DNA from: Escherichia coli
GTDB taxonomy: Bacteria > Pseudomonadota > Gammaproteobacteria > Enterobacterales > Enterobacteriaceae
DNA: 64,000 bases
Reading direction: 5' to 3' (one strand)
Assembly (NCBI RefSeq): GCF_003790525.1
Contig: NZ_CP033635.1
Part shown: positions 1 to 64,000 of the stretch, in pieces
How positions within the stretch are numbered: position 1 is the stretch's first letter
Layout: each line of letters begins with the position of its first letter
Program-made: the position numbers and the translations under genes
Notes under the pieces: generated by a model
Seen by the model: only the letters and a program-made list of their open reading frames with translations
Database searches by the model: none
What the model was told of the DNA's origin: nothing

Positions 1-542
1 TTGTTGATGACGCGACTGTCCTGCCGAACTTTCAGGACGATACAGTCAAGATAAACAATGGGGTAAACAGCATCCAGTGGTCTGTTTTGCCATTCTACAA
101 CCTGCTCCATCACGGCATCGGTGACCTTTGATATCAGTGCCGGTGAAACATCTGCGTCATACAGTTCTTTGAACGCAGTAGCTATCTCACGGGTGGTCAT
201 CCCTTTGGCATACAACGAGAGGATCTGGTTATCCATCCCGGTAATACGGGTCTGATTTTTCTTTACCAGTTGTGGTTCGAAGGTACCGTCACGATCGCGC
301 GGAGTACGCAGTTCCAGTGGACCGTCGCCTGTGATAACGGTCTTTGTGTAATAACCGTTGCGGGAGTTAGCTCCTGGTCTGGACTGATTTTTCTCATACC
401 CAAGATGGTGTGTCATCTCTGCATTGAGAGCGGCTTCAACGCTGAGCTTTTTCAGCAGCCGATCAAACTGACTGAGGTCTTCAGGGGTTTTGAGGTTTTT
501 GGCCAGTTCGTTAGCCAGAGCCTGTAACTGTTTTTCGTCCAT
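1..542 (-). CDS. tnpA: IS256-family transposase, N-terminal ~180 codons (3' part beyond window start)
   Basis: Same sequence as the N-terminal part of the 401-aa transposase at 47230..48435 (MDEKQLQALANELAKNL...). Confidence 0.85.
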   Translation of the reverse strand, partial: MDEKQLQALANELAKNLKTPEDLSQFDRLLKKLSVEAALNAEMTHHLGYEKNQSRPGANSRNGYYTKTVITGDGPLELRTPRDRDGTFEPQLVKKNQTRITGMDNQILSLYAKGMTTREIATAFKELYDADVSPALISKVTDAVMEQVVEWQNRPLDAVYPIVYLDCIVLKVRQDSRVIN

Positions 543-614
543 AAATTAACCTTCATTTGATGCTGGATTGAACATATCAAAATCAGGCAATTACACAAAT
601 CTATGTACAGGCTC
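1..614 (-). mobile_element. IS256-family insertion sequence (IS1414-like), partial copy running off the window start
   Basis: 1..614 matches 47894..48507 (right end of the complete copy) with about one mismatch; identity stops exactly at 614. Confidence 0.85.
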
Positions 615-3600
615 GTCGGGTGACAGGAGTCCATTGTGGACGGCTGGCATTCGTCTTCAGCAAACGCACCTCCAGTTCCCCTTCGCCAAATACCGACTGA
701 ACCAAATCAGCTGTCAAGGCGTCCCGATTGGGCGCTCGGGGTATCTGTCCCCTGGCTATCCACTGCTGCAAGCGGCTGCTGGCAAAACCCCTGAGATCAG
801 CGGCAACATCATTCAACCGGTCGGTCATTTTAATAATGGGCCGACCAGGCAGTACGGGGCAATCCTCAGGAATTTTGACCGACATCGCGCGCCTGAGAAG
901 CTTAATCGCCCCTTCCAGATGAGCAGTCAGATGGGTGACAGTCAGATCAATCGAACGTTGGAATTGCTCGAGGCTGTCCTGCACAGCTTCGAATACCTGC
1001 GAGATCCCTGTACCGACCCTCTCCAAATCGCCCAGCACTTCATGATAAGTTGCGATTGAGTCCAACTGCCGTAAGTATTCCTGACTGGCTCGGGCGTCTG
1101 GATCCTTGGCCAACTCTTCTTCGATGCGTTTGCGGAATTTTCCCCAGACCGTAGAGACGCGCATATTTTGCTGTTTTAGCGTTTCATTTAAACCGGCATA
1201 CACTTGGCATTGTGCAGCCAGATCGTCAGCATATTCTGTGATGCTCAGGATCCTACCAGGTAGACCTGCGGCAGAGCTCGGCGTAATGGGCTGGATCATC
1301 GCTTGAGCTGTTTTGGCGTTCTGTAGCCGCTCTTTCACATTTTCAATCTTTCTCAACAGCAGTGTCTTTTGTTCCAGTAGGAACTTGATCTGGTGTTCAA
1401 TCGCATAAAGGTTATTGACGATTTCAGCCAGAGACGTTTGGATTGCCTCTATCTCAATGGGCTTCTCTTCCCAGACAAAATCCTCGTCAAGTGCTTTACT
1501 AGCCTCCTCACAGCTTTGGGAAAATTTTTGCAGAGTTACCTGAGAGCTAATTAGATTTTGCGTGAATTGCTTTTGCTGTTCTTTGAGGCGTACGATGCTG
1601 TTATTAATTACCGTTAGCTCATTGATGGCCGCAGCTTTTACCTCATCCGGATATGTATTGTAGGTGGGTTGAGCGGTCAAACGATCAGAGGCGTAACGTT
1701 GTACCTGTTCAGCATCTTTCAGTTGTTGCTTGAGAACGGTCACTTGATCACCGTTGGCTGCTTCGAGCAATTTTTTGTGCGCCTGAGCAGCCATCTCATG
1801 GGCATATTCAGGGCTTCGTCCTTCCATACCTTCAGTCGCCGTAATCTCTGAATAGAACGGTTCGTTACACAGATTACTCCAGCTACCTATCTGGATAATT
1901 AAAAGGGTTTTCTCGGAGCGTTTGTTCTTCTCGAGCTCGCTCAGCCGTTCCAGCCTCTCTCTCTGGGTGTAAAGAGTGTTCTTGCTTCGCTGAATCTGTG
2001 CAGCTAACTGCTCCAGTTTCATTATCGCCGTTTCACGCTTCGCCCATTCTTTTTCTACAAAAAGACTCACTTTATCATGTGCTTTTTCTGCCTGAATTTT
2101 CTGCTGTTGGGCGTTGTTTAAACGCACCTGGACATCTCTCTTCTCGTCACGCAGTGTTTGCTCATCATGCTCAGCTTGCTTAAGTGCTGCATCAGCATTT
2201 TCCAGTATTAATAGAGCCAGCTCCCGTTGGTCAAGCAGTCCCGCCCAATGCTTACCATACTGTTCGTAATGCCGACTCCAGTCATTCCTGAAAGATTCCA
2301 GTACTTTAAGGGCGCTCTCCGTAGCCTTCACACTGACTTCCTGCGACGCTACAGTATTCTCCAGGTCTTGCAGCCGGGTTTCGTAAGCGGCCTGGCTATA
2401 TCCGTGCTTATCGGGGTTTGAGAGGACAACCTGTACTAATTCAGACGTTTCTCGGCGGAGATCTTGTGCTTCATCCAGCAAGTAAATAGCAATAGGTGCC
2501 TTCTTCCAGGGTAGGATCTCACTAATTTTATGGACCTGTTCAAACGTTACATTGTCGAGTGCGACCAGACTCAGGTAGCGGCCAGGGTTCTGATCGATCA
2601 CCGCTGCAATCTTTTGTGCATCATCGTTGTAAGCAGAGGCCAAATAGTGTGGAAATGTCCATAGCTTATCCCGTGCAATGCCCGCAGCATAAAACGCTTC
2701 AAGTGCCTCATTGACCTGCTTAGCAACCAGTTCATGTCCCGTCACCCTCAACTCGTCCAGTTCGTGCCGGGCTTGCAGTAAACGCTCTTTCATTCCATTC
2801 AGCGTTTGAGCGTTCGCATTCAATACTTTGTCGAGCTGCAATCCACACAGCTCGCTGTGCCAACTCGTGTCTTCAATATCCAGATCATGTCGCGTTGACG
2901 TTGGCAGTTTTTGATAGTTTTTTGCTAAAACTAAAGCACTATCCACAGCCGACTGGTGTTTTTGTTCAGCCAGAATGAGTTTTTGCTGGGCCTCACTTTT
3001 CTCAATTGATGCCTCCCGCACAACATTCAGCTGTGCTTCCAGCGCCTGCTCTTTCTGATGAAGAATTGTATTAGCCAGTTCTTCACTCTGCTTTGCATCG
3101 CGTAAGGTTAATTCCAGTCGGTATTGGGCTGCTACTGGTGTTTCATCCTTCTGGATCAACCCAGCTTCACATAATTCATTCCGTTGCGATTCGCCCTGAA
3201 ATTTGTCTCTTTTATATCCGTCACGCTCCGTTTCCAGACCACCCAACGTCTTTTGTATTTTATCGTATGACTGTCTGAGGACATGGCTTTCCCTGTCCAT
3301 CTGCCCTAATTCTTCCTCAAGCGTAGCCTCCTGCTGGCGATGTCTGTCGATTGCCCACTCTAATGTGCCCAAGGCTTCGCCAGCAGTACGCTCGAAAATC
3401 ACCTGTAGCGGCCTTTCCGTTTCACTTTGGAATACCTTCAGATCTTCATCTGCCTGGCGGTACTCATTCAGGGCCTTAGCATAGGCTTTGTAGTCTATAG
3501 CAGCGTGAGTAATCTCAATCTGGCGCTGATTGGTATCGGCCTCGTCTTGAAGCGCATCGACTATCGCTTTTTGTTTGTTGAACCGATGCTGCACGAGATC

Positions 3601-4686
3601 ATATTCAAGCAGTGCTCTGCGCTTACCTAACTGCTCACGCAGAGACATCGCCTGGCCAATATGCGTTTGCAAACTATCCATGTTATCTTCAAGCTGTGTC
3701 TGTTCAACCTGAGCATCCCCGACAAAGGCTGCGAGATCGCGCATTGCTTCTCGGAAGCCATCATCCAGCAGTTGCTGCTGTGCCTGGATGCTTTCCAGCT
3801 GTTTAGCCGGATCAAGAAACGCCAGCCAGTTAGCCAGCACATCCTTCAGGAAGGACTCGTTACGACGAATCCCCTCTAACTCTCCCTGACGTTCAACTTC
3901 ATGCGCTACCAGTTCCCGCAGCCGCTCAGCCGCATCTTTAGACATGGTGCAGGCGAAGAACGCGCCAAGGAAATCATGTTCAGTTTTGTATTCGATAAAA
4001 CGGGTCAGGCCACCTTCTTCGGAGTTGAAGGTCACCATTGTTTTGATAAGATCAACGTTAATTTGTTGTTCCAGTAAAAATGCGCGCCACTCGTTCTGTC
4101 TGGTGGTTTTACGCCAATGCATACCGCCTTCACTACCGGCCTTGAGATTAAGCCAGCTATCAAAACTGCGCAGGCTATTGGCATAGGGGCGCAGCTCAGA
4201 ATTGCGTTCCGCGCGGGAATAAGAAGGGACTTCATCAAACGGCGCGCCCATCAGGGAGTCGGGCGCATCACAAATAAACAGTGTGCGGTCAACATCATCT
4301 CCATTACGCTGATGAGCATGTCCTAGTAATAACGTTTGTCCTGATTCATTGACCATCTCAACCAAAACAACAGAGAGTTCTTTATAGAAGTAATTGCGGT
4401 AGTGGTATTCACTCTGGCGATGATTTGCCAGATATTGGGTGAAGTCACTAACGGACGGCTCAAAAATCGATAACAGCAGCGCGATGTAGGTCGACTTACC
4501 ACCCCCATTCACAAGCTGCTGATAAGTACTGGTCACCACCTTCGCATTCCTGACGGGCGAGCGCAGGCCTTCAACAACAGGGCTACTGACCGCTTGAGAC
4601 AGGCCAATATAGTCCAGTGTGAGGTCCTTGTAGAAAGCTTCTTCATGGCCTGCACCATCCATATAAACCCGTTTAATCAGCCACAT
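601..4686 (-). CDS. SMC-like P-loop ATPase with long coiled-coil arms (JetC/MksB/MukB-like); 3' end runs into the IS, probably C-terminally truncated
   Basis: 1361-aa ORF; N-terminal P-loop LVNGGGKSTY; >1000 aa of E/Q/K/L/R-rich heptad-like sequence; no C-terminal signature/Walker B head visible; last 4 codons and the stop (601..614) are IS-derived. Confidence 0.5.
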   Translation of the reverse strand: MWLIKRVYMDGAGHEEAFYKDLTLDYIGLSQAVSSPVVEGLRSPVRNAKVVTSTYQQLVNGGGKSTYIALLLSIFEPSVSDFTQYLANHRQSEYHYRNYFYKELSVVLVEMVNESGQTLLLGHAHQRNGDDVDRTLFICDAPDSLMGAPFDEVPSYSRAERNSELRPYANSLRSFDSWLNLKAGSEGGMHWRKTTRQNEWRAFLLEQQINVDLIKTMVTFNSEEGGLTRFIEYKTEHDFLGAFFACTMSKDAAERLRELVAHEVERQGELEGIRRNESFLKDVLANWLAFLDPAKQLESIQAQQQLLDDGFREAMRDLAAFVGDAQVEQTQLEDNMDSLQTHIGQAMSLREQLGKRRALLEYDLVQHRFNKQKAIVDALQDEADTNQRQIEITHAAIDYKAYAKALNEYRQADEDLKVFQSETERPLQVIFERTAGEALGTLEWAIDRHRQQEATLEEELGQMDRESHVLRQSYDKIQKTLGGLETERDGYKRDKFQGESQRNELCEAGLIQKDETPVAAQYRLELTLRDAKQSEELANTILHQKEQALEAQLNVVREASIEKSEAQQKLILAEQKHQSAVDSALVLAKNYQKLPTSTRHDLDIEDTSWHSELCGLQLDKVLNANAQTLNGMKERLLQARHELDELRVTGHELVAKQVNEALEAFYAAGIARDKLWTFPHYLASAYNDDAQKIAAVIDQNPGRYLSLVALDNVTFEQVHKISEILPWKKAPIAIYLLDEAQDLRRETSELVQVVLSNPDKHGYSQAAYETRLQDLENTVASQEVSVKATESALKVLESFRNDWSRHYEQYGKHWAGLLDQRELALLILENADAALKQAEHDEQTLRDEKRDVQVRLNNAQQQKIQAEKAHDKVSLFVEKEWAKRETAIMKLEQLAAQIQRSKNTLYTQRERLERLSELEKNKRSEKTLLIIQIGSWSNLCNEPFYSEITATEGMEGRSPEYAHEMAAQAHKKLLEAANGDQVTVLKQQLKDAEQVQRYASDRLTAQPTYNTYPDEVKAAAINELTVINNSIVRLKEQQKQFTQNLISSQVTLQKFSQSCEEASKALDEDFVWEEKPIEIEAIQTSLAEIVNNLYAIEHQIKFLLEQKTLLLRKIENVKERLQNAKTAQAMIQPITPSSAAGLPGRILSITEYADDLAAQCQVYAGLNETLKQQNMRVSTVWGKFRKRIEEELAKDPDARASQEYLRQLDSIATYHEVLGDLERVGTGISQVFEAVQDSLEQFQRSIDLTVTHLTAHLEGAIKLLRRAMSVKIPEDCPVLPGRPIIKMTDRLNDVAADLRGFASSRLQQWIARGQIPRAPNRDALTADLVQSVFGEGELEVRLLKTNASRPQWTPVTRRACT

Positions 4687-4688
4687 AC

Positions 4689-5585
4689 TTAAATCTCCGT
4701 CAAGCGTTGCGTTTCTGTGGTTCCAGTTGTAACTGGACGTTCATTGAGCGAAGGAAACTCCAGGGTATCTGCTAATGCTGCAAGATCGCTTTCAGCTAAA
4801 TCGGGCGACCGTTCTTCTACGGCTGGACTGATGCTCATGACAAAGCGCACCGTCTCTTCGATGCCAGTATGGCGCAGATAATGTTTGAGTTTTTGGGTCG
4901 GATACCAGTCGGACTCTCCCGACAGACTGCTGTCTTCGGCCAGAAAGCCTTCCTCCTGCAGCAGTTGTATCCAGCGCGTTGCCATTTCTGTTTGCGAGCG
5001 AATACTTGAGACACGCCCTACCTTTTCGTCGTGTATACGGGGAATACGTTCTTCCTGCACAAACCTGGCCGCCATAAGTAGGCCATCTACGGTATCGTCA
5101 CCCTCGGCCTTGCGCTGGGCAATCACCTGGTCGGCAACATTATTGAGCCTGGCTACCACCGAGGCGGCATTAATGGCGTTACTCTGACCGAACTCGACAC
5201 GAACGGTGTCTGGAGTTGGAAACAAATCAGCCAGCAACGCAATCAGAGTTAAGCCTGCAAACAGGCGCTGTTCTTTCCGTTCCTTACCCTGTTGCTCAGC
5301 CATTGTTTCAGGTAGCAAGCGTTTGTTCAGCCAACCCAAAGATGGGGAAAACGGACCTCGGCCATCTGCAGCCAGTAATACCCCGTAGGTCTCATGAATC
5401 CCAAGATACCGCAATTTCATACCTGTCGCGACGCCACGGATAATCTCTGTGAACAGGGCATCACCTTGCAGATCAAGAGCACGTTGAATCAGCTCATCCC
5501 CCATTTTATATCCCAGTGAATTCATAATTGCCTGCGTGGCAATCTCGGCGTAGCGTTTAGTTTGTTGATGCGCGTTGTCGTACAT
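4689..5585 (-). CDS. Middle subunit of the SMC-like operon (KITE/JetB/MksE-like by position and size)
   Basis: 298-aa ORF tightly packed (2-3 bp spacing) between the kleisin-like and SMC-like genes; no motif confirmed. Confidence 0.4.
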   Translation of the reverse strand: MYDNAHQQTKRYAEIATQAIMNSLGYKMGDELIQRALDLQGDALFTEIIRGVATGMKLRYLGIHETYGVLLAADGRGPFSPSLGWLNKRLLPETMAEQQGKERKEQRLFAGLTLIALLADLFPTPDTVRVEFGQSNAINAASVVARLNNVADQVIAQRKAEGDDTVDGLLMAARFVQEERIPRIHDEKVGRVSSIRSQTEMATRWIQLLQEEGFLAEDSSLSGESDWYPTQKLKHYLRHTGIEETVRFVMSISPAVEERSPDLAESDLAALADTLEFPSLNERPVTTGTTETQRLTEI

Positions 5586-5587
5586 AA

Positions 5588-7054
5588 CTACTCCTCAAAG
5601 GGGTATAAGGGAGCAACCGTTAACAGTTTGATATTGTTAGCCCGCCAGAGCGTTGTTTCGATAGCGCCGTCTATCTCCACTTCTATTGCGGGATCGCTGT
5701 TAGCTGCCAGGCTGCCAATATGGAGTAAACAAACCTGTTGCTCTTGTTCGGATAATTCTTCGCCCTCATAGGCGTCAAAAACATCTCTAAAGCTCACATG
5801 CCCCCAATTCTTCAATCGGTCACTAACCCAATCGCTGCATTTTTTAATGACAGATTCAGGGATACCTCGCAGGTTGGTTTCAATAGCTACAGGCTGATCG
5901 GTGAGGTCCTGTATCTCATGTGGAAGCGCCTGTTCAAATCTATCGAGATAAAGGTTCAGCAGCGCCTCAAGGTCAAACAGAATGTGCCGATCATCATCCT
6001 GTCTTCGGGGAGCCAACAGGCGTGCGGTGAGATCATCGATTTCCTTTTCGACAGTGTCGGGGGAATGAGACAGCAAGGGCTTGAGTGCACCTTTTTCCAG
6101 TGTTTCCCGAAAGAGGGTATTATCTCTGGGAATAATGAGTTTCAGACGAGCTCGCTCAAAATCTTTGTTAACATCAAGTAAGCAGTCTTGATAGCGCTGC
6201 GTAAAAGCGCAGACCTCAGCAAAAATCTCCTGTGCCCTACGTAGCTTATTTAATTTGTCGGGATTTATTTTCGAACTTCCTTCAACCAGCATTTCGGTAA
6301 TGGCCGACATTGAGTTCTGGATATGTTCCAAAACCTCTCGGGTTTTATCAAAGGAATCATTGAGTACGGGACGGATATCGTGTGCATAAGATGCACTCAA
6401 ATCACCAGACTGGGCGGCACGCACTTTCATCCGCATTCCAATCAGATATTGCTCCAGTTGCCGCTGTGTTGATTGGATCTGGTGTACTGCCTTGTCGATC
6501 TCTCCGCGACGGATGGTTTTAAGCGTGCGCCAGGCCAGAATCGCAGCGCGTTCTATCGGCGTTTCATCCAAGCGCAGGGTATAGAACAACATTCCTTCAT
6601 CAGTCAGCGACCAGAGAATATCATCTGAGCCGGATAGCTGGTCATAGCGTACCAGACGGACTATCTGCTCTTCGGAATGCGTTCGTTGCGAGAAATCATA
6701 ATAACGGAGGCGGAAAGGATCTTTGATCGCCGCAAAAATCTTGCTGGCCACTTGTGCGTAGTCGGGTTCTTCTTGTCCCGGATAGGCTTCATTGAGGTGC
6801 CCAACCAGACATAACTCCGCTTCCTTACGCGTCATTCCAGGCTGGCGCTCGCGGTCAGCATAATAAAGCATGGCGTCAAAGAGATACATGATTGCCGCCA
6901 GCGCATCAAGCTCAACACCATCGAACGGATTTCGCTGAAGGGCGCTATATATTGAATCCAGCGTCCGCACGACCAGTAAGGCGTGAGACTGAATAGACAG
7001 CTCACGACGTGCCATTGATTCATTACGAGCCTGCTCCAAAAACCCTAGCGACAT
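5588..7054 (-). CDS. First gene of the SMC-like operon (kleisin/JetA/MksF-like by position and size)
   Basis: 488-aa ORF; RBS GGGAG upstream of the ATG; operon order kleisin-KITE-SMC as in mukFEB/jetABC. Confidence 0.4.
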   Translation of the reverse strand: MSLGFLEQARNESMARRELSIQSHALLVVRTLDSIYSALQRNPFDGVELDALAAIMYLFDAMLYYADRERQPGMTRKEAELCLVGHLNEAYPGQEEPDYAQVASKIFAAIKDPFRLRYYDFSQRTHSEEQIVRLVRYDQLSGSDDILWSLTDEGMLFYTLRLDETPIERAAILAWRTLKTIRRGEIDKAVHQIQSTQRQLEQYLIGMRMKVRAAQSGDLSASYAHDIRPVLNDSFDKTREVLEHIQNSMSAITEMLVEGSSKINPDKLNKLRRAQEIFAEVCAFTQRYQDCLLDVNKDFERARLKLIIPRDNTLFRETLEKGALKPLLSHSPDTVEKEIDDLTARLLAPRRQDDDRHILFDLEALLNLYLDRFEQALPHEIQDLTDQPVAIETNLRGIPESVIKKCSDWVSDRLKNWGHVSFRDVFDAYEGEELSEQEQQVCLLHIGSLAANSDPAIEVEIDGAIETTLWRANNIKLLTVAPLYPFEE

Positions 7055-7099
7055 AACATTCTCCCTCTGAGACGGAAGCCACTATAGTACTCGCCCGCC

Positions 7100-7126
7100 A
7101 ATTAAGCAAAGAAACTTTGCTTAATT
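7100..7126. promoter_or_regulatory. Perfect 12-3-12 palindrome (AATTAAGCAAAG aaa CTTTGCTTAATT) in the divergent promoter region; candidate operator
   Basis: Read directly in the 175-bp AT-rich intergenic region between the divergently transcribed genes at 7054 and 7230. Confidence 0.5.
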
Positions 7127-7229
7127 TTTATTTATAGCAATGTTATTTGTTTTGATGTCATTCGCCTTCTATACTCAGTCGGTATATCAAACCGCAATTG
7201 ATTAACCTGCAAATAAGAATAAAACTGAT

Positions 7230-8123
7230 ATGTACTACTCAAAGTTTCTTGAGAAACACAAATCCCCCCTCAGCCACGCACAATGGTTGCGCTTGCGCTA
7301 TATTGAGCGCCAGCTACTGTGGGAACGAAAGGTCACTTCGCGCATGATTGCTGAAGAGTTTGGCGTCTCGGCGCAACAAGCTCGTACTGATGTAAGAACC
7401 TATATGGAGGTCGCTCCAGGCAATGCTATTGAGAAGGGGGCCGGCCGAAAAGGGTATTTCCCCAGTACGACGTTTACGCCTGTTTTGCTGGGAGACAACG
7501 ATCTGGTCTGGCGTACGACGGTAGAATTTCAACCGCCGCAAGCGGCCCACGCGCAGGAAATCCCGCTCATCCATCGCGCAGTGCATAGCCGCACGCTGGC
7601 AATTTTTTTGTCAGCAATCGAACAGAAAGGACAAGTAAAAGTGACTTATGCGTCAATGGAAAACCCGGAAGGCATATCTCGTACACTAAGCCCTACGGTA
7701 ATTATCACCGTTAACGGGCGTCAGCATGTGCGAGCCTATGACTGGGGAAGTTCGGCGTTTAAGGACTTTGTTTTGGCGCGATTTCTGGACTTGCCGGAAC
7801 TGATTGTTCCTGCACCCGCCCCGCCACGCAAAGATACCGCGTGGGAGGTCATAATCCCCGTGCGTTTTATAGCCAATCCAACACTAAACAAAGCGCAACA
7901 AGAGGTAATTAAGCGGGACTATTTACTTGAACCCTCTGAATTCAACATTCGTGCACCAATGATTTTTTATTTATGCCCTGAAAACAATCTGCCTAAAACA
8001 GATGATGAATATGCACAAGCTACTGACGCCAGCAGCCACGGCCCCTTTATCTACCCTGTTCTAGCTGTGCACGCCCAAACAGGGGAGCCTATTCATAAGT
8101 ACCGCCATGCAGGTGAGAGATAG
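7230..8123 (+). CDS. Putative HTH-WYL-type transcriptional regulator (BrxR/CapW-like architecture)
   Basis: 297 aa; N-terminal HTH-like segment (SRMIAEEFGVSAQQARTDVRTYME); central region resembling a WYL domain; divergent from the SMC-like operon. Confidence 0.45.
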   Translation: MYYSKFLEKHKSPLSHAQWLRLRYIERQLLWERKVTSRMIAEEFGVSAQQARTDVRTYMEVAPGNAIEKGAGRKGYFPSTTFTPVLLGDNDLVWRTTVEFQPPQAAHAQEIPLIHRAVHSRTLAIFLSAIEQKGQVKVTYASMENPEGISRTLSPTVIITVNGRQHVRAYDWGSSAFKDFVLARFLDLPELIVPAPAPPRKDTAWEVIIPVRFIANPTLNKAQQEVIKRDYLLEPSEFNIRAPMIFYLCPENNLPKTDDEYAQATDASSHGPFIYPVLAVHAQTGEPIHKYRHAGER

Positions 8124-8319
8124 ACATTCTGTTTACTAATAATTTATAGCCATTCACTGTTCCTGCATCATAGATATGGTGCAGCAACATTAAACACCAG
8201 CCATCTAAAAATTATGATTTATTAATTTCTGATTCAGTTAAATTCCTCTGAAAATAGATCCGTTATAGTTCCATGCATCTTTTGAAATCCCGACCAAATA
8301 ATGGGGTCGGCAAACATCT

Positions 8320-8520
8320 ATTTGAGACGTTGGTTCTCATCCTCAAGATCTTTGATTATTTTAATATCAGAAGATTCCATACCACCGTATCTGGACTTCC
8401 AGTTGTAGTAAGTGGCTCAGAGAAGCCTGCCTCCCGGCAGACATCTTTAACAGTTCGCCCGTATTCAAGCGATTTAATCACGGCGATAATCTGATGCTCA
8501 GTAAAAGGGGCTTTACGCAT
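8320..8520 (-). pseudogene. IS3-family orfA remnant (HTH transposase N-terminus), frameshifted
   Basis: Minus-strand translation MRKAPFTEHQIIAVIKSLEYGRTVKDVCREAGFSEP then, after a 1-nt frameshift, TYYNWKSRYGGMESSDIKIIKDLEDENQRLK; no orfB follows. Confidence 0.6.
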
Positions 8521-8594
8521 AGCGATCTCCTTCATTGGCAGATTGATTATGCCGGAGGATCTCTAAATGTTAATGGCACGATTATGCGGGATAT

Positions 8595-9500
8595 TTACAA
8601 TACCAGTCCAACCCTCAGCTTACTGCAATGCCCATCAAGAGGGATGGTCCACATTGACGTATCAAAATCGCTCTCTGACCAGCGAGCAAAACGCAGCTCA
8701 CTGGATCGAATAAAGATAAGCAGAGTGAGTTCTGTCGCCCAGCGGGTTAGCGGCCTGCCGGTATAGCTGTCTATTTTCTCAAGTAACTCAGGGATGCGCT
8801 TTAACTCCAGCGCCGGACGATGCTGTCGATTACTGGAAGCAACCGCCCCCGCCATCTCCTGCGCCGGATTGTAATGAATTAACCCGCTTTGCACTGCATA
8901 ACGCATGATGGCCGTGGTGCGCTGTTGAAGGCGGGAAGCCACTTCAAAACGTCCAGATTTCTCCACGGCTTTAATGGGAATTAACAGATCGCGGGTGCCC
9001 AGTTCAGCAATATTGCGAGCACCAATTGTTGGGAAGATATTGTCCTCCAGGCTCTTTTTTCCACGATTAGCATGATCTTCCGACCATTTTTGGTTTGTCA
9101 CGAGCCACTCTCTGGCAACCTTCTCGAAAGTAATAATCTCTTTCGCCTGCTCTTCTTTCACAGCACGTTTATGCTCACGAGGATCGATACCAGCAGCGAC
9201 CAGCTTTCTGGCCTCTTCCCTTTTCTTCCGCGCATCCGCCAGCGAAACATCCGGGTAAACGCCGAACGCCATCAAATGTTGTTTACCACCAAAACGGAAA
9301 CGAAATCACCAATACTTTGAACCGCCAGGTTTTACAAGTAAAGACATGCCGTCGCCGTCAACAAGTGAATACTCTTTCTCCTCTGACTTCACAGAACGAA
9401 CTTTAGTATCCGTTAGGGCAATAATGGTCTTCCTTCCATTGGTATCTCGTGAGTATACAAGCAATATCGAATCGGCAAATATACTCATAAGTATACTCAC
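8595..9500 (-). pseudogene. P4-type tyrosine integrase, frameshifted and lacking the catalytic C-terminal domain
   Basis: ORFs 9306..9500 and 8595..9275 together align with the N-terminal ~260 aa of the intact integrase at 19562..20827 (LTDTKVRSVK, FGVYPDVSLADAR, IMRYAVQ, SSELRFARW); ends just after WTIP. Confidence 0.85.
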
Positions 9501-9592
9501 AAGCCTGTTGATGTGGGTTGAGTCAGGTTGACTTCAGTTGAGAAGAAAAGCTGGAAAAGCCTTGCGTGGCGCGGATTTCAGGCATAAAAAAA

Positions 9593-9608
9593 GACCTCAG
9601 TTGAGGTC
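9593..9608 (-). terminator. Rho-independent terminator-like hairpin
   Basis: GACCTCAGTTGAGGTC palindrome preceded by an A-run on the plus strand (T-run on the minus strand). Confidence 0.45.
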
Positions 9609-9622
9609 TATTTACATACTTT

Positions 9623-9641
9623 TGGTGCGAAGGCCGGACTC
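9623..9641 (-). other. tRNA 3'-end-like remnant; probable att direct repeat at the junction of the two islands
   Basis: TGGTGCGAAGGCCGGACTC resembles the leuX 3' end TGGTGCCGAAGGCCGGACTCGAACC (one indel, one mismatch). Confidence 0.5.
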
Positions 9642-9819
9642 AAACATCAAAATAAGTTAATGATAAAAAACAAATAATAAAACACAACAATGAAATATGC
9701 CCCCTTTTGTGCCCCCACTGTTTTTCTGACCAATCTATTTTCAGCCCATCAATAAATCGGAAAGTTAAATCATTTTTAATCAGTAAGTTTGGATCCGTAG
9801 CTCGGCTCCAAACCAGTGC

Positions 9820-10140
9820 ATCTTTTATCCACATAAAAAATTTTTTTTCGAAAGAACTGTTCACACTGTTCACCTTTCTGTTTTCTCCTTTTATTTCATA
9901 GTGATAGGTGGTGAATAATGGGTGAAGGGTGAACATTCGATTCTTCACCTCCGGCATTCTGCCGGTGTGACTTGTGCAGGGGATTAATTTCCCGTGCTGA
10001 AATCACACCGGAAGAAAAAAGTTTTTTTTGATTTGATTGTTCACACTGTTCACCTTTCGTTTTTCTCTTTTAATTTCAGTGTGATAACGGGTGAATATAC
10101 GGTGAAGGGTGAACAGTGGATTGTTCACCTTCGGGGAATT
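9820..10140. repeat. P4 crr-like region: two tandem ~120-bp direct repeats carrying TGTTCACC/GGTGAACA octamers
   Basis: TGTTCACACTGTTCACC at 9858..9874 and 10037..10054; GGTGAAGGGTGAACA in both units; lies just past the 3' end of the alpha gene. Confidence 0.7.
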
Positions 10141-10179
10141 CAGGGATAAAAAAAGACCGGCAGATGCCGGTCAGGTGGG

Positions 10180-12513
10180 TCAGGCTGTTGCAGGGTCGTC
10201 ACATTTTGGCAGCCAGTCGCCGTAGCTTTCCTCTTTCAGCGTCAGGTTGGTCTGTATCCCCTGTTTGGTATGGCGCTTCTCGTAATTCAGTCCGTATTCC
10301 TTCAGCATCACCGGCAGCCCCAGCCCGAACATTTTCAGACTGAGTACATTCCGGTAGCCGTTTGCCTCCATGTAGGCCAGATAGGCGTGATAGAGGTATT
10401 TACGGTAATTGCGCGGGATGATACTGGCGTTCCCCATATACATGCCGCTGGTCTGCGGCAGGGTTTCCAGATAGCCGATAAAATCAAACGTCGGGTCGGC
10501 ATCCCGTTTGATGTTCAGTGCCTCGTCTGAGTTCTGCTGGGACTGAAGCAGTGACCGGGCGAGCATCGGGTCGCTGAACTTCTGCATCAGGTGACGCACG
10601 ATGACCGCCAGCTCGCGGGTGATTTTGTCCTTAAGCTGCGGGTCGCGCTCCTGCGGGGCTATCTGTTCCGGGAAGTGAATAATCACCCGCCGGCGTGACA
10701 CGCCGCCGCTGCGGTCGGTGAAGCGCATCGGGTTATTGTTCACGGCCAGAATTACCGCCGGGATATGCGTGGAGTATGCATCCCGGTATTTCGGGTCAAC
10801 GGACACCGCATCGCCGCCGGTGATGGCCTTGAGTCCGGCACCGTCGCCGCTCCATTTTTCCTGGTCCGGCAGGCGTATCAGTGAGAAGCCAGTTAACGCG
10901 GCACGTTCACGCGGGGATTCCAGCGTCTCGATGGTGGCCGACGTGGCGTTATCCTCCCCGGCCAGCAGGGTGGCTATTTCGGCCATGATACTTTTGCCGC
11001 TGCCGCCGGGACCGGTCACCTCCAGAAAGAGCTGCCAGTCGTAGCGGTTTGCCAGCACCATAAACAGTGCGGCCAGAATCACGTCGCGTTTTTCCGCACG
11101 GCCACCGGCGGCACGGTCAAGCCAGCACCAGAACGCGGGGGCGTGGGTCTCCAGCGTTTCACCGTCCACCGGCGGGGTGAAATCCACATCGCACAGGGTG
11201 CGCATCCAGTGTGACGGACTGTGCGGGTGGAACGTGCCGTTCTGCGTGTCGAGCACGCCGTTACGAAAGCCAATCAGGCGGCGGGAGGGGGCTTCCTGCT
11301 GCGGAATAATCAGCTTCAGGGTGTCCACCACGGAGGCCACCTTCCCGGAGGAGAACGGCGCGCGCAGACGCTGAAACAGCCCGGCCACATCCCGGGCAAA
11401 GTCCTGTGGTGGCAGCACCTTCCAGACACCATTTTCATAACGGGACAGAAGCTGGCCGTTGGCATCGACCGCGAGCGCCTCGCCGTAATGCTCATAGATA
11501 CGCATGGCCTTTTCGCTGGTACTCATGGCGGAAAACTCCGCTTCACTCATGGTGTCGAACGGGCTTTCAGCCGGTGGCCGGATGGCATCGTAAATGGCCT
11601 TACGGGTGGCCTCCCCGCCGTACTGCGTGAAGGCATCATTCCAGTCACCGAAGACCGGTGGCAGGGCAACAACACCTTCACACGCATCTGCGGCTGCGGC
11701 GGCTTTTTTCTGGCCATCACCGCTGAGGTCACGGTCAGCGGCAAGGACAATCTGACAGGCGGGGTGCTTCTGCCGGGCAAGGCTGGCCAGAGAAAGGAGG
11801 TTCACGGAAGAAAGCGCCACCATCACCGTTTCACCGGTCAGGTGATGCACGGTAAGTGCGGTCGCGTATCCCTCCGCTATCCACAGACGTTTTCCGGCCT
11901 GATTCTGTCCTTCAAGGATGTGACAGGTGCCCCTGACCTGTCCGCCTTTCAGGGTGCGCTTACGGCCGTCAGCACTGATTAACTGAAGGTTAACCAGTTC
12001 GCCGCTGTCGTCATACAGTGGCACCACAAGGTCACCGGCGCGCCAGCTCACGCCACCGGCTCTGTGTGTGCCGGTCAGCATCCGGCATTCCCGGCCGGGA
12101 AAGCCCTTGCGGGTCAGGTAGGCGTTACCGGTTCCGGGACGGGTTTTCGCCATCAGGGTTTGTGCCAGTGCGGCGGCGTTCTTCCGGGCAGCGTCTGTTT
12201 CAGCACCGGCGGCAGCCGTCACTGCCGGGTCAGCCGGGGGCAGGCTGCCGGTCACGGCAGCCACCTTTGTGGCCGCGTCGGACGGGGAGACACCAAACAC
12301 CTTTTCAACCAGTTTCAGGCCGTCACCGGCACCACACTGATTGCAGTACCAGGTGCCGCGCCCCTCCCTGTCATCAAAACGGAAGCGGTCACTCCCGCCA
12401 CAGACCGGACAGGGCTGATGACGGTTCTTCAGCACCTGAATCCCCAGCGCCGGGAGAATACGCGGCCAGTGGCCGAGCGCATGGCTGACGGTGGCGGTTA
12501 CGTTCATTTTCAT
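10180..12513 (-). CDS. P4 alpha-type primase-helicase
   Basis: 777 aa (the length I recall for P4 alpha); N-terminal zinc-binding CPVCGG...CNQCG; P-loop GPGGSGKS. Confidence 0.9.
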   Translation of the reverse strand: MKMNVTATVSHALGHWPRILPALGIQVLKNRHQPCPVCGGSDRFRFDDREGRGTWYCNQCGAGDGLKLVEKVFGVSPSDAATKVAAVTGSLPPADPAVTAAAGAETDAARKNAAALAQTLMAKTRPGTGNAYLTRKGFPGRECRMLTGTHRAGGVSWRAGDLVVPLYDDSGELVNLQLISADGRKRTLKGGQVRGTCHILEGQNQAGKRLWIAEGYATALTVHHLTGETVMVALSSVNLLSLASLARQKHPACQIVLAADRDLSGDGQKKAAAAADACEGVVALPPVFGDWNDAFTQYGGEATRKAIYDAIRPPAESPFDTMSEAEFSAMSTSEKAMRIYEHYGEALAVDANGQLLSRYENGVWKVLPPQDFARDVAGLFQRLRAPFSSGKVASVVDTLKLIIPQQEAPSRRLIGFRNGVLDTQNGTFHPHSPSHWMRTLCDVDFTPPVDGETLETHAPAFWCWLDRAAGGRAEKRDVILAALFMVLANRYDWQLFLEVTGPGGSGKSIMAEIATLLAGEDNATSATIETLESPRERAALTGFSLIRLPDQEKWSGDGAGLKAITGGDAVSVDPKYRDAYSTHIPAVILAVNNNPMRFTDRSGGVSRRRVIIHFPEQIAPQERDPQLKDKITRELAVIVRHLMQKFSDPMLARSLLQSQQNSDEALNIKRDADPTFDFIGYLETLPQTSGMYMGNASIIPRNYRKYLYHAYLAYMEANGYRNVLSLKMFGLGLPVMLKEYGLNYEKRHTKQGIQTNLTLKEESYGDWLPKCDDPATA

Positions 12514-12527
12514 GGTGTTGTTCTCCT

Positions 12528-12848
12528 TCAGTGCAGTACCGGCGCTTTTATGTGACGGGCACAGAGTTCATCCATCACAACCAGCCCGAGAAAGGACAGC
12601 GACGGCGCGGCCTTCAGGGGGCCGGATTCCATTAAATCTTCCAGCAGGGCACAGGCTATCTGACGCCCTTTTTCCTCACCGTGCTGGCGCAGATAAAAGC
12701 CTTCCAGCTCAGCGGCGATGGCCGCCTCCAGTGACTCAAGGGTGAGATGCGGGTAGCGGTGCTGACGTTCGCACACGGTCAGCCAGGCACAGGCGACAGC
12801 GCGACGGTAAAGGGCAGCGCGTAAGACGGGCGGTAAGGGTGTTTTCAT
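12528..12848 (-). CDS. Hypothetical protein, P4-like accessory ORF
   Basis: 106-aa ORF immediately upstream of alpha on the same strand. Confidence 0.55.
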
Positions 12849-12983
12849 TTGTTTTCCTCCCTGTGACAGATGACTGCATTCCGTGCCGGTTGCATTAACT
12901 GATAAGGCATATCTGCGTCTCCTGAAGACGTGCGTATCCCTGCGCGAATACGCACATTTAATTTTTCGGGTGTCGTTTTTTAA

Positions 12984-13439
12984 TTACAGATAATTGCGGT
13001 AACTGTTATCCGGGGTGATTTCCGGGTCAGGCTCCGTGCGGGGAATTTCCCGCCATTCCCGCGCCACCGGTGCCGCCCGGCTGACCGGAACAGTGTCCTG
13101 CGGGTAAATATCCAGATATTTCTCCCGCCATTTCTGTAATTCCGGGTCTCCGGCCATTTCTTTCAGTACCGCATGCCGGTTTACGGGGCTGCGTTTGAAC
13201 AGGTCAGGACGGTCACAGGTAAATTCCCGCAGAAAACGCCCCAGCGGGATGTCTGTGGTGCGCCCGTCGGCGAGGATACGCACAAGGATACTGAATTTAC
13301 GGCGGTACGGGTTCCAGACAATGTCCGGGCAGCGGTACGGCATTTCCCACGGAATACCGTCTTCCAGAATGCCGACCACGGCCACATCGGGAAAACCGGC
13401 AGAACGGTAAATCTCACCGGGCTGGGGAAAATCAAACAT
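12984..13439 (-). CDS. Hypothetical protein, P4-like accessory ORF
   Basis: 151-aa ORF in the same operon orientation. Confidence 0.55.
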   Translation of the reverse strand: MFDFPQPGEIYRSAGFPDVAVVGILEDGIPWEMPYRCPDIVWNPYRRKFSILVRILADGRTTDIPLGRFLREFTCDRPDLFKRSPVNRHAVLKEMAGDPELQKWREKYLDIYPQDTVPVSRAAPVAREWREIPRTEPDPEITPDNSYRNYL

Positions 13440-13800
13440 GCGTCCTGTCTCCCCGGTCTTTCTGCTGGGCGAGAAAATCGCGGCACAGGCCTTTGGCTTT
13501 CAGCTCATTCAGCACAAAATCAATATCTTCATTCAGGTAGCTGAAAATATGCGGAATGTAGAGCTGATGCAGGCCGGAGAGTTCACGGTGAATCAAATCA
13601 CCCCCAACAAACTGGGATACGGCGCTGGCGCGGTTGAGCTTATGGTAAGCCTCAATGCTGAGGTGTTCACGGGCGTCATGACGCGCTGAGACGGTCTGAG
13701 GGGCTTTTTTATTACGCACGGGACACCTCCACCACCGGCAGACGGGCAGCAAGGGAGAGCACATAGTCACGGACAAGGGAACGGCGGGCGCTGCGTTCAT
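13432..13800 (-). CDS. Hypothetical small protein in the position of P4 epsilon; start uncertain
   Basis: ORF 13432..13959 with internal ATG candidates at 13800 and 13764; overlaps another frame (13712..14302). Confidence 0.3.
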
Positions 13801-14298
13801 CACCGGCGACGGTGCGAAGCATGCAGATACGGGGATGACGGTCTGCGCGACGGACAGCCGCAAACACAAAGACAAATTCAGGGTGTGAGGGGGTAAGGGT
13901 TGTAGCCATAAGGCAGCCTCCTTCGAGTAGCAAATAACTGCTATCGCCGGAGTTCTCACGCTCGATGGCGATAGCCCAGACGGGGGTGAGAATACCGGCC
14001 TCGAAGAATACCGGCCAGCCCGGAGGCTGCCCCGCCTGAGCTACCATTGACTCAGTGGCATAACATGCGATTGCGAACAGGATAATACCTGCACGGCAAA
14101 CCACACGCCACACCATAATCTGGCGCTCTGTGGCGTTGATTGCGACACAAAAAAAGACGCATGGCGCGTCATATGTCGCCTTCGAGTTACACGGGTTCTC
14201 ACGCCCGGCTGCCGATTTTGCGGCAACGGAAAGACTATATCCGCAAATGCCGGAAAAAGGCAAGCCAGAAAAAGGGAGTTTTTGCAGAGCGGGCATCA

Positions 14299-14565
14299 TC
14301 ATGCGTCATACCCCCGTTTGCGTCCGGCAATGCGGCCGGCCATCCATGCGGTGACTTCAGAGTGCAGCCAGGCCACATTTTTACCGCCAAGACTCACCTG
14401 CGGCGGAAATTCCCCCTTACGGATGAGTTCGTAGATGGTCGAGCGTGACAGGCCGCACAGGTGCATCACTTCCGGAAGACGCAAAAAACGCTCCTGTGTG
14501 ATGTCCGGCTGCGGCATCAGTGGCGTCACAGGGGCGGGAGACGGGGAAGAAAAAACAGCTTGCAT
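14299..14565 (-). CDS. AlpA-family phage transcriptional regulator / excisionase-like protein
   Basis: 88 aa; HTH segment [27 protein letters not shown] typical of the AlpA family. Confidence 0.75.
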
Positions 14566-14844
14566 CGGGCTACCTCGTTAATGTCCATACAGCACCGGAT
14601 AAGTCTGTCCGGCTTCGGGTAGCGCTTTATTTTGTGAATATTTTCAGCAGACGCAACAGGGGGGATTTGTTCCGGCAGCCTTACAATGCTTGTGTGTTTT
14701 TTGTTCATCTCCACTTAAAGTCATTTAAAGCCACTTAAAGCAATTCGTAATTTTTATAGTGAAATACAAATCGTTTTTTCTTATTCATTCCCGGCGAATT
14801 AATAAAAACAAACAGTAGTAAACAGCACAAAAAGCCCATCAACG

Positions 14845-14950
14845 GGTGAACAGTGGTGAACAGACGGTGAACAGTCATTACTGCGATTGTTCACCCTTTA
14901 ACTTACTGTATTACTTATCTTTTTTCTTATGGCGAACAGAGGTGAACAGT
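14845..14950. repeat. P4 ori-like iteron cluster (at least 5 GGTGAACA/TGTTCACC octamers)
   Basis: GGTGAACAGTGGTGAACAGACGGTGAACAG, then TGTTCACCC, then GCGAACAGAGGTGAACAG; about 4.7 kb from the crr-like repeats. Confidence 0.65.
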
Positions 14951-15117
14951 AAAATATAAAAAAACAAACAGTAAGACGGTTTTTCCTGCGACCTTTTCCT
15001 GGCTTGCCGGTGTGAGGATGAGTCTCCTGTGTCAGGGCTGGCACATCTGCAATGCGTCGTGTTGTTGTCCGGTGTACGTCACAATTTTCTTAACCTGAAG
15101 TGACGAGGAGCCGGAAA

Positions 15118-15852
15118 ATGTCTGACAACACCATCCCTGAATATCTGCAACCCGCGCTGGCACAACTGGAAAAGGCCAGAGCCGCCCATCTTGAGAACGC
15201 CCGCCTGATGGATGAGACCGTCACGGCCATTGAACGGGCAGAGCAGGAAAAAAATGCGCTGGCGCAGGCCGACGGAAACGACGCTGACGACTGGCGCACG
15301 GCCTTTCGTGCAGCCGGTGGTGTCCTGAGCGACGAGCTGAAACAGCGCCACATTGAGCGCGTGGCACGCCGGGAGCTGGTACAGGAATATGACAATCTGG
15401 CCGTGGTGCTGAATTTTGAACGCGAACGCCTGAAAGGGGCGTGTGACAGCACGGCCACCGCCTACCGGAAGGCACATCATCACCTGCTGAGTCTGTATGC
15501 AGAGCATGAGCTGGAACACGCCCTGAATGAAACCTGTGAGGCGCTTGTCCGGGCAATGCATCTGAGCATTCTGGTACAGGAAAATCCGCTCGCCAACACC
15601 ACCGGGCATCAGGGCTACGTCGCACCCGATAAAGCTGTCATGCAGCAGGTGAAATCATCGCTGGAACAGAAAATAAAACAGATGCAAATCAGCCTCACCG
15701 GCGAGCCGGTTCTCCGGCTGACCGGACTGTCAGCGGCAACACTCCCGCACATGGATTATGAGGTGGCAGGCACACCGGCACAGCGCAAGGTGTGGCAGGA
15801 CAAAATAGACCAGCAGGGAGCAGTGCTTAAGGCCAGAGGACTGCTGTCATGA
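15118..15852 (+). CDS. sid: P4 Sid-like capsid size-determination protein
   Basis: 244 aa from the ATG at 15118 (RBS GAGGAG); followed by delta and psu in P4 order. Confidence 0.7.
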   Translation: MSDNTIPEYLQPALAQLEKARAAHLENARLMDETVTAIERAEQEKNALAQADGNDADDWRTAFRAAGGVLSDELKQRHIERVARRELVQEYDNLAVVLNFERERLKGACDSTATAYRKAHHHLLSLYAEHELEHALNETCEALVRAMHLSILVQENPLANTTGHQGYVAPDKAVMQQVKSSLEQKIKQMQISLTGEPVLRLTGLSAATLPHMDYEVAGTPAQRKVWQDKIDQQGAVLKARGLLS

Positions 15853-16349
15853 TTTACTGCCCGTCGTGTGGACATGTTGCTCACACCCGTCGCGCACATT
15901 TCATGGACGATGGCACCAAGATAATGATTGCACAGTGCCGGAATATTTATTGCTCTGCGACATTTGAAGCGAGTGAAAGCTTTTTCTCTGACAGTAAAGA
16001 TTCAGGAATGGAATACATTTCAGGCAAACAGAGATACCGCGATTCACTGACGTCAGCCTCCGGCAGTATGAAACGCCCGAAAAGAATGCTTGTTACCGGA
16101 TATTGTTGTCGGAGATGTAAAGGCCTTGCACTGTCAAGAACATCGCGGCGTCTGTCTCAGGAAGTCACCGAGCGTTTTTATGTGTGCACGGATCCGGGCT
16201 GTGGTCTGGTGTTTAAAACGCTTCAGACCATCAACCGCTTCATTGTCCGCCCGGTCACACCGGACGAACTGGCAGAAAGCCTGCATGAAAAACAGGAACT
16301 GCCGCCAGTACGGTTAAAAACACAATCATATTCGCTGCGTCTGGAATGA
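15849..16349 (+). CDS. Ogr/Delta-family zinc-finger late-gene activator (tandem Ogr-like repeats)
   Basis: 166 aa; two CxxC...C..C units (YCPSCGH...CRNIYC and CCRRCKG...CTDPGC); ATGA overlap with the sid stop. Confidence 0.8.
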   Translation: MIYCPSCGHVAHTRRAHFMDDGTKIMIAQCRNIYCSATFEASESFFSDSKDSGMEYISGKQRYRDSLTSASGSMKRPKRMLVTGYCCRRCKGLALSRTSRRLSQEVTERFYVCTDPGCGLVFKTLQTINRFIVRPVTPDELAESLHEKQELPPVRLKTQSYSLRLE

Positions 16350-16422
16350 GGGCTGCCGGTTAACACCGGCCGTCGCCGCACACCGTATTTTTATTCTTCA
16401 GCATGATGAGAAAGAGATAACG

Positions 16423-16995
16423 ATGGAAAGCACAGCCTTACAGCAGGCCTTTGACACCTGCCAGAATAACAAAGCAGCATGGCTGCAACGCAAAAATGAG
16501 CTGGCTGCGGCCGAACAGGAATATCTGCGGCTTCAGTCCGGGGAAGGCAGAAACGTCAGTCGCCTTGACGAATTACGCAATATTATCGAAGTCAGAAAAT
16601 GGCAGGTGAATCAGGCCGCCGGTCGTTATATTCGTTCGCATGAAGCCGTTCAGCACATCAGCATCCGCGACCGGCTGAATGATTTTATGCAGCAGCACGG
16701 CACAGCACTGGCGGCGGCACTGGCACCGGAGCTGATGGGCTACAGTGAGCTGACGGCCATTGCCCGAAACTGTGCCATACAGCGTGCCACAGATGCCCTG
16801 CGTGAAGCCCTTCTGTCCTGGCTTGCGAAGGGTGAAAAAATTAATTATTCCGCACAGGATAGCGACATTTTAACGACCATCGGATTCAGGCCTGACGTGG
16901 CTTCGGTGGATGACAGCCGTGAAAAATTCACCCCTGCGCAGAACATGATTTTTTCGCGTAAAAGTGCGCAACTGGCATCACGTCAGTCTGTGTAA
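16423..16995 (+). CDS. psu: P4 Psu-like polarity suppression protein
   Basis: 190 aa, position after delta; length matches P4 Psu as I recall. Confidence 0.7.
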   Translation: MESTALQQAFDTCQNNKAAWLQRKNELAAAEQEYLRLQSGEGRNVSRLDELRNIIEVRKWQVNQAAGRYIRSHEAVQHISIRDRLNDFMQQHGTALAAALAPELMGYSELTAIARNCAIQRATDALREALLSWLAKGEKINYSAQDSDILTTIGFRPDVASVDDSREKFTPAQNMIFSRKSAQLASRQSV

Positions 16996-17159
16996 AATTC
17001 CCCGAAAATCCGCCCGTTTTTACTGAAAAAAGCCATGCATCGATAAGGTGCATGGCTTTGCATGCGTTTCCCTGCCTCATTTTCTGCAAACCGCGCCATT
17101 CCCGGCGCGGTCTGAGCGTGTCAGTGAAACTGCATTAAAACCGCCCCGCAAAGCGGGCG

Positions 17160-17178
17160 GGCGAGGCGGGGAAAGCAC
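17160..17178. other. P2/P4-type cos cohesive-end site
   Basis: GGCGAGGCGGGGAAAGCAC read directly; matches the P2/P4 cos sequence as I recall; sits after psu as in P4. Confidence 0.6.
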
Positions 17179-17368
17179 TGCGCGCATGATATAAAAGAGT
17201 ATTAAGAATTTTACAGAAACAGCTAATACAGACGCTGAAGTAAAATCATTGAGACCATTCGTGATTTGATGCAAAAAATTGCACAACATAAGCTCCTATG
17301 GTTCATAGTAATACTATTAAACCTATCTTTTCGTTGGTATATTACCCATTTTGTAATGGAGAATTGAA

Positions 17369-19501
17369 ATGCTTTCTACTCAGGATATAAACGGTTTTTT
17401 TAATGCTGTTGACTCTCTCAAAAGGTTTAAACGAGCAGAAATAAGGGACAACAAAGATAAACCACTTATTGATTCACTTTACACAGATCTATTGCCAAAC
17501 AATCACGTCTTCAAAATGTGCTACGGGGAAAACACTACATTTTTAATTGGAAGAAAAGGCACAGGAAAATCCACAATAATTCTTAAACTTGAAAGTGAGT
17601 ACAGAAAAGAATCTTCATACCTCCCATGCTATATAGATACAAAAACAGTATTCGAAAGTGTTAGAGGTGAGTATCAAAAAATAGACTACCTAAAAGGGAA
17701 GATACCTGAAGAGCATCTAGAAAAATATTTAGTCGAGCGTGCATTCATTAAAAACATCTTGAAATCAATCGGTGACGAATTGAATATTCGAGCAGAAAGC
17801 ATATTCTCAAAACTAGCAGGGATTGTTAATGCAAGCAAAAAACAAGCGGTAAAAGCAAAAATAACAAAACTACTTTTAATGGTGGACAATAACCAAATAA
17901 TAAAAGAAATTGAAATACCCGTAATAACAGAAGTAAATACTAAACTTACTAAGGCGAACGAATCAGAAAATGGAACTACCCAAAACTATAACTCTGAGCT
18001 AACTGTAAAAATCGGAACATCACAACATGAAGGTGGTGGAAAAATAGGAGCGGTAAAAGGAATCACCTCAAGACAGAAAAACAATGACGCTTGGGAAAAG
18101 AGTTTCTCTACAGCCCTTCTAAAGGTTTTTCAAATCACATCAGTAATTGAAGAAATTAAAATCATATTAAGAGAGCTAGGAGTAAAAAAGCTTGTAATAT
18201 TTTTAGACGATTTCTCTGAAGTTGAAGAGAAGACGCTAAAAAACTTCGTCGATGTTGTACTTGCTCCGCTAAATAACTGGGCTAATGATTTCATTTGTTT
18301 TAAAGTCGCTGCCTACCCAAGTCGCATATATTATGGCGACATTGATGTTGGCAAAATAGATGTGGTAAATTTAGATTTTTATAATTTATATTCTAATTAT
18401 GATAAATCTACGATGGAATCCTTATCAGCTGACTTCACCAAGAGACTTTTAAATCAAAGGCTTAATCAGTTTTGCACATTGAAGTTTGAAGATTATTTTG
18501 ATACATCTTCAGCTACTCCAGAAGAGTACTATGATCTTATATTTAAAGTATCCATGAATGTCCCTAGAATTATAGGATACATTCTTTATTACTGCCATCA
18601 AACCAATGTATCTCTTGGCAGAAAAATAAATAAAGGCTCAATCGAGAAAGCAGCTCAGACTTATTATGAGCAAGTTGTATCTAAGTTTTTCGATATTGCC
18701 ACGCATAGTCTGATGTCTTTCAGTGAAAAAGTTTCTGAACTTCAGCAAAAAGAGATTCTAAATCTCTTCGTTCAGAAATTAAAAACGATTAAGCGACAAA
18801 TAATAACAAATGAACTAACTGGCACAATTTACAATAGAGACAGAACAAATCCTTATTGTAGTCATTTTTATTTTCAACCTAATCTTGAACATTTTCTGCG
18901 TACATTGGAGCTTAATTTCTTCATTACCAAATATAATGAATTAGTAAATAAAGACGGAAACAAGGTCTCGATATATGGAATAAATTATGGATTAGCTCGA
19001 AGTGAAAACCTCAAATGGGGAAAACCTGAAGGTAATCAGTTCCGTAGTTATTTCGTAGAAAGACCATTTGATTTCAACAAAGATATCGAAGATTTCTTAA
19101 GAGAATCGAAAAAAATCGTATGTCTTAATAGCTCTTGTGATAAAACCTATCCATATGAAGAACTTGCATTTCTTGAATATAATAAAATGAGATGTATTGA
19201 ATGCCAGTCGCCTGTTGAAGTAAGATCGTTTTCTGAAAGTATCAGTTCTGAAATATCTAAAATTGACAACGCTAAACTTTTACCAAAATTAGAATTAATG
19301 ATATTACATGAACTGAATAAGGCAGACGATCATCTCCTAGCTCGAGACATTGCTGAGGAACTAGACGCTTCATCACAATTAATTGCCAAACGGGCTGAAA
19401 AATTAGACAGAAAAGGTCTTGTTTTTAGAGATAAAAGTGATGCATTAATTAAGTATTCAATAACAAATAAAGCAGTAGAAGGTTATTTCTATGATGACTA
19501 A
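17369..19501 (+). CDS. Uncharacterised P-loop NTPase with C-terminal zinc ribbon and wHTH-like tail; sole cargo gene of the P4 cos-int slot; candidate anti-phage protein
   Basis: 710-aa ORF; RBS GGAGA 7 nt upstream; Walker A GRKGTGKST (res 61-69); Walker B-like LVIFLDDFSE (res 275-284); C-x4-C-x18-C-x2-C near res 585-610; terminal wHTH-like segment; visibly AT-rich versus flanking genes. Confidence 0.85.
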   Translation: MLSTQDINGFFNAVDSLKRFKRAEIRDNKDKPLIDSLYTDLLPNNHVFKMCYGENTTFLIGRKGTGKSTIILKLESEYRKESSYLPCYIDTKTVFESVRGEYQKIDYLKGKIPEEHLEKYLVERAFIKNILKSIGDELNIRAESIFSKLAGIVNASKKQAVKAKITKLLLMVDNNQIIKEIEIPVITEVNTKLTKANESENGTTQNYNSELTVKIGTSQHEGGGKIGAVKGITSRQKNNDAWEKSFSTALLKVFQITSVIEEIKIILRELGVKKLVIFLDDFSEVEEKTLKNFVDVVLAPLNNWANDFICFKVAAYPSRIYYGDIDVGKIDVVNLDFYNLYSNYDKSTMESLSADFTKRLLNQRLNQFCTLKFEDYFDTSSATPEEYYDLIFKVSMNVPRIIGYILYYCHQTNVSLGRKINKGSIEKAAQTYYEQVVSKFFDIATHSLMSFSEKVSELQQKEILNLFVQKLKTIKRQIITNELTGTIYNRDRTNPYCSHFYFQPNLEHFLRTLELNFFITKYNELVNKDGNKVSIYGINYGLARSENLKWGKPEGNQFRSYFVERPFDFNKDIEDFLRESKKIVCLNSSCDKTYPYEELAFLEYNKMRCIECQSPVEVRSFSESISSEISKIDNAKLLPKLELMILHELNKADDHLLARDIAEELDASSQLIAKRAEKLDRKGLVFRDKSDALIKYSITNKAVEGYFYDD

Positions 19502-19523
19502 ATAGAAACTAACAATGAAAAGC

Positions 19524-19553
19524 TCAACGCTGATTCTAGGGCGTTGAGCTACT
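19524..19553. terminator. Bidirectional terminator hairpin between convergent genes
   Basis: AGCTCAACGC ... GCGTTGAGCT perfect 10-bp inverted repeat between the NTPase stop (19501) and the integrase stop (19562). Confidence 0.6.
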
Positions 19554-19561
19554 TAATAATT

Positions 19562-20827
19562 TTAGATCCTAGCAAAATCATAGGCCGTAATATTTTGATA
19601 TCGATTAATATCTAGATAGTCAGCCCACCATTGCATCATCAAACGACGCTCTTCTAAATGCTCTGAAGTATGAATATAAGCTGCGCGTACATTGTTACGT
19701 TCTGAATGGCTCAATTGACGTTCTATCGCATCATCACTCCATAGTCCCGATTCCCCCAACGCCCCGCGTGCCATAGTCCTAAAACCATGGCCACATACTT
19801 CTGTTTTTGTGTCATATCCCATTACACGCAATGCATTGTTTACCGTATTTTCACTCATAACCTTAGTTGCGTCATGATCGCCCGGGAAAAGAAAGTCTCT
19901 ATCACCACTAATCTGCTTAAGCTGTTCTAACAATATAATCGCCTGTCGGCTAAGCGGAACTATATGCTCCTCTTTCATTTTCATGCCACGATACGAGTAA
20001 CGTACGCCTTTAATTTCTTCTCGTTTAGCAGGAATACGCCAAGTAGCGTTATCAAAATCAAATTCTTTCCAACGAGCAAAACGTAATTCACTTGAACGAA
20101 CAAAAGTTAGTAAAGAAAGCTCAACCGCAATTTTCGTCATCATACGCCCACGATATACATCAAGACGTGCCAAGAACTCATGGAAACGATGTGATGGTAG
20201 CGCCGGGTAGTGCCGCGTTTTCGCCGTAGATAACGCACCGGCCATATCAATTGCAGGATTTGAGTCTACATAATCGTTCTGAACAGCATAGCGCATAATA
20301 GCAGTGACACGTTGCTGAAGACGCTGCGCTACATCATGCTTACCACTGGCATCAACTTTTTTTATCGGTGCCAAAAGGTGACTAGTTTTAAGCTGTCGAA
20401 TATCAGACGAGCCAATATAGGGAAAGATATAAAGCTCTAGATAGCGAAGAACCCGTGCCCGATGTTCCTCACTCCAACGCTTATTGCTGGCATGCCATTC
20501 ACGAGCAATAGTTTCAAAATTATAAGCACCAGCATTAACTGCTTGGGCCTCTTTCTGTACTGCTTTTGGATCTATACCTTGCACCAGCAACTTTTTGGCT
20601 TCATCCCTTCTAGCTCTAGCTTCAGCAAGCGTCACAGTCGGCCAAACACCAAAAGCAAGACGATCCTCTTTTTTGTCGGAAGGTCGTCTATATTTCATAC
20701 GCCAATATTTAGAGCCTTTGACAGAAACCTCGAGGTACAAACCGCCACCATCGGCCATTTTATAGGTTTTATCTTTTGGCTTTGCGGTCTCGACCTGTCT
20801 GGCGTTGAGCTTCATTTGGGGGCACAT
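19562..20827 (-). CDS. int: P4-type tyrosine integrase, intact
   Basis: 421 aa; adjacent to the tRNA-Leu 3' end; conserved HGFRT motif and C-terminal catalytic region. Confidence 0.9.
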   Translation of the reverse strand: MCPQMKLNARQVETAKPKDKTYKMADGGGLYLEVSVKGSKYWRMKYRRPSDKKEDRLAFGVWPTVTLAEARARRDEAKKLLVQGIDPKAVQKEAQAVNAGAYNFETIAREWHASNKRWSEEHRARVLRYLELYIFPYIGSSDIRQLKTSHLLAPIKKVDASGKHDVAQRLQQRVTAIMRYAVQNDYVDSNPAIDMAGALSTAKTRHYPALPSHRFHEFLARLDVYRGRMMTKIAVELSLLTFVRSSELRFARWKEFDFDNATWRIPAKREEIKGVRYSYRGMKMKEEHIVPLSRQAIILLEQLKQISGDRDFLFPGDHDATKVMSENTVNNALRVMGYDTKTEVCGHGFRTMARGALGESGLWSDDAIERQLSHSERNNVRAAYIHTSEHLEERRLMMQWWADYLDINRYQNITAYDFARI

Positions 20828-20978
20828 CCCTAATCGAAGTTAAGATGCCCCCAATTATGCCCCCAATGACATCCGGATTTCAACGTACAACCTCGGACGA
20901 CTCGGGACGTTAAAATCACTGCAAGCATTGATTTTTAAGGAATTATTGGACTTTCTCGGATGGTCTAGGAAGTGCTTA

Positions 20979-21063
20979 TGGTGCCGAAGGCCGGACTCGA
21001 ACCGGCACGTATTTCTACGGTTGATTTTGAATCAACTGCGTCTACCGATTTCGCCACTTCGGC
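20979..21063 (-). tRNA. leuX: tRNA-Leu (anticodon CAA)
   Basis: 85-nt cloverleaf on the minus strand (GCCGAAGTGGCGAAATCGGTAGACGCAGTTGATTCAAAATCAACCGTAGAAATACGTGCCGGTTCGAGTCCGGCCTTCGGCACCA). Confidence 0.95.
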
Positions 21064-21258
21064 ACTGAAGAGGTATGCGGAAAACGTTGTGGATTATACC
21101 TGTCGCACGCCACCATGCAAGCGCCAGCTTGCTCGCATCTCGCTAAGTGCTGAAATTTTCAGCATTACACTCAGCGATGTGTAACCTTTGTCACACTCCA
21201 GGCACCCCGCCCTGCCATGCTCTACACTTCCCAGACAACACCAGAGAAGGACCAAAAA

Positions 21259-22278
21259 ATGTCGATGATAAAAAGCTATGCCGCAAAAGAAGCGGGCGGC
21301 GAACTGGAACTTTATGAGTACGATCCCGGTGAATTGAAGCCACAAGATGTTGAAGTGCAGGTGGATTACTGCGGGATCTGCCATTCCGATCTGTCGATGA
21401 TCGACAACGAATGGGGATTTTCACAGTATCCGCTGGTTGCCGGGCATGAGGTGATTGGTCGCGTGGTGGCGCTCGGGAGTGCCGCACAGGATAAAGGTTT
21501 GCAGGTCGGTCAGCGTGTCGGGATTGGCTGGACGGCACGCAGCTGCGGGCATTGCGATGCCTGTATTAGCGGTAATCAGATCAACTGCGAGCAAGGTGCG
21601 GTGCCAACAATTATGAATCGCGGCGGTTTTGCCGAGAAGTTGCGTGCGGACTGGCAATGGGTGATTCCGCTGCCAGAAAATATCGATATCGAGTCCGCCG
21701 GGCCGCTGCTGTGTGGTGGTATCACGGTCTTTAAACCACTGTTGATGCACCATATCACTGCTACCAGCCGCGTTGGGGTAATTGGTATTGGCGGGCTGGG
21801 GCATATCGCTATAAAACTTCTGCACGCAATGGGATGCGAGGTGACAGCCTTTAGTTCTAATCCGGCGAAAGAGCAGGAAGTACTGGCGATGGGTGCCGAT
21901 AAAGTGGTGAATAGCCGCGATCCGCAGGCACTGAAAACTCTGGCGGGGCAGTTTGATCTCATTATCAATACTGTGAACGTCAGCCTCGACTGGCAGCCTT
22001 ATTTTGAGGCGCTGACGTATGGCGGTAATTTCCATACGGTCGGTGCGGTTCTCACGCCGCTGTCTGTTCCGGCCTTTACGTTAATTGCGGGCGACCGCAG
22101 CGTCTCTGGCTCTGCTACCGGCACGCCTTATGAGCTGCGTAAGCTGATGCGCTTTGCCGCCCGCAGCAAGGTTGCGCCAACTACCGAACTGTTCCCGATG
22201 TCGAAAATTAACGACGCCATCCAGCATGTGCGCGACGGTAAGGCGCGTTACCGCGTGGTTCTGAAAGCCGATTTTTGA
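21259..22278 (+). CDS. ahr: NADPH-dependent aldehyde reductase, Zn-dependent ADH family
   Basis: 339 aa from [18 protein letters not shown] and GHEVIG zinc-ADH motifs; matches my recollection of E. coli Ahr/YjgB. Confidence 0.85.
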
Positions 22279-22281
22279 AAA

Positions 22282-22845
22282 TCATTCGCAGCGCTGATCT
22301 GAGGCGCTGCCCCCTTTCGCACATATTCTGTCTTGTCGTATCGCCAGCACGGCCTGCCGACATTGTTCGGTGACATTGGCAATATCATGGTTGATATCAA
22401 TGCGCACAATATCCTGTTCATCTGCTTGTGGACGCTCCAGCGCCTCAAACTGACTTTTTAGTAACGCTACCGGCATAAAATGCCCAGCCCGCCGCTGCAT
22501 TCGCGCGAGAATAGTTTCATAGTCGCCATCTAACCAGAGGAAATGAACATGGGGGCTACCCTTGCGTAAAATATCACGATACTGTTTTTTTAATGATGAA
22601 CAGACAATAAATCCTGTTTCATTCTTTTTATAAAGACTGTATGAAGCATCATTTAAGCGTTCCAGCCAGGGAAGTCGATCTTCATCAGATAATGGAATAC
22701 CCTGCGACATTTTATCTATATTTTTGGCTGGATGAAGATCGTCACCATCAATAAATTTAGCAGATAATAACGTGGCAACCTTGCTACCAATTAATGTTTT
22801 ACCACTCCCTGAAACGCCCATCAAAATAAAGCTTTCACCCGCCAT
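22282..22845 (-). CDS. idnK: Gluconokinase (thermosensitive, Gnt-II system)
   Basis: 187 aa; P-loop GVSGSGKT; context with idnDOTR. Confidence 0.85.
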   Translation of the reverse strand: MAGESFILMGVSGSGKTLIGSKVATLLSAKFIDGDDLHPAKNIDKMSQGIPLSDEDRLPWLERLNDASYSLYKKNETGFIVCSSLKKQYRDILRKGSPHVHFLWLDGDYETILARMQRRAGHFMPVALLKSQFEALERPQADEQDIVRIDINHDIANVTEQCRQAVLAIRQDRICAKGGSASDQRCE

Positions 22846-23061
22846 TTAAAATCTCCTGAGTCATCTTACCTGCTGCGATACTACGCCTGGTGGCATAATA
22901 ATTTCACGTTTTTTTATTTCTGCTGATAAGAATTACAAGGCACATCACGTTATGCGTAACATAGTAATGTAACAATTTTCTGACGTGATCTTCATCACAA
23001 ATAATGACAATTAAAACCGCTTAAATGCTTCCGAGGTGTCTACCTGACCAGTGAGGAATTT

Positions 23062-24093
23062 ATGCAAGTGAAAACACAGTCCTGCGTTGTTGCGGGCAAG
23101 AAAACTGTTGCCGTTACCGAGCAGACGATAGATTGGAATAATAATGGAACATTAGTACAAATAACCCGAGGTGGAATTTGCGGTTCCGATTTACATTATT
23201 ATCAGGAAGGAAAAGTAGGTAATTTCATGATAAAGGCACCGATGGTGTTAGGTCATGAAGTTATCGGTAAAGTTATTCATAGCGACTCATCAGAATTACA
23301 TGAAGGGCAAACGGTAGCCATTAATCCGTCTAAACCGTGCGGTCACTGCAAATACTGCATTGAACATAACGAGAATCAGTGTACAGATATGCGTTTTTTT
23401 GGCAGTGCCATGTATTTCCCTCATGTTGATGGTGGTTTTACCCGTTATAAAATGGTCGAAACGTCGCAATGTGTCCCTTATCCGGCCAAAGCTGACGAAA
23501 AGGTTATGGCTTTTGCCGAACCTTTAGCCGTCGCGATTCATGCCGCACATCAGGCCGGCGAGTTACAGGGCAAGCGAGTATTTATTTCTGGTGTTGGGCC
23601 CATTGGCTGCCTGATTGTCAGTGCTGTGAAAACACTGGGGGCCGCGGAAATTGTCTGTGCCGATGTGAGTCCCCGTTCCCTTTCGCTGGGCAAAGAGATG
23701 GGGGCGGAGGTGCTCGTAAACCCACAAAACGACGACATGGATCACTGGAAAGCGGAAAAAGGCTATTTCGATGTCAGCTTTGAAGTGTCCGGTCATCCTT
23801 CATCAGTGAATACCTGCCTGGAGGTCACTCGTGCACGCGGCGTAATGGTGCAGGTAGGGATGGGAGGCGCGATGGCAGAATTCCCAATGATGACGTTGAT
23901 TGGTAAGGAGATTTCACTCAAAGGCTCTTTCCGTTTTACCAGCGAATTTAATACCGCAGTGTCATGGCTGGCGAATGGCGTTATCAATCCACTGCCTTTA
24001 CTGAGTGCTGAATATCCCTTCACTGACCTGGAAGAGGCGCTACGTTTCGCCGGTGATAAAACCCAGGCAGCAAAAGTCCAGCTTGTTTTCTAA
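23062..24093 (+). CDS. idnD: L-idonate 5-dehydrogenase (Zn-ADH family)
   Basis: 343 aa; GICGSDLHYY and GHEVIG motifs. Confidence 0.8.
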   Translation: MQVKTQSCVVAGKKTVAVTEQTIDWNNNGTLVQITRGGICGSDLHYYQEGKVGNFMIKAPMVLGHEVIGKVIHSDSSELHEGQTVAINPSKPCGHCKYCIEHNENQCTDMRFFGSAMYFPHVDGGFTRYKMVETSQCVPYPAKADEKVMAFAEPLAVAIHAAHQAGELQGKRVFISGVGPIGCLIVSAVKTLGAAEIVCADVSPRSLSLGKEMGAEVLVNPQNDDMDHWKAEKGYFDVSFEVSGHPSSVNTCLEVTRARGVMVQVGMGGAMAEFPMMTLIGKEISLKGSFRFTSEFNTAVSWLANGVINPLPLLSAEYPFTDLEEALRFAGDKTQAAKVQLVF

Positions 24094-24116
24094 GAGATAA
24101 ATAAAGGAATAATACA

Positions 24117-24881
24117 ATGAACGATCTATTTTCACTGGCAGGAAAAAATATCTTGATTACCGGTTCAGCACAGGGCATTGGCTATTTACTGGCAACCGGC
24201 CTGGGTAAATATGGCGCACAAATAATTATTAATGATATTACTGCCGAACGCGCAGAACTTGCTGTAGAAAAACTCCACCAGGAGGGTATTCAGGCCGTTG
24301 CCGCACCTTTTAATGTTACTCATAAACATGAAATTGATGCCGCCGTTGAACATATCGAAAAGGACATCGGCCCCATTGATGTGCTGGTGAATAACGCCGG
24401 TATCCAGCGCCGTCATCCTTTTACTGAGTTCCCTGAACAAGAGTGGAATGATGTGATCGCAGTAAACCAGACCGCCGTGTTCCTGGTATCGCAAGCGGTA
24501 ACTCGTCACATGGTTGAACGCAAGGCAGGTAAAGTTATTAATATTTGCTCGATGCAAAGCGAACTGGGACGTGACACCATCACCCCTTATGCCGCATCGA
24601 AAGGGGCGGTAAAAATGCTCACCCGCGGCATGTGCGTCGAGCTGGCGCGCCACAATATTCAGGTCAACGGTATTGCGCCGGGCTATTTCAAAACAGAAAT
24701 GACTAAAGCACTGGTTGAGGACGAAGCCTTCACCGCCTGGTTGTGCAAACGGACCCCCGCCGCACGCTGGGGAGATCCGCAGGAACTGATTGGTGCTGCG
24801 GTGTTCCTTTCTTCAAAAGCCTCTGATTTCGTAAACGGCCACCTGTTGTTTGTTGATGGCGGCATGTTAGTGGCTGTTTAA
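24117..24881 (+). CDS. idnO: 5-keto-D-gluconate 5-reductase (SDR family)
   Basis: 254 aa; TGSAQGIG Rossmann motif; SDR fold. Confidence 0.8.
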   Translation: MNDLFSLAGKNILITGSAQGIGYLLATGLGKYGAQIIINDITAERAELAVEKLHQEGIQAVAAPFNVTHKHEIDAAVEHIEKDIGPIDVLVNNAGIQRRHPFTEFPEQEWNDVIAVNQTAVFLVSQAVTRHMVERKAGKVINICSMQSELGRDTITPYAASKGAVKMLTRGMCVELARHNIQVNGIAPGYFKTEMTKALVEDEAFTAWLCKRTPAARWGDPQELIGAAVFLSSKASDFVNGHLLFVDGGMLVAV

Positions 24882-24945
24882 CACCTACTACCCTACGTGC
24901 AGCGCGAAAGCGCTGCTTTTCTGGCACTAATAAGAGATAAAGACT

Positions 24946-26265
24946 ATGCCATTAATCATTATTGCGGCAGGCGTCGCGCTGCTTCTTATCCTGATGATCG
25001 GCTTTAAAGTTAACGGCTTTATTGCCCTCGTTCTGGTCGCTGCCGTCGTCGGATTTGCCGAAGGGATGGATGCACAGGCCGTCCTGCACTCTATACAAAA
25101 TGGTATCGGCAGCACGCTCGGCGGGCTGGCAATGATCCTCGGTTTCGGGGCCATGTTAGGCAAGCTGATTTCTGATACGGGCGCGGCACAACGTATCGCC
25201 ACTACGCTGATTGCTACTTTTGGTAAAAAACGCGTGCAATGGGCGCTAGTGATCACCGGTCTGGTTGTCGGCCTCGCCATGTTTTTTGAAGTGGGTTTTG
25301 TCCTGCTGCTGCCGTTGGTATTTACCATCGTGGCATCATCTGGATTACCCCTGTTGTATGTTGGCGTACCGATGGTAGCAGCGCTCTCTGTAACCCACTG
25401 TTTTCTGCCGCCACATCCAGGGCCTACTGCCATCGCGACTATCTTTGAGGCTAATCTCGGAACGACTCTACTGTATGGATTTATCATTGCCATTCCGACA
25501 GTTATTGTCGCAGGACCGCTGTTTTCTAAACTGCTAACTCGCTTTGAGAAAGCACCACCGGAAGGCTTATTTAATCCTCATCTGTTTAGCGAAGAGGAGA
25601 TGCCCTCCTTCTGGAACAGTATTTTCGCTGCAGTGATCCCGGTCATCCTGATGGCTATCGCCGCCGTTTGTGAAATTACGTTACCGAAAACTAACACCGT
25701 GCGCCTCTTCTTTGAATTTGTCGGTAACCCTGCCGTTGCGCTGTTTATTGCCATTGTTATTGCGATTTTCACACTGGGCCGACGTAATGGACGCACCATC
25801 GAGCAAATCATGGATATCATTGGGGATTCTATAGGCGCTATCGCGATGATTGTGTTTATTATCGCTGGCGGCGGCGCGTTTAAGCAGGTATTAGTAGATA
25901 GCGGTGTCGGGCAGTATATTTCACACTTAATGACCGGAACTACACTTTCGCCGTTATTGATGTGCTGGACTGTTGCGGCGCTGTTGCGTATCGCTCTGGG
26001 CTCTGCCACCGTCGCGGCCATTACCACCGCGGGTGTGGTGTTGCCGATTATCAACGTTACCCATGCCGATCCCGCTTTAATGGTACTGGCAACTGGTGCG
26101 GGCAGCGTGATCGCGTCACACGTAAACGACCCTGGCTTCTGGCTATTTAAAGGGTATTTTAATCTGACGGTTGGTGAAACGTTGCGTACCTGGACGGTGA
26201 TGGAAACCCTTATTTCTATTATGGGTTTGCTGGGCGTGTTAGCCATTAACGCCGTATTGCACTGA
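24946..26265 (+). CDS. idnT: GntP-family L-idonate/gluconate transporter
   Basis: 439 aa, highly hydrophobic; operon position. Confidence 0.8.
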   Translation: MPLIIIAAGVALLLILMIGFKVNGFIALVLVAAVVGFAEGMDAQAVLHSIQNGIGSTLGGLAMILGFGAMLGKLISDTGAAQRIATTLIATFGKKRVQWALVITGLVVGLAMFFEVGFVLLLPLVFTIVASSGLPLLYVGVPMVAALSVTHCFLPPHPGPTAIATIFEANLGTTLLYGFIIAIPTVIVAGPLFSKLLTRFEKAPPEGLFNPHLFSEEEMPSFWNSIFAAVIPVILMAIAAVCEITLPKTNTVRLFFEFVGNPAVALFIAIVIAIFTLGRRNGRTIEQIMDIIGDSIGAIAMIVFIIAGGGAFKQVLVDSGVGQYISHLMTGTTLSPLLMCWTVAALLRIALGSATVAAITTAGVVLPIINVTHADPALMVLATGAGSVIASHVNDPGFWLFKGYFNLTVGETLRTWTVMETLISIMGLLGVLAINAVLH

Positions 26266-26331
26266 AAGAATAAAATATTGTGATGTAGTTTCGGGGGAAG
26301 ATTGAAGATTCCCCCGACGTTGGGAGAAGTT

Positions 26332-27330
26332 ATGCGCAATCACAGAATTTCTTTACAGGATATCGCTACGCTGGCTGGCGTAACAAAAATGACCGTGAGT
26401 CGTTATATCCGCTCGCCGAAAAAGGTGGCAAAGGAAACAGGCGAGCGCATCGCCAAAATTATGGAAGAGATCAATTATATCCCTAATCGCGCTCCCGGCA
26501 TGTTGTTGAATGCACAAAGTTATACCCTCGGTATCTTGATTCCGTCATTTCAAAATCAACTCTTCGCTGACATTCTCGCGGGAATAGAATCCGTCACCTC
26601 TGTGCATAATTATCAGACCCTTATTGCTAATTACAATTACGATCGCGATTCCGAAGAAGAGTCGGTGATTAACCTGCTCTCTTATAACATTGACGGGATT
26701 ATTCTTTCGGAAAAATATCACACCATCAGGACGGTGAAATTTCTGCGTTCAGCCACCATTCCGGTCGTGGAATTGATGGATGTACAGGGAGAACGGCTGG
26801 ATATGGAGGTCGGTTTTGATAATCGGCAGGCTGCTTTTGACATGGTGTGTACCATGCTGGATAAGCGAGTCAGGCGCAAAATTCTGTATCTCGGTTCCAA
26901 AGATGACACCCGCGATGAACAGCGTTATCAGGGGTATTGCGATGCGATGATGCTGCATAATCTTTCCCCATTACGCATGAATCCACGCGCCATCTCATCC
27001 ATTCATTTAGGAATGCAGTTAATGCGTGATGCCCTTAGCGCAAACCCGGATTTAGACGGTGTATTTTGCACCAATGACGATATTGCGATGGGTGCGCTTC
27101 TGCTGTGCCGCGAGCGAAACCTCGCCGTGCCAGAACAAATTTCCATTGCGGGTTTTCATGGGCTGGAGATTGGCAGGCAAATGATCCCAAGCCTCGCCAG
27201 CGTAATTACTCCCCGTTTTGATATTGGTCGGATGGCCGCCCAAATGTTGCTGAGCAAAATTAAGAATAACGATCACAACCACAACACTGTTGACCTCGGG
27301 TATCAGATTTATCACGGTAACACGCTTTAG
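26332..27330 (+). CDS. idnR: LacI-family transcriptional regulator of the idn operon
   Basis: 332 aa from [17 protein letters not shown] (HTH) with periplasmic-binding-like C-terminus. Confidence 0.8.
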
Positions 27331-27407
27331 GTTATTTTCTCTTCATTACACATATTCTCTTTGCCGGACGTTGCCTATACTCCAGGCAGGAAACTGGAGG
27401 AAATCTC

Positions 27408-28910
27408 ATGAGCGAACCCCTGTTAATTGCCCGCACGCCGGACACAGAACTGTTTTTACTGCCGGGAATGGCTAACCGTCACGGGCTGATTACTGGCGCA
27501 ACGGGGACGGGTAAAACTGTCACGTTGCAAAAACTGGCAGAGTCATTGTCGGAAATCGGTGTTCCGGTGTTTATGGCCGATGTGAAAGGCGATCTGACCG
27601 GCGTCGAGCAGGCAGGAACGGCGTCGGAAAAACTGCTCGCAAGGCTTAAAAATATCGGCGTCAATGACTGGCAACCGCATGCCAATCCGGTGGTGGTGTG
27701 GGATATCTTTGGCGAGAAAGGCCATCCGGTGCGGGCGACGGTTTCGGATCTGGGGCCGCTGTTGCTGGCACGACTGTTGAATCTCAACGATGTGCAATCT
27801 GGCGTGCTGAATATCATTTTCCGCATTGCTGACGATCAGGGATTGTTGCTGCTCGACTTTAAAGATCTGCGGGCAATTACCCAGTACATCGGCGATAACG
27901 CCAAATCCTTCCAGAATCAGTACGGAAATATCAGTAGCGCATCGGTTGGTGCCATCCAGCGCGGATTACTGTCGCTGGAACAGCAAGGCGCAGCACACTT
28001 CTTTGGTGAGCCGATGCTGGATATCAAAGACTGGATGCGCACCGATGCCAACGGTAAAGGCGTTATCAATATCCTCAGCGCCGAGAAACTTTATCAGATG
28101 CCGAAACTGTACGCCGCCAGCCTGCTGTGGATGCTTTCAGAATTGTATGAACAATTGCCTGAAGCGGGCGATCTGGAGAAACCAAAACTGGTGTTTTTCT
28201 TCGACGAGGCACATCTGCTGTTTAACGATGCACCGCAGGTACTGCTGGATAAGATTGAGCAGGTGATAAGGCTTATTCGCTCAAAAGGCGTGGGCGTCTG
28301 GTTCGTTTCGCAAAACCCGTCTGATATTCCGGATAATGTGCTCGGGCAGCTAGGTAATCGCGTTCAGCACGCTTTGCGGGCTTTTACGCCAAAAGATCAG
28401 AAAGCAGTGAAGGCAGCGGCGCAAACCATGCGGGCCAATCCGGCATTTGATACCGAAAAGGCAATCCAGGAACTGGGGACCGGCGAGGCGTTAATCTCGT
28501 TTCTCGATGCAAAAGGAAGTCCTTCTGTGGTGGAACGGGCGATGGTGATCGCACCTTGTTCGCGAATGGGGCCGGTGACGGAAGATGAGCGTAATGGCCT
28601 GATTAATCACTCTCCGGTGTATGGCAAATATGAAGATGAGGTGGACCGCGAGTCCGCCTATGAGATGCTGCAAAAAGGCTTTCAGGCCAGTACCGAGCAG
28701 CAAAATAATCCCCCCGTGAAAGGTAAAGAGGTGGCGGTGGATGACGGTATTCTTGGTGGATTGAAGGATATTTTGTTTGGCACTACCGGACCACGCGGCG
28801 GGAAGAAAGATGGTGTGGTGCAAACAATGGCGAAAAGCGCCGCTCGCCAGGTGACGAATCAGATTGTACGCGGGATGTTGGGGAGTTTGCTGGGGGGGAG
28901 AAAAAGGTAA
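27408..28910 (+). CDS. yjgR: DUF853-type P-loop NTPase
   Basis: 500 aa; Walker A GATGTGKT; follows idnR as in E. coli. Confidence 0.8.
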
Positions 28911-29164
28911 GTCAGACGTGATCTGTGCCCCTCACCCTAACCCTCTCCCCAGAGGGGAATAGTGAGATTTTTTCATTTGGTTGATTTGATTGATCTATAT
29001 CCGTTTTCTTTGAAAATATAGCCCCCAATGTAGCCCCCATCGTATTGTTGCTGTACATGGAGGTAGATTGAACTCAGTTGAGGCATTATCTGTAATGACT
29101 CAGCGAATGCAGTATACCTGTCGGCCTTGTTCAGGACGAGACACAATACCCGTGATGTGTAAGT

Positions 29165-30013
29165 TTATACAGAAGAGCGAAATTTTACCGAATAATGTTT
29201 CGCCAGAACAGCATTCAGCTTCTCCACCAGTTCCGGGTGTTTAAACGTGATATGCGCAGAGCCCTTCCTGAAGTATCTGATGCTGAACATCTCATCTTCA
29301 TAGTACGCTTCACACTGAACGGACCGGATGTGCTCATCCAGACGAATGAGGATATTGTCCCTGTAATCGGGTATGGGTTTACCGCTGAACAGATACAGTA
29401 TCCTTTCCAGGTCGGCAAGCCGCCCTGCCTGCGGACCATGGTTCAGACCAAATCCCCACCAGTCCCATTTCACCAGGTTGTTGAGGATAATCTTGCTGCC
29501 GAATTTACAGGGTGACCTGTTGTTGTGCATCCGGCTCAGTCCTCTGAAGAGGTTGATGACGCCCCGTTCAGCCATTTCACCCCGGTTACGGTGCAGTTGT
29601 TCAGACGTGCTCAGGATATTGGCCTCGCTGATTTCCGGGAAATTATCCTCCTCCAGTGACCGGCACCATTCATCACGCGCCTGTGCATCCATCAGACTCA
29701 GCATTCCGGAGCGTTGCATCAGGTCACGCCAGATTTCGCGGTCGAGGTTGCGGGTGATGGCTTTCATTGCGGTTTCCGGTTTTTCCATCAGCCAGCAGCC
29801 ACAGCGAAAATCCTGTTTCACGGCCCAGTCCCGGGCCGTTTTACCTCCGATGCTTTCTGTCATTACTGAGATTTCTGCCAGTTGCCGGATAAGCCTTTCG
29901 GTTTGTTGCAGTGCTTCATTCCGTACCGTCACAACGTGCCGGATACTGGTTGAGCAGATAACGTCCGTATGTCCGTTAAGCGTTTCCGGACGGGAGACTG
30001 TGATATCAGACAT
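29165..30013 (-). CDS. Hypothetical protein, terminal gene of the CP4-type module
   Basis: 282-aa ORF downstream of the yeeW-like region; family not recognised. Confidence 0.5.
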   Translation of the reverse strand: MSDITVSRPETLNGHTDVICSTSIRHVVTVRNEALQQTERLIRQLAEISVMTESIGGKTARDWAVKQDFRCGCWLMEKPETAMKAITRNLDREIWRDLMQRSGMLSLMDAQARDEWCRSLEEDNFPEISEANILSTSEQLHRNRGEMAERGVINLFRGLSRMHNNRSPCKFGSKIILNNLVKWDWWGFGLNHGPQAGRLADLERILYLFSGKPIPDYRDNILIRLDEHIRSVQCEAYYEDEMFSIRYFRKGSAHITFKHPELVEKLNAVLAKHYSVKFRSSV

Positions 30014-30109
30014 AACCGATATTCCTTTTTGCAGATAAATGAAAACGCCAGCCGTATTCGGACTGGCGTCAGTGGAATGAATCGTGGTGAGTGAGATGAT
30101 GAGTGAGAC

Positions 30110-30814
30110 TCACAGGTTCTGGTGCTGAAGCTGCAGCTGGCGCAGGGTGCGGATATCCTCCCTGGCCTGTTCGATACAGGGCAACAGTGCTGCCGAATCC
30201 GTTTTATCCTCATCGTTGTCGAAGATAATGCAGGAGCCGCAGTCGATATTGTCCTGCAGCCACGCAATCAGAATATCCGGTGCTGTTTCTGTGGTTAATG
30301 ATTTCATACGGTGTCTTTTGTCCCGGTTACCAGTCGAAAGTGGGTAAACCCGGCAGACATTCAGCGCCGGCATCCAGATGAATGAGACTGACGCCATAAC
30401 GCCGGATGAGAGTGACAACCAGACGACGAAACGTTTTTGACAGACCCAGGCGTTTAAGCCGCAGAGCCGGGTACGACCACGCATCAGTACGTAACAGATA
30501 TCCGCTGCCTGTAAAATGAATCCATTCTGATTCGCGTTGTCATTCGTCTGATGCGACAGCGAGTACAGCCAGGCATTGTCCTGCTCCGTGATATGTGCGG
30601 TACTGCAGCGTATGCCGGTAAGGGCCGCAAATGGTGGCATGCAGTCTGCTGAGGTCCGGTCAGATTCATCAGCAACACGAAGGGAACAGCCATTATCGCA
30701 GACCACGTTAATCAGTTCAGCGAGATTAACACCATCGACGTCAGCGACAATGCGCCCCATGTTCAGTGCCTGTACGTTAACGCTGTCGGCTTCCAGTGTC
30801 AGGGACAGTTTCAT
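30110..30814 (-). CDS. Hypothetical protein (yeeW-like position downstream of toxin)
   Basis: 234-aa ORF, 4-bp overlap with the cbtA-like stop. Confidence 0.4.
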   Translation of the reverse strand: MKLSLTLEADSVNVQALNMGRIVADVDGVNLAELINVVCDNGCSLRVADESDRTSADCMPPFAALTGIRCSTAHITEQDNAWLYSLSHQTNDNANQNGFILQAADICYVLMRGRTRLCGLNAWVCQKRFVVWLSLSSGVMASVSFIWMPALNVCRVYPLSTGNRDKRHRMKSLTTETAPDILIAWLQDNIDCGSCIIFDNDEDKTDSAALLPCIEQAREDIRTLRQLQLQHQNL

Positions 30815-31188
30815 GGTTTCACCTCACAGTGTTTACCCAGGGTGATGTTGTTCACCATTCTGTAGTGGCTGCGGGTCATCAGGCCGGTCGCCCGGCGGGC
30901 CCGGAGAATATCAATGCTGCTGATTAACTGCGATGAAGCTCCTGCGCTGAATCCCGGCTGGTCGGTACGCACCAGCGCGTATTTTTCCACAAGAAAGTTC
31001 ACCGCATCACACAGTGAAATTCCTGCCTCAATATGCTGCTCAATCACACGTTCATCGGCAAACGGCGTGTCATTCAGCGTGAGGCCGTAATGCTGGTCCA
31101 GCAGTCTGGTAAGCAGTGTCTGCCAGATTTCAACCGGAGACGGGCGTGAACCGGCCGCCTGCCCGGGTAATACAGGTAATGTTTTCAT
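30811..31188 (-). CDS. cbtA: CbtA/YeeV-family toxin (type IV TA, cytoskeleton-binding)
   Basis: 125 aa from MKTLPVLPGQAAGSRPSPVEIWQ; immediately downstream of the CbeA-like gene. Confidence 0.75.
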   Translation of the reverse strand: MKTLPVLPGQAAGSRPSPVEIWQTLLTRLLDQHYGLTLNDTPFADERVIEQHIEAGISLCDAVNFLVEKYALVRTDQPGFSAGASSQLISSIDILRARRATGLMTRSHYRMVNNITLGKHCEVKP

Positions 31189-31277
31189 ACTGAAGATTTT
31201 CCTGATATGCAGAGATGAGAAATGGGAAAGTGGCGTGGTGAAAACACCAGGCCGTAGCAGAAGGCTATTCTGGAGAG

Positions 31278-31646
31278 TTAATTTTTCATTTTGGGCGTCG
31301 GATAAACAGCCAGATAAACGTAACCACAACTGCTGAGGGTATCGGCTTTGCAGGTCAGCCCTTTTGCATACAGTGTCACGGTATGCTGATGGCGGGGATT
31401 CAGTTCACCGCTGGTGAGCATGAGCTCCAGTTGTTTCATCAGCAGCGGAAAGGCCTGGTCCAGATGGTACGCATCCGCGTCGCTGAACCGGCCTCTGATA
31501 CCGGCGCGGTCGGCAAGGTAATGCAACCGGTTACCCTCCTGCACCAGACGTGCCCCAAAACAGGGCGTCACGGTGCAGGGTAGCCCCCACCAGGGGCGGT
31601 CGTTGTTATCGTCGGGATGCGTTGTCCCGGGGAGTGTGTCTGACAC
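31278..31646 (-). CDS. cbeA: CbeA/YeeU-family antitoxin
   Basis: 122 aa, MSDTLPGTTHPDDNNDRPWWGLP...; paired with the toxin. Confidence 0.75.
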   Translation of the reverse strand: MSDTLPGTTHPDDNNDRPWWGLPCTVTPCFGARLVQEGNRLHYLADRAGIRGRFSDADAYHLDQAFPLLMKQLELMLTSGELNPRHQHTVTLYAKGLTCKADTLSSCGYVYLAVYPTPKMKN

Positions 31647-31725
31647 GATAAAATCCTCACAGAAAATTGGTTAAGAATGGTCCGGTGGTGGCGATAATTC
31701 TGCTCTTCTGAATGCCCTTCCAGAC

Positions 31726-31947
31726 TCAGTTCAGGGTGACGCTCATCAGCCGGACATACGGACCAAAACTGTCCTTACGGCGTTCTGCAAATACAGCCAG
31801 CACACCGGGAATATCCTGTACTTCACGGCCGGTATATGTATCCGTGCTACCGTGCCAGCGGTATTTACCGGTACAGAACGGAAAAAGACGGGATGCAGGA
31901 TGCTGACGGTGAATATGCATGGCTTCACCACGGGTGATGATTTTCAT
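31726..31947 (-). CDS. YeeT-like DUF987 protein
   Basis: 73 aa, MKIITRGEAMHIHRQHPASRLFPFCTGKYRWHG; canonical position between the RadC-like and CbeA genes. Confidence 0.7.
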   Translation of the reverse strand: MKIITRGEAMHIHRQHPASRLFPFCTGKYRWHGSTDTYTGREVQDIPGVLAVFAERRKDSFGPYVRLMSVTLN

Positions 31948-32033
31948 GAGAATAGTCCTCCTGAATGTGAAAGTAAGAAACAGCTGAGAAAGAGAAACTG
32001 AAGTGATATGAAGGTGATTGTGACGGTGACGGG

Positions 32034-32525
32034 TTAAAGCAGACCGTGTTCCGCAAAGGAGAAAACCTGGCTGCCACCGATTATCAGATGGTCCGGTACC
32101 CGGATATCCACCAGGGCCAGTGCCTGTACCAGACGTTCCGTAATAAGGCGGTCAGCCTTACTGGGTGTGACTTCACCTGACGGGTGATTGTGTGCCAGTA
32201 CCACGGCGGCGGCATTGTGGTACAGGGCGCGTTTAATCACCTCCCGGGGATGGACTTCCGTGCGGTTGATGGTGCCTGTGAAGAGGGTTTCACCGGCAAT
32301 CAGCTGATTCTGGTTGTTCAGGTACAGCACCCGGAATTCTTCACGCTCCAGTCCCGCCATGTTCAGAATCAGCCATTCCCGTGCCGCACGGGTGGAGGTG
32401 AAGGCCACGCCGGGTTCATGAAGATGGCGGTCCAGGGTTTTCAGGGCCCGCTGAATGAGGCTGCGCTCACCGGGCGTCATCGCTCCGGGCAGAAAGGAAA
32501 GCTGTTGCATTGTGCTTCTCTCCAT
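32034..32525 (-). CDS. RadC-like JAB-domain protein (YeeS/YfjY/YkfG family)
   Basis: 163 aa; JAMM motif HNHPSGEVTPSKAD. Confidence 0.85.
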   Translation of the reverse strand: MERSTMQQLSFLPGAMTPGERSLIQRALKTLDRHLHEPGVAFTSTRAAREWLILNMAGLEREEFRVLYLNNQNQLIAGETLFTGTINRTEVHPREVIKRALYHNAAAVVLAHNHPSGEVTPSKADRLITERLVQALALVDIRVPDHLIIGGSQVFSFAEHGLL

Positions 32526-33005
32526 TCAGTCGATGATGCGCATAATGGCGCTGCATTCCGGATGCTGCAGGGCGTAATCCCGCAGACGGTAATAATGAAC
32601 CGTCATGGCATAACACTCCGTACGACAGGCATGATGACTGTACGTCATCAGACAGGCAGCAATGCCGGCGGCTTCCGGGCTCATTTCAGCGCGGTTACCG
32701 TTCATGGCATTGAACAGTACCCATGTTTCGTCATCATCATCATCCGGTTCGGGTGCCATAAATGCCCCGCCGTTGTTCAGGGTGTACAGATTCCAGATAC
32801 CACCGCAGTAGTCTTCACACAGACGGTCCATCCAGCCGAAGACACGGGGCTCCAGGGTCACCCACTGTGGAATGAGGCCAAAGTGCTGCGGCCAGAAGCT
32901 GATACGTTGTTCATCAGGGACGAGGCTGGCAACCAACTGAGGCGGATTATTCTCTGGTGTTGTAGCTGAATAAATTGTGGGGGTATTCTGAGAAACGGTT
33001 TTCAT
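32526..33005 (-). CDS. Antirestriction protein, KlcA/ArdB family (YfjX-like)
   Basis: 159 aa; acidic DDDDDE patch; position upstream of the RadC-like gene. Confidence 0.65.
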   Translation of the reverse strand: MKTVSQNTPTIYSATTPENNPPQLVASLVPDEQRISFWPQHFGLIPQWVTLEPRVFGWMDRLCEDYCGGIWNLYTLNNGGAFMAPEPDDDDDETWVLFNAMNGNRAEMSPEAAGIAACLMTYSHHACRTECYAMTVHYYRLRDYALQHPECSAIMRIID

Positions 33006-33086
33006 GAGATAACGCCTTAAATAACAAATAAATGTGTGTTTTTCAGGAACGAAAGCTGAATGATTCCCTCACTCAGGGAAACGGCA

Positions 33087-33908
33087 TCAGCGCAGGCTCT
33101 CCAGCATCGTTTCTGCTATCACCCACAATGCGCGATTGAGCTTAATGTCGGTATCAATGCTGTGAATGGCCCGGGTGTGGATACGTTTTCCTTTTGCACT
33201 GCGTCCCTGAAGACCGCCCTTGAGCATATTCTCCTGGATGGTCTGATAAGCACTCCACAGGTCCTTACCGTAATCCTCCCGGCGTCGTGGTGTCAGAATG
33301 TCGGCGGTGGTGACGGGCTGATGTTCATCACCATAACGGTAAGTCAGTGCCGCCTGTGCCAGCGCCTGGCGTGCCGGTGGCGGCAGGACCAGCGACTGCA
33401 TGGCATCACGCTTCTCCTCTATCCGGTCAAACACGCCCACCACCTCGTAAGCCCCTTCAATGACTCTGTCCACCACATTTCCCCTGTGCGGAACACGCAC
33501 CTCTCCCAGAGACTGACCACAGACGCACCCGTTCTGGCAGACGAATCTGAAGTAACCCGGCAGCATCTGGTAGCTGGAGGTACCGTCATGGGAGTTGAGC
33601 AGGATGATCTCCGGGACATGCTGTCCGTTTATTTCCCCGTCACGACGTAGACGCAGCATGTGTTTTGTGTATCCCCGGTGGCCCGGGTCCCGTACGCGGG
33701 TCTGGCAGGCGAAAAAGGGCTGGAAGCCTTCCCGCTGCAGGCTTTCCAGCACGGTGATGGTGGGGATATACGTATAGTTCTGGCTTCGGGACGTGTGTTT
33801 CTCTTCCCCGAAAATACTCGGTACATGGTGCATCAGCTCTTCATGTGTCAGTGGGCGGTCACGGCGTATCTGGTTTGCAGCATAACCAAAACGACTGGCT
33901 AATCGCAT
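33087..33908 (-). CDS. YfjQ/YafZ-family (DUF932) protein
   Basis: 273 aa; position after the YeeP-like GTPase as in CP4-type islands. Confidence 0.6.
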   Translation of the reverse strand: MRLASRFGYAANQIRRDRPLTHEELMHHVPSIFGEEKHTSRSQNYTYIPTITVLESLQREGFQPFFACQTRVRDPGHRGYTKHMLRLRRDGEINGQHVPEIILLNSHDGTSSYQMLPGYFRFVCQNGCVCGQSLGEVRVPHRGNVVDRVIEGAYEVVGVFDRIEEKRDAMQSLVLPPPARQALAQAALTYRYGDEHQPVTTADILTPRRREDYGKDLWSAYQTIQENMLKGGLQGRSAKGKRIHTRAIHSIDTDIKLNRALWVIAETMLESLR

Positions 33909-34008
33909 ACTTTGCTCCTTATCGGTGGTTAAGATTTACTGGTGTAATAAATGAAAAAAACCACGTCTCCCGGAGAAGACGCGGCCTGACAGATGAAATG
34001 AATGACGT

Positions 34009-34242
34009 TTATTGTCTGAGAAGCCCTTCACTGGCGAGATACGGATTTAGCTGTTTTCCGGCATCAGGTTCAAAATTCCAGCACCGCCAGCGTAGCTGCC
34101 CTTCAGCATTGCGAATAACCAACCGGAAATGCGTTCCCTGGTCATCTTCAGTAAACACATTGCGGTAAGCTGTTGTGACAGCCATCGCCTGTTCGCGTGA
34201 GAAAGGGCCTTCGGGCAATAAAACAGGGTGACAGTCCGACAT
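34009..34242 (-). CDS. Small hypothetical protein (DUF905-like)
   Basis: 77-aa ORF in operon orientation. Confidence 0.45.
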
Positions 34243-34247
34243 ACCGG

Positions 34248-34925
34248 CTATTTTCCGATAAATTCAACGCTGGCACCGGTGGCATTACCGTCAGCACCAA
34301 CCGTGACGGTCACTTTGTCGTACGCACGGTCTTCAGGATTGAACACTTCAAACTCAACCTTATTGCCTTTTACTTCGTAAGAGCCAAAATCAGCGGTTTC
34401 TGTTGTTTCCTCGTCATATTCCCGGGCGTATGCCTGCCGGGCAGCCTGCAGGACGGAATCTTTATTAATAGTGGTCGTCTGTTTCGGGGAAAAACCGGCA
34501 AGTGATGTGACAAATTTCGGACAGACCTTCAGCATATCACCGCGGGTGAATTCCATTCGTACACCAAATGCCTGTAAAACGGACACATCACGCTCTGCTA
34601 TGGAGTGAACGGCTTTTTTGACCATTTCCGGCGCCTGTCCGACTTCCACCTCAACAGCCCTGAATCCCGTCTGCTGATTACACATTTGTGATGTGGGGAT
34701 CAGGTTACCGTTAATACTGATACGGCTGCCCAGGAGCGTCTGTACGCCATTCGGGCATTCCTGCATCAGGCCGGTAATACCAATCGTGCCATTTTTCAGC
34801 ATTACCAGTGCCTGACCATCTTCCGTCATGGTCTGACACCAGCCGTTTTTGACAGCCCAGTTGCCGGCGGAGGCGGAGAAGGATGCCACAGTGAACAGCA
34901 GGGGAAAAAGAATTCTGGTATTCAT
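34248..34925 (-). CDS. Secreted hypothetical protein
   Basis: 225 aa; N-terminal signal peptide [20 protein letters not shown]. Confidence 0.55.
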
Positions 34926-35043
34926 GACTGACCTCTGAAATTAAAGAGCGTGTTATTGATAATGACAGACGGTATACGGCAGTGGTTACCGTAATCCGTT
35001 GTCGTGTAAAGGTATACGGTTGCCACGGGGGACTCCGGGGCGC

Positions 35044-35928
35044 TCAGAACAGGTGATCCCACAGTGTGACCAGCAGGTGGATAATGCGGGCCCGGGCTTT
35101 ACGCAGAAGCTGTAACATCCAGGCCGGAAAACTGAACCGGGCAGCGGCGTCGTCAAAACTTTTCCCGATGGCGTCACCAAAAGTCTGTTGTGCGTGTTTC
35201 TGGGCCTGTTCAGAGCGGTTTTCTCCCCGGATATGTGAATAAACCGCGCTGGTTGCCTGTGGTGGCAGTGCGTGGATCATCAGTGACACCAGTGCCTGAA
35301 GATTCCAGCCGACAGGCGCTGCAACGGAGAGTACCGGAAATGATGACGGGAACAGGGTGGCCACCCGGGCTGTTACTGTCGCCAGTGAGAGTTCCTGCTG
35401 ACGGGACGGGCATTTTTCTGTGTCGTTCCATTCTTCAGCAGGAAACACGCGATCGGCATGGCTGAGAACAAACAGAAAACGCGAGGGATCGGCATCTTCA
35501 TTCAGTAAAAACTGATGCATGGCGATGTCGGCAGCATACGCACGTTCATCAGCCCGCAGGATCCAGATAATCAGATCCAGTTCCGGTAGCAACTGATGAT
35601 AAAGTGCCCGGTATTCCTGATCATGCTGCGGTGTCTCACCAATGCCGGGCAGATCGACCAGCGTCATTCTGCGTTCACCGATCTGCAGGGTGAGGTGATG
35701 AGCCTGGCGGGTGCAGCCGTTCAGGGGATGCGTGGCGCAGATATGGGACTGAAAAATGGCATTACACAGGCTGCTTTTGCCTGTGCCGGATTTACCCATA
35801 ATGCCAATCACGGGCTCGTAATGAATAACACCGTGGAGATGTTCAAGGATTTTCTGGCGAATTTCTTCAGGAAGAAACGTCAGATATGATTTCACTTGTG
35901 CAGAGAGGGAAGAATGGCTGAATGACAT
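35044..35928 (-). CDS. YeeP/YkfA/YfjP-family 50S ribosome-binding GTPase
   Basis: 294 aa; G1 GKSGTGKSS; G3 DLPG. Confidence 0.8.
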   Translation of the reverse strand: MSFSHSSLSAQVKSYLTFLPEEIRQKILEHLHGVIHYEPVIGIMGKSGTGKSSLCNAIFQSHICATHPLNGCTRQAHHLTLQIGERRMTLVDLPGIGETPQHDQEYRALYHQLLPELDLIIWILRADERAYAADIAMHQFLLNEDADPSRFLFVLSHADRVFPAEEWNDTEKCPSRQQELSLATVTARVATLFPSSFPVLSVAAPVGWNLQALVSLMIHALPPQATSAVYSHIRGENRSEQAQKHAQQTFGDAIGKSFDDAAARFSFPAWMLQLLRKARARIIHLLVTLWDHLF

Positions 35929-36019
35929 ACCGGTATCCTGTTGATTTCGCTGAACCGGATCACACTAATCCGGTTTATCATTCAGGTAATATGGACGTGA
36001 AAAAATCTGGAGTGACAAA

Positions 36020-37009
36020 GTGTGGAGGGAAGAGATGACGGCACAACAAAGTGATGCGCTGCGTGAGATTGCTAATAAAGCCAGAGTTACCACCATTCTT
36101 CAGAGTAAGGCCTGGAAAGATACCCAGCGAATACTGAAGCGCAGCGGACTTGTGTGCAGAGAACGATCAGAGCCGTTTGATCCGGAGAAACATTTTGACT
36201 GTTATACGGTGCGTTATCTGTACCTGCTTAACATAATAGCACTTGAGCTAAGGCCAGATACAAGGCCAGATACACGGATTAAGGTTGAGGTGGGCCACTG
36301 GTATCGTATGACGGGTAAACGTTTATCACTTAATGTCCCGCCTTTTATGCTGATTCCGCGTAATATCCGGAGAAAAGTGGATGGATTCAGGCAATCAGAA
36401 GGTAAAACAACAAAAAAACCGACTCAACCGTTCACGGGCAGTTTGTATGAGGTTTTGAGCGGGGATATTGATTCGGCTAAGCTGGACGCATGGATTGCTG
36501 GACTACCTCTGAGTGCGCTGGAGGGAGCGAAGGAAATCCCAATCATGGGATTTAGTCCATGGGTTGTAGCCAAATCTGTTCGTCAGTCTGCATCCCCGAC
36601 GTTTGAACTTTTTTATCAGGAGTATCAGTCCCTGGTATTAAAATCTGTTTTTAAACTGGAACCGGGATTTGAACAACTTTTAACAAGACTAAGCTTTATA
36701 AAACAATCAATCCTCAGCAAACAACAATACAGGGTTAAATCGCAGTTACTGGAGAGACTGGGGAATGTGTTGTTTTTCACGTTGCTTTATAACCAGGGAT
36801 GTCCGGGAGAGTTTATAAATACACTTGTGGAAAAGGAGGACATTTATCTGAAAGCGTCCCCCGGGGAAGAAAAGGTGAAAGCACACCAGAAGCTGATTAA
36901 CTACATTGAAGAGTTCTGCAACGAAATGACGGAAAAGTACCTGATGCCTGCAGCCGGGAGACACTACAAAAAGAGGAAAACTGCCAGGAGTGGAAGTAGT
37001 GAAAGTTAA
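36020..37009 (+). CDS. Hypothetical protein, unrecognised family
   Basis: 329-aa ORF; convergent with and overlapping (4 bp) the next ORF. Confidence 0.5.
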   Translation: MWREEMTAQQSDALREIANKARVTTILQSKAWKDTQRILKRSGLVCRERSEPFDPEKHFDCYTVRYLYLLNIIALELRPDTRPDTRIKVEVGHWYRMTGKRLSLNVPPFMLIPRNIRRKVDGFRQSEGKTTKKPTQPFTGSLYEVLSGDIDSAKLDAWIAGLPLSALEGAKEIPIMGFSPWVVAKSVRQSASPTFELFYQEYQSLVLKSVFKLEPGFEQLLTRLSFIKQSILSKQQYRVKSQLLERLGNVLFFTLLYNQGCPGEFINTLVEKEDIYLKASPGEEKVKAHQKLINYIEEFCNEMTEKYLMPAAGRHYKKRKTARSGSSES

Positions 37010-37845
37010 TCCAGTCTACCGTTCAGAATCAGTTGTTCCAGAATAGCCTGCTGTGTTGTTTTCCTCGCTCTGGTCAGTCTGTCCAGAGCGCTTTTTGCGG
37101 ACGGTGATATCTTTACGTTAATTTGTACCCGTTTATCTTTTTTCCCGTCGATAAACTGTTTTCTGAAAGCGTCGTGCATTCTTCTGTAAAAATGTTCTTC
37201 AGCGCAGATCCCGACATGAAACTCTTTGTCGTTGTACTGGCATGGTATATCTCCGGGATACAGTATTTTAAGCAATGCTAAGATGGCAATGCGTTTCTCT
37301 TCGTTATTGACGGGGCAAAACCAGGTTAAATGTGACTCGGGAATACGAATGTTAATATATTTCCATGCCCACTCGAGTTGTTCCGGATTTTTTTTAAGCC
37401 ATGTAGCCTGGTTTTTGTTCCCGATTTCCTTCCAGTTTTTATAGATGGCATCAACGAGATTTTTAGTAAAAGCTTCCGTTTCTATCTGTGCTACACTATC
37501 AATCCATCGCCTGATGATCTCCAGCCGAATCTCATGGGTTGAGGATGACAGCTTACTGATGCAAACAGATTCTTCAGAAGTGGGAAGTTGCATGGTAAGT
37601 TCATAGTAACTGCTCCCTGACACTTTCATATCCTTTATCACCAGACAAAACCAGAATGCTGCAACTTTATCCTTAAGCCATTCAGGTAAATGCCTATCCT
37701 GCACATGACGCGATTTTAACGAATTCAGATTTTCTCCATTTTTCGATAAAAATTGATTCTGTTTATCTCGCCCCTGATCGTTAATCCGTAATGTCATCTG
37801 TTTTCTCCTTCTTTCCGGGTTATCTGTTATTAAACCCCATATCAA
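37006..37845 (-). CDS. Hypothetical protein, unrecognised family
   Basis: 279-aa AT-rich ORF; likely start at the internal MTLRINDQ. Confidence 0.5.
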   Translation of the reverse strand: MIWGLITDNPERRRKQMTLRINDQGRDKQNQFLSKNGENLNSLKSRHVQDRHLPEWLKDKVAAFWFCLVIKDMKVSGSSYYELTMQLPTSEESVCISKLSSSTHEIRLEIIRRWIDSVAQIETEAFTKNLVDAIYKNWKEIGNKNQATWLKKNPEQLEWAWKYINIRIPESHLTWFCPVNNEEKRIAILALLKILYPGDIPCQYNDKEFHVGICAEEHFYRRMHDAFRKQFIDGKKDKRVQINVKISPSAKSALDRLTRARKTTQQAILEQLILNGRLD

Positions 37846-38439
37846 TAAAACGAGTGCAATGCAATAAAATTTACAAATAAAAGCATTTTGTGTTCACAGA
37901 ACGATTATTCACCAGTTATTAATGCAATAAAATATTCCTGAACTATTCCTTGATTAGGAAAAACATGCTATCAACTATGGTTCATGTGCCCCTTGTGGAG
38001 GGCGTTTTGCCGTTCGGCTGTTCTTGTGGTCAGATTAACAATCTGAAGAGTAAAGACGACAGTAATCTGTCTGTTATAGTGGCGATAAAAACACTGAATG
38101 TGCATCCTGTATGTGAAATCCGGTCATGTGGAGCAGTAAGCAATGACAGACATGCATGTTATATGTGAAGGGGGCCGGGAGACGACATAATCAGTATGGC
38201 TGTCATTCTGGTTGTAAAACGCGATCACTTTCCGGGGGTAAAAGATGATATGGAGGCTGACAAACGGTTTGCTTCGGATTGTCTTTTCTGGGGCCTGAAA
38301 TACGGGGGCAGAAAAATAATTCCAGAGTAAATCTGCTCTGTTTTTAGGACAGAAAACTCCATGCTGGCTGTAAAAGTGAGAAATCAACACCCAGTATGTA
38401 TGGAAGTCTGAAGATGTTGAGAATGTCGGTATGATACTA

Positions 38440-38640
38440 TATACACATGTTTTTATTAAGTGTTATATACATATCTTTTTAAATAGATAATTCTACACAT
38501 ATTTTACTAAGTATTTTTACTAAGCATTTCAGTAAGTGTTATACACGTATTTTCTACTAAGTGTTTTACCAGACATACACGTGTTTTCATAAACAGCCCT
38601 ATAAGTGTTTTCATTAAGCATTGCTGTACACATTGCTTTG
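38440..38640. repeat. Iteron-like cluster of short direct repeats (TAAGTGTT and TACACRTRTTTT)
   Basis: At least 4 copies of TAAGTGTT and 5 of TACAC(A/G)T(A/G)TTTT within 200 bp of noncoding DNA. Confidence 0.6.
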
Positions 38641-39522
38641 TCTGAAACTCATCCAGTTTAGTAAATCTTTACGTTAGCTAAAATCAGTTTAAAGCTGCTG
38701 TAAAACCTTTCTGTTTAAGCAATCAATCTGCTATTCGATTTTACTGATGTTGCGTTTAACCTTTTCTGAGATTTCGAGTTTCGACGTTAGCATGAGAAAA
38801 GTATCTTTACGCTAAATCAACCCGAACTTTCCTGAAGTAATCTGACGTTTTTTTCGATGTGCTTTCGACGATTCTGTTAAACGACTTTCTGGATGTTTTG
38901 ATAACAATCAGATTGAGGCATTAACGATTCCTGACGTTTTGCTTTTTCATGTAAGGTCATTGTTTTCGTCATGATGTGATTTTTCTTCTTGCATTGCGAA
39001 AGTGTGATGATTGGTTTTGGTTTTTTGATTCAGATGAGATTTACGTTATCGATGGTTAATCGTTTTTATGGTGCGTAGTGAAATGTAACATTTTCGGGAT
39101 GAGAAAATCGATTCTGATGGTGATGGGGATGATCGTGTTACGGCGTTATCTGTAAACAGGTTTTAAACGTGTCATTCGCATTCGTGATTGAGTAATGTGG
39201 TTAAGCTGTAGGTTTTGGTGTTGTTGTTGATTCACAGCGCCAGAAAGTGCTCTGATTGCGTTTCTGGTGTTTTGTTCGAATGTTCTGTGGATCCTTTTCC
39301 CTTCTGACTTTTCTCGTTGTCCATGTCGTTTTTAAATCCATTCGCTGTTCTTGAGTGTTTTTACCCTGCGTGTAGAATTATCTTTTCGTTCCGGGATGGT
39401 TTGTTCCGTTTCAATCACTCTTAATCAGAGAGTTGTAGCATTGCTCAATGCCGGATGCCGTAAAGTTTTACCGCAGTGATTAATGATGTGAAGTCAATCC
39501 AAATCAACGGAGATCTCTCATC

Positions 39523-40254
39523 ATGAATCAACCAATACACAATGCTTACTGGTTATCCCGTTTTGACAGCCTTCTCAACAGTGCCCTGGCGCAACACCGT
39601 GCCGTTTCGTTAATCCGGGTGGATTTACGTTTTCCTGAGTATATGCCTGCCACCATTATGGATACCGATTTAGATTCAGCGGTGATTTCTCGTTTTTTCG
39701 AATCCCTGAAAGCCAAAATCCAGGCTTACCAGCGGAAAAAACGACGTGCCAACAAGCGTGTGCGTGCAACCACCCTGCATTATTTCTGGTGTCGGGAGTT
39801 TGGCAAGGAAAAAGGCAGGAAACATTATCACGTGATATTACTGCTCAACAAAGATACCTGGTGCTCGCCAGGGGATTTCACCGTTCCTTCTTCGCTGGCG
39901 ACACTGATCAAGCTGGCATGGTGTAGTGCTCTGCATCTTGAGCCCTGGCAGGGTAATGGACTGGTTCATTTTTCCAGGCGGACGCCTTTCCGTAAACCGA
40001 CATCATCTGATGCTCGCCCTTCTTCCGATGATACGCCTTTGTCGGGTGGATGTTCTGATACCAGGAAGGCTTCAGACAAAAAGCCGGGTGAAGCCGCTGT
40101 TCTCTGGATCAAGCGTGGTGATGTGGAAGCGCTGCAGAAAGCCCGGAACAGAGCCAGTTATCTCGTGAAATATGAGACGAAGCAGCATGACGGTTCCGGG
40201 CAACGTAATTATGGTTGCAGTCGTGGGCCGGGGCGTCTGCTGGATGGCAGGTGA
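39523..40254 (+). CDS. Inovirus Gp2-like / YfjJ-YagK family protein
   Basis: 243 aa; motif VSLIRVDLRFPEY shared with two downstream paralogues. Confidence 0.65.
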   Translation: MNQPIHNAYWLSRFDSLLNSALAQHRAVSLIRVDLRFPEYMPATIMDTDLDSAVISRFFESLKAKIQAYQRKKRRANKRVRATTLHYFWCREFGKEKGRKHYHVILLLNKDTWCSPGDFTVPSSLATLIKLAWCSALHLEPWQGNGLVHFSRRTPFRKPTSSDARPSSDDTPLSGGCSDTRKASDKKPGEAAVLWIKRGDVEALQKARNRASYLVKYETKQHDGSGQRNYGCSRGPGRLLDGR

Positions 40255-40610
40255 GCCCTGTAAAACGACATCCGGTGCCTGAGCTTATGCTACAGGACGT
40301 TGGCTGACGCCCTTAGCTCGTTTTCTGAAAAAGTCGTCCTGAAGTCATGCAACGGTATTTTTCTCTGCTTTCGCTCCTGGAAACACTCCGTCGGTAAAAC
40401 CTTACTGTCCTGCTTAATGATGTGAACCGAAGTCAACGGAGAGCATTCATTCTGAACCTGCATCCGGTGTTCTGTCCCTTGTCGGTTACCTGATCTTCCC
40501 GTTCTGCCGCGGTTTTTCACTTATTCCATCAACCCCATACGCAAGCCATAACACGTCAGCGCATCCACGGGCAGGACGCGTTGTGGGCTGCGTATAACGG
40601 AACATATCTT

Positions 40611-41183
40611 ATGAATGCTATCCCTTATTTCGACTATAGCCTTGCCCCCTTCTGGCCATCTTATCAGAACAAAATCATCGGCGTTCTCAACCGTGTGTTG
40701 CGCGAGCAGTCCTGCTCCCGAATACGGCGGATCCTGCTTCGTCTGCCGGGGGAACATGGCAACATCTTCAGCGACAGAAAAACCTGGTTCGGTATGGCCT
40801 TTATCGAAACCGTCAGTGCGCTGATGAATGCAACCCCCGGACGCGACCTCTGCTGGCTCCTGACACGTCATCCTGAAAAACCGGAATACCACGTGGTGCT
40901 GTGCGTCAGACAGGAATATTTCGACGGCCCTGAGCTGGACCGGTTGATTCTGGATGCCTGGAGCAACGTACTGGGCTTCGCGTCACCGGGTGAAGCAGCA
41001 CCGTACCAGAAACAGATAACCCGGGATGTGGTGCTGGACAGTTGTTCACCGGACTGCGAAGAGAGACTCAAAGAGCTGATATGGGCGTTCAGTGATTTCG
41101 CCCGCGATCGTCGTGGTGTGCGCGATCCGGAAGCCCGTTACCTCGCCGGTAATCCCTGGTATCCCGTAGCAGGCCAGCTCTGA
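40611..41183 (+). CDS. Inovirus Gp2-like / YfjJ family paralogue
   Basis: From the ATG at 40611 (MNAIPYFDY...); motif RIRRILLRLPGEHG. Confidence 0.6.
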   Translation: MNAIPYFDYSLAPFWPSYQNKIIGVLNRVLREQSCSRIRRILLRLPGEHGNIFSDRKTWFGMAFIETVSALMNATPGRDLCWLLTRHPEKPEYHVVLCVRQEYFDGPELDRLILDAWSNVLGFASPGEAAPYQKQITRDVVLDSCSPDCEERLKELIWAFSDFARDRRGVRDPEARYLAGNPWYPVAGQL

Positions 41184-41251
41184 AAGCTCAGCTCAGCAGA
41201 TTCACCCGCATTTGCCCAACATTCATAAATCTCACAGAGGACATTCTGACC

Positions 41252-41488
41252 ATGTTGACCTCAATGACAGGTCACGACAGCGTATTGCTGCGTGCCGACG
41301 ATCCCCTGATCGACATGAACTACATCACCAGCTTCACTGGTATGACCGACAAATGGTTTTACAAGCTGATCAGTGAAGGCCATTTCCCTAAACCCATCAA
41401 ACTGGGGCGCAGCAGCCGCTGGTACAAAAGTGAAGTGGAGCAGTGGATGCAGCAACGAATCGAGGCATCACGAGGGGCAGCAGCATGA
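41252..41488 (+). CDS. AlpA-family regulator
   Basis: 78 aa; HTH FTGMTDKWFYKLISEGHFPKPIKLG; RBS AGAGG. Confidence 0.7.
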   Translation: MLTSMTGHDSVLLRADDPLIDMNYITSFTGMTDKWFYKLISEGHFPKPIKLGRSSRWYKSEVEQWMQQRIEASRGAAA

Positions 41489-51804: not shown

Positions 51805-52629
51805 ATGTCAGAAAATGAAAACCTGCTGCTGAGATTGCGCCAGAGCGTTGATGGATATAGCCGAACACAACAGAAGCTGGGAGAGTTTGTACTTAGCGAT
51901 CCGGCAAAAGTTGTCTACCTGACGATTACCGAACTTGCGCGTGAAAGCGGCACCAGCGAGGCTAGCGTCACACGTCTGTGCCGAACGCTTGGGTGTAAGG
52001 GCTATAACGAATTCAAAATGGCGCTGGCACTCGATCTCCGACAAGTACAGTTTGTAGAGCACGGCGGTGATGAGATTGACAATGTGGTCAATGAATCCGT
52101 GCAAGCAATACAGGACACAGCAAAATTACTCGACAGAACCTTGCTGGAAGCAGCCGCGCTTGCACTGCATCAGGCTCAGTCAGTGCAGATTTATGGCGTA
52201 GCAGCCAGTGCCATTCTGGGGGAGTATTTACATTATAAACTCCTGCGTCTGGGGAAACCCGCACAATTGTTCAGCGATATGCATCGTGCTGCCATGAACG
52301 CCACAACACTTAGTAAAAACACGTTCGTGGTGGCGATTTCCAGTTCTGGATCCACGCGCGATCTGCTGCATGTCGTAAAACTAGCGCGTAAGCAAGGTGT
52401 GCGTGTACTGGCGCTGAGTAATACACCGCGCAGTCCGTTAGCTTCGCTGAGTGATATTCAACTGGTCGCGGCCAAACCGGAAGGACCCTTGAGTGCCGGC
52501 GCGCTGACTGCCAAAGTGGGAGTGATGCTGTTGGTAGAGCTACTCACCACATCGCTGATTGCGCTGGATGACCAGTACAGCGAGGTGAGCCAGAAAACAG
52601 CCAGCGCGACCCTACCGCTACTGCTTTAA
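51805..52629 (+). CDS. MurR/RpiR-family transcriptional regulator (HTH + SIS)
   Basis: 274 aa; N-terminal HTH, C-terminal SIS-like domain; divergent from the PTS-nanE operon. Confidence 0.75.
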   Translation: MSENENLLLRLRQSVDGYSRTQQKLGEFVLSDPAKVVYLTITELARESGTSEASVTRLCRTLGCKGYNEFKMALALDLRQVQFVEHGGDEIDNVVNESVQAIQDTAKLLDRTLLEAAALALHQAQSVQIYGVAASAILGEYLHYKLLRLGKPAQLFSDMHRAAMNATTLSKNTFVVAISSSGSTRDLLHVVKLARKQGVRVLALSNTPRSPLASLSDIQLVAAKPEGPLSAGALTAKVGVMLLVELLTTSLIALDDQYSEVSQKTASATLPLLL

Positions 52630-52785
52630 AGACATAAAAAACCGCCGAAGCGCTGGGTGCTCCCCATGAATCAGTGATAATAAACCAACATCATATTCTG
52701 GTAGGTTCTGGCGAGGTGATTAAAAACGGTGCTCAGCACCGTTCGTTTTAAAATTAGCGAGGAGTATCGTAAGATGCTCTTCCCC

Positions 52786-54129
52786 CTACTTCAGAAAATC
52801 CTTCACATCCAGTAGAATAAACTCGTTGTCATCCGCCATATTAGGCCAGCGGCTGGAGGAAAACGGGAAGTTATTATCGTTGCCTACGATGATGTGGTTA
52901 GTGTCAACCACATCCACGTTCTCGATGGTGAAGAACGGGAAGGTCAGCACACCGTCGTTCAGCGGCTTGCGTGCCAGCTTGTTCGGATCCTGAATCTTCA
53001 TCAGGTCAATATAGCCCAGTTTTTCGACAGGTTTTCCGACGTTAGTGTCCGAGAAAGCAATTTTATACACCCGTTTGAACCTGGCTACTTGACTGAAGCA
53101 GTTGTTGGTCGGCGCGCCGGCGACGCAGGCTTTATCCGCCGTGCCTTCGCCGTTATCACGCTCGATCACCAGTCCGTGGGTATCATCTATCATATTGAAG
53201 TCGCCGATGGCGTTCTGGTTGTCTTCCAGCACGTACTGCCAGCTGCGACCAGTCCAGGCCTGCTGTTTGGCATCGAACTCCAGCACACGCAGGTAGCGTT
53301 TTCCGCCAACGTTCTCGAACTGCTCACCGTCCCACAATGCCCCTTCCAGCAGCGGATACAGCTTACTGCCGTCCGGCGAGATGGCCATGCCTTCAAAGCC
53401 TTTGGAACGCGCCACCTGGAAGTTCAGCTTACCGTCCGGAGCGCTAGGTAGAGTCAGCGTCGGGTTGTCCGGCGATTTAACCACCTTACCGTCCACTTCT
53501 GTGTCGAACACCGCCAGCACCTTGCCGTTCAGGTCGGTCTTGATCAGGTAAGGACCGAACTCATCACCGATCCATAAGGCATCGTCGGAAAACTGGAAGC
53601 TTTCCGGATCAAAATCGCTGCCGGTCAGATAGCGTAGTTCGGTGCTCTCGTTGATGATGTGGAACGGCACCTTTTTATCCGGATCATGCAGGAACAGCGT
53701 CTTCAGCGGTACTACCGAGCCGTCTTTGAAATCTATCTTGTATTGGTTGAGGTACAGCATGGCGTCCGGGGAGTTGGCTTTGCTGCCGAAGCCATTGTCA
53801 GTCAGCACCCAATAGGTACCGTCGGGCATGTGTTTGATACCTGAGTGGCCCTGCAACGGCTGACCATTGATCGGCAGGCTGAGTCCTGTCAGGCGTTCTG
53901 CGGATTTGCCCGCTACGCTGCCCAGCTCGGTGACGCGTTTGCCGCTGGTGTATTTGCCGCTCTGTTGCAAATCGCCCGGCGCATCCTTCGGTGTTGAAAC
54001 AGCGGATTTTGCCGGCAGAATTGCATGCCCGGCCAGCGTTGCCTGCACCGGCTGCGCTTTGGCCCACAGGTTGGCGCTCAGAGCCATGCAGCCAACCAGT
54101 ATAGCCAGCCGGATTTTGGAGGTGTGCAT
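52786..54129 (-). CDS. Secreted hypothetical protein (possibly phytase-like esterase family)
   Basis: 447 aa; signal peptide MHTSKIRLAILVGCMALSANLWA. Confidence 0.4.
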   Translation of the reverse strand: MHTSKIRLAILVGCMALSANLWAKAQPVQATLAGHAILPAKSAVSTPKDAPGDLQQSGKYTSGKRVTELGSVAGKSAERLTGLSLPINGQPLQGHSGIKHMPDGTYWVLTDNGFGSKANSPDAMLYLNQYKIDFKDGSVVPLKTLFLHDPDKKVPFHIINESTELRYLTGSDFDPESFQFSDDALWIGDEFGPYLIKTDLNGKVLAVFDTEVDGKVVKSPDNPTLTLPSAPDGKLNFQVARSKGFEGMAISPDGSKLYPLLEGALWDGEQFENVGGKRYLRVLEFDAKQQAWTGRSWQYVLEDNQNAIGDFNMIDDTHGLVIERDNGEGTADKACVAGAPTNNCFSQVARFKRVYKIAFSDTNVGKPVEKLGYIDLMKIQDPNKLARKPLNDGVLTFPFFTIENVDVVDTNHIIVGNDNNFPFSSSRWPNMADDNEFILLDVKDFLK

Positions 54130-54549
54130 GTCATACTCTCCTTTCGTTGTTATCGCCCAGAAGTAAAACTAACGTCATTGTAGGGAGCAGAAATGACAGA
54201 AATATTATGATTACGGTAGGGATAGCCGTTGCCGGCTTCCCCGCCATGTCAACGCCGGTATTTATGGTTTCTGTTTGCTTTTCTGTAAAAATAAAGGGGA
54301 GAGACGACGGTACTATAAACAACCATGATGAATCTCATCTATTCGGCCCAGATGAAAGACGCGAGTGAGGCTCTTGTTCGTTAAGCGGATACGTATATCC
54401 TGTACAATAATCAGATATACCTCACGGGGTCTAACACTTTATCATCAACGAGTTGCAGATCAGATAGTCATACGGTTGCTGCGTGCTTTAGCTGGCTGAA
54501 TACAGCCTGAAATCATCACCGTAATGACATGATGCCCAGCACAGCCTTA

Positions 54550-55200
54550 CCTTTCTGGCGGCGATGGCCACAACAGCGCGTCAGTATTCTCTGCGTTCAA
54601 CCAGTGAACAGACCCAACGACTGAATGAGTCAGTCCTTTTCTCAGCACCAATCAGTACTGAACGAGCCCCCTGAACCAGAAGCATTCGCAGATACGAATC
54701 ACCGGCTTTTGTTATCCTGCCCAGCTTCGACATTCAGCCGCTGCTGTATTGTGATAGCGTCAGCCCAGCCAGGCTGCCAGTTGCCGTCCCTTTTTAAAAT
54801 CATGTGCATTACCGATACAGGCAACCAGCGCACAGGCTGTTGTGGGACCAACTCCTTTTAGCTCCATCAGCTGTTTAATACGGATATCATCCCTTGCAGC
54901 CTCATGAAGACGGTGGTCATGAGACGATATGAGTTCATTTTACTCTGACAGTTCGCACAACAAACGGATGAAGGGTCATTCCACTGCCCCTGGACAGTAT
55001 TCCCTGCTGGATTTTACGCACGTGCCTTATCCCCACAGGCAGCAGCAGACCAAATTCACTCAACAGCCCCCGGATTTCATTACGCAACGCCGTTCGCTCG
55101 CGGATGATTCTGGCCCGGACCCGGTATTCTTCCTGTAACGTCTGCTGGGATTCCGATATGAAAACAACAAATCGCATGCCGGGCCTGCTGACGGCCTCAC
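54550..55200. mobile_element. IS110-family transposase remnant
   Basis: Fragmentary frames (e.g. RNEIRGLLSEFGLLLPVG) typical of IS110-family C-termini; no intact ORF. Confidence 0.4.
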
Positions 55201-55623
55201 AGATGGCAGCTGCATTATTAGCGTCGTTTTTGTTACCTTTGAGATAAGATTTGACAAGTTTCTACGGAATAATGCGCACGGTAGGCCCCATACGGAATGA
55301 GTTCCCGTGCCCAGAATGGGAAGAGCCACAGACTTCGATGCTGATGAGGCAGGGAGAAAGCCCGGAGAAAAACGTCATCATGTGGGGAGGGCTCAGCGTT
55401 TTTCTCCGTACCACTATTCATTGTGATCAACGCCGTGGATTTGAAAAACATTTTTCGGCAAGATCGAAACCAATACGATTAATATTCATGACTGACTTCT
55501 CCACCAGGGAACTGGGTACATCTCAGTCTGGAACGTTGATGCCGTAAGGAGGAAGATGTCAATCACATCGGCCTACACGCGATGTTAGCTCAGATAGGCG
55601 AAACGTATCCGACATTACACTGG

Positions 55624-56940
55624 TTAAGACTTCGTCGATTTCTCAAAGCGGCGTAGTAACTGATTCCCACGCTCAACGGCGGTATCCAGCGCCTGCTGTG
55701 GCGTCTTCTTACCGGTCCACACGCTCTCAAGCTCTTCATCCACAATCGCTCTGATCTGCGGCATGTTGCCCAGACGTAGTCCTTTGGTGAACGGTAACGA
55801 CGGTTTGTTCAGCATCTGACGTGTCGCGATATCCGCCCCTGGGTTTTTCTCATAAAAGCCCTGCTCACGGGTCAGGTCATACGCCGCTTTGGTGATTGGC
55901 AGATAACCGGTTTTCTGATGCCACTCGGCAGCATTTTCTGGCTTCGCGAGGAAGTCGAGGAACTTCGCCACGCCGGTATACGTTTCTTTATCTTTGCCCT
56001 GCATCACCCACAGGCTGGCTCCGCCGATAATGGCGTTTTGTGGTGCATCTTTCGCGTCAGCGTCGTAAGGCATCATGCCTACGCCGTAGTTGAATTTGGC
56101 GTACTCGCGAATGCTGGCAAGAGAACCAGAAGAGGCAGTCGTCATTGCGCAATCACCGTTATAGAACTTCTCGGTGGATTCATCCTTACGCCCGACGTAG
56201 CTGAAATCGCCTTTCTTGTTCATCTCTTCGAGCATGGCGATGTGTTTCACCTGCTCCGGCTTGTTGAACTCCAGCACCGCATCTGTGCCGTCAAAGCCGT
56301 TGTTTTTGCTGGCAAACGGCAGACCGTTCCAGGCGCTAAAGTTTTCCAGTTGGATCCAGCCCTGCCAGCCGCTGGAGTAGCCGCACTTCATACCGGAGGC
56401 TTTCAGTTTCGCGGCATAGTCCGCCAGATCCTGCCAGGTTTTCGGCGGCTGTTCCGGGTCTAATCCTGCTTTCTTGAAAGCATCTTTGTTGTAATAGAGA
56501 ACAGGAGTCGAGCTGTTGAACGGCTGGGAGAGTAAGTGTCCCGTTTTGCTGTCGGAGTAGTAGCCTGAAACCGTCGGCACAAACTGCGACTCATCAAAGT
56601 TAATCCCCGCCTCTTTAAACACGTCATACACCGGTTTAATGGCTTTCGACGCCATCATGGTGGCGGTGCCAACTTCATAAACCTGCAAAATAGCCGGAGC
56701 GTTACCGGTACGAAATGCTGCGATCCCCGCACTTAAACTCTCTTCGTAGTTGCCTTTATAAGTCGGTATAATTTTGTAATCCGGGTTTTCGGCGTTAAAA
56801 CGTTGGACCAGAGAATTCACCTCTTTACCCAGTTCCCCTTCCATAGAGTGCCAGAACGGAATGGTCGTCACTGCCTGTGCATTCCCCATTAACGTCAGTC
56901 CGAGCACCAGTGCTGAAGCTGTATAATGTAACGGTTTCAT
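55624..56940 (-). CDS. ugpB: sn-glycerol-3-phosphate ABC transporter periplasmic binding protein
   Basis: 438 aa, [23 protein letters not shown]...; near-identical to E. coli UgpB as I recall; no ugpAEC downstream. Confidence 0.85.
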
Positions 56941-57073
56941 CGTTTATCTCTCTTGCTTGTTGTACCTGATGAGCGAATTCACACGTTTCATGCTCGTGGG
57001 ATTAAATATCATGCCCGAATTGCAGAAAAATAACTTTTTTATTACATGTGTTAGACAGTAAAGTGTTAGAAAG

Positions 57074-57412
57074 ATGACAGAGCAGTGACGGCACAGGTGA
57101 GACGTGGTGGATTGAATTTGATCCTGCTGTTGACAGTGAAATCCGCAAGACATGTCCGGCAGTGATCGTGAGCAATGACGCAGCAAACAGGAACCTCGCT
57201 CGAGTAGTCGTCGTTCCTCTGACCAGTAACACAGAGCGAGTGTATCCAAGTGAGGCTGTTGTGACCGTAGGTGTCAGAGCAGCAAAGCGATTGTAGAGCA
57301 GATTATGGCGGCGGATAAGTCCTGTCTCAAAACACATATTGGCTCGTTGTCCAAAGCAGATATGTTGTCTGTTGAGGACGCAATCAAGATCCATCTTGGT
57401 TTACTGCGGTAA
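57074..57412 (+). pseudogene. MazF/PemK-family toxin, frameshifted
   Basis: Frames WWIEFDPAVDSEIRKTCPAVIVSNDAANRNLARVVVVPLTSN and SKAIVEQIMAADKSCLKTHIGSLSKADMLSVEDAIKIHLGLLR are offset by 1 nt; no in-frame start. Confidence 0.65.
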
Positions 57413-58129
57413 CGCCATGTGAATCTGTCGGCTACCGCCATTAGTGACGGAATTTTCTGTGGGGCAGCGTACCAATGGCATTCGGTTAAGTTCTTGCTGG
57501 AGCATCAAAAGAGTTCCAGCGCGTTCTGGGCCGTACATATTTTCGTGGGTAACACCTCCCTGGCCTTACTCGCTGAGTCATACAACTGCGATCGATTCAG
57601 ATGCCATTTTGCAATCAGCCTCTCAGAAAGAGCGCAACAGAATGATTTTAAATGTTTTCCTGTTACCCGAATCAGTAAAGACAAGTACCTCACTACGAGA
57701 AACAAGCAGTTTTTGAAATTAAAATTTTGTTTATTTCTACTACTACCGATGAAAACGTTATTATCTTAATAATTAATGTCATTTCAGGATATCCATGTAA
57801 GGTTAAGTAATAATATATGAGCCTGTATTTTTATTTTACATCTTTCTCACTCTGTGAATGAAAATATTCAATAGAAAATTTGATTTGAATAATTTATATA
57901 ACTCTTCTATATTACATCAATGCCGATAGAAATCGTAAAAAGCTTCGTTTTCATAAAAATTTCTTTCAATAATATTTGTAGCTGGACCAGCCCCTTGAAA
58001 CGCCAGATAGTGGATGTATCTTAAAATAAGAGACAGGCTTGGATATATGTCTGACACTGGTTCTAATTTTGAGATGACTGGAACTTTGCCGGGGCTGTAG
58101 CTTCGTAAACGTAAAACTCCTCAGGAAAA

Positions 58130-58580
58130 AATTGGCATTATTCAGCAGACAATGGAGCCTGGCATGGCGGTGTCACATGTGGCGCGTTTGCGTTGTATTC
58201 AGCCCTGCCTGTTGTTTAAGTGGAAAAACAATCTCTGGAAGGAAGTCTCACTGCTGTTGCTTCAGGAGAGGGTGTCGTTCCTGCCTCAGAACTGCCTGCC
58301 GCTATAAAACAAATAAAAGAGTTACAGCTCTTGCTGGGTAAAAAACCATGGAAGTTTAGATCCTCAAAGAAGTGGTGGAGTATGCGCAATCGCGAAAATG
58401 GATAGCGCATGTGCCCTTGTTACCTTCGGACAAGGAATAGCCCCGGTAAGCCGTGTTCTGGGCGATACTCAGGCGGCAGTCCCTAAATGAAGGACTACCG
58501 TTAGTGAATGCAAAGCGCGTTTACCGTAAGCGTAAACTGACCGCCGTATGTAGCCATCAGACGAGAATTGGTAACTTAGA
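58130..58580 (+). mobile_element. IS2-like (IS3 family) orfA remnant with start of orfB, degraded
   Basis: Frames [34 protein letters not shown] and [12 protein letters not shown] resemble IS2 InsC; multiple frameshifts. Confidence 0.55.
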
Positions 58581-58695
58581 CGCCCATCTGATATAGACGG
58601 ACATCTAAGTATGGAATTACAGGACTGGCGAAAAGAACCTCGTAAAAACTATTTGAACCGCCCCGGGTTTCCTGGAGAGTGTTTTATCTGTGAAC

Positions 58696-59586
58696 TCAGG
58701 CTGCCAGATCATCGTTTCCGATGGAAGCATAATAAGCTTTTTCTGCTTCTGCCGGTGGGATATGGCCCAGCCTTTCCAGCAATCGTCGATTGTTATACCA
58801 GTCCACCCACGTGAGTGTGGCCAGCTCCACTTCTGTCCGGTTTTTCCAGCTCTTACGGTGTATTACCTCCGCTTTGTAAAGGCCATTGATGCTCTCCGCC
58901 ATCGCGTTGTCATACGAGTCACCAGTACTTCCTGTTGATGCCAGTAATCCGGCTTCCTTAAGCCGCTGTGTGTAGGCCAGCGATACATACTGAGAACCTT
59001 TATCACTGTGATGGACTGTGCCGGACGGTCGACGGGCCCATAACGCCTGCTCCAGAGCATCCAGCACGAATGTCGTTTCCATAGACGATGAGACCCGCCA
59101 CCCCACGATGTATCCGGCAAACACATCAATGATGAACGCCACATAGACGACCCCCTCCCATGTGCTGACGTAAGTAAAATCAGCCACCCACAACTGGTCA
59201 GGACGTTCTGCCACAAACTGACGGTTTACGCGGTCGCCTGCGGCAACGGCTTTCCGGCTGACGGTAGTGCGGACCTTTTTACCCCGGAGAACACCGGCAA
59301 GTCCCATAACCGCCATGAGGCGCGCCACTGTACATCTGGCTACCCTGATTCCTTCCCGTAACAACTGACGCCAGACTTTACGCACACCGTATACCTGATG
59401 ATTCCCATCGTATACGCGCAGTATCTCTTTCTTCAGCCAGTCATCGCGCTGCGCACGGGCACTGCGTTTATAAGGATGATGTCGCTGTTGCTGACAGTGG
59501 TAATACGTTGACGGGGCAATATGTAGTTCACTGCATACCGGTCCGACCCCGTACAGCTTACGCAGCTTATCCAGCAGTGGCATCAC
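58696..59586 (-). CDS. IS3-family transposase OrfB (DDE integrase domain)
   Basis: 296 aa; DDE catalytic core (WVADFTY...HHSDKGSQY...). Confidence 0.85.
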
Positions 59587-59909
59587 TTTTTCCAGAGGCG
59601 GTCGAACTCCGCCTTCGCAAAATAAGCGGAAGCCTGGCGAAGGATATCGTTACTGCGGCGCAGTTCACGATTTTCACGTTCCAGCTCTTTCAGACGCTGA
59701 CGTTCAGCGGTGGTGAGCCCGCCATCACCGCCTCCGGTATCCCGCTCATGCTGGCGTACCCAGACACGCAGAGTCTCCGGTGTACAGCCAATCTTTGGGG
59801 CAATGGAACAAATTGCCGCCCACTGTGAGTCATATTCGCCCTGACTTTCCAGAACCATACGAATCGCCCTCTGACGGACTTCGGGGGAAAAACGAGTATT
59901 TTTAGTCAT
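59583..59909 (-). CDS. IS3-family transposase OrfA
   Basis: 108 aa; HTH and leucine zipper ([16 protein letters not shown]). Confidence 0.85.
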
Positions 59910-59914
59910 TCTGT

Positions 59915-61003
59915 TTACCTCTTTCTCAGGGAGTTTAGTCTCCAGGATTCCCGGGGCGGTTCAACTTGTGATTTTTTCCCTTTTGCTGTCAGAGTTCGGT
60001 AACGAGAACACAATCGTTGTTGAGCTTTCCATGCAATATCTTTGGAATATTGTGTTACAGAGTCCGGTCGGTAATATATAAGCCATGCACCAACTTTTGC
60101 AGGTGTACGATAAGACCAGGCGGCTTCGTAAAGCAGACGTCTCAGTTCGCTGTTTCCAACTTTTGTTATTCCTCTGGGACGAATACTGTTTCCACTGGAA
60201 TATTCACCTGGCACCAGTCCCAGAAAAGCCATGAGCTGTTTGGGATTGGAAAATCGCGAAAAATCACCCAGTTCAGCAACCAGGGTTATTGCAATTAGCT
60301 GACCAACACCTTTTAGAGCCTGCAACTGGCAGACCAGATTGCACAGAGACCACTCAGGTAACAGGCGAGATATTTCCTGGTCGAGTTGAAGTATGCGATC
60401 TTCAATCTGCTCCAGACTTTGACAATAGTGTTGAAAAGCAATCTGCTGAGATGGCTGACTAAATGATTGATTAGCTAACCAGGTTCGATGTTTGCCGGTC
60501 CAGTGCTTCCCTGCATAACGTTTGTCTGTTCGCAATAGCATGCTCAGAATTCGCTGTCGGGCAACTCTGCTGTCTCGTTTAGCTGCTGCACGGGCTCTGA
60601 TTAGATCCCGCATAGCTTCATGAGTCAGGTCAGGGATCCAGACAGGGGTAAGTTCACCAGCCCGCAGTAACCTGGCAAGAGAAATTGCGTCCCGATGATC
60701 ATTTTTGATTCTGTCTGTCGGTGATTTTGGTATCCGGGAAGGGGCAATAACCTGGCATTTTATATTCATCGCTGTGAGTTGATGATATAGCCCAAAACCA
60801 CAGGGGCCAGCCTCATAGCAGGAAAGAATGTTTCCGTAAAGTCCCTGCAATTTTTGAAATAATCGACGTACAGCCTGGGCTTCGTTGTTAATCGTACCAT
60901 AATAACGAACTTCGCCAAGCCGTTCAGGTGCAGCAATAGCAACCGCCAACGTTTCTTTATGTACATCCAGCCCGATGTAAGCTGCAATATTTTCCGAATG
61001 CAT
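59915..61003 (-). CDS. IS110-family transposase, 3' end replaced by IS629 sequence
   Basis: 362-aa ORF; last ~16 codons lie inside the IS629 terminal repeat (<=59963). Confidence 0.7.
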
Positions 61004-61039
61004 AATGACCTCCTCTGGAATATCCCACCAATGCTATAG

Positions 61040-61252
61040 TGAGTATATAAAGGTCATACCATCTTTATGTTCTTTGGCAGCGATCACGGCGGCGAGCGTG
61101 GAGCACTGTTGTACGGGCTGATCGGCACCTGCCGTCTGAACGGTATCGATCCGGAAGCGTATCTGCGCCATATCCTGAGCGTACTGCCGGAATGGCCTTC
61201 CAACCGAGTTGATGAACTCCTGCCATGGAACGTAGTACTCACCAATAAATAA
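61040..61252 (+). pseudogene. IS66-family transposase C-terminal fragment
   Basis: ALLYGLIGTCRLNGIDPEAYLRHILSVLPEWPSNRVDELLPWN resembles the conserved IS66 TnpC C-terminus. Confidence 0.5.
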
Positions 61253-61269
61253 GCGTCAATACGGTGCTC

Positions 61270-61900
61270 CGTTGACGCTTACCGTTTACCGGATAATGAG
61301 CGAAAATATCCTGTTGTTACATGACAAACCATCACGACCGCAGCGGGAACATAAAGGCCGAATATCGGTAAGGAAAGCGACCAGCGTTGATGTTCTGATG
61401 GCTTTGAGTTCGGTTGCGATGATGGCGAAAAAGTCCGGGTTACGTTCGCTCTGGACTGTTGCGATCGTGAAGCTATCGACTGGGCATCCAATACGGGAGG
61501 TTACAATAAAGCGACAGTGCAGGATGTGATGTTAGGAGCGATAGAAAAACTCTTTGGCGATAAAGTACCGGAACAGTCCATCCGGTGGTTGACAGATAAC
61601 GGTTCAGCGTATAGAGCGCATGAAACACGGCAGTTCGCCAGAGAGTTGGATCTGGAGCCCTGCACAACGGCAATCAGCAGCTCTCAGAGTAATGGAATGG
61701 CAGAAAGGTTAGTGAAAACGATGAAGGAAGACTACATTGCGTTCATACCGAAACCGAATGTAATAACGGCATTGCATAACCTTGCATAGGCGTTCGAGAA
61801 TTACAATGAGAACCACCCGCATAGTGCGAGAATTCATCGTTCGTGTCCATCAATAGATGGACGCGATTGTTGCCAGACAGGACAACCACCACAAGACGGC
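61270..61900 (+). pseudogene. IS2-like orfB remnant (DDE transposase), frameshifted
   Basis: Frames [52 protein letters not shown] and AFENYNENHPHS match IS2 InsD segments across different frames. Confidence 0.6.
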
Positions 61901-61961
61901 ACAGAAGGAGCGCTTACGATGAATTTTACCGGACAATAAAAATTGTCCGGCTATTAATTAT

Positions 61962-63263
61962 TTACATCAGCCCTAGAAATTGTGGGATAAATAAAGAGAT
62001 TTGTGGAATGTAAGTGATCATCATCAATGCGACTAGCAATGCTGTATAAAAGGGTAGCAATGGTCTAAGCAAATGTTGAATCTTCACACCTGAAATAGAA
62101 CAACCAACAAATAGCGCACTACCCACCGGCGGTGTTAACAGCCCAATACAAAGGTTGGCCACCATCATAATACCGAAATGTACCGGATCCATTCCCAGCT
62201 CTTGTGCAATCGGCAAGAAGATTGGTGTGAAGATTAGTACAGCCGGTGTCATGTCCATAAAGATGCCGACAATTAATAAGACGATATTAATCAGCAGCAA
62301 TATGACCAGTGGGTTATCAGAAATCCCCATCAACGCGTCGCTGATCATATAAGGAATATCAGCATTGGTCATTGCCCAGGACATGCCCACGGAAAAACCG
62401 ATCAACAGTAATACAATCGAAGTGGTAACAACCGACTCCAGAATCAGTTTGGGTAAATCGCGCCATTTTACTTCCCGGTAAATCAGCACCGAGAGAATAA
62501 ATGTGTAGACCACGGCAATTGCTGACGCTTCAGTTGCGGTAAAAATGCCGCCCAGAATGCCGCCCATTACAATGAACACCAGAAGCAAACTTGGTAAGGC
62601 ATCCAGAAACGCTTTACATGCCTGAGCAAAGGTTGCTCTTTCTGAAAGTGGGTAGCCACGGCGTTTAGCAATAATGCCGCAGACTATCATTACCGCGAGA
62701 CCCATTAAGATCCCTGGCAAATATCCCGCCATAAATAGCGATGCTACAGAAACGCCGCCAGCTGTCAGGGAAAATACAATTAACACGTTTGAGGGCGGTA
62801 TCAGTAATCCAGTAATACAAGATGAGACGTTTACAGCGGTAGAAAATGCCGGATCATAACCTTCTTTGGTCTGAATGGGATTCAGTGTGCCACCAACGGC
62901 AGCAGCTGCCGCAACGGCTGAACCAGAAATGGAACCAAACATCATATTCGCCAGGACGTTCACATGACCAAGCGAACCAGGAACGCGGCCAACCATTACC
63001 TGGGCGAGGTTAATCAAACGTATCGCAATACCGCCGCTGTTCATCAGTGTTCCGGCAAAGATGAAAAAGGGGATTGCCAACAGGGCAAAGTTATCCAGTC
63101 CATTAGCCAATCGTTGCGAAACAGTGATTGCCGCGATATCCCAGGGAAACATCAACAGCATTGAAGCTACAGTCGCAATACCGATTGAGAACGAAATGGG
63201 CACACCAATAAAGACCAGCACAAAAAAACAGCCAAATAGTGTAAGCGCGATATAACTATCCAT
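61962..63263 (-). CDS. TRAP transporter large permease (DctM family)
   Basis: 433 aa, polytopic membrane protein. Confidence 0.85.
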   Translation of the reverse strand: MDSYIALTLFGCFFVLVFIGVPISFSIGIATVASMLLMFPWDIAAITVSQRLANGLDNFALLAIPFFIFAGTLMNSGGIAIRLINLAQVMVGRVPGSLGHVNVLANMMFGSISGSAVAAAAAVGGTLNPIQTKEGYDPAFSTAVNVSSCITGLLIPPSNVLIVFSLTAGGVSVASLFMAGYLPGILMGLAVMIVCGIIAKRRGYPLSERATFAQACKAFLDALPSLLLVFIVMGGILGGIFTATEASAIAVVYTFILSVLIYREVKWRDLPKLILESVVTTSIVLLLIGFSVGMSWAMTNADIPYMISDALMGISDNPLVILLLINIVLLIVGIFMDMTPAVLIFTPIFLPIAQELGMDPVHFGIMMVANLCIGLLTPPVGSALFVGCSISGVKIQHLLRPLLPFYTALLVALMMITYIPQISLFIPQFLGLM

Positions 63264-63775
63264 TAACTGGCCTCCTGCGCAGGTTGTTTCAGTTGTTGAA
63301 TGCTTTGATTAATAAAACACAAGGCATAAAACATCATCACCAATCCACTTAATGGCAGAATGATATATACGTATCCCATCGGTATTTGCATCGCGGCAGA
63401 TACCTGTGATGTTGCCAGTGTTTTATCAATTAATTTCAGGCCACCAGTCACAATGACCGAACCGGCAAAACCTAAAATGAGAATGTTAATGACTATACTA
63501 AGAAGTAATTGCTTGCGCTTATTCAGGGCGAGAGCAAATAAATCGATAGAGAGATGTCTCTGCGCGCCGACGGTATATGCAGCACCTAATAATCCTACCC
63601 AGATCATCAAAAAGCGTGCCAGCTCATCGGTTAATGTACTTGGCTGGTTAAGTACGTAGCGGCTAAATACTTGCCAGACTACGCATACAACCAGAGCAAG
63701 CATGACGGCGACAGAAAACGCGGCAATGACGCGGTCTACCGCAAGTTTCAGGCGGTTAAATATCATTGTAAGCAT
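63263..63775 (-). CDS. TRAP transporter small permease (DctQ family)
   Basis: 170 aa with 4 hydrophobic segments; stop overlaps the dctM start. Confidence 0.75.
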   Translation of the reverse strand: MLTMIFNRLKLAVDRVIAAFSVAVMLALVVCVVWQVFSRYVLNQPSTLTDELARFLMIWVGLLGAAYTVGAQRHLSIDLFALALNKRKQLLLSIVINILILGFAGSVIVTGGLKLIDKTLATSQVSAAMQIPMGYVYIILPLSGLVMMFYALCFINQSIQQLKQPAQEAS

Positions 63776-63810
63776 CCTGGAAAATCAGGGCCAGAGACTG
63801 GCCCGAAATA

Positions 63811-64000: not shown

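Follow-up and report, generated by a model that had tools for sequence, protein, structure and literature searches.

Within a window of 64,000 nucleotides from Escherichia coli (contig NZ_CP033635.1), a P4-like satellite carries a single cargo gene. Its 710-aa product, an AAA+-type ATPase, has a zinc ribbon and a C-terminal winged helix-turn-helix (wHTH), and we consider it well supported as a candidate new defence family. The reading that we favour, at a probability slightly below one half (about 0.45), is that of a self-contained mobile-element immunity gene, most likely anti-phage and maybe active against other DNA, in which an ORC-type ATP switch would have nucleic-acid binding rather than catalysis as its output. 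The anti-phage role is suggested by the context in which the gene is found.

A lone accessory gene in the cargo slot of a P4-like satellite

The satellite is 11.4 kb long and integrated at tRNA-Leu, with copies of a 14-nt att repeat, CGAAGGCCGGACTC, at positions 9628 and 20985. The features of the satellite are:

9628..17159, no strand: P4-like backbone, from gene calls and C4 RNA
10180-12513, minus strand: alpha primase-helicase, P4 backbone
13964-14051, minus strand: C4 immunity RNA, P4 backbone
15100-15852, plus strand: sid-like gene, P4 backbone
15849-16349, plus strand: delta, P4 backbone
16423-16995, plus strand: psu, P4 backbone
17160..17178, plus strand: P2/P4 cos site, exact GGCGAGGCGGGGAAAGCAC match, left edge of the cargo slot
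17179..17368, plus strand: AT-rich leader of the cargo gene, by sequence reading
17369..19501, plus strand: cargo gene, 710-aa AAA+-type ATPase with zinc ribbon and wHTH
19521..19550, no strand: perfect 10-bp hairpin AGCTCAACGC / GCGTTGAGCT, by sequence reading
19562..20827, minus strand: P4-type tyrosine integrase gene (int), right edge of the slot
20979..21063, minus strand: tRNA-Leu(caa), the integration site

The first-pass annotation had described a P4-like satellite with one cargo gene in a variable slot. Our analysis recovered cos, alpha, the sid-like gene, delta, psu, int, the C4 RNA and the att repeats, and between cos and int no further ORF of at least 50 aa was detected except antisense ORFs within the cargo gene. 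The cargo ORF starts with an ATG, has a Shine-Dalgarno GGAG 8 nt 5' of it, and corresponds to RefSeq WP_042346724.1, whose product name is 'MarR family transcriptional regulator'. The leader contains no strong sigma-70 consensus, a promoter scan scoring not above shuffled sequences. Downstream, the hairpin lies where the cargo gene and int converge, between their stop codons, and is likely a bidirectional terminator; an intrinsic-terminator scan did not call it because it lacks a T-run.

The slot proved to be a variable hotspot, as had been proposed. Among 5426 complete E. coli genomes psu and cos are present in 1047, as against only 8 that carry the cargo gene, and more than 99% of the satellites with the same psu are without it, showing the slot to be variable and dispensable. 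Megablast homology among P4-like satellites stops ~7 nt past cos (~17185), and satellites whose psu is 97-98% identical carry in the slot either a HAD hydrolase with a DprA-like gene or a DEAD helicase with a hypothetical gene. By their descriptions, we read these alternative cargoes as the Hydrolase+TM and Helicase+DUF2290 systems, both validated by Rousset 2022. The GC content of the cargo gene is 33% (0.31-0.34), compared with 0.50-0.66 for the satellite backbone, and this, together with its presence in so few E. coli genomes, points to foreign origin and mobility.

The copies found in E. coli are always at least 99.9% identical, and IS1 truncates three of the eight, indicating that loss of the gene is tolerated. 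Rarity and IS1 interruption would be expected of a neutral or decaying passenger with no present function in E. coli. We regard this explanation as highly improbable, since the five intact copies are 100% identical across 2133 nt in unrelated strains, and homologues in other phyla keep full length and 48-75% identity with invariant catalytic residues, which indicates strong purifying selection.

The gene had also been called undescribed. It is uncharacterised, yet already catalogued: WP_042346724 is listed three times in Table S1A of Rousset et al. 2022, each time as a lone 'hypothetical' P4 locus, and is thus uncharacterised rather than undiscovered. Our literature search found no experimental record for WP_042346724 or any family member and no paper tying the Sll1717 family, WP_042346724 or PF01637 to anti-phage activity, and the DefensePredictor paper mentions nothing matching the protein in its main text. 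In a 2026 preprint (Moura de Sousa et al.), six of eight random unknown P4 loci gave phage protection. As unknown genes of this slot are already expected to be defences, a defence candidate here is less surprising.

Architecture and conservation of the protein

To describe the protein we used an alignment of 46 full-length homologues (A1), a second alignment of 55 sequences at 24-59% identity (A4), and an AF2 model. The protein is organised as follows:

17549..17575, plus strand: Walker A GRKGTGKST (K67), residues 61-69, invariant in both alignments
17708..18178, plus strand: helical coiled-coil-like insert, residues 114-270, from AF2 secondary structure and pLDDT
18191..18220, plus strand: Walker B LVIFLDDFSE (D280, D281, E284), residues 275-284, invariant in both alignments
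18404..18808, plus strand: helical lid domain, residues 346-480, from the alignments and AF2
18824..19108, plus strand: orphan alpha/beta domain, residues 486-580
19121..19204, plus strand: Cys4 zinc ribbon, C585-x4-C590-x18-C609-x2-C612
19286..19486, plus strand: C-terminal wHTH of MarR/Lrs14 type, residues 640-706

The motifs noticed in the first reading of the sequence, namely the two Walker motifs ~205 residues apart, the long insert between them and the four-cysteine ribbon, were all recovered, and Pfam and PADLOC matches to the C-terminal segment bear out the terminal wHTH. In A1 the Walker and zinc-ribbon motifs are invariant or almost so, including all four cysteines; A4 shows no variation at K67, D280, D281, E284, C585 or C612, and C609 is retained in at least 90% of its sequences. 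The residues for ATP binding and hydrolysis and the zinc ribbon are therefore strictly conserved across the family alignments. The protein is predicted to be an active ATPase, with the wHTH and the Cys4 ribbon as its putative DNA-binding parts.

The insert, rich in I, K, E, L and N, is placed in the AF2 model between strand 2 (84-90) and the Walker B strand (274-280). It occupies the position of the helical insert specific to ORC/Cdc6 initiators, although it is far larger here, and its tip (residues 198-233) is disordered and hypervariable by AF2 pLDDT and the entropy profile. The insert gives weak coiled-coil matches in PDB and no transmembrane segment, the maximum KD19 being 1.43. The lid domain bears an invariant N-x-P399-R400-x-x-G403 motif and R364; P399, R400, G403 and R364 may be sensor-2 or GxP-like residues. 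R364 and R400 do not vary across the set at 24-59% identity, whereas R319 is invariant solely among close homologues, their roles being assigned by position. None of the arginines could be assigned as an arginine finger with confidence, R319 and R364 differing in conservation.

The orphan domain (486-580) ranks among the best-conserved parts of the protein (SHF, LELNFF, KYxE, NYG and RWG) and matches no known fold or family. It could hide a catalytic site, in which case the 'no effector' part of our description would be wrong: the domain, maybe together with the zinc ribbon, would then be a nuclease, or an enzyme of another kind, that has escaped recognition and is turned on by the ATPase. Close homologues do keep S498, H499, E507, E514, N516, K521, E524, S534, Y536, N539 and R559 in this block. 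In the wider family, however, only L513, E514 (at least 90%) and G541 are kept, and the loss of H499 and K521 speaks against a fixed set of catalytic residues. The alpha-beta-alpha-alpha-beta-beta order of the domain also fits the winged helix that follows the lid in ORC, STAND and archaeal ATPases, and the model of the domain on its own is of low confidence (pLDDT 66). We therefore consider a hidden catalytic effector unlikely, and the output of the protein is probably DNA binding, not catalysis.

Database and fold searches

By eye, the first reading had been unable to match the protein to a known defence family, and a profile-HMM search had been proposed as the check. The search returned no confident match to any characterised family: no model of PADLOC-DB v2 (2023) matches the protein as a whole, and every NCBIfam (2026) model falls below its cut-off, as do the matches to Pfam ATPase models. 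PADLOC matches to CARF/Csa3/CasR-type regulators cover the wHTH only, at E 2e-4 or weaker, and were rejected as domain-level. The NCBIfam model NF047389 (P-loop ATPase, Sll1717 family) scored 37.1 bits (E 2e-9, residues 53-459) against a cut-off of 75 bits; by sequence the protein is a distant relative of this family and not a member. Pfam ATPase_2 matched the query at E 0.18 and reached E 1e-3 in 9 of 46 homologues, and ORC-CDC6-like matched one of 46 (E 7e-4). The earlier guess of an Orc1/Cdc6-like or archaeal-ATPase-like fold thus stands as kinship to Arch_ATPase (PF01637) and ORC at the level of fold only, with profiles below threshold, for an AAA+ core with Walker A and Walker B.

PHROGs gave a weak regulator match only, a PDB search with the single sequence gave no match, and a PDB profile search gave the Lrs14 wHTH and coiled-coil noise only. 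The zinc ribbon showed weak IBR half-RING matches. No effector domain was recognised with PADLOC, NCBIfam, Pfam, PHROGs or PDB, and the protein does not have the STAND/AVAST/NLR-like layout of an NTPase with a TPR, LRR or WD40 sensor and an effector. The Pfam MarR match covers model positions 6-53 of 61 (E 1.8e-4), the wHTH core alone. MarR regulators are dimers of ~140-160 aa with flanking dimerisation helices, whereas only the last 67 residues (9%) of this 710-aa ATPase match and the dimer fold is absent, so that we rejected an identity as a MarR regulator.

Comparison with known ATPases and defence systems

The archaeal ATPase_2/Arch_ATPase proteins PABY2304 (PDB 2qen) and SSO1545 (PDB 2fna), of ~350 aa, have no counterpart of the 155-aa insert, zinc ribbon or second wHTH of the cargo protein. 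Compared with Orc1/Cdc6 initiators, the insert is ~10x longer with a disordered tip, the cargo protein has a zinc ribbon and another wHTH besides, and the gene is accessory and not located at an origin. The top Foldseek match is RdrA of RADAR (PDB 8hra; E 6.3e-5, with a TM-score of only 0.24), an ORC/STAND-like ATPase that serves phage defence. Identity with RADAR was rejected: PADLOC gave no RdrA match, the slot contains no second gene, and RdrB is absent at all homologue loci examined.

Among single-gene defences of the P4 slot, Reve, validated in the 2026 preprint of Moura de Sousa et al. (construct pFD425), gives strong protection against Drexlerviridae, and its authors report ORC as the top fold match. 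Like the cargo gene, Reve occupies the same slot as a lone ATPase without obvious effector, but it has 586 aa and a KAP-type GEWGVGKT P-loop and lacks the zinc ribbon and wHTH. The best blastp match to the translated Reve ORF (E 0.037) and an hhalign profile-profile probability of 4.8% against the Reve family led us to reject identity. Native 23-26-mers of the cargo gene are likewise absent from the construct files of that preprint, and Toga is SMC/Gao_Ppl-like by its description. Membership of the KAP P-loop NTPases (Tmn, Reve) was rejected as well, with no PF07693 match even at E 10, no PADLOC Tmn match and, in the insert, none of the hydrophobic segments expected of the transmembrane helices of that group. 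BrxC/DUF499 of BREX has a like order of ORC/Cdc6-type AAA+, wHTH, orphan alpha+beta domain and wHTH (PMC12839542), but comprises 1200-1300 aa and always stands alongside PglZ, PglX and other partners. PADLOC did not match BrxC and no BREX genes lie nearby, so this identity was also rejected.

Proposed mode of action

Under the immunity reading, the protein would rest as a closed, nucleotide-bound monomer. Foreign DNA, an intermediate of replication or packaging, or a phage protein could each serve as the infection cue, which would be sensed by the hypervariable helical arm of the ATPase core, by the orphan alpha/beta domain, or by both. The ATPase would then form an oligomer that uses the insert, zinc ribbon and C-terminal winged helix to clamp onto DNA, and phage replication, transcription or packaging would be blocked or the cell arrested. 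Observed are the domain anatomy, the strictly conserved ATPase and ribbon residues, the lack of a recognisable effector domain, and the placement as an autonomous gene in defence hotspots and beside restriction systems. What we infer is the defence phenotype, its trigger, the assembly into oligomers and an effector step that consists of DNA binding; a defence protein lacking an enzymatic effector would be unusual.

If the gene is protective, it represents a defence family unseen by current tools (PADLOC 2023, NCBIfam 2026, and RefSeq, which names it MarR) and, if this mode of action is true, a test case for arrest of viruses by an ATPase and DNA-binding modules alone. If it is not protective, a misleading annotation is corrected and an ORC-like regulator widely traded by mobile elements is flagged.

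Distribution of the family on mobile elements

The family comprises ~580 clusters at 50% identity, all members having ~700 aa and a constant architecture without domain fusions. It is sparse, with 190 loci in 100,044 species genomes (roughly 0.2%), and spread across many bacterial phyla, cyanobacteria, Firmicutes and Actinobacteria among them, and archaea. The family moves on satellites, three kinds of prophage and plasmids. Lone homologues at moron positions were found in a different P4-like satellite of Yersinia, in a P2-like prophage flanked by tail fibre and tail genes, at the end of KSF-1-like filamentous prophages of V. cholerae, in a siphovirus-like prophage with terminase and portal on either side, and on a 6-kb mobilisable (MOBP) Enterobacter plasmid, the plasmid copy being 33% identical. 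Others are chromosomal with no mobile element, beside DnaE, PurL or restriction-modification (RM) genes. All-against-all ORF clustering of 80 species-level loci revealed no conserved partner gene. The V. cholerae copies adjoin a gene of 118-123 aa that appears to be part of the neighbouring filamentous-phage DNA.

Replication initiators and transcription regulators just as typically combine an ORC-like ATPase with a wHTH, and the protein could instead serve its element as an ATP-dependent factor for transcription or replication, with control over lysogeny, induction, copy number or exploitation of the helper. The ORC/Cdc6-like fold with a wHTH output domain would suit such a factor, and the RefSeq MarR name agrees with it; archaeal virus SNJ2 provides a precedent in its Orc1/Cdc6-type regulator. 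The Enterobacter plasmid homologue, moreover, overlaps the rep stop codon, which could point to a role in replication. Yet the same protein occurs in the unrelated circuits of P4-like, P2-like, inovirus and siphovirus elements and a MOBP plasmid, the chromosomal copies have no mobile element to serve, the P4-like slot is dispensable, and the MarR resemblance extends to the 67-aa wHTH core and not to the dimer fold. An element-serving regulator is therefore in our view a poor prospect.

Homologues coupled to restriction-modification genes

Neighbours of the homologues include type II restriction endonucleases (DpnII, E 2e-111; PADLOC REase_II, E 1e-98, 2e-155 and 1.5e-19) and methyltransferases of Dam and CcrM type. 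At one locus (L022) the order is methyltransferase, homologue, HinfI-like endonuclease, with overlapping stops and starts. In Lachnospiraceae/Clostridia, homologues lie in DpnII-type and AlwI-type cassettes, with the endonuclease anywhere from a 41-nt overlap to 70 nt upstream, and in an archaeal MAG the homologue overlaps the endonuclease gene by 4 nt. BglII RM genes and Mod/Res-like genes adjoin other homologues.

That full-length homologues in independent lineages are translationally coupled to type II RM genes would be explained if the protein were a companion or guard of restriction-modification that assists or backs up a restriction system. It might respond to unmodified DNA or to anti-restriction proteins that mimic DNA, and in E. 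coli, where the gene stands alone, it would protect the host's restriction systems or act independently. PrrC, an anticodon nuclease by its C-terminal domain, has its gene within a type I RM operon and becomes active once the restriction enzyme is disabled by phage anti-restriction proteins. PARIS, which shares the P4 slot (Rousset 2022), is triggered by the anti-restriction protein Ocr. Both are precedents for NTPase defence tied to restriction, and some homologues here sit inside RM operons, but the PARIS effector AriB is a TOPRIM nuclease and PrrC a nuclease, whereas the cargo protein shows no such effector, and PADLOC detected no sequence similarity to either. RM genes adjoin only ~9 of the 80 species loci plus four others, most copies, the E. 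coli one included, are solitary, and defence genes group with RM for non-mechanistic reasons. We hold the guard explanation to be improbable.

A broader proposal, and a long shot, is a new and widespread effector-less immune class in which an ORC/Cdc6-like switch neutralises invaders by ATP-dependent assembly on DNA, with an ancestral or alternative role as guard or accessory of type II endonucleases. A guard role such as sensing anti-restriction DNA mimics or restriction failure would explain the coupling to DpnII-, AlwI- and HinfI-type endonucleases, and this coupling offers a way to ask whether simple RM systems carry ATP-dependent helpers or guards. Beyond RM genes, the neighbours of the homologues include AbiGi (E 9e-47), a TIR-like protein and an Hhe/ProA-like helicase.

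The cargo gene and its satellite

The ORF that the first-pass annotation had put forward as a candidate undescribed anti-phage gene (RefSeq WP_042346724.1) is best supported as an autonomous immunity gene. In this reading it encodes an ATP switch that resembles ORC/Cdc6, carries DNA-binding modules as its output and has no catalytic effector that could be recognised. ORF calling confirmed its placement, with an ATG start and 710 aa; a GGAG ribosome-binding site precedes the start by 8 nt. Its GC content is 0.31-0.34 versus 0.50-0.66 in adjacent satellite genes. The surrounding element is P4-like, as proposed: genes for alpha primase-helicase, a sid-like protein, delta, psu and a tyrosine integrase stand in P4 order, and cos, C4 RNA and an att repeat are all present. 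The integrase adjoins tRNA-Leu(caa), whose 3' end is repeated over 14 nt at 9628; the two copies bound a satellite of ~11.4 kb. The cargo gene is indeed the only gene between cos and int, followed in that interval by a perfect 10-bp hairpin.

Features of the satellite
9640-9957 (-): 105-aa AT-rich ORF between the left att and alpha
13964-14240 (-): Rfam matches to C4 antisense RNA (74 bits), isrK (67 bits) and c4-a1b1 targets (50 bits)
17160: P2/P4 cos, sequence GGCGAGGCGGGGAAAGCAC
17369..19501 (+): cargo gene

The Rfam matches indicate that 13964-14240 is the P4 RNA-based immunity region, and from them the satellite immunity system looks intact. The 105-aa ORF, which had no match in a PADLOC search, may mark another short stretch of the satellite in which content varies; strain FAM21845 has a gene annotated as hypothetical at the equivalent position.

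The cos-int slot is genuinely a hotspot of variable content. Psu and cos were found at a coverage of at least 80% in 1047 genomes, and similarity between satellites ends ~7 nt past cos. Beside psu genes of 97-98% identity stand alternative cargoes, either a HAD hydrolase with a DprA-like gene or a DEAD helicase with a small gene, which by our own reading would correspond to two systems validated by Rousset et al. WP_042346724 itself appears in that study as a single 'hypothetical' P4 locus with three entries (Table S1A) and is absent from the systems assayed (Rousset et al. 2022). In a 2026 preprint six of eight random unknown P4 loci gave phage protection; DNA of the cargo gene was absent from its constructs. 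Reve, the single-gene defence ATPase of that preprint, is a 586-aa KAP-type protein, and sequence comparison showed the cargo protein to be unrelated to it. A literature search found no paper on the family.

Architecture and conservation of the cargo protein

The AlphaFold2 model (pLDDT 79.9, pTM 0.75) begins with an alpha/beta P-loop core, in which a helical insert of 155 residues (114-270) with a disordered tip (198-233) separates strand 2 from the Walker B strand. Next come a helical lid (346-480) and a small alpha/beta domain (486-580), and the chain ends with a zinc ribbon and a C-terminal winged helix (640-706). No transmembrane segment was found in the 710 aa.

In an alignment of 46 full-length homologues (mean column identity 65%), the Walker A (GRKGTGKST, K67), Walker B (LDDFSE; D280, D281, E284) and zinc-ribbon (C585-x4-C590-x18-C609-x2-C612, all four cysteines) motifs recognised by eye in the first reading are invariant, as are YPxR (R319), the lid motif N-x-P-R-x-x-G (R400) and the block SHF...LELNFF..KY.E...NYG...RWG (residues 498-551). 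Conservation is highest in the ATPase motifs and residues 501-540, variability in the helical insert. Since G61, G64, G66, K67, S68, D280, D281, S283, E284, Y316, P317, R364, R400, G403, C585 and C612 are still invariant in a wider set at 24-59% identity, ATP binding, ATP hydrolysis and the zinc site are, on this comparative evidence, under strict selection.

The query fell under the threshold of every sequence-level family model searched, including the NCBIfam 'P-loop ATPase, Sll1717 family' (37 bits, cut-off 75), Pfam ATPase_2 (E 0.18) and MarR_2 (E 1.8e-4), and PADLOC gave matches at the wHTH level only, so that the earlier failure to place it in a known family was borne out. ATPase_2 is the commonest family match among the 46 homologues (9/46 at E <=1e-3). 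The suggestion of an Orc1/Cdc6 or archaeal-ATPase relationship thus holds for the fold and fails for membership of a curated family. RADAR, BREX and STAND defences already use this fold class.

Modelled alone, the middle domain (486-580) had no relative in structure or sequence searches, and that it hides an enzyme is an unlikely alternative; its predicted order of strands and helices would fit the winged helix found after the lid of ORC, STAND and archaeal ATPases. Under the immunity reading, this domain or the variable arm would sense infection, ATP-dependent assembly would follow, and the resulting DNA clamp would block phage replication, transcription or packaging.

Distribution and mobile elements

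Searched with the family profile, a set of 1.84 billion representative proteins yielded only 581 clusters (440 at E <=1e-10), essentially all ~700 aa and none with domain fusions; sources include Yersinia, Cronobacter, Serratia, Vibrio cholerae, Shewanella, Aeromonas, Sphingobacterium, Polaribacter and Leptolyngbya. Scanning 100,044 genomes, one per species, gave 190 loci in phyla including Proteobacteria, Bacteroidota, Cyanobacteria, Firmicutes, Actinobacteria, Verrucomicrobia, Planctomycetes, Acidobacteria, Nitrospirae and Chloroflexi, and in archaea.

The gene recurs in P4-like satellites of other genomes: eight of 5426 complete E. coli genomes carry it (identity >=99.9%), always at the leuX P4-like satellite, and Y. 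enterocolitica has a homologue, likewise a single gene, in a different P4-like satellite. Three of the eight copies, as at L002 (E. coli FAM21845, 8001-10049) and L003 (strain 162.2, 7288-9137), are truncated through IS1 insertions or deletions. In two of the three, IS1 has deleted all of the satellite backbone along with the first 330 residues and joined the remnant to fimB. That the gene is neutral cargo we consider very improbable, the residues of the ATPase and zinc sites being invariant as described.

Several other kinds of mobile element also carry a homologue as a lone gene in a moron position: between tail-fibre and tail genes of a P2-like prophage, between the terminase and portal genes in a siphovirus-like prophage, and, as a full 712-aa gene, at the end of V. 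cholerae KSF-1-like filamentous prophages. The Vibrio phage KSF1 genome (L028, NC_006294 6535-6873) keeps only a 113-aa fragment, annotated ORF XII/XIII, with 71% identity to residues 10-122. On the 6-kb MOBP plasmid pRHBSTW-00012_3 of Enterobacter hormaechei (L012, 1901-4986), a homologue with 33% identity begins 4 nt ahead of the stop of rep, which encodes the replication initiator; it and CcdAB are the only cargo. RefSeq (2026) still names the cargo protein a MarR-family or HTH regulator, and a regulator in service of the mobile element is slightly less probable again than a hidden enzyme, given elements so diverse in kind.

Restriction-modification neighbourhoods

Clustering all neighbours at 80 species loci revealed no conserved partner gene; a minority of homologues is tied to restriction-modification genes. 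In a HinfI-type operon (L022, 155-5234) the order is C protein, methyltransferase, homologue, restriction enzyme, with overlapping stops and starts. Lachnospiraceae and Clostridia have DpnII- and AlwI-type cassettes (Pfam DpnII E 2e-111; PADLOC REase_II E 1e-98 and 2e-155) with Dam- and CcrM-type methyltransferases, the restriction enzyme lying between 41 nt overlapping and 70 nt upstream. An archaeal MAG homologue overlaps the restriction enzyme by 4 nt, and BglII restriction-modification and Mod/Res-like genes adjoin others. The homologues lying within or at the end of HinfI-, DpnII- and AlwI-type operons, all type II (loci L022, L056, L058, L055, L050, L051, L061 and L053), come from Firmicutes, the archaeal MAG and a metagenome contig and have the same architecture at 30-43% identity, in frames overlapping or nearly abutting. 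AbiGi, a TIR-like protein and an Hhe/ProA-like helicase are also encoded directly beside homologues. With such coupling confined to a minority, a restriction-linked guard or accessory is improbable, on a par with the hidden enzyme.

For a defence role we estimate a probability of roughly 0.6-0.7, from the hotspot position, the mobile-element and restriction-modification neighbourhoods, the foreign base composition, a distribution that is patchy yet very wide, and the 6/8 success of unknown slot genes; together with the proposed mechanism of sensing, assembly and clamping, the immunity reading falls a little short of even odds. As a candidate defence the gene would be a new family found where new families are expected. 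It stands above a routine candidate on two counts: it lacks an effector domain, and its homologues are repeatedly coupled in translation with type II restriction enzymes.

In Sphingobacterium (L011, 10231-13299), a homologue adjoins a module for DNA base hypermodification, a cluster with genes for HMUDK_hel (5-hmdU DNA kinase-like), Nmad2 and thymidylate synthase; the locus also holds AAA_16 and AAA-ATPase_like genes.

Islands left of the satellite

A type III Wadjet system (601-8123) lies directly left of the satellite.

601-4686 (-): JetC3, PADLOC 3077 bits
4689-5585 (-): probable JetB, 298 aa
5588-7054 (-): JetA3, PADLOC 1136 bits
7230-8123 (+): divergent WYL-domain regulator
8595-9500 (-): remnants of a second P4-type integrase

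Any JetD gene would have to sit at the start of the window or before it. The integrase remnants, ORFs of 226 and 64 aa resembling integrase N-terminal parts, stand between the Wadjet island and the left att, an arrangement that suggests tandem integration of two islands at leuX. The equivalent flank in strain C311 has a type I HsdR instead.

Follow-up and report, generated by a model that had tools for sequence, protein, structure and literature searches.

The closest described counterparts of the locus reported here are CP4-44 and CP4-57, cryptic P4-like prophages of E. coli K-12, to which a further K-12 prophage, CP4-6, may presumably be added. Opposite the integrase end, CP4-44 and CP4-57 carry a module in the order GTPase (YeeP/YfjP), DUF932 (YfjQ), antirestriction protein (YfjX/LfgA), RadC (YeeS/YfjY), DUF987 (YeeT/YpjJ), antitoxin (CbeA/YfjZ), toxin (CbtA/YpjF) and YeeW-like protein. 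The target of CP4-57 is ssrA, and tRNA genes are the targets of other CP4-type islands. Dispersed palindromic repeats (REP/BIME) are targeted by the insertion sequences IS1397 and IS621, whose enzymes are transposases and not tyrosine integrases as in the island family considered below. PAISt of Streptomyces turgidiscabies is a large island integrated at the short palindrome TTCATGAA, which uses a single site, in bacA (PMC4057263), whereas the present family uses many. By analogy, PAISt together with IS1397 and IS621 would provide precedents for the targeting of palindromes and dispersed repeats; all three are presumably unrelated in sequence to the present element. Another study, in its accessible part, reports insertion away from tRNA genes at glnP-glnH and at ulaE-ulaD, with a separate integrase for each locus (PMC7686366). 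Both loci are also sites of the integrase/terminus family of our island; that part of the study makes no mention of the palindromic core, the dispersed-repeat target, the two ula orientations or the lptG-yjgR site, and the visible part of our island has no pap operon, in contrast to the islands covered there.

The stretch analysed, hereafter the window, comprises 64,000 nucleotides of E. coli DNA. At 29165-35928 it holds a module with the gene set and order of CP4-44/CP4-57, all on the minus strand and positioned as in a preliminary description (ORF list and Pfam). We consider it very probable that this module is the intact integrase-distal (attR-proximal) end of a large island integrated at a palindrome rather than at a tRNA gene. 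Its genes are:

35044-35928, minus strand: YeeP/YfjP-like GTPase, first gene of the module (Pfam MMR_HSR1 7.7e-15; 35% identity to YfjP)
34248-34925, minus strand: conserved 225-aa protein, syntenic "hypothetical protein" in AR_0085 and ApSLC23, without a family match in Pfam or NCBIfam
34009-34242, minus strand: DUF905 protein (Pfam 5.1e-30)
33087-33908, minus strand: YfjQ-like DUF932 protein (Pfam 1.9e-51; 73.5% identity to YfjQ)
32526-33005, minus strand: ArdB/KlcA-type antirestriction protein (Pfam Antirestrict 2.4e-37; PDB 2wj9 1e-101; KlcA 2kmg 4.2e-21)
32034-32525, minus strand: RadC-like JAB-domain protein, YeeS/LfgB-like (Pfam RadC 5.3e-45; 98% to YeeS, 70.6% to LfgB/YfjY)
31726-31947, minus strand: YeeT-like DUF987 protein (Pfam 5.4e-39; 92% identity to YeeT)
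31278-31646, minus strand: CbeA (YeeU) antitoxin, 122 aa, GTG start (Pfam 1.4e-53; 95.9% to K-12 CbeA; PDB 2h28 YeeU 1.2e-80)
30811-31188, minus strand: CbtA toxin, 125 aa from ATG (Pfam CbtA_toxin 1.9e-55; 89.5% to K-12 CbtA over 124 aa)
30110-30814, minus strand: frameshifted DUF5983 (YeeW-like) gene, fused to the DUF957 frame as a 234-aa ORF
29165-30013, minus strand: DUF4942 protein, 282 aa, last island gene (Pfam 2e-58; no PDB relative by sequence)

The mechanical ORF of CbtA runs on to 31329, beyond the ATG-started gene. The frameshift in DUF5983 is a 1-nt deletion at alignment column 300 relative to CM2 and AR_0085, and the resulting ORF aligns with DUF5983 over residues 1-112 and with DUF957 over residues 170-233 (BLASTP); since the identical 234-aa ORF is found in other assemblies, it is not a sequencing error.

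Pfam, BLASTP against K-12 proteins and PDB matches confirmed the gene families named in the preliminary description, and synteny comparison with CP4-44 and CP4-57 its assignment to the conserved distal module of CP4-type islands. The gene order given there holds for the genes it named and omits the 225-aa gene and DUF905 between GTPase and DUF932; its two terminal genes of unknown family are present, and are identifiable as DUF5983 and DUF4942. Identities to CP4-44 are 98% for YeeS, 92% for YeeT, 96% for CbeA and 90% for CbtA. Unlike CP4-44 and CP4-57, the island carries DUF905, DUF5983/DUF957 and DUF4942, this copy lacks Ag43 and YeeR, islands of its type are far bigger (~92 kb in E. coli CM2), and its predicted attB, a palindrome, lies within an intergenic repeat, as opposed to the ssrA target of CP4-57. 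As the end of a large E. coli genomic island, the module is well known and unremarkable. Of 5426 complete E. coli genomes, 5013 contain a match to it (1820 of them a match covering 80% or more of its length), with a median of 3 copies per genome, and the identical DUF4942 protein occurs in 103 blocks of a public collection, with differing core flanks.

By homology, the module would serve maintenance and establishment of the island. CbtA blocks polymerisation of FtsZ and MreB (PMC5624674), and K-12 paralogues of CbtA/CbeA are documented (PMC5371832); here, CbeA would by the same token counteract CbtA and thereby cause addiction to the island, and the ArdB/KlcA protein would block type I restriction. 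The RadC/JAB, DUF932, DUF987, DUF905 and DUF4942 proteins and the GTPase are co-inherited partners with a putative functional part in the cassette.

The module abuts the core gene yjgR, as originally stated, the end of yjgR lying 254 bp from the DUF4942 stop. The features of this flank are:

27408-28910, plus strand: yjgR, core gene (HerA-like/DUF853), left flank of the insertion site (ORF; annotated yjgR in the collinear CM2 and SMS-3-5)
28928-28957: left half of a dispersed GC-rich palindromic repeat, core-derived, CCCCTCACCCTAACCCTCTCCCCAGAGGGG (SMS-3-5 empty site compared with the window)
28945-28957: predicted attR core, direct-repeat copy CTCCCCAGAGGGG, a palindrome at the apex of the GC-rich repeat
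28958-29164: island terminus, predicted P' arm of attR, starting AATAGTGAGATTTTTTC, conserved at all junctions

The end of yjgR matches E. coli yjgR at 99.7% identity. The window junction reads ...CCCTAACCCTCTCCCCAGAGGGG|AATAGTGAG, with 28958 as the first island base, whereas SMS-3-5, which lacks the island, has ...CCCTAACCCTCTCCCCAAAGGGGCGAGGGGACCG here and then lptG; in island-free strains the repeat is unbroken between yjgR and lptG and goes on after CCCCTCACCCTAACCCTCTCCCCAGAGGGG as ...GGGGCGAGGGGACCG. No CTCCCC-N3-GGGG site other than the CTCCCCAGAGGGG copy at 28945-28957 occurs in the window. The island terminus carries twin TAGCCCCCA motifs (29019-29027 and 29031-29039), as does the sequence directly upstream of the start codon of the integrase at the opposite island end; these motifs are candidate arm-type integrase binding sites. 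Both the attR role and the activity of the integrase are predicted from the junction sequences.

CM2 is the only one of the 5426 complete genomes with the yjgR|DUF4942 junction of the window, and its continuous ~92 kb island spans yjgR to lptG. A P4-type integrase of 397 aa (Arm-DNA-bind_3, Phage_int_M and Phage_integrase domains) adjoins lptG, with the junction GATCCTCCCCAAAGGGG|CGAGGGGACCG, and the two flanks restore the empty site base for base, without loss or gain, TCCCCA-N-AGGGG being duplicated. Collinearity between the window and the CM2 island extends to 59976, with 98.65% identity over 20975-31145 (which spans the junction) and 99.8% over 48508-57364. In the junction region, CM2 shares no more than 95.7% identity with the window and differs in the loop triplet (ATA versus AGA); the two insertions may be independent events, or later recombination may have intervened. 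The window version of the spacer was found in 1794 of the 5426 genomes, and because only one of these is occupied, the yjgR-lptG site is rarely used.

The same island ends occur at other loci. Integrase-side junctions at lptG, zntA, glnH, ulaD and ulaE have the form core...CCCC-NNN-GGGGAGG|AT(C/T)TATT, and DUF4942-side junctions at yjgR, ygfF, tusA, glnP, fabI, dolP, gabP, a transketolase gene and ulaE the form ...CTCCCC-NNN-GGGG|A(A/G)T(A/G)GTGA; in other strains, this island end is found at eight or more further chromosomal sites. The window end (28958-33013) shows 2 mismatches in 4056 bp (99.95%) to the islands at glnP, dolP and gabP, and 99.93% identity to that at fabI over the readable 2760 bp. 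These near-identical ends and the likewise near-identical one at the transketolase gene adjoin copies of the repeat present at yjgR, and related ends lie at ygfF, tusA/zntA and within ulaE. The ulaE site has the 15-bp palindrome only, without the GC-rich repeat, the island termini being as elsewhere, and holds islands in either orientation: one and the same core flank is next to the integrase end in G8 and KY203 but next to the DUF4942 end in AR_0085. The search for att repeats proposed in the preliminary description yielded the palindromic core at 28945-28957, which recurs at the integrase end in CM2 and AR_0085. The integrases found at lptG, zntA and glnH share 96-98% identity with one another, but only ~35-36% with the tmRNA/tRNA-type IntA and ~34-35% with the leuX integrase of the window. 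Scans of species-representative genomes for the terminus motifs returned no further examples.

In the reading we favour, the island, running from 28958 past the right window edge, would have been placed by a P4-type tyrosine integrase encoded at its opposite end, a catalyst that we infer from sequence. Its attB would be a 12-15 bp palindrome, CTCCCC-NNN-GGGG(AG), rather than a tRNA gene, and in this case the apex of the dispersed GC-rich intergenic repeat between yjgR and lptG. With many repeat copies and a palindromic core, entry at many loci and in either orientation is therefore possible for the island family. The integrase end is outside the window, beyond its right edge; extrapolating from CM2, the far end in the source genome probably abuts lptG. 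That neither integrase nor tRNA lies at the module end had been correctly noted (ARAGORN; ORF/Pfam survey), but this is normal architecture and no hint of displacement, as in CP4-57 the integrase is at the ssrA end and the toxin-antitoxin module at the far end; that the island class does not use a tRNA gene as target had been missed. The module itself is ordinary, and the palindrome targeting modestly novel.

Homologous or illegitimate recombination between GC-rich repeats or between paralogous modules, which would make the locus a chromosomal rearrangement, is an unlikely alternative. Material for it exists, as megablast places the repeat portion of the spacer at a median of 5 positions in an E. 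coli genome and at 12 at most, the module is itself multi-copy, and mosaicism between islands is evident; however, exchange between module copies is unable to make a new island/core junction, the breakpoint nucleotide is constant at every locus with just 12-15 bp duplicated, ulaE shows the same termini in both orientations without the repeat, and the core order leuX-ahr-idn-yjgR is unchanged.

Less probable still is the proposal of the preliminary description that IS activity cut the module from its integrase and tRNA and moved it beside yjgR, or rearranged the island. Several IS copies are present in the window, as seen in the list of its further features:

39523-42237, plus strand: island backbone, syntenic in CM2, AR_0085 and ApSLC23, including conserved unknowns
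39523-40254, plus strand: YagK/YfjJ-like protein (Pfam YagK_YfjJ_C 1.2e-36)
41252-41488, plus strand: AlpA-like HTH protein (Pfam Phage_AlpA 2e-10), a possible excision regulator
42238-64000: island cargo to the window edge (YadA-like adhesin, MliC, PTS, UgpB and TRAP transporter genes)
1-616 and 47232-48507: IS1414
near 43.2-43.9 kb: IS1 remnant
57365-58653: IS3-family insertion
59915-61003: IS110-family transposase

Cargo differences among relatives are also IS-associated, for example the PTS/transketolase cluster of CM2, missing from the window around 43151-43915. Against this, there is no IS within about 7 kb of the junction and no IS or transposase from yjgR to ~43.2 kb, the junction is precise and site-specific, at an island nucleotide common to at least eight other loci and on the palindromic core, and CM2 has the whole island uninterrupted, with its integrase beside lptG and flanks that together give exactly the empty site. 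Finally, it is barely credible that the module is part of the leuX island 8 kb leftwards, split off by inversion or capture of the ahr-idn-yjgR segment: although the only integrase of the window (19562-20827, P4-type, part of a separate leuX element stretching leftwards) and its only tRNA, tRNA-Leu (leuX, 20979-21063; ARAGORN), are just ~8 kb away, the leuX 3' end faces left and its elements run leftwards in a tandem array that includes a 24-bp partial repeat of leuX at 9622-9645, the leuX integrase shares no more than about 34-35% identity with the terminus-associated family, ahr-idn-yjgR and leuX have their standard relative orientation, and a leuX-derived direct repeat, looked for at 28958, is absent.

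The island that very probably entered at the palindrome is a mosaic. Its cargo is near-identical to that of the selC island of ApSLC23 and APEC (99.76% over 48508-58526, 97.3% over 38598-47252), and the backbone order is the same; the ApSLC23 island, however, abuts setC/yicL, its terminal module is only 85% identical to that of the window, and its terminus past DUF4942 differs, with twin AACCCCCA-type motifs. As cargo is shared at 99.76% next to another terminus, inter-island recombination has occurred, and the far end of the window's island could have been exchanged. The selC island of ApSLC23/APEC, in turn, presumably resembles AGI-3.

The window contains a single tRNA gene, detected with ARAGORN, followed by core genes up to the edge of the island:

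20979-21063, minus strand, tRNA-Leu (CAA) gene leuX
21217-28910, core genes ahr, idnK, idnD, idnO, idnT, idnR and yjgR, to the right of leuX

The order and orientation of ahr-idn-yjgR are identical to those in E. coli CM2, SMS-3-5 and K-12. Homology to the core stops at 28957, and that of the island to other strains sets in at about 28923-28958; the junction reads ...GTGCCCCTCACCCTAACCCTCTCCCCAGAGGGG|AATAGTGAGATTTTTTCATTTGG.... The island-free strain SMS-3-5 reads ...GTGCCCCTCACCCTAACCCTCTCCCCAAAGGGGCGAGGGGACCGTTCG... at this place, followed by lptG, and the comparison therefore sets the start of the island at 28958, where an imperfect GC-rich palindrome (CCCTC-TCCCC AAA GGGG-CGAGGGG) has its apex. 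This yjgR|DUF4942 junction was found in one of 5426 complete genomes, that of CM2.

Adjoining the junction, the segment 29165-35928 holds eleven ORFs, ten of them with a clear family assignment:

35044-35928, minus strand, GTPase
34248-34925, minus strand, 225-aa protein, no family
34009-34242, minus strand, DUF905
33087-33908, minus strand, DUF932
32526-33005, minus strand, antirestriction protein (ArdB/KlcA)
32034-32525, minus strand, RadC
31726-31947, minus strand, DUF987
31278-31646, minus strand, CbeA (PF06154, 1.4e-53)
30811-31188, minus strand, CbtA (PF06755, 1.9e-55, full profile coverage)
30110-30814, minus strand, DUF5983, frameshifted
29165-30013, minus strand, DUF4942

The toxin-antitoxin pair consists of a toxin of ~124 aa in the CbtA_toxin family and, upstream on the same strand, a CbeA/YeeU-family antitoxin matching PDB entry 2h28 (YeeU, 1.2e-80), with 89 bp between the end of cbeA and the ATG of cbtA. 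The antirestriction protein falls by sequence into the ArdB/KlcA family (PF03230, Antirestrict, 2.4e-37), with PDB matches to 2wj9 (1e-101) and 2kmg (KlcA, 4.2e-21). Profile searches gave no family match for the 225-aa protein, and no solved relative of DUF4942 was found in the PDB by sequence. The module itself is already known, textbook material present in most E. coli genomes; 5013 of the 5426 complete E. coli genomes contain a match, and the median copy number is 3.

The 234-aa ORF at 30110-30814 is a DUF5983 gene in which a 1-nt deletion shifts the frame into that of DUF957. Other public assemblies also have this 234-aa product among their gene calls, so the deletion is a real allele. The identical product was also seen in islands that carry a 280-aa DUF4942 protein and end at tRNA-Ser genes, with infA-aat and ghrA as flanks (loci L053 and L056), and alleles of the module therefore appear to have passed between island families whose integrases differ.

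Among the CP4-type elements of K-12, CP4-44 encodes close orthologues of the module proteins (YeeS, 98%; YeeT, 92%; CbeA, 95.9%; CbtA, 89.5% over the full length of 124 aa), whereas those of CP4-57 are more distant paralogues (YfjQ, 73.5%; YfjX/LfgA, 68.6%; YfjZ, 66%; YpjF, 67%). Protein comparisons and profiles place the module genes in the families named in the preliminary description, and the gene content agrees with its assignment to the conserved distal module of CP4-type elements, running from the GTPase to the CbtA-type pair at the integrase-distal end. The gene order listed there was largely right, with the 225-aa ORF and DUF905 left out; the two genes it called unknown are both present and are DUF5983 (with DUF957) and DUF4942. 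It was also correct that neither an integrase nor a tRNA lies at the yjgR end, yet this is the normal layout: CP4-57 likewise has no integrase at its module end, and its distal end carries a twin motif analogous to the TAGCCCCCA pair of the window. The P4-type integrase would lie outside the window, as the island runs past 64000, and ARAGORN detected no tRNA at the junction, where a CP4-type element would have a tRNA or tmRNA 3' end as target and a direct repeat derived from it. Here the attB is instead the palindrome CTCCCC-NNN-GGGG, which lies in an intergenic repeat or, at another locus, within ulaE. The island works like a CP4-type element but is a variant in target choice.

In CM2, an unbroken island of ~92 kb extends from yjgR to lptG, with the DUF4942 module adjoining yjgR and a 397-aa P4-type integrase (Arm-DNA-bind_3, Phage_int_M and Phage_integrase domains) adjoining lptG; the integrase-side junction reads ...GATCCTCCCCAAAGGGG|CGAGGGGACCGTTCG.... 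The CM2 core flanks, when joined, give the SMS-3-5 sequence exactly, and a 12-14 bp core (TCCCCA-N-AGGGG) is present at both ends. Exact rebuilding together with a duplicated core is characteristic of site-specific recombination. A P4-type integrase (Arm-DNA-bind_3 plus catalytic domain) also occupies the other end of the islands of E. coli AR_0085, HCM-27C-1, FDAARGOS_1252 and G8. The related island of AR_0085 (~82 kb) lies within ulaE, at about codons 14-18, with ulaD on one side and the remainder of ulaE on the other, and has CTCCCCGGCGGGGAG duplicated at both ends.

The window is collinear with CM2 at 20975-31145, across the junction (98.65%), at 48508-57364 (99.8%) and at 58654-59976 (99.5%). 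Relative to CM2, it has an additional IS3-family insertion at 57365-58653 and lacks a LacI/PTS/transketolase cluster at ~43151-43915, an IS1 remnant standing in its place. Two more IS features of the cargo and a pair of possible cargo genes follow:

47232-48507, IS1414 copy
59915-61003, IS110-family transposase, after which the collinearity with CM2 ends
61962-63775, TRAP transporter genes for DctM and DctQ at the right edge of the window, not collinear with the CM2 island

In E. coli ApSLC23, the selC island (locus L002) shares the cargo at 38598-58526 with 97-99.8% identity (99.76% at 48508-58526), but has a different terminus, and its terminal module is just 85% identical to that of the window. 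Cargo shared despite different termini indicates that the island is a mosaic, its ends and cargo reshuffled among island families by recombination.

The module is thus in its expected place, the attR end of the island, with the integrase presumably at the opposite end, beyond 64000; we infer that lptG borders this far end in the present genome. The far-end junction is predicted to consist of the integrase, GATCCTCCCC-NNN-GGGG|CGAGGGGACCG and then lptG; the excised circle would carry attP as GATCCTCCCC-NNN-GGGGAATAGTGAG, and the restored attB would read CCCTCTCCCCAAAGGGGCGAGGGG.

The same termini recur at other loci. Integrase-side junctions were compared at five flanks, lptG (CM2), zntA (HCM-27C-1), glnH (FDAARGOS_1252), ulaD (AR_0085) and ulaE (G8, JNEC-KY203), and all read core...CCCC-NNN-GGGGAGG|AT(C/T)TATT.... 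On the DUF4942 side, every junction has the form ...CTCCCC-NNN-GGGG|A(A/G)T(A/G)GTGA..., at yjgR, ygfF, tusA, glnP, fabI, dolP/yraP, gabP, a transketolase gene and ulaE. The intergenic sites are all copies of one repeat (CCCCTCACCCTAA(C/T)CCTCTCCCC...), which is core DNA rather than island-borne, because the copies differ by small site-specific substitutions; the ulaE site has the 15-bp palindrome alone in common with them. The same ulaE core flank lies beside the integrase end in G8 and JNEC-KY203 and beside the DUF4942 end in AR_0085, and both orientations are therefore used, as expected from a palindromic core. These insertions in the 5' coding part of ulaE (codons ~14-18; loci L007/L008 in AR_0085, L012 in G8, L013 in JNEC-KY203) disrupt or re-head the L-ribulose-5-phosphate 3-epimerase gene in either orientation, and the annotation of AR_0085 lists a chimeric product of 303 aa.

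The island end of the window (28958-33013) differs in 2 of 4056 bases from the islands at glnP, dolP and gabP, and is 99.93% identical to the fabI island over the 2760 bp readable. Such near-identical ends at different sites reflect either recent island movement or independent integrations of one island type, and 99.9% identity at at least five loci suggests that the island may still be mobile. Pairwise identity among the integrases at lptG, zntA and glnH is 96-98%, the ula integrases share 82-84% with this group, and all of them share just ~35% with IntA of CP4-57 and with the leuX integrase of the window; the integrase family is present in ~90 of 5426 complete genomes. Twin TAGCCCCCA motifs, candidate arm-type sites, occur at 29019 and 29031 of the window, ~60 bp in from the DUF4942 end of the island (terminus pattern AATRGTGA..TAGCCCCCA-N3-TAGCCCCCA), and at the other end this pair immediately precedes the integrase start codon. 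In GTDB species-representative genomes, the attL pattern GGGGAGGATYTATT-N(5-30)-GATTTCAACAGA had 0 matches and the twin TGGGGGCTA-NNN-TGGGGGCTA had 24, in unrelated taxa, none enterobacterial, close to a chance expectation of ~9 roughly estimated from the specified bases and collection size; both scans therefore gave no evidence for the family outside E. coli strains.

The 118-bp SMS-3-5-type spacer between lptG and yjgR is present in 1794 of the 5426 genomes (about one third), with only one, CM2, occupied. K-12 has a REP element instead and lacks the palindromic repeat, so attB is polymorphic. Spacer coordinates are 3312-3429 in locus L004 and 2402-2561 in L051. The repeat portion of this spacer has matches at a median of 5 places per genome, with a maximum of 12, and therefore belongs to a dispersed repeat family, which we take to be possibly 'Box C'. 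A literature search on the name of the repeat returned nothing useful, and in the K-12 record the locus has no repeat annotation. DNA folding of the attB palindrome is statistically unremarkable (z = -1.4); the palindrome was treated as candidate inverted core-type binding sites, a hairpin substrate not being supported.

Three other origins of the arrangement were weighed. Homologous recombination between repeat copies could have made the junction, which is unlikely, as the ulaE site lacks the repeat. Derivation of the module from the leuX island by inversion is likewise unlikely: the leuX elements form a tandem array that runs to the left and includes a 24-bp partial copy of leuX (9622-9645), their integrase is unrelated, and the core gene order is intact. 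Relocation or rearrangement by the surrounding IS elements, as the preliminary description had it, is contradicted by the lack of transposase or IS homology from 28911 to ~43.2 kb, by a boundary that shows a conserved att-type terminus instead of IS ends or a target-site duplication, by the precise junction, recurring at the same nucleotide at other loci, and by the intact arrangement in CM2.

We lean, with slightly better than even confidence, towards an E. coli family of 80-100 kb fitness/pathogenicity islands whose P4-type integrase no longer targets tRNA genes but instead the apex of a GC-rich palindromic repeat found between genes in multiple copies (core CTCCCC-NNN-GGGGAG), with lptG-yjgR as a rarely used target. 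If so, one island would have dozens of potential attB sites in both orientations, a site-promiscuous integrative island behaving like a REP-targeting element. Among the papers found, only Biggel 2020 (PMC7686366) mentions the gln and ula sites. Literature searches of incomplete coverage returned nothing specific on yjgR/lptG with an island and integrase or on E. coli islands whose attB is palindromic or multi-site, and within that coverage no published description was found of a palindromic core, of a dispersed repeat as target, of the two orientations at ula or of the lptG-yjgR site. A module of this kind with no tRNA or integrase nearby can be misread as a rearrangement; here it marks an island family that targets a short palindrome borne by a dispersed repeat, and that tRNA-anchored island finders would miss. 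The family could explain virulence or fitness islands, probably including papGII islands at gln and ula, at unconventional and variable positions, would disrupt a metabolic gene when inserted in ulaE, and offers a tractable system for the retargeting of a P4-type integrase from tRNA to a repeated palindrome.

As to function, ArdB/KlcA proteins block type I restriction. The K-12 CbtA protein inhibits FtsZ and MreB (PMC5624674), and CbeA-type antitoxins of K-12 neutralise CbtA without binding the toxin (PMC5371832, PMC5624674); LfgB, a RadC-like paralogue, was reported to be a protease (PMC10846083). By homology, the collective role of the module is most likely island stabilisation and establishment after transfer. 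An AlpA-like gene at 41252-41488 is a candidate excision regulator, and the annotated CM2 and AR_0085 islands contain no relaxase or type IV secretion genes.

The leuX hotspot (1-21063) is a tandem array of elements. The older one ends with an integrase pseudogene (~8639-9421) and the partial leuX copy, and is followed by a P4-like satellite of ~11.3 kb that is not in CM2:

10180-12513, satellite primase-helicase
19562-20827, intact 421-aa satellite P4-type integrase, adjoining leuX

The genes at 1-7054 are collinear (99.97% identity) with a CM2 stretch beside a gene annotated as having a JetD domain (Wadjet). In the window, the 3' end of a 1361-aa gene (601-4686) is cut off by an IS1414 copy at 1-616; the CM2 counterpart is in two pieces and runs ~365 nt further.

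Follow-up and report, generated by a model that had tools for sequence, protein, structure and literature searches.

Within the window, the 64,000-nucleotide stretch of Escherichia coli DNA analyzed here, two convergent genes lie between a GTPase gene and a Rep-like gene. Gene A (36035..37009, plus strand) encodes a 324-aa protein with a pI of 9.55, and gene B (37006..37797, minus strand) encodes a 263-aa protein with a pI of 9.25. The original prediction described facing ORFs of 329 and 279 aa with a 4-bp stop overlap in an AT-rich stretch, and the ORF listing and GC profile bear this out. The longest frames are 36020..37009 (+), which opens at a GTG and spans 329 aa, and 37006..37845 (-), which opens at a TTG and spans 279 aa, while the GC content, 0.50-0.57 in the neighboring GTPase and DUF932 genes on the left, is 0.38-0.46 across 35750-38000. 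In both genes the likely start is an internal ATG, at 36035 for A, with the Shine-Dalgarno sequence GGAGGG ahead of it at 36024-36029, and at 37797 for B, with AAGGAG at 37810-37805. RefSeq uses the same starts (WP_032354114.1 for A, WP_000175256.1 for B). The genes share a palindromic TTAA (37006..37009) that holds both TAA stops, and no terminator was found between them. The same 4-nt overlap is seen in loci L003, L013, L015 and L025-L028, and elsewhere the two ends overlap by 11-26 nt or are separated by gaps of 15-121 nt.

A and B are real, fast-evolving genes without a described family. Full-length homologues of both occur in other genera at identities down to about 22-30%, and comparison with an E. 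coli homologue gives dN/dS values of 0.41 (A) and 0.34 (B), which place both genes under purifying selection. Neither gene is therefore a chance ORF, which excludes the possibility, allowed for in the original prediction, that one of the frames was spurious or non-conserved. No functional study was found in the literature under the gene names or WP accessions.

An orphan fold and a predicted DNA-binding domain

Profile searches of Pfam, NCBIfam, PADLOC and PHROG returned no match for A, in keeping with the initial failure to recognize a family for either protein; B has sub-threshold ribbon-helix-helix (RHH) matches. When profiles of the full-length A and B families were compared with PDB sequences, there were 0 matches at E<=10. 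The AF2 model of A is confident (pLDDT 81) and shows a helical fold that matches no regulator fold and has no PDB or AFDB relatives outside its own family, the only one returned by Foldseek against AFDB50. We found in A neither a recognizable DNA- or RNA-binding motif nor a signature of HUH, Rep, relaxase or ParA/ParB proteins, and effector domains (nuclease, NTPase, protease, TIR, pore or others) were absent from both proteins. A does carry a Tyr (Y138), Arg (R112/R113) and a Lys (K114) that are invariant, and a basic pI is the rule (32/32 A sequences, 12/13 B sequences). The A superfamily thus consists of basic proteins with an orphan fold. It includes longer alleles (A-long) that are homologous to the A of this locus (A-short) by hmmsearch (E 8e-13 and 1.5e-7) and hhalign (97.7% and 94.8%). 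In islands that lack B, the homologue of A is extended at its N-terminus by a zinc-ribbon-like segment of its own with a CX4C-X15-CX2H pattern.

B can be divided into two parts. Its N-terminal ~220 aa form a new Trp-rich helical domain, and its C-terminus resembles the RHH of CopG/RepB regulators, a likeness that is sub-threshold but consistent. This predicted DNA-binding domain (37009..37134, minus strand; residues about 222-263) comprises a VQINVKIS strand and two helices, with the sequence VQINVKIS-PSAKSALDRLTRA-RKTT-QQAILEQLIL. AF2 models the C-terminus as coil at 224-231 and helices at 232-245 and 249-258, with a pLDDT of about 86 there and 69 over the whole protein, and the sequence pattern, the AF2 model and an in-register CopG alignment together give the expected strand-helix-helix topology. 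Every RHH match of full-length B falls below family thresholds, though the matches are consistent across the family: Pfam RHH_1 matches B with an i-E of 0.065 and 7 of 13 family members at E<=0.1 (best 1.9e-3), RepB-RCR_reg (PF10723) matches three members (in precomputed results, on C-terminal fragments, and as 'weak' on three full-length homologues), and PRK13702 of NCBIfam reaches 13 bits, where the cut-off is 87. CopG is the best PDB sequence match of the C-terminal profile, in register, at E 0.24. PHROG lists a weak, non-significant match to 'replication initiation protein' (E 0.015). From the sequence and the model, B probably binds DNA.

A hypervariable cassette in a conserved island frame

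The pair is framed on the left by the YeeP/YfjP-type GTPase gene (35044..35928, minus strand), which opens a GTPase-DUF932-antirestriction-RadC-DUF987-CbeA/CbtA arm, and on the right by a YagK/YfjJ gene ('inovirus Gp2 family', Rep-like; 39523..40254, plus strand) divergent from B. The fixed order GTPase(-)/A(+)/B(-)/[AlpA]/YagK_YfjJ(+) recurs in more than 20 loci from at least four genera. Counting only A-bearing loci with readable downstream sequence, and in answer to the original question of whether the two genes co-occur, a convergent B follows every A-short, in about a dozen E. coli loci (some of them duplicates) and eight loci in or resembling Citrobacter, Serratia, Hafnia and other enterics. 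Place and orientation are unchanged in E. coli, Citrobacter, Serratia, Hafnia and further enterics at 20-30% protein identity.

About one in three complete E. coli genomes has islands of this type, often in multiple copies and up to 6 per genome. Our census of 5,426 such genomes counted 814 places for A-short, 1067 + 516 for A-long and 2498 on the GTPase side, so that three A-superfamily lineages occupy about 96% of GTPase-adjacent slots. A and B are also separable: A-long without B accounts for roughly two thirds of E. coli islands (about 1,580 places), and B without A occurs in one metagenomic contig (L029), where a B homologue lies beside YagK_YfjJ and AbiEii/AbiEi takes the place of A. Scanned across genome contigs, B had no matches and the close A sequences matched a single MAG. 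The pair's genes are carried by 2 of 72,556 plasmids and 1 of 2.9 million viral contigs, and this rarity identifies them as chromosomal-island genes.

The original description of the region as a cargo area holds in part. Relatives do carry cargo here, with abpAB and rnlAB in the yfjJ-yfjP interval of K-12 CP4-57 and AbiE in L029; A and B themselves are fixed backbone across genera. Absence or replacement by unrelated genes, the mark of variable cargo, is the exception, as in CP4-57, CP4-6 and L029. Neither A nor B is present in K-12 CP4-57 or CP4-6, nor are they homologous to YfjH, YagM, YagN and other K-12 island proteins (hmmsearch, six-frame ORFs). The virulence and resistance cargo of this island is fec and sul1, according to the annotation of a 100%-identical reference locus, and related islands carry ireA and Ag43. 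We conclude that A and B are a co-inherited backbone of a CP4-44/CP4-57/SRL-PAI-type island and not cargo.

Within this frame, blastn breakpoints and an identity table delimit a hypervariable cassette (36005..38102) made up of A, mainly residues after about 160, together with B and its promoter. Among E. coli islands, identity is 92-100% for the GTPase, 86-97% for the Gp2-like protein, 39-100% for A residues 161-end and 20-100% for B; the C-terminal half of A and the whole of B fall to 20-40% identity between flanking genes that are 86-100% identical. The co-variation of the A C-terminus with the B RHH, as seen in these sequences, can be explained by physical adjacency alone. The promoter and leader of A (35978..36014, plus strand), with the -10-like GGTAATAT and placed back-to-back with the GTPase operon start, are conserved: the leader is recognizable in Citrobacter, Serratia and C. 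braakii-like loci, and L011 matches it at 89% identity across 37 nt, although the A that follows is only about 27% identical.

On the other side, a conserved, AT-rich and repeat-bearing 1.4-kb non-coding stretch separates B from YagK/YfjJ. Its repeats near B include a 13-nt unit present five times at 38502-38567 and 24-nt repeats; Rfam gave no match over 35000-40500. Islands without B retain both the stretch and the Gp2-like gene unaltered. Between alleles the RHH strand changes from VQINVKIS to VQISALIS while the non-coding stretch stays about 85-90% identical.

Candidate operators in these regions were considered and rejected. An inverted repeat in the GTPase-A intergenic region (35953-35975) is identical before very different A alleles and is therefore not an A-specific operator. 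B-specific sites are unlikely in the 1.4-kb stretch, since RHH strand residues vary and the DNA hardly does, and since the stretch is kept in B-less islands. The 13-nt repeats upstream of the B start are not conserved in L015, whose RHH is 98% identical. No convincing candidate for a B operator was found.

A possible control module and its alternatives

The reading we tentatively prefer, somewhat short of an even chance, is that A and B form an island-specific DNA-binding control module. B would be a dimeric, sequence-specific DNA-binding repressor or regulator that probably autoregulates at its own co-varying promoter, and A would be a nucleic-acid-binding partner or target of B. In B-less islands, the zinc-ribbon-like extension of A could provide the DNA-binding part in cis rather than in trans. 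Convergent transcription may make the expression of A and B mutually antagonistic, such that the pair could act as a switch over the two conserved arms of the island, an 'establishment' arm running from the GTPase to CbtA and a Rep-like arm with YagK/YfjJ. Divergence among the alleles of the pair may prevent cross-talk among the up to 6 islands resident in one genome. A broader version of this model is speculative and, in our judgment, unlikely to hold in full. It would have the A superfamily be a new nucleic-acid-binding fold that, with the YeeP/YfjP GTPase, forms an unrecognized core control or transfer machinery, in an island family that ranks among the commonest of pathogenic E. coli, whose DNA targeting comes in trans from B or in cis from the zinc ribbon, with A/B alleles serving as immunity- or incompatibility-like types that decide whether islands coexist or are mobilized.

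An unlikely alternative is that the pair is an unrecognized two-gene anti-phage, abortive-infection or toxin-antitoxin module in an island hotspot, in which B senses or represses and A is the effector. RHH domains are common in antitoxins and defense regulators, defense genes sit in this very interval in CP4-57 (AbpAB and RnlAB) or beside the B homologue (AbiEii/AbiEi in L029), and hypervariable cassettes between conserved flanks are found in defense hotspots. Against this, PADLOC-DB v2.0.0 (2023) contains zero families matching A, B or three alternative slot proteins at E<=1, and A is an orphan helical fold in which effector domains were not found. A and B converge and do not form an operon, each has a dN/dS below 1, and about 96% of E. 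coli slots, as well as those across genera, hold one homologous family instead of unrelated systems. The architecture does not fit the toxin-antitoxin role suggested in the original prediction: A and B converge instead of forming an operon, each encodes a large, basic protein, no toxin fold is present and PADLOC offers no match.

We regard it as similarly doubtful that A and B are DNA-processing accessories of the excised island, with B a CopG/TraY-like RHH protein acting at a replication or transfer origin with YagK/YfjJ and A a new loader, nickase partner or GTPase segregation adaptor. This role would suit an RHH that resembles regulators of rolling-circle plasmids (PF10723), a B gene that is always divergent from the YagK_YfjJ/REP_ORF2-G2P gene, even in A-less L029, the conserved AT-rich, repeat-bearing DNA between them, the invariant Y138, R112/R113 and K114 of A, and the weak PHROG match of B. 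That match is not significant, however, and A lacks an HUH, Rep, relaxase or ParA/ParB signature. The non-coding stretch and Gp2-like gene are the same in the absence of B, and the RHH strand residues vary while that DNA hardly does.

It is less plausible still that A and B are mere neighbors, each tied functionally to a different arm (A to that of the GTPase, B to that of YagK/YfjJ), with their junction an empty point for cargo insertion. The promoter of A stays with the GTPase side, cargo lies between the arms in CP4-57, and each gene can occur without the other, A-long at its many B-less E. coli places and B in L029. Yet B is directly convergent in all ~20 readable A-short loci, at identities down to about 22% and often with overlapping stops, and the islands follow a complementary pattern of either a short A with an RHH protein or a long A with a zinc-ribbon-like extension and no B. 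This complementarity suggests a functional link between A and B. Lastly, AT-rich DNA and absent family annotation could invite the view that one or both ORFs are spurious frames, which the conservation data already refute and to which we give next to no credence, given the cross-genus full-length homologues, conserved motifs, dN/dS of 0.34-0.41, good ribosome-binding sites and confident AF2 model of A.

The cargo of such islands includes virulence and resistance genes. The gene beside the GTPase, with its orphan fold, is a constant part of the backbone, neither junk nor cargo; one of its lineages, A-short, is always paired with an RHH protein; and nowhere in the otherwise conserved frame is variation greater than in the A/B block. 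A and B are thus concrete handles for probing the control of these islands. Were the pair instead a defense system, it would be a new one, present in about 14% of E. coli genomes.

Comparison with known systems

Type II toxin-antitoxin systems with an RHH antitoxin (CcdA, ParD, RelB-type) are likewise two-gene units on mobile elements with one RHH member. A and B differ from them in being convergent, in having the RHH at the C-terminus of a 263-aa protein whose partner is a 324-aa basic helical protein without a toxin fold, and in holding a fixed backbone position across genera. The defense systems AbpAB and RnlAB (CP4-57) and AbiE (L029) share the interval or lie beside B and have no homology to A or B. 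As for relaxosome and partition RHH factors (TraY, TrwA, ParG, ParR), the GTPase neighboring the pair is of the Pfam MMR_HSR1 type and not of the ParA/ParM/TubZ type.

The closest likeness of B is to CopG/RepB regulators (RHH_1 PF01402, PF10723), with which it shares the strand-helix-helix in its last ~45 residues and a location near a rolling-circle-Rep-like gene. CopG-type regulators are 45-90 aa long and co-transcribed upstream of rep, whereas B is 263 aa long, with its RHH placed after a ~220-aa new domain, and is encoded 1.7 kb away from the Rep-like gene, on the other strand. Unlike in a CopG-RepB copy-control pair, the Rep-like gene here is retained, with the region upstream of it, in islands without B.

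In the P22 immI region with Arc and Mnt, and in lambdoid repressor modules, small DNA-binding regulators (RHH in P22) and opposed transcription are found with divergent alleles in near-identical backbones. A and B too are deeply divergent alleles in a near-identical element backbone, a parallel in how they might work only: neither A nor the N-terminal domain of B has sequence or fold kinship with these regulators, A and B overlap at their 3' ends with promoters neither face-to-face nor back-to-back, and an operator was not found.

The element itself belongs with CP4-44, CP4-57, CP4-6 and the Shigella SRL PAI, with which it shares the YeeP/YfjP GTPase, DUF932, KlcA-type antirestriction, RadC, DUF987, CbeA/CbtA and YagK/YfjJ. 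The K-12 elements differ in that A/B homologues are absent by hmmsearch and the CP4-57 interval holds defense cargo. In the SRL PAI (PMC6980539, Table 2), the AlpA-like orf41 and the GTPase orf46 flank orf42-45, listed with 'no similarity', and judging from this position these four ORFs probably include the A/B pair.

Gene models and protein products

Genes A and B are a real, conserved and unannotated backbone pair of a CP4-44/CP4-57/SRL-PAI-type chromosomal island; in one lineage, a B that is probably of the ribbon-helix-helix (RHH) type converges on A. The ORF listing of the window agrees exactly with the two ORFs originally predicted and places them at 36020-37009 on the plus strand (A, 329 aa) and 37006-37845 on the minus strand (B, 279 aa). 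Both TAA codons lie within the palindrome TTAA at 37006-37009, the 4-nt overlap described for their stops. The surroundings are indeed AT-rich, with a GC content of 0.38-0.46 over the pair versus 0.50-0.57 in the genes to the left. Translation likely begins at internal ATGs with good ribosome-binding sites, at 36035 after GGAGGG for A (324 aa) and at 37797 after AAGGAG for B (263 aa). The corresponding RefSeq forms, WP_032354114.1 and WP_000175256.1, are both named ‘hypothetical protein’. Full-length relatives in other genera, together with dN/dS values against an E. coli homologue of 0.41 for A and 0.34 for B (0.23 for the neighboring GTPase), exclude the reading that the ORFs are spurious. 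Within A, a perfect 12-nt tandem duplication at 36250-36274 (AAGGCCAGATAC x2.1) encodes RPDT-RPDT, a 4-residue insertion that nearly all homologues lack.

That A belongs to no recognized family was borne out by scans of every family member against Pfam, NCBIfam, PADLOC and PDB sequences, all of which were empty. Its AlphaFold model (pLDDT 81, pTM 0.80), for which 32 sequences were aligned, is confident and mainly helical with a small sheet. Every one of these sequences is basic (pI 9.1-9.85). W27, Q31, K114, Y138, E196 and F248 are among the invariant residues, and motifs include AW..TQ..LKRSG, P..IRRK..F.Q and GSLY. As modeled, A is a basic protein with an orphan fold. Its close relatives form 67 clusters, all from E. 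coli or other Enterobacteriaceae, and when 1.84 billion representatives were searched exhaustively by profile, 49 proteins were returned, ~17 of them full-length relatives with 22-32% identity. The named sources of distant relatives are almost all Citrobacter, Hafnia, Serratia and Enterobacter, with one MAG labeled Acinetobacter sp. among the cluster members. Fewer relatives of B are detectable, but every distant A homologue is followed by a B homologue (20-31% identity, near full length, E 1e-10 to 1e-28).

B is also basic (12/13 sequences, pI 8.8-9.7). Its first ~220 residues form a Trp-rich helical domain, for which structural comparison of the model yields no convincing match. The last ~45 residues, VQINVKIS-PSAKSALDRLTRA-RKTT-QQAILEQLIL, are modeled as coil-helix-helix (pLDDT ~86). 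RHH_1 or RepB-RCR_reg matches, all sub-threshold, occur at the C-termini of 7/13 family members, PF10723 is on record for several C-terminal fragments and homologues, and the best match of the C-terminal profile among PDB sequences is CopG, in register (E 0.24). The predicted C-terminal domain is thus likely an RHH domain.

Island frame and slot occupancy

To the left of the pair, the minus strand encodes, in order, a YeeP/YfjP-type GTPase, a 225-aa protein, DUF905, DUF932, antirestriction, RadC, DUF987 and CbeA/CbtA; to the right of B lies a plus-strand YagK/YfjJ (‘inovirus Gp2 family’) gene. The 225-aa ORF (34248-34925, minus strand), between the GTPase and DUF905/DUF932 genes, has a signal-peptide-like start; every E. 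coli island examined has a ‘hypothetical protein’ of equal size there. The order GTPase(-)/A(+)/B(-)/[AlpA]/YagK_YfjJ(+) is shared by E. coli islands whose cargo differs considerably, by Citrobacter amalonaticus, a Serratia-like contig and Hafnia alvei, and by 5 more enterobacterial contigs. A and B are convergent in every A/B locus examined, in E. coli and other enterics. The stop overlap is 4 nt in every E. coli locus and one further comparison locus (L013), and 11-26 nt in two others; elsewhere, gaps of 15-121 nt separate the genes. No terminator-like site was found between A and B in the window. In E. coli strain E89 (L027:4448-7353), an IS100 insertion splits A and leaves B intact, so intact A is not needed for keeping the island in that strain.

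We surveyed the slot adjoining the GTPase gene in 5,426 complete E. coli genomes, using as a probe the first 105 nt of the query (GTPase start plus intergenic region). The probe matched 2,498 places in 1,870 genomes, with up to 6 in one genome, and the N-terminal DNA of A was present at 814 places in 741 genomes. Slots without A/B carry a single plus-strand gene of 407 aa (1,067 places, 975 genomes) or 376 aa (516 places, 463 genomes), encoding ‘hypothetical’ proteins as at L019:9214-10344, L020:9130-10353 and L021:9130-10353. These A-long proteins and A are distantly homologous (hmmsearch E 1.5e-7 for the 407-aa and 8e-13 for the 376-aa protein; hhalign probability 94.8% and 97.7% over ~180-190 columns). 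Both have an additional N-terminal CX4C-X15-CX2H motif, no B follows them, and their alleles are much less diverse than those of A/B, mostly at least 95% identical. In L020, a 176-aa ORF of no recognized family lies on the minus strand. Together, the three A-superfamily lineages fill 2,397 places, ~96% of slots.

The original prediction placed the pair in an island cargo area. K-12’s own elements CP4-57 and CP4-6 have no A or B homologue by hmmsearch, and in CP4-57 (L017 8352-14356) the interval from yfjJ to the GTPase gene yfjP holds abpB, abpA, yfjM, rnlA and rnlB, among them known anti-phage and toxin-antitoxin genes. On a metagenomic contig (L029:28-3924), a genuine B homologue (326 aa, 78 bits) is divergent from a YagK_YfjJ gene and convergent with an AbiEii gene and a DUF6088 (AbiEi-like) gene at A’s place, an instance of B without A and with defence cargo at the junction. 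The junction between the arms can therefore take cargo, yet the A-superfamily’s share of slots and its presence in several genera place A/B in the frame: A is a backbone gene, the constant neighbor of the YeeP-type GTPase operon. The pair is nearly missing from plasmids (2/72,556) and viral contigs (1 of 2.9 million).

Allelic variability and flanking non-coding DNA

Nowhere in the island frame is variability higher than in A/B. Across six E. coli islands, identity is 92-100% for the GTPase and 86-97% for the Gp2-like protein, as against 67-100% for A residues 1-160, 39-100% for A residues 161-end, 29-98% for the B RHH and 20-100% for the B N-terminal domain. On the left, the DNA stops being similar at 36004 or mid-A; similarity returns at ~38103-38313 on the right. 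The RHH of B co-varies with the C-terminal half of A, which it physically abuts; linkage alone could explain this.

The 37-nt A promoter/leader (35978-36014, with GGTAATAT) is recognizable across genera and keeps 89% identity in a locus where A itself, as a protein, has only ~27%. An inverted repeat in the GTPase-A intergenic region (AACCGGAT-N7-ATCCGGTT, 35953-35975) is identical in E. coli ahead of very different A alleles; elsewhere its arms differ yet stay complementary (CCTGGC-N7-GCCAGG in Citrobacter, CCGGA-N9-TCCGG in the Serratia-like locus). Three imperfect 15-nt repeats at 35988-36031 (consensus AATCTGGAGTGAAAA, GGA in each), the third overlapping A’s Shine-Dalgarno box, could be sites for a translational regulator. 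Upstream of B, an exact 13-nt direct repeat, AATGCAATAAAAT, occurs at 37858-37870 and 37921-37933, 63 nt apart, with a related third copy, ATCAATAAAA, nearer the B start; it is not kept in L015, although the RHH there is 98% identical.

The Gp2-like gene is preceded by an AT-rich 1.4-kb stretch without a sizeable ORF (38103-39522). Its conservation among E. coli islands, ~85-90%, exceeds that of the A/B coding genes, and islands without B retain it, so it belongs with the Gp2-like gene and not B. It may serve as an origin or a regulatory region, or encode an RNA; no Rfam match was found in it. It contains a 13-nt tandem, TTTTACTAAGTAT x5 (38502-38567), and 24-nt repeats at 38436, 38570 and 38594, and its plus strand is strongly G/T-rich over 38750-39500 (GC skew +0.25, AT skew -0.3). 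RefSeq places a 57-aa hypothetical protein within it (WP_001499034.1, ~39200-39373, minus strand), ~150 nt upstream of the Gp2-like gene, and other islands have comparable annotations of small ORFs (WP_023150487.1; WP_000573211.1, 82 aa).

Possible roles and comparison with known systems

The occupants of the slot are complementary, either a short A with an RHH protein or a long A with a zinc-ribbon-like extension and no B, which argues for a link between A and B. We tentatively favor B as a sequence-specific DNA-binding regulator and A as a nucleic-acid-binding protein that partners it or is its target. With the genes transcribed head-on and no terminator between them, each would antagonize the other, and A/B alleles may be specificity types for islands that are often co-resident. 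An unrecognized defence or abortive-infection pair, as once conjectured, would fit the hotspot-like variability and the defence cargo of the equivalent K-12 interval, but the pair has no effector domain or PADLOC match and homologues occupy the slot across genera, making this unlikely; for the accompanying toxin-antitoxin conjecture, the gene architecture gives no support. It is likewise doubtful that A and B are replication or transfer accessory factors acting with the Rep-like YagK/YfjJ protein. That they are functionally separate backbone genes, merely abutting at an empty cargo site, is improbable given the complementary pattern.

The A/B family is common in pathogenic E. coli; its description is solid, whereas its mechanism is inferred. 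Literature searches turned up no publication on A, B or their accessions. ORFs 42-45 of the Shigella SRL island, located between its AlpA-like and GTPase genes and reported to have ‘no similarity’ (PMC6980539), are among the closest items described. A recent preprint treats islands defined by an integrase, AlpA, RadC and an inovirus-Gp2-like protein as a widespread class of unknown core function (10.1101/2024.08.29.610337). The likeness to CopG/RepB-regulator RHH proteins is limited to the last 45 residues of B, and that to allelic immunity modules of temperate phages is by analogy only. Compared with these systems, A/B is a probable RHH-based module, on a mobile element, in which the partner, A, is wholly new.

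What the first reader, a model, noticed from the sequence alone, without database searches (positions are those of the whole stretch)
38440..39520. Iteron-like repeat cluster followed by ~0.8 kb of ORF-free, strongly T- and G-skewed DNA
38440..38640 contains at least 4 TAAGTGTT and 5 TACAC(A/G)T(A/G)TTTT motifs in irregular tandem. 38700..39500 has no ORF of 60 aa or more and is visibly T-rich with G over C on the plus strand, unlike neighbouring coding DNA. This could be a replication or transfer origin, a regulator binding array, or a long noncoding RNA upstream of the Gp2-like genes.
Basis: seen in the sequence. Interest (0 to 1): 0.55.

Follow-up and report, generated by a model that had tools for sequence, protein, structure and literature searches.

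The report
Upstream control region of Rep-like gene
The repeats and the T-rich stretch are the non-coding control region in front of a replication-initiator-like gene carried by a genomic island found in a third of E. coli genomes; it looks like a promoter plus a protein-binding repeat array, possibly doubling as a replication origin, and not an RNA gene or a dead gene.

Summary
38442-38640 holds 4 exact TAAGTGTT (7 TAAGYRTT) and 4 exact TACACRTRTTTT, all on the + strand. 38700-39500 has no ORF above 46 aa and the strongest T-over-A skew in the window.

The 1.68 kb at 37846-39522 is unannotated DNA upstream of an 'inovirus Gp2 family' gene. That gene has HUH nickase motifs and a Rep-like fold. 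The region occurs in 1,878 of 5,426 complete E. coli genomes, up to 8 copies each.

Gp2 loci from other genera (30-43% protein identity) share one layout:
- an invariant 13-mer, ATAAYTCCAGAGT;
- 60-120 nt on, an AT-rich -10-like box, which at K-12 yagK coincides with a published sigma-70 promoter;
- lineage-specific direct repeats directly after that box;
- a leader of 60 to 1,090 nt.

The T-rich tract is the expanded leader of the E. coli lineage. It shows no coding signal, no conserved or stable RNA structure and no Rfam match. It diverges faster than Gp2 synonymous sites but keeps its composition and a constrained core.

Best reading: promoter plus repeat array bound by an island protein, probably Gp2, followed by an unstructured leader. 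A rolling-circle origin remains possible (about 0.3). Function is untested.

The parts
38316..38328 (+). Box 1: the 13-mer ATAATTCCAGAGT. It lies outside the finding's coordinates but belongs to the same module.
   Evidence: There is one exact copy in the window. It occurs exactly once in each E. coli-type locus and in Providencia, L112 and L115, whose Gp2 proteins are 39-43% identical to the window's. All 13 columns are invariant in an 11-sequence alignment with 59% mean column identity. No consensus RNA structure is predicted. Variants occur upstream of K-12 yfjJ and yagK and in loci L357-L362.
38323..38345 (+). Terminator-like hairpin CAGAGTAAATCTGCTCTG followed by TTTTT, overlapping box 1.
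   Evidence: The scan reports 7 pairs, a 4-nt loop and a T run. The hairpin and T run are kept in all E. coli upstream families but not in Providencia or L112.
38410..38446 (+). Box 2: a conserved AT-rich promoter-like box (AGATGTTGAGAATGTCGGTATGATACTATATAC). It contains TTGAGA at 38417-38422 and TGATACTAT at 38432-38440.
   Evidence: Conservation here is 0.89-0.94 among 11 loci. The same box (TGTYKG..TA.GTAWTATAT) lies 62-118 nt after box 1 in all distant Gp2 loci. The hexamer TA[A/C/T]TAT always keeps T1, A2, A5 and T6. At K-12 yagK this box coincides with the sigma-70 promoter TTTAGA-16-TATAAT found by genomic SELEX.
38442..38640 (+). Direct-repeat ('iteron-like') array with units TACACRTRTTTT and (C)TAAGYRTT in irregular 12-13 or 25-nt register.
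   Evidence: Copy number differs between homologous loci through whole-unit gains and losses. Different direct repeats occupy the same position in Providencia (CTATGTGTTT x3), L359 (22-nt unit x3.5) and L115.
38661..38672 (.). Distal copy of the palindrome GTAAANNTTTAC.
   Evidence: The pattern occurs only twice in the 64-kb window (0.05 expected), both times in this region. The distal copy is intact in 23 of 31 homologous loci and split by an insertion in 6 of 31.
38641..39445 (+). T-rich, G-over-C, C-poor tract without ORFs. It is a leader or spacer specific to the E. coli lineage.
   Evidence: Composition is. K is 0.18-0.28 against Gp2 dS of 0.05-0.19. No reading frame shows purifying selection. 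No RNA structure signal is present. The substitution spectrum is strand-symmetric.
38996..39170 (+). Constrained core inside the T-rich tract: TTTTGATTCAGAT, TTTACGTTATC, ATCGATTCTGAT, CAGGTTTTAA.
   Evidence: There are four invariant runs of 10 nt or more among 31 sequences, against 0.17 expected and at most 2 in 2000 permutations. The core contains a small ORF at 39078-39155 that stays open in most variants but has pN/pS of 2.7.
39351..39378 (+). Proximal sigma-70-like site TTGAGT-16-TAGAAT, 145 nt before the Gp2 ATG.
   Evidence: It is the only + strand promoter-like match in 37600-39700. Most variants read TTGTGT ... TAGGTT here.
39446..39522 (+). Almost invariant 77 nt before the ATG. It includes the 18-bp palindrome GCCGTAAAGTTTTACCGC (39456-39473) and GGAG (39509-39512).
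   Evidence: Conservation is 0.95-1.00 and K is 0.013-0.08. The palindrome is present in 31 of 31 loci. The C/G variant at 39458 turns a C-C mismatch into a pair.
39523..40254 (+). Gp2 / YagK-YfjJ family gene: an HUH Rep-like nickase of 243 aa.

Best explanation
The finding is the E. coli-lineage form of a conserved cis-acting control region upstream of the Gp2/YfjJ-family gene, an HUH Rep-like nickase, in CP4-type genomic islands.

Proposed mechanism:
1. Box 2 (38410-38446) is a sigma-70 promoter firing towards Gp2. This is inferred from the conservation pattern and from published RNA-polymerase binding at the K-12 paralogue yagK.
2. The direct-repeat array lies at about +1 to +200 of that promoter. 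It is a multi-site binding array for a sequence-specific protein encoded by the island. Gp2 itself is the most likely binder, because Rep proteins bind direct repeats next to their gene; the adjacent AlpA-type excisionase/regulator is the alternative. Binding would autoregulate or gate transcription. This step is inferred.
3. The 0.9-kb T-rich tract is a long untranslated leader or spacer added in the E. coli lineage. It is non-coding, unstructured and C-poor, so it should be a poor Rho substrate on the + strand. It is also AT-rich, so it is a likely H-NS target. It evolves fast apart from a 170-nt core and two copies of one palindrome. The properties are shown; the role is inferred.
4. A second, proximal promoter-like site and an invariant 77-nt 5' region with an 18-bp palindrome give local control of Gp2 translation or transcription. 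This step is inferred.
For: The region always lies directly upstream of Gp2. It is found in 1,878 of 5,426 complete E. coli genomes, and RefSeq annotates no feature there in most records.

The order box 1, box 2, direct repeats, leader, Gp2 recurs in Providencia, Brenneria, L112, L115, L357-L362 and K-12 yfjJ and yagK. Leader length ranges from 60 to 1,082 nt.

The box 2 hexamer varies only at its two least critical positions (TAATAT, TACTAT, TATTAT). At yagK the same box is the sigma-70 'constitutive promoter' TTTAGA-16-TATAAT, in a spacer also flagged as H-NS-bound (PMC3946193).

Repeat units differ between lineages, and copy number changes by whole units.

Coding is excluded. Structured RNA is not supported.

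Composition is conserved in 31 of 31 E. coli-type variants. Constraint is patchy.

Gp2 is Rep-like.
Against: There are no transcription data for this locus.

The window's box 2 lacks a canonical -35/-10 pair, and the scanning tool did not call it. The only + strand call is the proximal site at 39351-39378, so the T-rich tract may not be transcribed from box 2 at all.

No binding protein has been identified.

The invariant 13-mer box 1, about 100 nt upstream of box 2, is not explained by a simple promoter model.

Some loci have 0 or 1 repeats or an insertion in the core (L003, L014), so neither is essential for persistence of the island.

The T/G skew is absent from most distant loci.
Confidence: 0.5

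Rival explanations
1. The module is a rolling-circle origin, or a transfer origin, for the HUH protein Gp2. A conserved box (box 1 or box 2) would be the nick site. The lineage-specific direct repeats would be the high-affinity 'bind' locus, as in the pMV158-family double-strand origin. After excision the island would replicate or be mobilised from here, and the T-rich + strand would be the first DNA displaced. This reading does not exclude a promoter role for box 2.
For: Gp2 keeps the HUH and Tyr motifs and has an HUH-nickase fold. Its only named relatives are replication initiators. In known families the origin lies next to the rep gene. In those families the nick sequence is shared across the family, while the bind locus consists of 2-3 direct repeats of 5-21 bp up to 100 bp away (PMC1851628). 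Here a 13-mer is invariant across genera, whereas the repeats differ by lineage and lie about 115 nt from box 1 and 0-15 nt from box 2. K-12 yfjJ box 2 reads CATCTTGATAGGTAATATA, which contains the CTTGATA of the pC194/pUB110 origin (PMC5031790). The resemblance to the phiX174 origin rests on memory and is only a lead. The + strand is no more structured than its shuffles; where the G-over-C skew begins (38750-39050) it is less so (z +0.2 to +1.4).
Against: No conserved hairpin presents either box; the palindromic character of box 2 is trivial AT alternation. CTTGATA is present only in the K-12 yfjJ copy, not in the window. Many Gp2 genes are frameshifted (214-aa variants). No replication of these islands has been reported in the literature searched. 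Box 2 has published evidence of being a promoter. The mutation spectrum shows no single-strand deamination bias.
Confidence: 0.3
2. The region is functionless AT-rich spacer DNA of a horizontally acquired island, silenced by H-NS. The repeats would arise and vary by replication slippage, and the skew would be a compositional accident inherited by descent.
For: K in the body exceeds the dS of the neighbouring gene. Repeat number is unstable, and some loci have none. Insertions are tolerated. The skew is lineage-restricted. The yagK spacer is H-NS-associated.
Against: Invariant runs cluster far beyond chance. The same palindrome occurs twice and is conserved. Composition stays constant at 16-30% divergence with a symmetric mutation spectrum. 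Direct-repeat arrays recur at the same position in unrelated sequence contexts. Box 1 and box 2 are conserved across genera.
Confidence: 0.12
3. The region encodes an independent non-coding RNA, either a long U-rich RNA from box 2 or small RNAs on either strand. It might act with the island's ProQ/FinO-family protein.
For: The promoter-like box 2 points into the tract. A terminator-like hairpin lies at 38323-38345. The island encodes a ProQ/FinO-family gene, frameshifted in L001. One small hairpin at 39239-39268 keeps its pairing through G-U changes on the + strand.
Against: Rfam finds nothing. The structure conservation index is at most 0.39 and alignment z-scores are weak. No thermodynamic signal appears on either strand. 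No terminator-like site lies inside 38440-39520. Sequence turnover is fast.
Confidence: 0.06
4. The region is decayed coding sequence, or it holds small protein genes. Candidates are a hydrophobic type-I-toxin-like peptide at 39078-39155 and the minus-strand 'hypothetical proteins' annotated in some genomes.
For: The small ORF at 39078 stays open in most variants, with a basic N-terminus and a hydrophobic tail. PGAP-82 aa ORFs on the minus strand in some genomes.
Against: The small ORF has pN/pS of 2.7, and no frame anywhere in the tract shows purifying selection. T-rich DNA yields hydrophobic ORFs in any frame. The minus-strand ORFs change frame between variants. Indels are not multiples of three.
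Confidence: 0.02

Closest known systems
Double-strand origin of pMV158-family rolling-circle plasmids (nic locus plus bind locus; PMC1851628)
   Same: The origin lies next to an HUH initiator gene. A short sequence is shared across the family, and 2-3 or more lineage-specific direct repeats lie within about 100 bp and serve as the initiator's primary binding site. An A/T-rich stretch sits between the elements.
   Different: No conserved inverted repeat presents the candidate nick sequence. The repeats are irregular, with two interleaved motifs and 0-7 copies. They are followed by a 0.9-kb tract with no counterpart in those plasmids. Neither nicking nor replication has been shown. The element is a chromosomal island of tens of kb, not a small plasmid.
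Promoters of the K-12 paralogues yagK (CP4-6) and yfjJ (CP4-57)
   Same: The same gene family has the same box 1 and box 2 upstream. The yagK box 2 is a published in vitro sigma-70 holoenzyme site in an H-NS-flagged spacer (PMC3946193).
   Different: The K-12 leaders are short: 60 nt for yfjJ and about 170 nt by my count of the sequence for yagK. They have no TACAC/TAAGTGTT array and no T-rich tract. The window's box 2 carries an 8-nt insertion relative to yagK and no clean -35/-10 pair.
Iterons and nonanucleotide hairpin of geminivirus/CRESS-DNA virus origins (own knowledge)
   Same: An HUH Rep binds lineage-specific short direct repeats beside an AT-rich conserved nick motif (TAATATTAC). The origin overlaps the rep promoter, so Rep autoregulates. 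Box 2 contains TAATAT in most lineages.
   Different: No GC-rich stem flanks box 2. The resemblance of TAATAT is weak in AT-rich DNA. It is recalled from memory and was not tested.
Iteron-type theta origins of plasmids (oriV with a RepA/pi-type initiator; own knowledge)
   Same: A cluster of direct repeats lies in AT-rich DNA next to an initiator gene.
   Different: No DnaA box or IHF consensus is present in 37846-39522. The repeats are not regular 17-22-bp units in helical phase. The neighbouring protein is HUH-type, not Rep_3 or RepA.
Pseudomonas genomic-island family with intY, alpA, RadC, YqaJ and a Gp2-like core gene (PNAS 2025, PMC12595487)
   Same: It has the same kind of island backbone: integrase, AlpA, RadC, a Gp2-like protein and defence cargo. 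Gp2 is listed there as a probable core function of unknown role.
   Different: That paper does not describe an upstream cis element. I found no sequence relation to the module studied here.

Membership tests
Rolling-circle double-strand origin (dso: nic plus bind) | An adjacent initiator of the HUH endonuclease superfamily with intact catalytic motifs | tested here: met
Rolling-circle double-strand origin (dso: nic plus bind) | A short nick sequence conserved across the whole family | tested here: inconclusive
   Two conserved boxes exist, but nothing shows that either is nicked. CTTGATA occurs only in the K-12 yfjJ copy.
Rolling-circle double-strand origin (dso: nic plus bind) | The nick sequence is exposed in the loop of a conserved inverted repeat | tested here: not met
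   RNAalifold finds no consensus pairs around box 1 in 11 diverse sequences. Hairpins around box 2 are inconsistent AT-only palindromes.
Rolling-circle double-strand origin (dso: nic plus bind) | Lineage-specific direct or inverted repeats close to the nick site that bind the initiator | tested here: inconclusive
   Lineage-specific direct repeats lie next to box 2 in E. coli, Providencia, L359 and L115. Binding has not been tested.
Rolling-circle double-strand origin (dso: nic plus bind) | Supports initiator-dependent nicking and replication | not testable with these tools
   This needs biochemistry and a replicon assay.
Sigma-70 promoter with downstream operator array | A -10 hexamer with conserved -11A and -7T at a fixed place relative to the gene module | tested here: met
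   The hexamer reads TAATAT, TACTAT or TATTAT in 11 divergent loci, with T1, A2, A5 and T6 invariant.
Sigma-70 promoter with downstream operator array | A recognisable -35 element or extended -10 at proper spacing | tested here: inconclusive
   The window has TGn before TACTAT and TTGAGA, which lies 12 or 17 nt from the candidate hexamers. The tool did not call the site. At yagK the site reads TTTAGA-16-TATAAT.
Sigma-70 promoter with downstream operator array | RNA polymerase binding or a mapped transcription start | not testable with these tools
   The only evidence is for the paralogous yagK locus, from genomic SELEX (PMC3946193).
Iteron-type theta origin (oriV) | DnaA boxes and IHF sites flanking regular iterons | tested here: not met
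   No TTWTNCACA or WATCAANNNNTTR match lies in 37846-39522. The repeat period is an irregular 13 nt.
Structured non-coding RNA (any Rfam family or a new one) | A covariance-model match, or conserved or stable secondary structure | tested here: not met
   Rfam at E up to 1 gives only a chance hit inside the Gp2 CDS. The structure conservation index is at most 0.39. All z-scores lie above -1.8.
Protein-coding gene, pseudogene or type I toxin small ORF | A reading frame conserved under purifying selection | tested here: not met
   The small ORF has pN/pS of 2.7, and no frame shows low pN/pS. Minus-strand ORFs are frame-inconsistent.
Q/AlpA(Pae)-type antitermination leader | An antiterminator of the 21Q-like fold together with intrinsic terminators in the leader | tested here: not met
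   P. aeruginosa AlpA is a protein of at least 142 residues (residues up to H142 are cited) with eight helices and a 21Q-like fold (PMC9371919). The island's AlpA is a 78-aa excisionase-type protein; the Pfam family PF05930 was seen on the orthologues in other loci, and PHROGs classes the window's protein as excisionase and transcriptional regulator. No terminator-like site lies in 38440-39520.

The most novel reading that the evidence does not exclude
Box 1, box 2 and the direct repeats form the origin (nic plus bind) of a previously unrecognised rolling-circle replicon. The replicon would be driven by the Gp2/YfjJ HUH protein. CP4-type islands and pathogenicity-island backbones of Enterobacterales, now regarded as inert cryptic prophages, would then amplify or produce single-stranded DNA after AlpA/integrase-mediated excision. 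The invariant 13-mer would be the nick or termination site.
Probability: 0.27. Interest if true: 0.75.

Novelty: new member of a known kind. Interest (0 to 1): 0.45.

Why it matters
Gp2/YfjJ/YagK proteins are uncharacterised genes that sit in the backbone of islands present in a third of complete E. coli genomes, often in several copies. These islands carry defence systems, toxin-antitoxin pairs and virulence cargo. How they are maintained or moved after excision is unknown.

This work defines a conserved cis module next to the Rep-like gene: an invariant 13-mer, a promoter-like box and lineage-specific repeats. That gives concrete DNA substrates for binding, nicking and replication assays.

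It also explains about 1.7 kb of DNA that RefSeq leaves unannotated or annotates with spurious small ORFs. If the module is only a promoter with an operator, it is an ordinary regulatory region with an unusually long leader.

Tried and rejected
Rfam. A search of 37000-41000 at E up to 1 gave only a chance PhotoRC-I hit inside the Gp2 CDS.

Structured RNA. I ran sliding RNAalifold with column-shuffle controls on 22 diverse sequences, both strands. I also computed single-sequence z-scores in 16 windows per strand. Neither gave a signal. Whole-region folds were uninformative.

Coding.
- The ORF list shows nothing above 46 aa.
- A pN/pS scan in three frames found no purifying selection.
- The hydrophobic small ORF at 39078 looked attractive but has pN/pS of 2.7.
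- The minus-strand PGAP 'hypothetical proteins' are frame-inconsistent between variants.

Mutational origin of the skew. The substitution spectrum is strand-symmetric: C>T 0.42 against G>A 0.39 per site.

Internal duplication. I found no evidence of it as the source of the T-rich tract: only weak self-matches lie outside the array.

AlpA as a Q-like antiterminator acting on a long leader. This was rejected because P. aeruginosa AlpA is an unrelated, larger protein and the leader has no terminator-like sites.

CsrA-type GGA motifs and other k-mers. I saw only modest enrichments, for GTTTT, GATG and TCTGA at z of about 3.6-3.9 before multiple-testing correction.

DnaA and IHF sites. There are none in the region.

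Box 1 as a module boundary. BLAST clustering suggested this, but alignment shows the upstream DNA is diverged homologous sequence.

Box 1 as an RNA hairpin. No consensus structure was found.

Collection scans.
- The genome-contig scan with the Gp2 protein returned only 2 loci.
- The 14-mer box 1 scans of viral contigs returned only chance hits with no Gp2 nearby.

Other searches. The phage collection has no DNA match. Literature searches for YfjJ/YagK, for Gp2 and for the motif strings found no description of this region.
Full report
CONTEXT

The window is an E. coli chromosome. It holds leuX tRNA-Leu(CAA) at 20979-21063, ORFs whose lengths fit the idn genes and yjgR of K-12 by my recollection, and a genomic island starting near 29.1 kb. 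The best-matching annotated genome, at 97-98% identity, shows the layout. On the minus strand lie CbtA/YeeU toxin-antitoxin, DUF987, RadC, antirestriction, DUF932 and a GTPase. Two hypothetical genes follow. Next comes about 1.7 kb with no annotated feature. After that, on the plus strand, come an 'inovirus Gp2 family protein', a hypothetical gene, an AlpA-type HTH, a second YagK/YfjJ protein and a ProQ/FinO pseudogene. The finding lies in the unannotated gap, 37846-39522.

- TAAGTGTT has four exact + strand copies within 153 nt, and TAAGYRTT has seven. TACACRTRTTTT has four exact copies, not five; two more are degenerate.
- Tandem Repeats Finder sees an irregular 13-nt period.
- No ORF above 46 aa overlaps 38700-39500.
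- The tract is 40% T and 16% C. Its AT skew of -0.30 is the most extreme T-over-A skew of any 800-nt stretch in the window. G exceeds C only between about 38800 and 39400.

DISTRIBUTION

- The region matches 1,878 of 5,426 complete E. coli genomes, with up to 8 places per genome and almost all on chromosomes.
- It has no match in the phage collection and four in plasmids.
- In every locus inspected it lies directly upstream of the Gp2 gene, while the genes further upstream vary.
- A metagenome scan for a conserved 21-mer gave 93 more loci. After de-replication at 97% identity, 31 homologous variants remained.
- All 31 keep almost the same base composition. Repeat copy number ranges from 0 to 7 and changes by whole units.

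WHAT THE T-RICH TRACT IS NOT

- It is not a known RNA.
- It is not a conserved or stable structure on either strand. The structure conservation index is at most 0.39, and z-scores run from -1.8 to +1.4.
- It is not coding. No frame shows purifying selection. The one small ORF that stays open, at 39078-39155, has pN/pS of 2.7. The minus-strand 'hypothetical proteins' that PGAP calls in some genomes change frame between variants.
- I found no sign that it is a product of strand-biased mutation: the substitution spectrum is symmetric.

HOW IT EVOLVES

The body (38640-39445) has K of 0.18-0.28 against the window. The synonymous divergence of the adjacent Gp2 gene in the same pairs is 0.05-0.19. 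The last 77 nt before the ATG are almost invariant, with K of 0.013-0.08.

The body is nevertheless not uniformly free. There are four invariant runs of 10 nt or more, against 0.17 expected. They cluster in a core at about 38996-39170.

The palindrome GTAAANNTTTAC occurs only twice in 64 kb, at 38661 and 39460. The proximal copy is present in 31 of 31 variants. The distal copy is intact in 23 of 31 and split by an insertion in 6 of 31.

THE NEIGHBOURING GENE

- Gp2 matches Pfam YagK_YfjJ_C and, more weakly, REP_ORF2-G2P.
- A 22-sequence alignment shows the three motifs of HUH initiators: RVDLR, HYHVxLLLNKD and YLxKxxTK.
- PHROGs gives weak hits to replication initiation proteins.
- No solved structure is detectable by sequence.

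THE KEY COMPARATIVE RESULT

I fetched Gp2 loci whose proteins are only 30-43% identical to the window's. They come from Providencia, Brenneria, several unnamed assemblies, IMG/VR contigs and the K-12 genes yfjJ and yagK. Apart from two boxes the upstream DNA is barely alignable (51% mean column identity across six loci), yet the same order of elements recurs.

1. Box 1 is a 13-mer, ATAAYTCCAGAGT. It is invariant in E. coli, Providencia, L112 and L115, and slightly varied elsewhere: TAATATCAGAGT, TAACTTCAGAGT, TAATTTAAGAGT, TAATTGCAGAGT. In the window it lies at 38316-38328.

2. Box 2 is an AT-rich box, TGTYKG..TA.GTAWTATAT, lying 62-118 nt further on. Its hexamer TA[A/C/T]TAT keeps T1, A2, A5 and T6 in all loci. 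That is the pattern expected of a sigma-70 -10 element.

3. Short direct repeats follow immediately, and they differ by lineage:
   - E. coli has TACACRTRTTTT and TAAGYRTT.
   - Providencia has CTATGTGTTT three times.
   - L359 has a 22-nt unit 3.5 times.
   - L115 has AGAGAGTRTAT and TATAGAAC units.

4. A leader of 60 nt (K-12 yfjJ) to 1,082 nt (the window) runs up to the Gp2 ATG.

Box 1 has no consensus RNA structure, so it is a primary-sequence signal. The T/G skew of the leader is shared only by Providencia. Other lineages have A-rich leaders.

EXPERIMENTAL ANCHOR

In K-12 the spacer upstream of yagK contains box 2: GATGTTGGATAGGTATTATATAATGG. A genomic SELEX study lists a sigma-70 'constitutive promoter', TTTAGA-16-TATAAT, for yagK in exactly this sequence, and flags the spacer as H-NS-associated (PMC3946193). 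This is the only experimental evidence I found. It concerns a paralogue, not this locus.

INTERPRETATION

The repeat cluster is real and is the lineage-specific part of a conserved cis module upstream of a Rep-like gene. I think the most likely reading is as follows.

- Box 2 is a promoter.
- The repeats form a multi-site binding array, at or just after the transcription start, for an island protein. Gp2 itself is the first candidate and the adjacent AlpA-type regulator the second.
- The T-rich tract is an expanded, non-coding, unstructured leader or spacer specific to the E. coli lineage.
- Its low C content would make the + strand RNA a poor Rho substrate. Its AT-richness would make the DNA an H-NS target. 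Both points are inferences from composition and general knowledge.

A proximal promoter-like site at 39351-39378 and the invariant 77 nt with an 18-bp palindrome suggest a second, local layer of control.

The main rival is not exclusive of this reading: the module may be a rolling-circle or transfer origin. The pattern is a family-wide short box plus lineage-specific direct repeats within about 100 bp of it, next to an HUH gene. That is the nic-plus-bind architecture described for pMV158-type plasmids (PMC1851628). The K-12 yfjJ copy of box 2 even contains the CTTGATA of the pC194/pUB110 origin (PMC5031790). Against this rival, no conserved hairpin presents either box, CTTGATA is absent from the window's copy, and nothing shows that these islands replicate.

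MARGINAL OR REJECTED READINGS

A functionless spacer cannot explain the conserved boxes, the clustered invariant runs or the recurring repeat arrays. A structured non-coding RNA, decayed coding sequence and a theta-type iteron origin are not supported; for the last, there are no DnaA or IHF sites. An AlpA-dependent antitermination leader is rejected because P. aeruginosa AlpA is an unrelated protein.

NOVELTY

I found no paper describing this region or the boxes. A 2025 PNAS paper lists Gp2-like proteins among the probable core genes of a Pseudomonas island family, with no assigned role. In kind, the finding is an ordinary cis-control region, possibly an origin, beside a Rep-like gene. Three things are new:
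- the definition of the conserved module;
- the extreme conservation of the 13-mer;
- the unusually long, compositionally constrained leader in E. coli.

Noticed in passing
window 38316-38328; also L017 3650-3662, L112 2575-2587, L115 2089-2101, L116 about 7420, L365 (yagK upstream): A 13-nt box, ATAAYTCCAGAGT, is invariant across genera although its flanks are only 50-60% identical. It has no consensus RNA structure, and its function is unknown. It could be a nick site, a regulator site or a recombination site.
   Followed up: partly
window 38323-38345: A good intrinsic-terminator-like hairpin with a T run overlaps box 1 on the + strand. It is kept in all E. coli upstream families. It may end an upstream transcript, or the 44-aa ORF at 38196-38330 whose last codons (IIPE-stop) are box 1 itself.
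   Followed up: partly
window 39078-39155 (+): A small ORF, MKCNIFGMRKSILMVMGMIVLRRYL, has a basic N-terminus and a hydrophobic tail. It stays open in most of the 31 variants, with GTG or TTG starts, but has pN/pS of 2.7. It may be a leader peptide or a chance product of T-rich DNA.
   Followed up: yes
window 38661-38672 and 39460-39471: The same 12-bp palindrome, GTAAANNTTTAC, occurs twice, 799 bp apart, and nowhere else in the 64 kb. It brackets most of the T-rich tract. It could be a pair of operators, with looping, or a repeated hairpin.
   Followed up: partly
window 40395-40450: Part of the invariant Gp2 5' region (GTAAAACCTTAC...TTAATGATGTGAA..GTCAACGGAGA) is repeated downstream of Gp2, before the next ORF (40581-41183). 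This suggests a shared regulatory or translation-initiation cassette.
   Followed up: no
window 39523-40254 and proteins P0047, P0061, P0073, P0078: The E. coli 243-aa Gp2 carries an insertion of about 45 aa that is predicted disordered (pLDDT below 50, residues 153-189) and is absent from other genera. Several 214-aa variants are frameshifted and lose the Tyr motif.
   Followed up: partly
L003 4451-6812, L014 2400-4000: In some E. coli islands, NCTC86 among them, the T-rich tract is interrupted directly after GATTCAGATGAG by about 1.2 kb carrying a minus-strand ORF (176 aa by its annotated coordinates). The conserved core is therefore dispensable for persistence of the island.
   Followed up: no
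L363 2104-2352, L364 2667-2840 (corresponding to window about 39170-39420, - strand): RefSeq/PGAP annotates 57-82 aa 'hypothetical proteins' on the A/C-rich minus strand in some genomes. Their frames are inconsistent between variants, so they are probably spurious calls.
   Followed up: yes
window 19562-21063: A separate island sits at leuX: tRNA-Leu(CAA) at 20979-21063 on the minus strand, with a 421-aa ORF (19562-20827) directly beyond its 3' end. The position and size suggest a P4-type integrase, but I ran no search on it.
   Followed up: no
window 17369-19501: A 710-aa ORF has an A-over-T skew (+0.31) as strong as the T-over-A skew of the finding. The skew magnitude alone is therefore not unique in this window.
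   Followed up: no
L001 15949-16457 (window about 42.3 kb): The island encodes a ProQ/FinO-family RNA chaperone, frameshifted in the closest genome. This hints at an RNA partner somewhere in these islands.
   Followed up: no

Follow-up and report, generated by a model that had tools for sequence, protein, structure and literature searches.

An intact ugpB gene apart from ugpAEC, joined to an IS110-family remnant and a MazF/PemK toxin pseudogene in Escherichia coli

In a stretch of Escherichia coli DNA of 64 kb (the window), we found an intact ugpB gene encoded apart from ugpAEC, with the remnant of an IS110-family element on its downstream side and a MazF/PemK-family toxin pseudogene on its promoter side (Table 1). 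We consider it reasonably probable that this block is a mosaic joint within a horizontally acquired E. coli genomic island, and that ugpB is still working there, controlled by PhoB. The island holds this ugpB in addition to the canonical copy rather than instead of it, an ordinary product of mobile-element shuffling that will not surprise specialists.

Table 1. Features of the ugpB block and its surroundings (window positions).
Feature	Position	Strand	Remarks
Phytase-like esterase gene	52786-54129	-	447 aa; Pfam PF13449; constant downstream neighbour of the ugpB/IS110 block
IS110-family pseudo-element, whole	54234-55568	-	Decayed chimera of two IS110 lineages
IS110 3′ half	54234-54871	-	Transposase C-terminal part and 254-bp right end; lineage intact on ETEC-2265 plasmid unnamed1
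IS110 5′ half	54863-55568	-	Transposase N-terminal part (start 55489) and 79-bp left end; lineage of the E2348/69 element
ugpB-ugpA spacer piece	55569-55623	-	55 bp; ends in the distal half of a REP element (CGGCCTACACG...), where ugp homology stops
ugpB	55624-56940	-	Intact ORF, 438 aa, apart from ugpAEC
ugpB upstream region	56941-57101	-	161 bp retained (K-12 alignment)
Pho-box half-site array, 11-bp phasing	57019-57091	-	Complete; within the ugpB upstream region
GGTGAG microhomology	57096-57101	.	ugp/mazF junction
MazF/PemK-family toxin pseudogene	57097-57412	+	First three codons (MRR) gone; 1-bp deletion after 57271 shifts the frame

The island protein matches K-12 UgpB at 425 of 438 residues (97%), and the coding sequences share 95.1% nucleotide identity; the first-pass annotation had called the gene near-identical to the canonical one, which does not sit with 5% nucleotide divergence and 13 amino acid differences. 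It belongs to the UgpB equivalog family of NCBIfam (NF008211; 931.9 bits with a cut-off of 411), matches PDB entry 4AQ4 with E = 1.3e-281 and carries a signal peptide. The ligand residues Glu66 and Trp169 (mature numbering), named in 10.1101/529602, are unchanged, all 13 differences falling elsewhere. Two of the 11 replacements specific to the island lineage, D19N and A22V of the mature protein, are situated in helix α1, which lines the binding cleft (10.1101/529602). Homology with the K-12 ugp locus is limited to 1,533 bp (55569-57101) and stops 55 bp past the ugpB stop codon; that is, the gene is not the first of a ugpBAEC(Q) operon. Indeed, tblastn with the K-12 proteins gave no match for UgpA, UgpE, UgpC or UgpQ in the whole 64-kb window. 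The gene is an orphan, as had been noted at first pass, and the immediately adjacent ugpA that would have told otherwise is not there.

Downstream, the ugp sequence breaks off within the REP element that lies between ugpB and ugpA, at position TTATC^CGGCCTAC. Strain E2348/69 carries a related IS110-family element at this very REP position, TTATC^CGGCCTAC, between the two halves of a single REP element. The sequence that follows in the island is the IS110-family debris recognised at first pass, and RefSeq agrees in annotating it as “IS110 family transposase, frameshifted; internal stop”. With the intact 340-aa transposase from the ETEC plasmid as the tblastn query, the homology to IS110-type (DEDD) transposases was 36% identical across residues 1-172 and 71-81% identical across residues 194-340, and the reading frame changes at least four times and contains at least three stops. 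The two halves have different relatives. The 3′ half is 91.4% identical to the ETEC-plasmid element (L005, 2934-3575) over exactly 54234-54871, and its translation, with stops and frame changes, is 80.6% identical to residues 238-340 of the intact transposase. The 5′ half is 86-88% identical to the E2348/69 element (L007) over 54863-55576. The lineage switches at 54863-54871, where the two homologies overlap by only 9 bp, and from this switch zone we infer recombination between two IS110 copies. With a broken transposase, halves from two lineages and REP sequence only at the left-end flank, the remnant is not a complete, potentially mobile element. No Rfam match for a guide RNA (bridge or seek RNA) was obtained in the IS ends, and the predicted fold of the 257-nt right end is not better than that of shuffled sequence (z = 0.15).

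On the promoter side, ugp DNA directly abuts the toxin pseudogene, leaving no antitoxin gene upstream of it. Pfam PF02452 matches the called toxin fragments, which identifies a PemK/MazF domain. An alignment of the mazF-like fragment, proposed in the first-pass annotation, showed 80% amino acid identity to the intact 108-aa toxin of plasmid pSTEC640_4 across 105 of 108 residues and located both lesions, i.e., the three missing initial codons and the 1-bp deletion. The description of a frameshifted pseudogene was thus right about the frameshift and incomplete about the 5′ end, which is truncated as well. That annotation had also seen no obvious antitoxin, and none emerged from tblastn and blastn searches with the pSTEC640_4 antitoxin, which gave no significant match anywhere in the 64-kb window. 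Orthology with the chromosomal E. coli MazF was considered and rejected (37 bits with a cut-off of 120; NF007386). In a three-way comparison, the GGTGAG at the junction and the GACGGC before it were present in both parental contexts, pSTEC640_4 reading GGTGAA.

The upstream DNA that remains with ugpB carries CTGTCAT-like half-sites. A strict scan with the Pho-box consensus, allowing up to 3 mismatches, returned no site at the island ugpB; since even the K-12 boxes agree with the consensus at no more than 11-14 of 18 positions, we compared the two arrays box by box. The six overlapping 18-mers match the consensus at 13, 14, 11, 12, 13 and 11 of 18 positions in the island and at 11, 14, 12, 13, 12 and 12 in K-12; the two sets are comparable. 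The PhoB ChIP-seq motif TGTCATCTTTCTGACACC (PMC10294691) has the island counterpart TGTCATCTTTCTAACACT, and these differ at 2 of 18 positions. The core promoter, from the Pho boxes to the ATG, shows many differences from the canonical sequence and a 4-bp insertion. The ugp operon has a Pho-box promoter downstream and a cAMP-CRP promoter upstream (PMC4415409); a scan for CRP sites gave no convincing site in either K-12 or the island.

IS elements and repeats abound in this region, and it is in such places that assemblies fail; an assembly error at the junctions had been named at first pass as a way in which the arrangement might be spurious. An artefact of assembly or of chimeric reads has practically no chance of being correct: 198 independently finished genomes, and thousands of other assemblies, have the very same junctions at every base, so the suspicion is already refuted. 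The arrangement occurs in ~195-216 of 5,426 complete E. coli genomes (~4%), with the full 3.5 kb at 99.8-99.9% identity in the 198 independent complete genomes; the genomes with the same junctions come from chicken, human, cattle, pig and dog. The IS110 5′ half is found in 216 genomes, in a single copy each and only in the ugpB-island context, and the mazF remnant at ≥99% identity in 217 records. The exact island UgpB protein is recorded in 5,224 blocks of the assembly collection. We found no paper describing an island-borne ugpB in a search of the literature. The transketolase and PTS genes in the surrounding island led us to suspect the published tkt1 island; this was rejected, as the tkt1 island is located between metE and ysgA and differs in its gene list (PMC3349570).

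The check for a second, intact ugp operon that the first-pass annotation had suggested gave a positive answer: all but five of the 5,426 complete E. coli genomes (5,421) contain ugpAEC at ≥80% coverage, and island-bearing genomes contain a second ugpB match. In island-bearing strains such as APEC O2-211 or AR_0085, the CDS of the two copies would differ at 65 positions. As nearly every complete genome has ugpAEC, those with the island can be expected to retain the normal ugpBAECQ operon too. At first pass, it had been suggested that IS elements scrambled a chromosomal segment or that the copy was relocated. Both junctions fit scrambling; relocation falls away, the copy being an extra one.

The island UgpB has accumulated 11 unique, conservative amino acid changes, against 0-2 in each canonical allele. 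On the island branch, these 11 replacements stand against ~19 unique synonymous changes (ω ~0.16), while the five canonical lineages pooled show 5 replacements against 76 synonymous changes (Fisher P = 1.9e-4; ω ~0.02). This roughly 9-fold higher ω suggests, from the pattern of substitutions, that constraint is relaxed relative to the canonical copy, and it would fit early decay too. The gene might then be a neutral hitchhiker that was dragged into the island, has no role and is a pseudogene-to-be in which no disabling mutation has arisen so far. Besides the elevated ω, its redundancy given the resident canonical copy, its setting amid pseudogenes and IS debris, and a nucleotide diversity among island copies (3.8-5.3 differences per kb) that is not below that of the flanking pseudogenes (2-3 per kb) would agree with this. 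However, the replacements are significantly conservative, with a mean BLOSUM62 score of +0.58, where random non-synonymous changes would average about -0.6 (P ~0.01), and the four island alleles sampled, in all of which the ORF is intact, have only 9 polymorphic sites, 5 synonymous and 4 non-synonymous, where neutrality would give ~1:3.5. The exact protein is, moreover, found in thousands of assemblies. The 1,317-bp gene is free of stops and frameshifts, against at least seven disabling lesions in the adjoining 1-kb IS; the IS lesions may be older than the ugpB fusion, so this contrast is weak evidence. Taken together, we regard a neutral passenger as a serious but rather unlikely explanation, and a functional gene under relaxed constraint as the one to prefer.

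The far end of the IS110 remnant adjoins a gene annotated as “esterase-like activity of phytase family protein”, the product of which matches no NCBIfam family. The ugpB-IS110-phytase core is linked in all 10 different flanking contexts that were examined. An orphan UgpB with a shifted ligand or role and a secreted phytase-like esterase might thus form a neo-functionalised, Pho-controlled unit for organophosphate scavenging or host adaptation. All three components are on the minus strand, no terminator-like site is predicted on that strand between ugpB and the phytase-like gene, and read-through of the dead IS could reach the latter, 1.5 kb downstream; the 11 lineage-specific replacements, two of them in helix α1, could reflect a changed role. 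The linkage may nevertheless be merely physical, as the entire block is just 4 kb long. The phytase-like gene also occurs on plasmids, where it moves as an IS1-flanked unit that does not include ugpB, and the UgpB replacements are all conservative, with the named ligand residues unchanged. We therefore hold such a module to be improbable. It is likewise quite unlikely, if slightly less so, that the island UgpB is a diverging paralogue kept by selection as a host-adaptation factor of extraintestinal and avian pathogenic E. coli. Were this true, it would imply a higher periplasmic dosage of UgpB, or altered ligand or chaperone properties, under phosphate limitation or bile, and possibly co-expression with the secreted phytase-like esterase as a scavenging unit built by IS110 recombination.

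As to the source of the ugp fragment, we scanned genome contigs with a degenerate pattern spanning the ribosome-binding site and first codons of ugpB. Matches came from two E. coli-like genomes, E. whittamii, Escherichia sp. E1V33 and one contaminant, and none of these (89-94% identity) is closer to the island fragment than K-12 is; E. albertii, E. fergusonii, E. marmotae and E. ruysiae, in which the pattern was not matched, stand outside this comparison. Across 5,223 E. coli genomes, the canonical alleles share 90-95% identity with the fragment (92.0-93.7% in 60 sampled rows). Synonymous distance points to no foreign donor in particular: at 0.19-0.26, dS from island to canonical alleles does not exceed that among canonical E. 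coli alleles (0.14-0.26).

The mosaic joint that we favour could have formed in three steps. A REP-targeting IS110-family element would have entered the REP just past ugpB in a donor Escherichia. That element would then have recombined with a different IS110 copy beside the phytase-like gene, on the island or a plasmid, by which ugpB became fused to the island and ugpAEC was left behind. On the promoter side, a join at the GGTGAG microhomology would have deprived a mazEF-like module of its antitoxin and first codons, and the toxin gene left behind would have acquired its frameshift afterwards or have carried it already. A parental arrangement of an uncut phytase-like gene with a complete IS110 element was not found; on E. 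coli and E. fergusonii plasmids, IS1 interrupts the copies at 54857 or 55045, and the recombination model is therefore not decided by them.

Judging from the conserved features of gene and upstream region, the island UgpB is probably functional and controlled by PhoB, acting with the resident UgpAEC and/or as a periplasmic chaperone. Under phosphate starvation, PhoB would activate the gene via the retained Pho boxes, and the product would be exported to the periplasm. There it may pass sn-glycerol-3-phosphate and glycerophosphodiesters to the resident UgpAEC, and/or serve as a transporter-independent, bile-responsive chaperone. UgpB has chaperone activity when free of sn-glycerol-3-phosphate, and its overexpression gives bile resistance (PMC8144458).

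The value of these observations is mostly for annotation and mechanism. “ugpB” calls in ~4% of E. coli genomes cover two loci, which matters wherever orthologues are assigned by name or reads are mapped, as in pangenome, transposon-sequencing and expression analyses. The block also offers a clean, base-resolved example of how a REP-targeting IS110-family element can initiate the incorporation of a core-gene fragment into a mobile island. If functional, the orphan ugpB would provide a natural instance of a binding protein whose gene lies apart from those of its transporter, and a way to approach the chaperone role that UgpB has independently of the transporter in gut and extraintestinal strains.

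The toxin pseudogene resembles the toxin gene of the PemK/MazF pair of pSTEC640_4, in which the antitoxin gene (product UIV71483.1) overlaps the start of the toxin gene (UIV71484.1); in contrast, the island toxin gene has neither antitoxin nor start codon, and is frameshifted by 1 bp. Among IS110-family elements, IS621 is reportedly a REP-targeting case, said to have been described by Choi et al. in 2003. The frameshifted E2348/69 copy, located between rrf and kgtP, shares with the island remnant the REP position of the left-end junction and the sequence similarity of the 5′ half given above. Unlike REP-targeting elements of this family, the remnant is REP-flanked on one side only, has a 3′ half from another lineage and a destroyed transposase.

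Canonical E. coli UgpB (b3453; PDB 4AQ4 and 6X84) is the binding protein of the PhoB-regulated UgpBAEC ABC importer of sn-glycerol-3-phosphate and glycerophosphodiesters. The island copy is like it in its full length at 97% amino acid identity, signal peptide, equivalog score, Glu66 and Trp169, and Pho-box array; it differs in its location in a genomic island without adjacent ugpA, ugpE, ugpC or ugpQ, in its 11 lineage-specific replacements, and in retaining only 161 bp of upstream DNA with a diverged core promoter. Extra substrate-binding proteins that share one ABC transporter are known from LivJ and LivK with LivHMGF, and from HisJ and ArgT with HisQMP. By analogy, the island UgpB, a second binding protein encoded apart from the permease genes, could dock to the same complex as its resident counterpart. 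LivJ/LivK and HisJ/ArgT are, however, products of core genes with clearly distinct ligand ranges, whereas the two UgpB proteins are 97% identical and the extra copy is carried on a mobile island.

The ugpB gene in this interval (the island copy, or orphan ugpB, as opposed to canonical ugpB of the ugpBAECQ operon) encodes a protein identical to K-12 UgpB at 425 of 438 positions, whose score with the NCBIfam UgpB equivalog is 931.9 bits (cut-off, 411 bits) and whose match to the solved E. coli structure 4AQ4 has E = 1e-281. In an alignment to the K-12 locus, ugp homology is limited to 55569-57101 (1,533 bp), and TBLASTN searches with K-12 UgpA, UgpE, UgpC and UgpQ gave no match in the 64-kb window. 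This bears out the first-pass annotation of a ugpB without ugpAEC, next to IS110 debris and a broken toxin gene. The gene had also been called near-identical to the canonical one, which does not hold: 65 of 1,317 coding positions differ from K-12 (5% nucleotide divergence). The toxin gene is frameshifted, as had been stated, and its 5′ end is truncated as well.

The four features of the interval (window coordinates)
Feature	Position	Strand	State
Secreted phytase-like esterase gene	52786-54129	-	
IS110-family element	~54234-55568	-	decayed
ugpB	55624-56940	-	intact, 438 codons
MazF/PemK-type toxin gene	57097-57412	+	broken

Of 5,426 complete E. coli genomes, 198 contain the whole 3.5-kb arrangement at 99.8-99.9% identity; chicken, human, cattle, pig and dog are among the hosts. 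Taken separately, the ugp fragment (at least 99% identity) is found in 195 genomes, the IS 5′ half in 216 (one copy each, in this context only) and the toxin remnant (at least 99%) in 217 records; the exact island UgpB protein occurs in 5,224 blocks of a large assembly collection. An assembly artefact at the junctions is excluded. The ugpAEC genes are present in 5,421 of the 5,426 complete genomes and island-bearing genomes contain a second ugpB match, so that a second, intact ugp operon exists at the species level and the island ugpB is an extra to it, as seen outside this window in the E. coli genome survey. A literature search found no paper describing an orphan ugpB.

A YadA-like adhesin gene also lies in the surrounding island; relatives carry in addition a TonB-dependent receptor gene, an autotransporter gene and a PTS/transketolase module, the last absent from the window. 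Identity with the published tkt1 island was ruled out. Over 48508-58526, the window is 99.9% identical to the island-bearing strain AR_0085. The PTS EIIBC gene (maltose/glucose-type; 50084-51639, minus strand), intact in AR_0085 (518 aa), has a 1-bp deletion at 51367 that leaves ORFs of 415 and 108 aa, and is probably a strain-specific pseudogene. An IS1414 copy (IS256-like) is inserted at 47232-48507, a site where AR_0085 lacks it, and is 100% identical to a copy elsewhere in that strain (L001, 41399-42674). In place of the island's TonB-receptor part, 58600-61003 holds an IS629-like IS3-family element (orfA, 59583-59909; orfB, 58696-59586) with an Rfam ALIL frameshift pseudoknot (59512-59628; 116 bits), adjoined by the 3′ end of a second, unrelated IS110-family transposase ORF (59915-61003; 362 aa; 254 bits against NF033542). 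Further left, in 19562-21063, tRNA-Leu(CAA) (leuX; 20979-21063, minus strand) and a P4-type integrase ORF of 421 aa directly beside it mark a separate leuX-associated island; the idn/yjgR-like ORFs right of leuX look like core genome.

Downstream, ugp homology ends 55 bp beyond the ugpB stop codon, inside a REP of the K-12 ugpB-ugpA spacer: K-12 reads ...GCTTATC followed by CGGCCTACACG..., and the window ...ATCACAT followed by CGGCCTACACG.... The adjoining IS, with at least four frame changes and at least three in-frame stops in its transposase frame, matches two different elements. Its 54234-54871 section shares 91.4% identity with an intact IS110-family element (transposase of 340 aa) on ETEC-2265 plasmid unnamed1, and 54863-55576 shares 86-88% with a frameshifted one between rrf and kgtP in E2348/69. 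The two homologies share just 9 bp and neither reaches the other half; the remnant is a chimera of two IS110 lineages. In the second of these elements (E2348/69 derivative; L007, ~2770-2860), a (GGACCC)n expansion of ~17 units lies inside the transposase gene, where the window copy has two units.

Next to the E2348/69 element lie GCCGGATGCGACGCTGGCACGTCTTATC at one border and CGGCCTACGC at the other; together they make up a single REP element, and its break point coincides with that of the ugpB-side junction in the window. This coincidence indicates that the left IS end most probably still marks where a REP-targeting IS110-family element entered the REP after ugpB. At the right end, where the other REP half and ugpA would be expected, the IS runs into DNA upstream of the phytase-like gene. 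An Rfam search of the IS ends gave no match, and the right end, the only one folded, folds no better than shuffled sequence. The simplest reading of the joint would be that two different IS110 copies recombined, the first located after ugpB in a donor chromosome and the second beside the phytase-like gene on the island or a plasmid; alternatively, a deletion adjacent to a naturally hybrid IS could have produced it. In plasmids, IS1 cuts the phytase-IS110 joint at 55045 or 54857. On the IncHI1B plasmids L004 (E. coli) and L024 (E. fergusonii), a unit bordered by IS1 and devoid of ugpB contains the phytase-like esterase gene and a stub of this IS110 remnant.

At the upstream junction, the comparison is with an intact toxin relative on plasmid pSTEC640_4 (108 aa, 80% identical), whose start is overlapped by the antitoxin gene. 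The window toxin begins at codon four (GETWWIEFDP... versus MRRGEAWWVEFEP... in the relative), and a 1-bp deletion after 57271 yields two small ORFs, as annotated by RefSeq. Because the hexamer GGTGAG and the preceding GACGGC are common to both parental contexts (pSTEC640_4 has GGTGAA), the join bears the signature of illegitimate, microhomology-mediated joining. No trace of the antitoxin was found anywhere in the 64-kb window; a toxin without antitoxin would be expected to be counter-selected, and the inactivation fits that. To the right, 57413-58070 is AT-rich (~30% G+C) and 99.8% conserved among island-bearing genomes, with no ORF of at least 60 aa and no Rfam match. Capture of ugpB would have involved insertion of an IS110 element into the REP, recombination between IS copies and joining at a microhomology. 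Both junctions of the 1,533-bp fragment fit the original suggestion of IS-mediated scrambling or a relocated copy, which was correct, except that the copy is additional and not relocated.

Canonical ugpB in 5,223 E. coli genomes nowhere exceeds 95% identity to the island fragment (92.0-93.7% in 60 sampled rows), and neither E. whittamii nor two representatives of E. coli-like species come nearer, in a comparison that left out E. albertii, E. fergusonii, E. marmotae and E. ruysiae. Since dS between island and canonical alleles (0.19-0.26) does not exceed that within the canonical E. coli set (0.14-0.26), the donor could belong to an E. coli-like lineage not yet sampled or to another Escherichia species. 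Synonymous diversity of canonical alleles (loci L003, L023, L009, L008 and L010) is very high even inside E. coli, with dS of 0.19 for K-12 versus 536 and 0.14 for K-12 versus E69, yet the proteins differ by only 1-6 aa, which points to long-standing allelic lineages or to frequent recombination at the locus.

Polarised against five canonical alleles, the island branch has 11 unique replacements (A12V, A16T, D42N, A45V, V58I, Q67E, N68S, A189S, N276S, P381S, V398A) and ~19 unique synonymous changes, counts hand-adjusted for the doubly changed arginine codon 397 (script count: 12 non-synonymous, 17 synonymous); the five canonical lineages together have 5 and 76, respectively. With ω of ~0.16 versus ~0.02 (Fisher P = 1.9e-4), either constraint on the island copy has been relaxed or the protein has been adapting. 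The replacements are conservative (mean BLOSUM62 +0.58 versus ~-0.6 for random non-synonymous changes, P ~0.01), the ligand residues Glu66 and Trp169 (10.1101/529602) are unchanged, and the ORF is intact beside a shattered IS, as it is in all four island alleles compared. Between these four alleles, 5 synonymous and 4 non-synonymous sites vary, against a neutral expectation of ~1:3.5 (binomial estimate ~0.03, from few sites). Together, no single line being strong, these observations speak against free decay and favour weaker but real purifying selection; that the island ugpB is a neutral hitchhiker, to which the raised ω might be ascribed, appears rather unlikely.

Upstream of the ATG, 161 bp of ugp homology are kept, including a complete array of 11-bp-phased Pho-box half-sites (57019-57091). 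The six consensus scores (out of 18) are 13, 14, 11, 12, 13 and 11 in the island copy and 11, 14, 12, 13, 12 and 12 in K-12; the PhoB ChIP-seq motif of ugpB, TGTCATCTTTCTGACACC (PMC10294691), reads TGTCATCTTTCTAACACT in the island copy. Between Pho boxes and ATG, the island copy has a 4-bp insertion, and its distance from the canonical alleles clearly exceeds that seen among them. For the ugp operon, Kasahara (1991; summary in PMC4415409) places a Pho-box promoter downstream and a cAMP-CRP promoter, which serves in carbon starvation, upstream; our site scan of the ugpB upstream DNA did not locate a CRP site.

As the Pho boxes are kept, PhoB-dependent expression would be expected, adding to the periplasmic UgpB pool. 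Island UgpB is periplasmic and shares 97% of its residues with the resident protein, and so should dock to resident UgpAE; the orphan gene could, by this analysis, act without adjacent permease genes. UgpB also has a transporter-independent role described in 2020: when free of G3P it serves as a chaperone, and its overexpression brings bile resistance, as reviewed in PMC8144458. The ugpB gene, IS remnant and phytase-like gene are linked in all 10 flanking contexts shown, in varying surroundings; a neo-functionalised unit of ugpB with the phytase-like esterase nevertheless seems improbable to us. Overall, this is a mosaic joint of an unremarkable kind, already annotated automatically, in an E. 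coli island that is widespread; what adds slightly to its interest is that the capture mechanism is resolved to the base, that the Pho boxes are kept, and that the orphan protein has evolved faster, yet conservatively.
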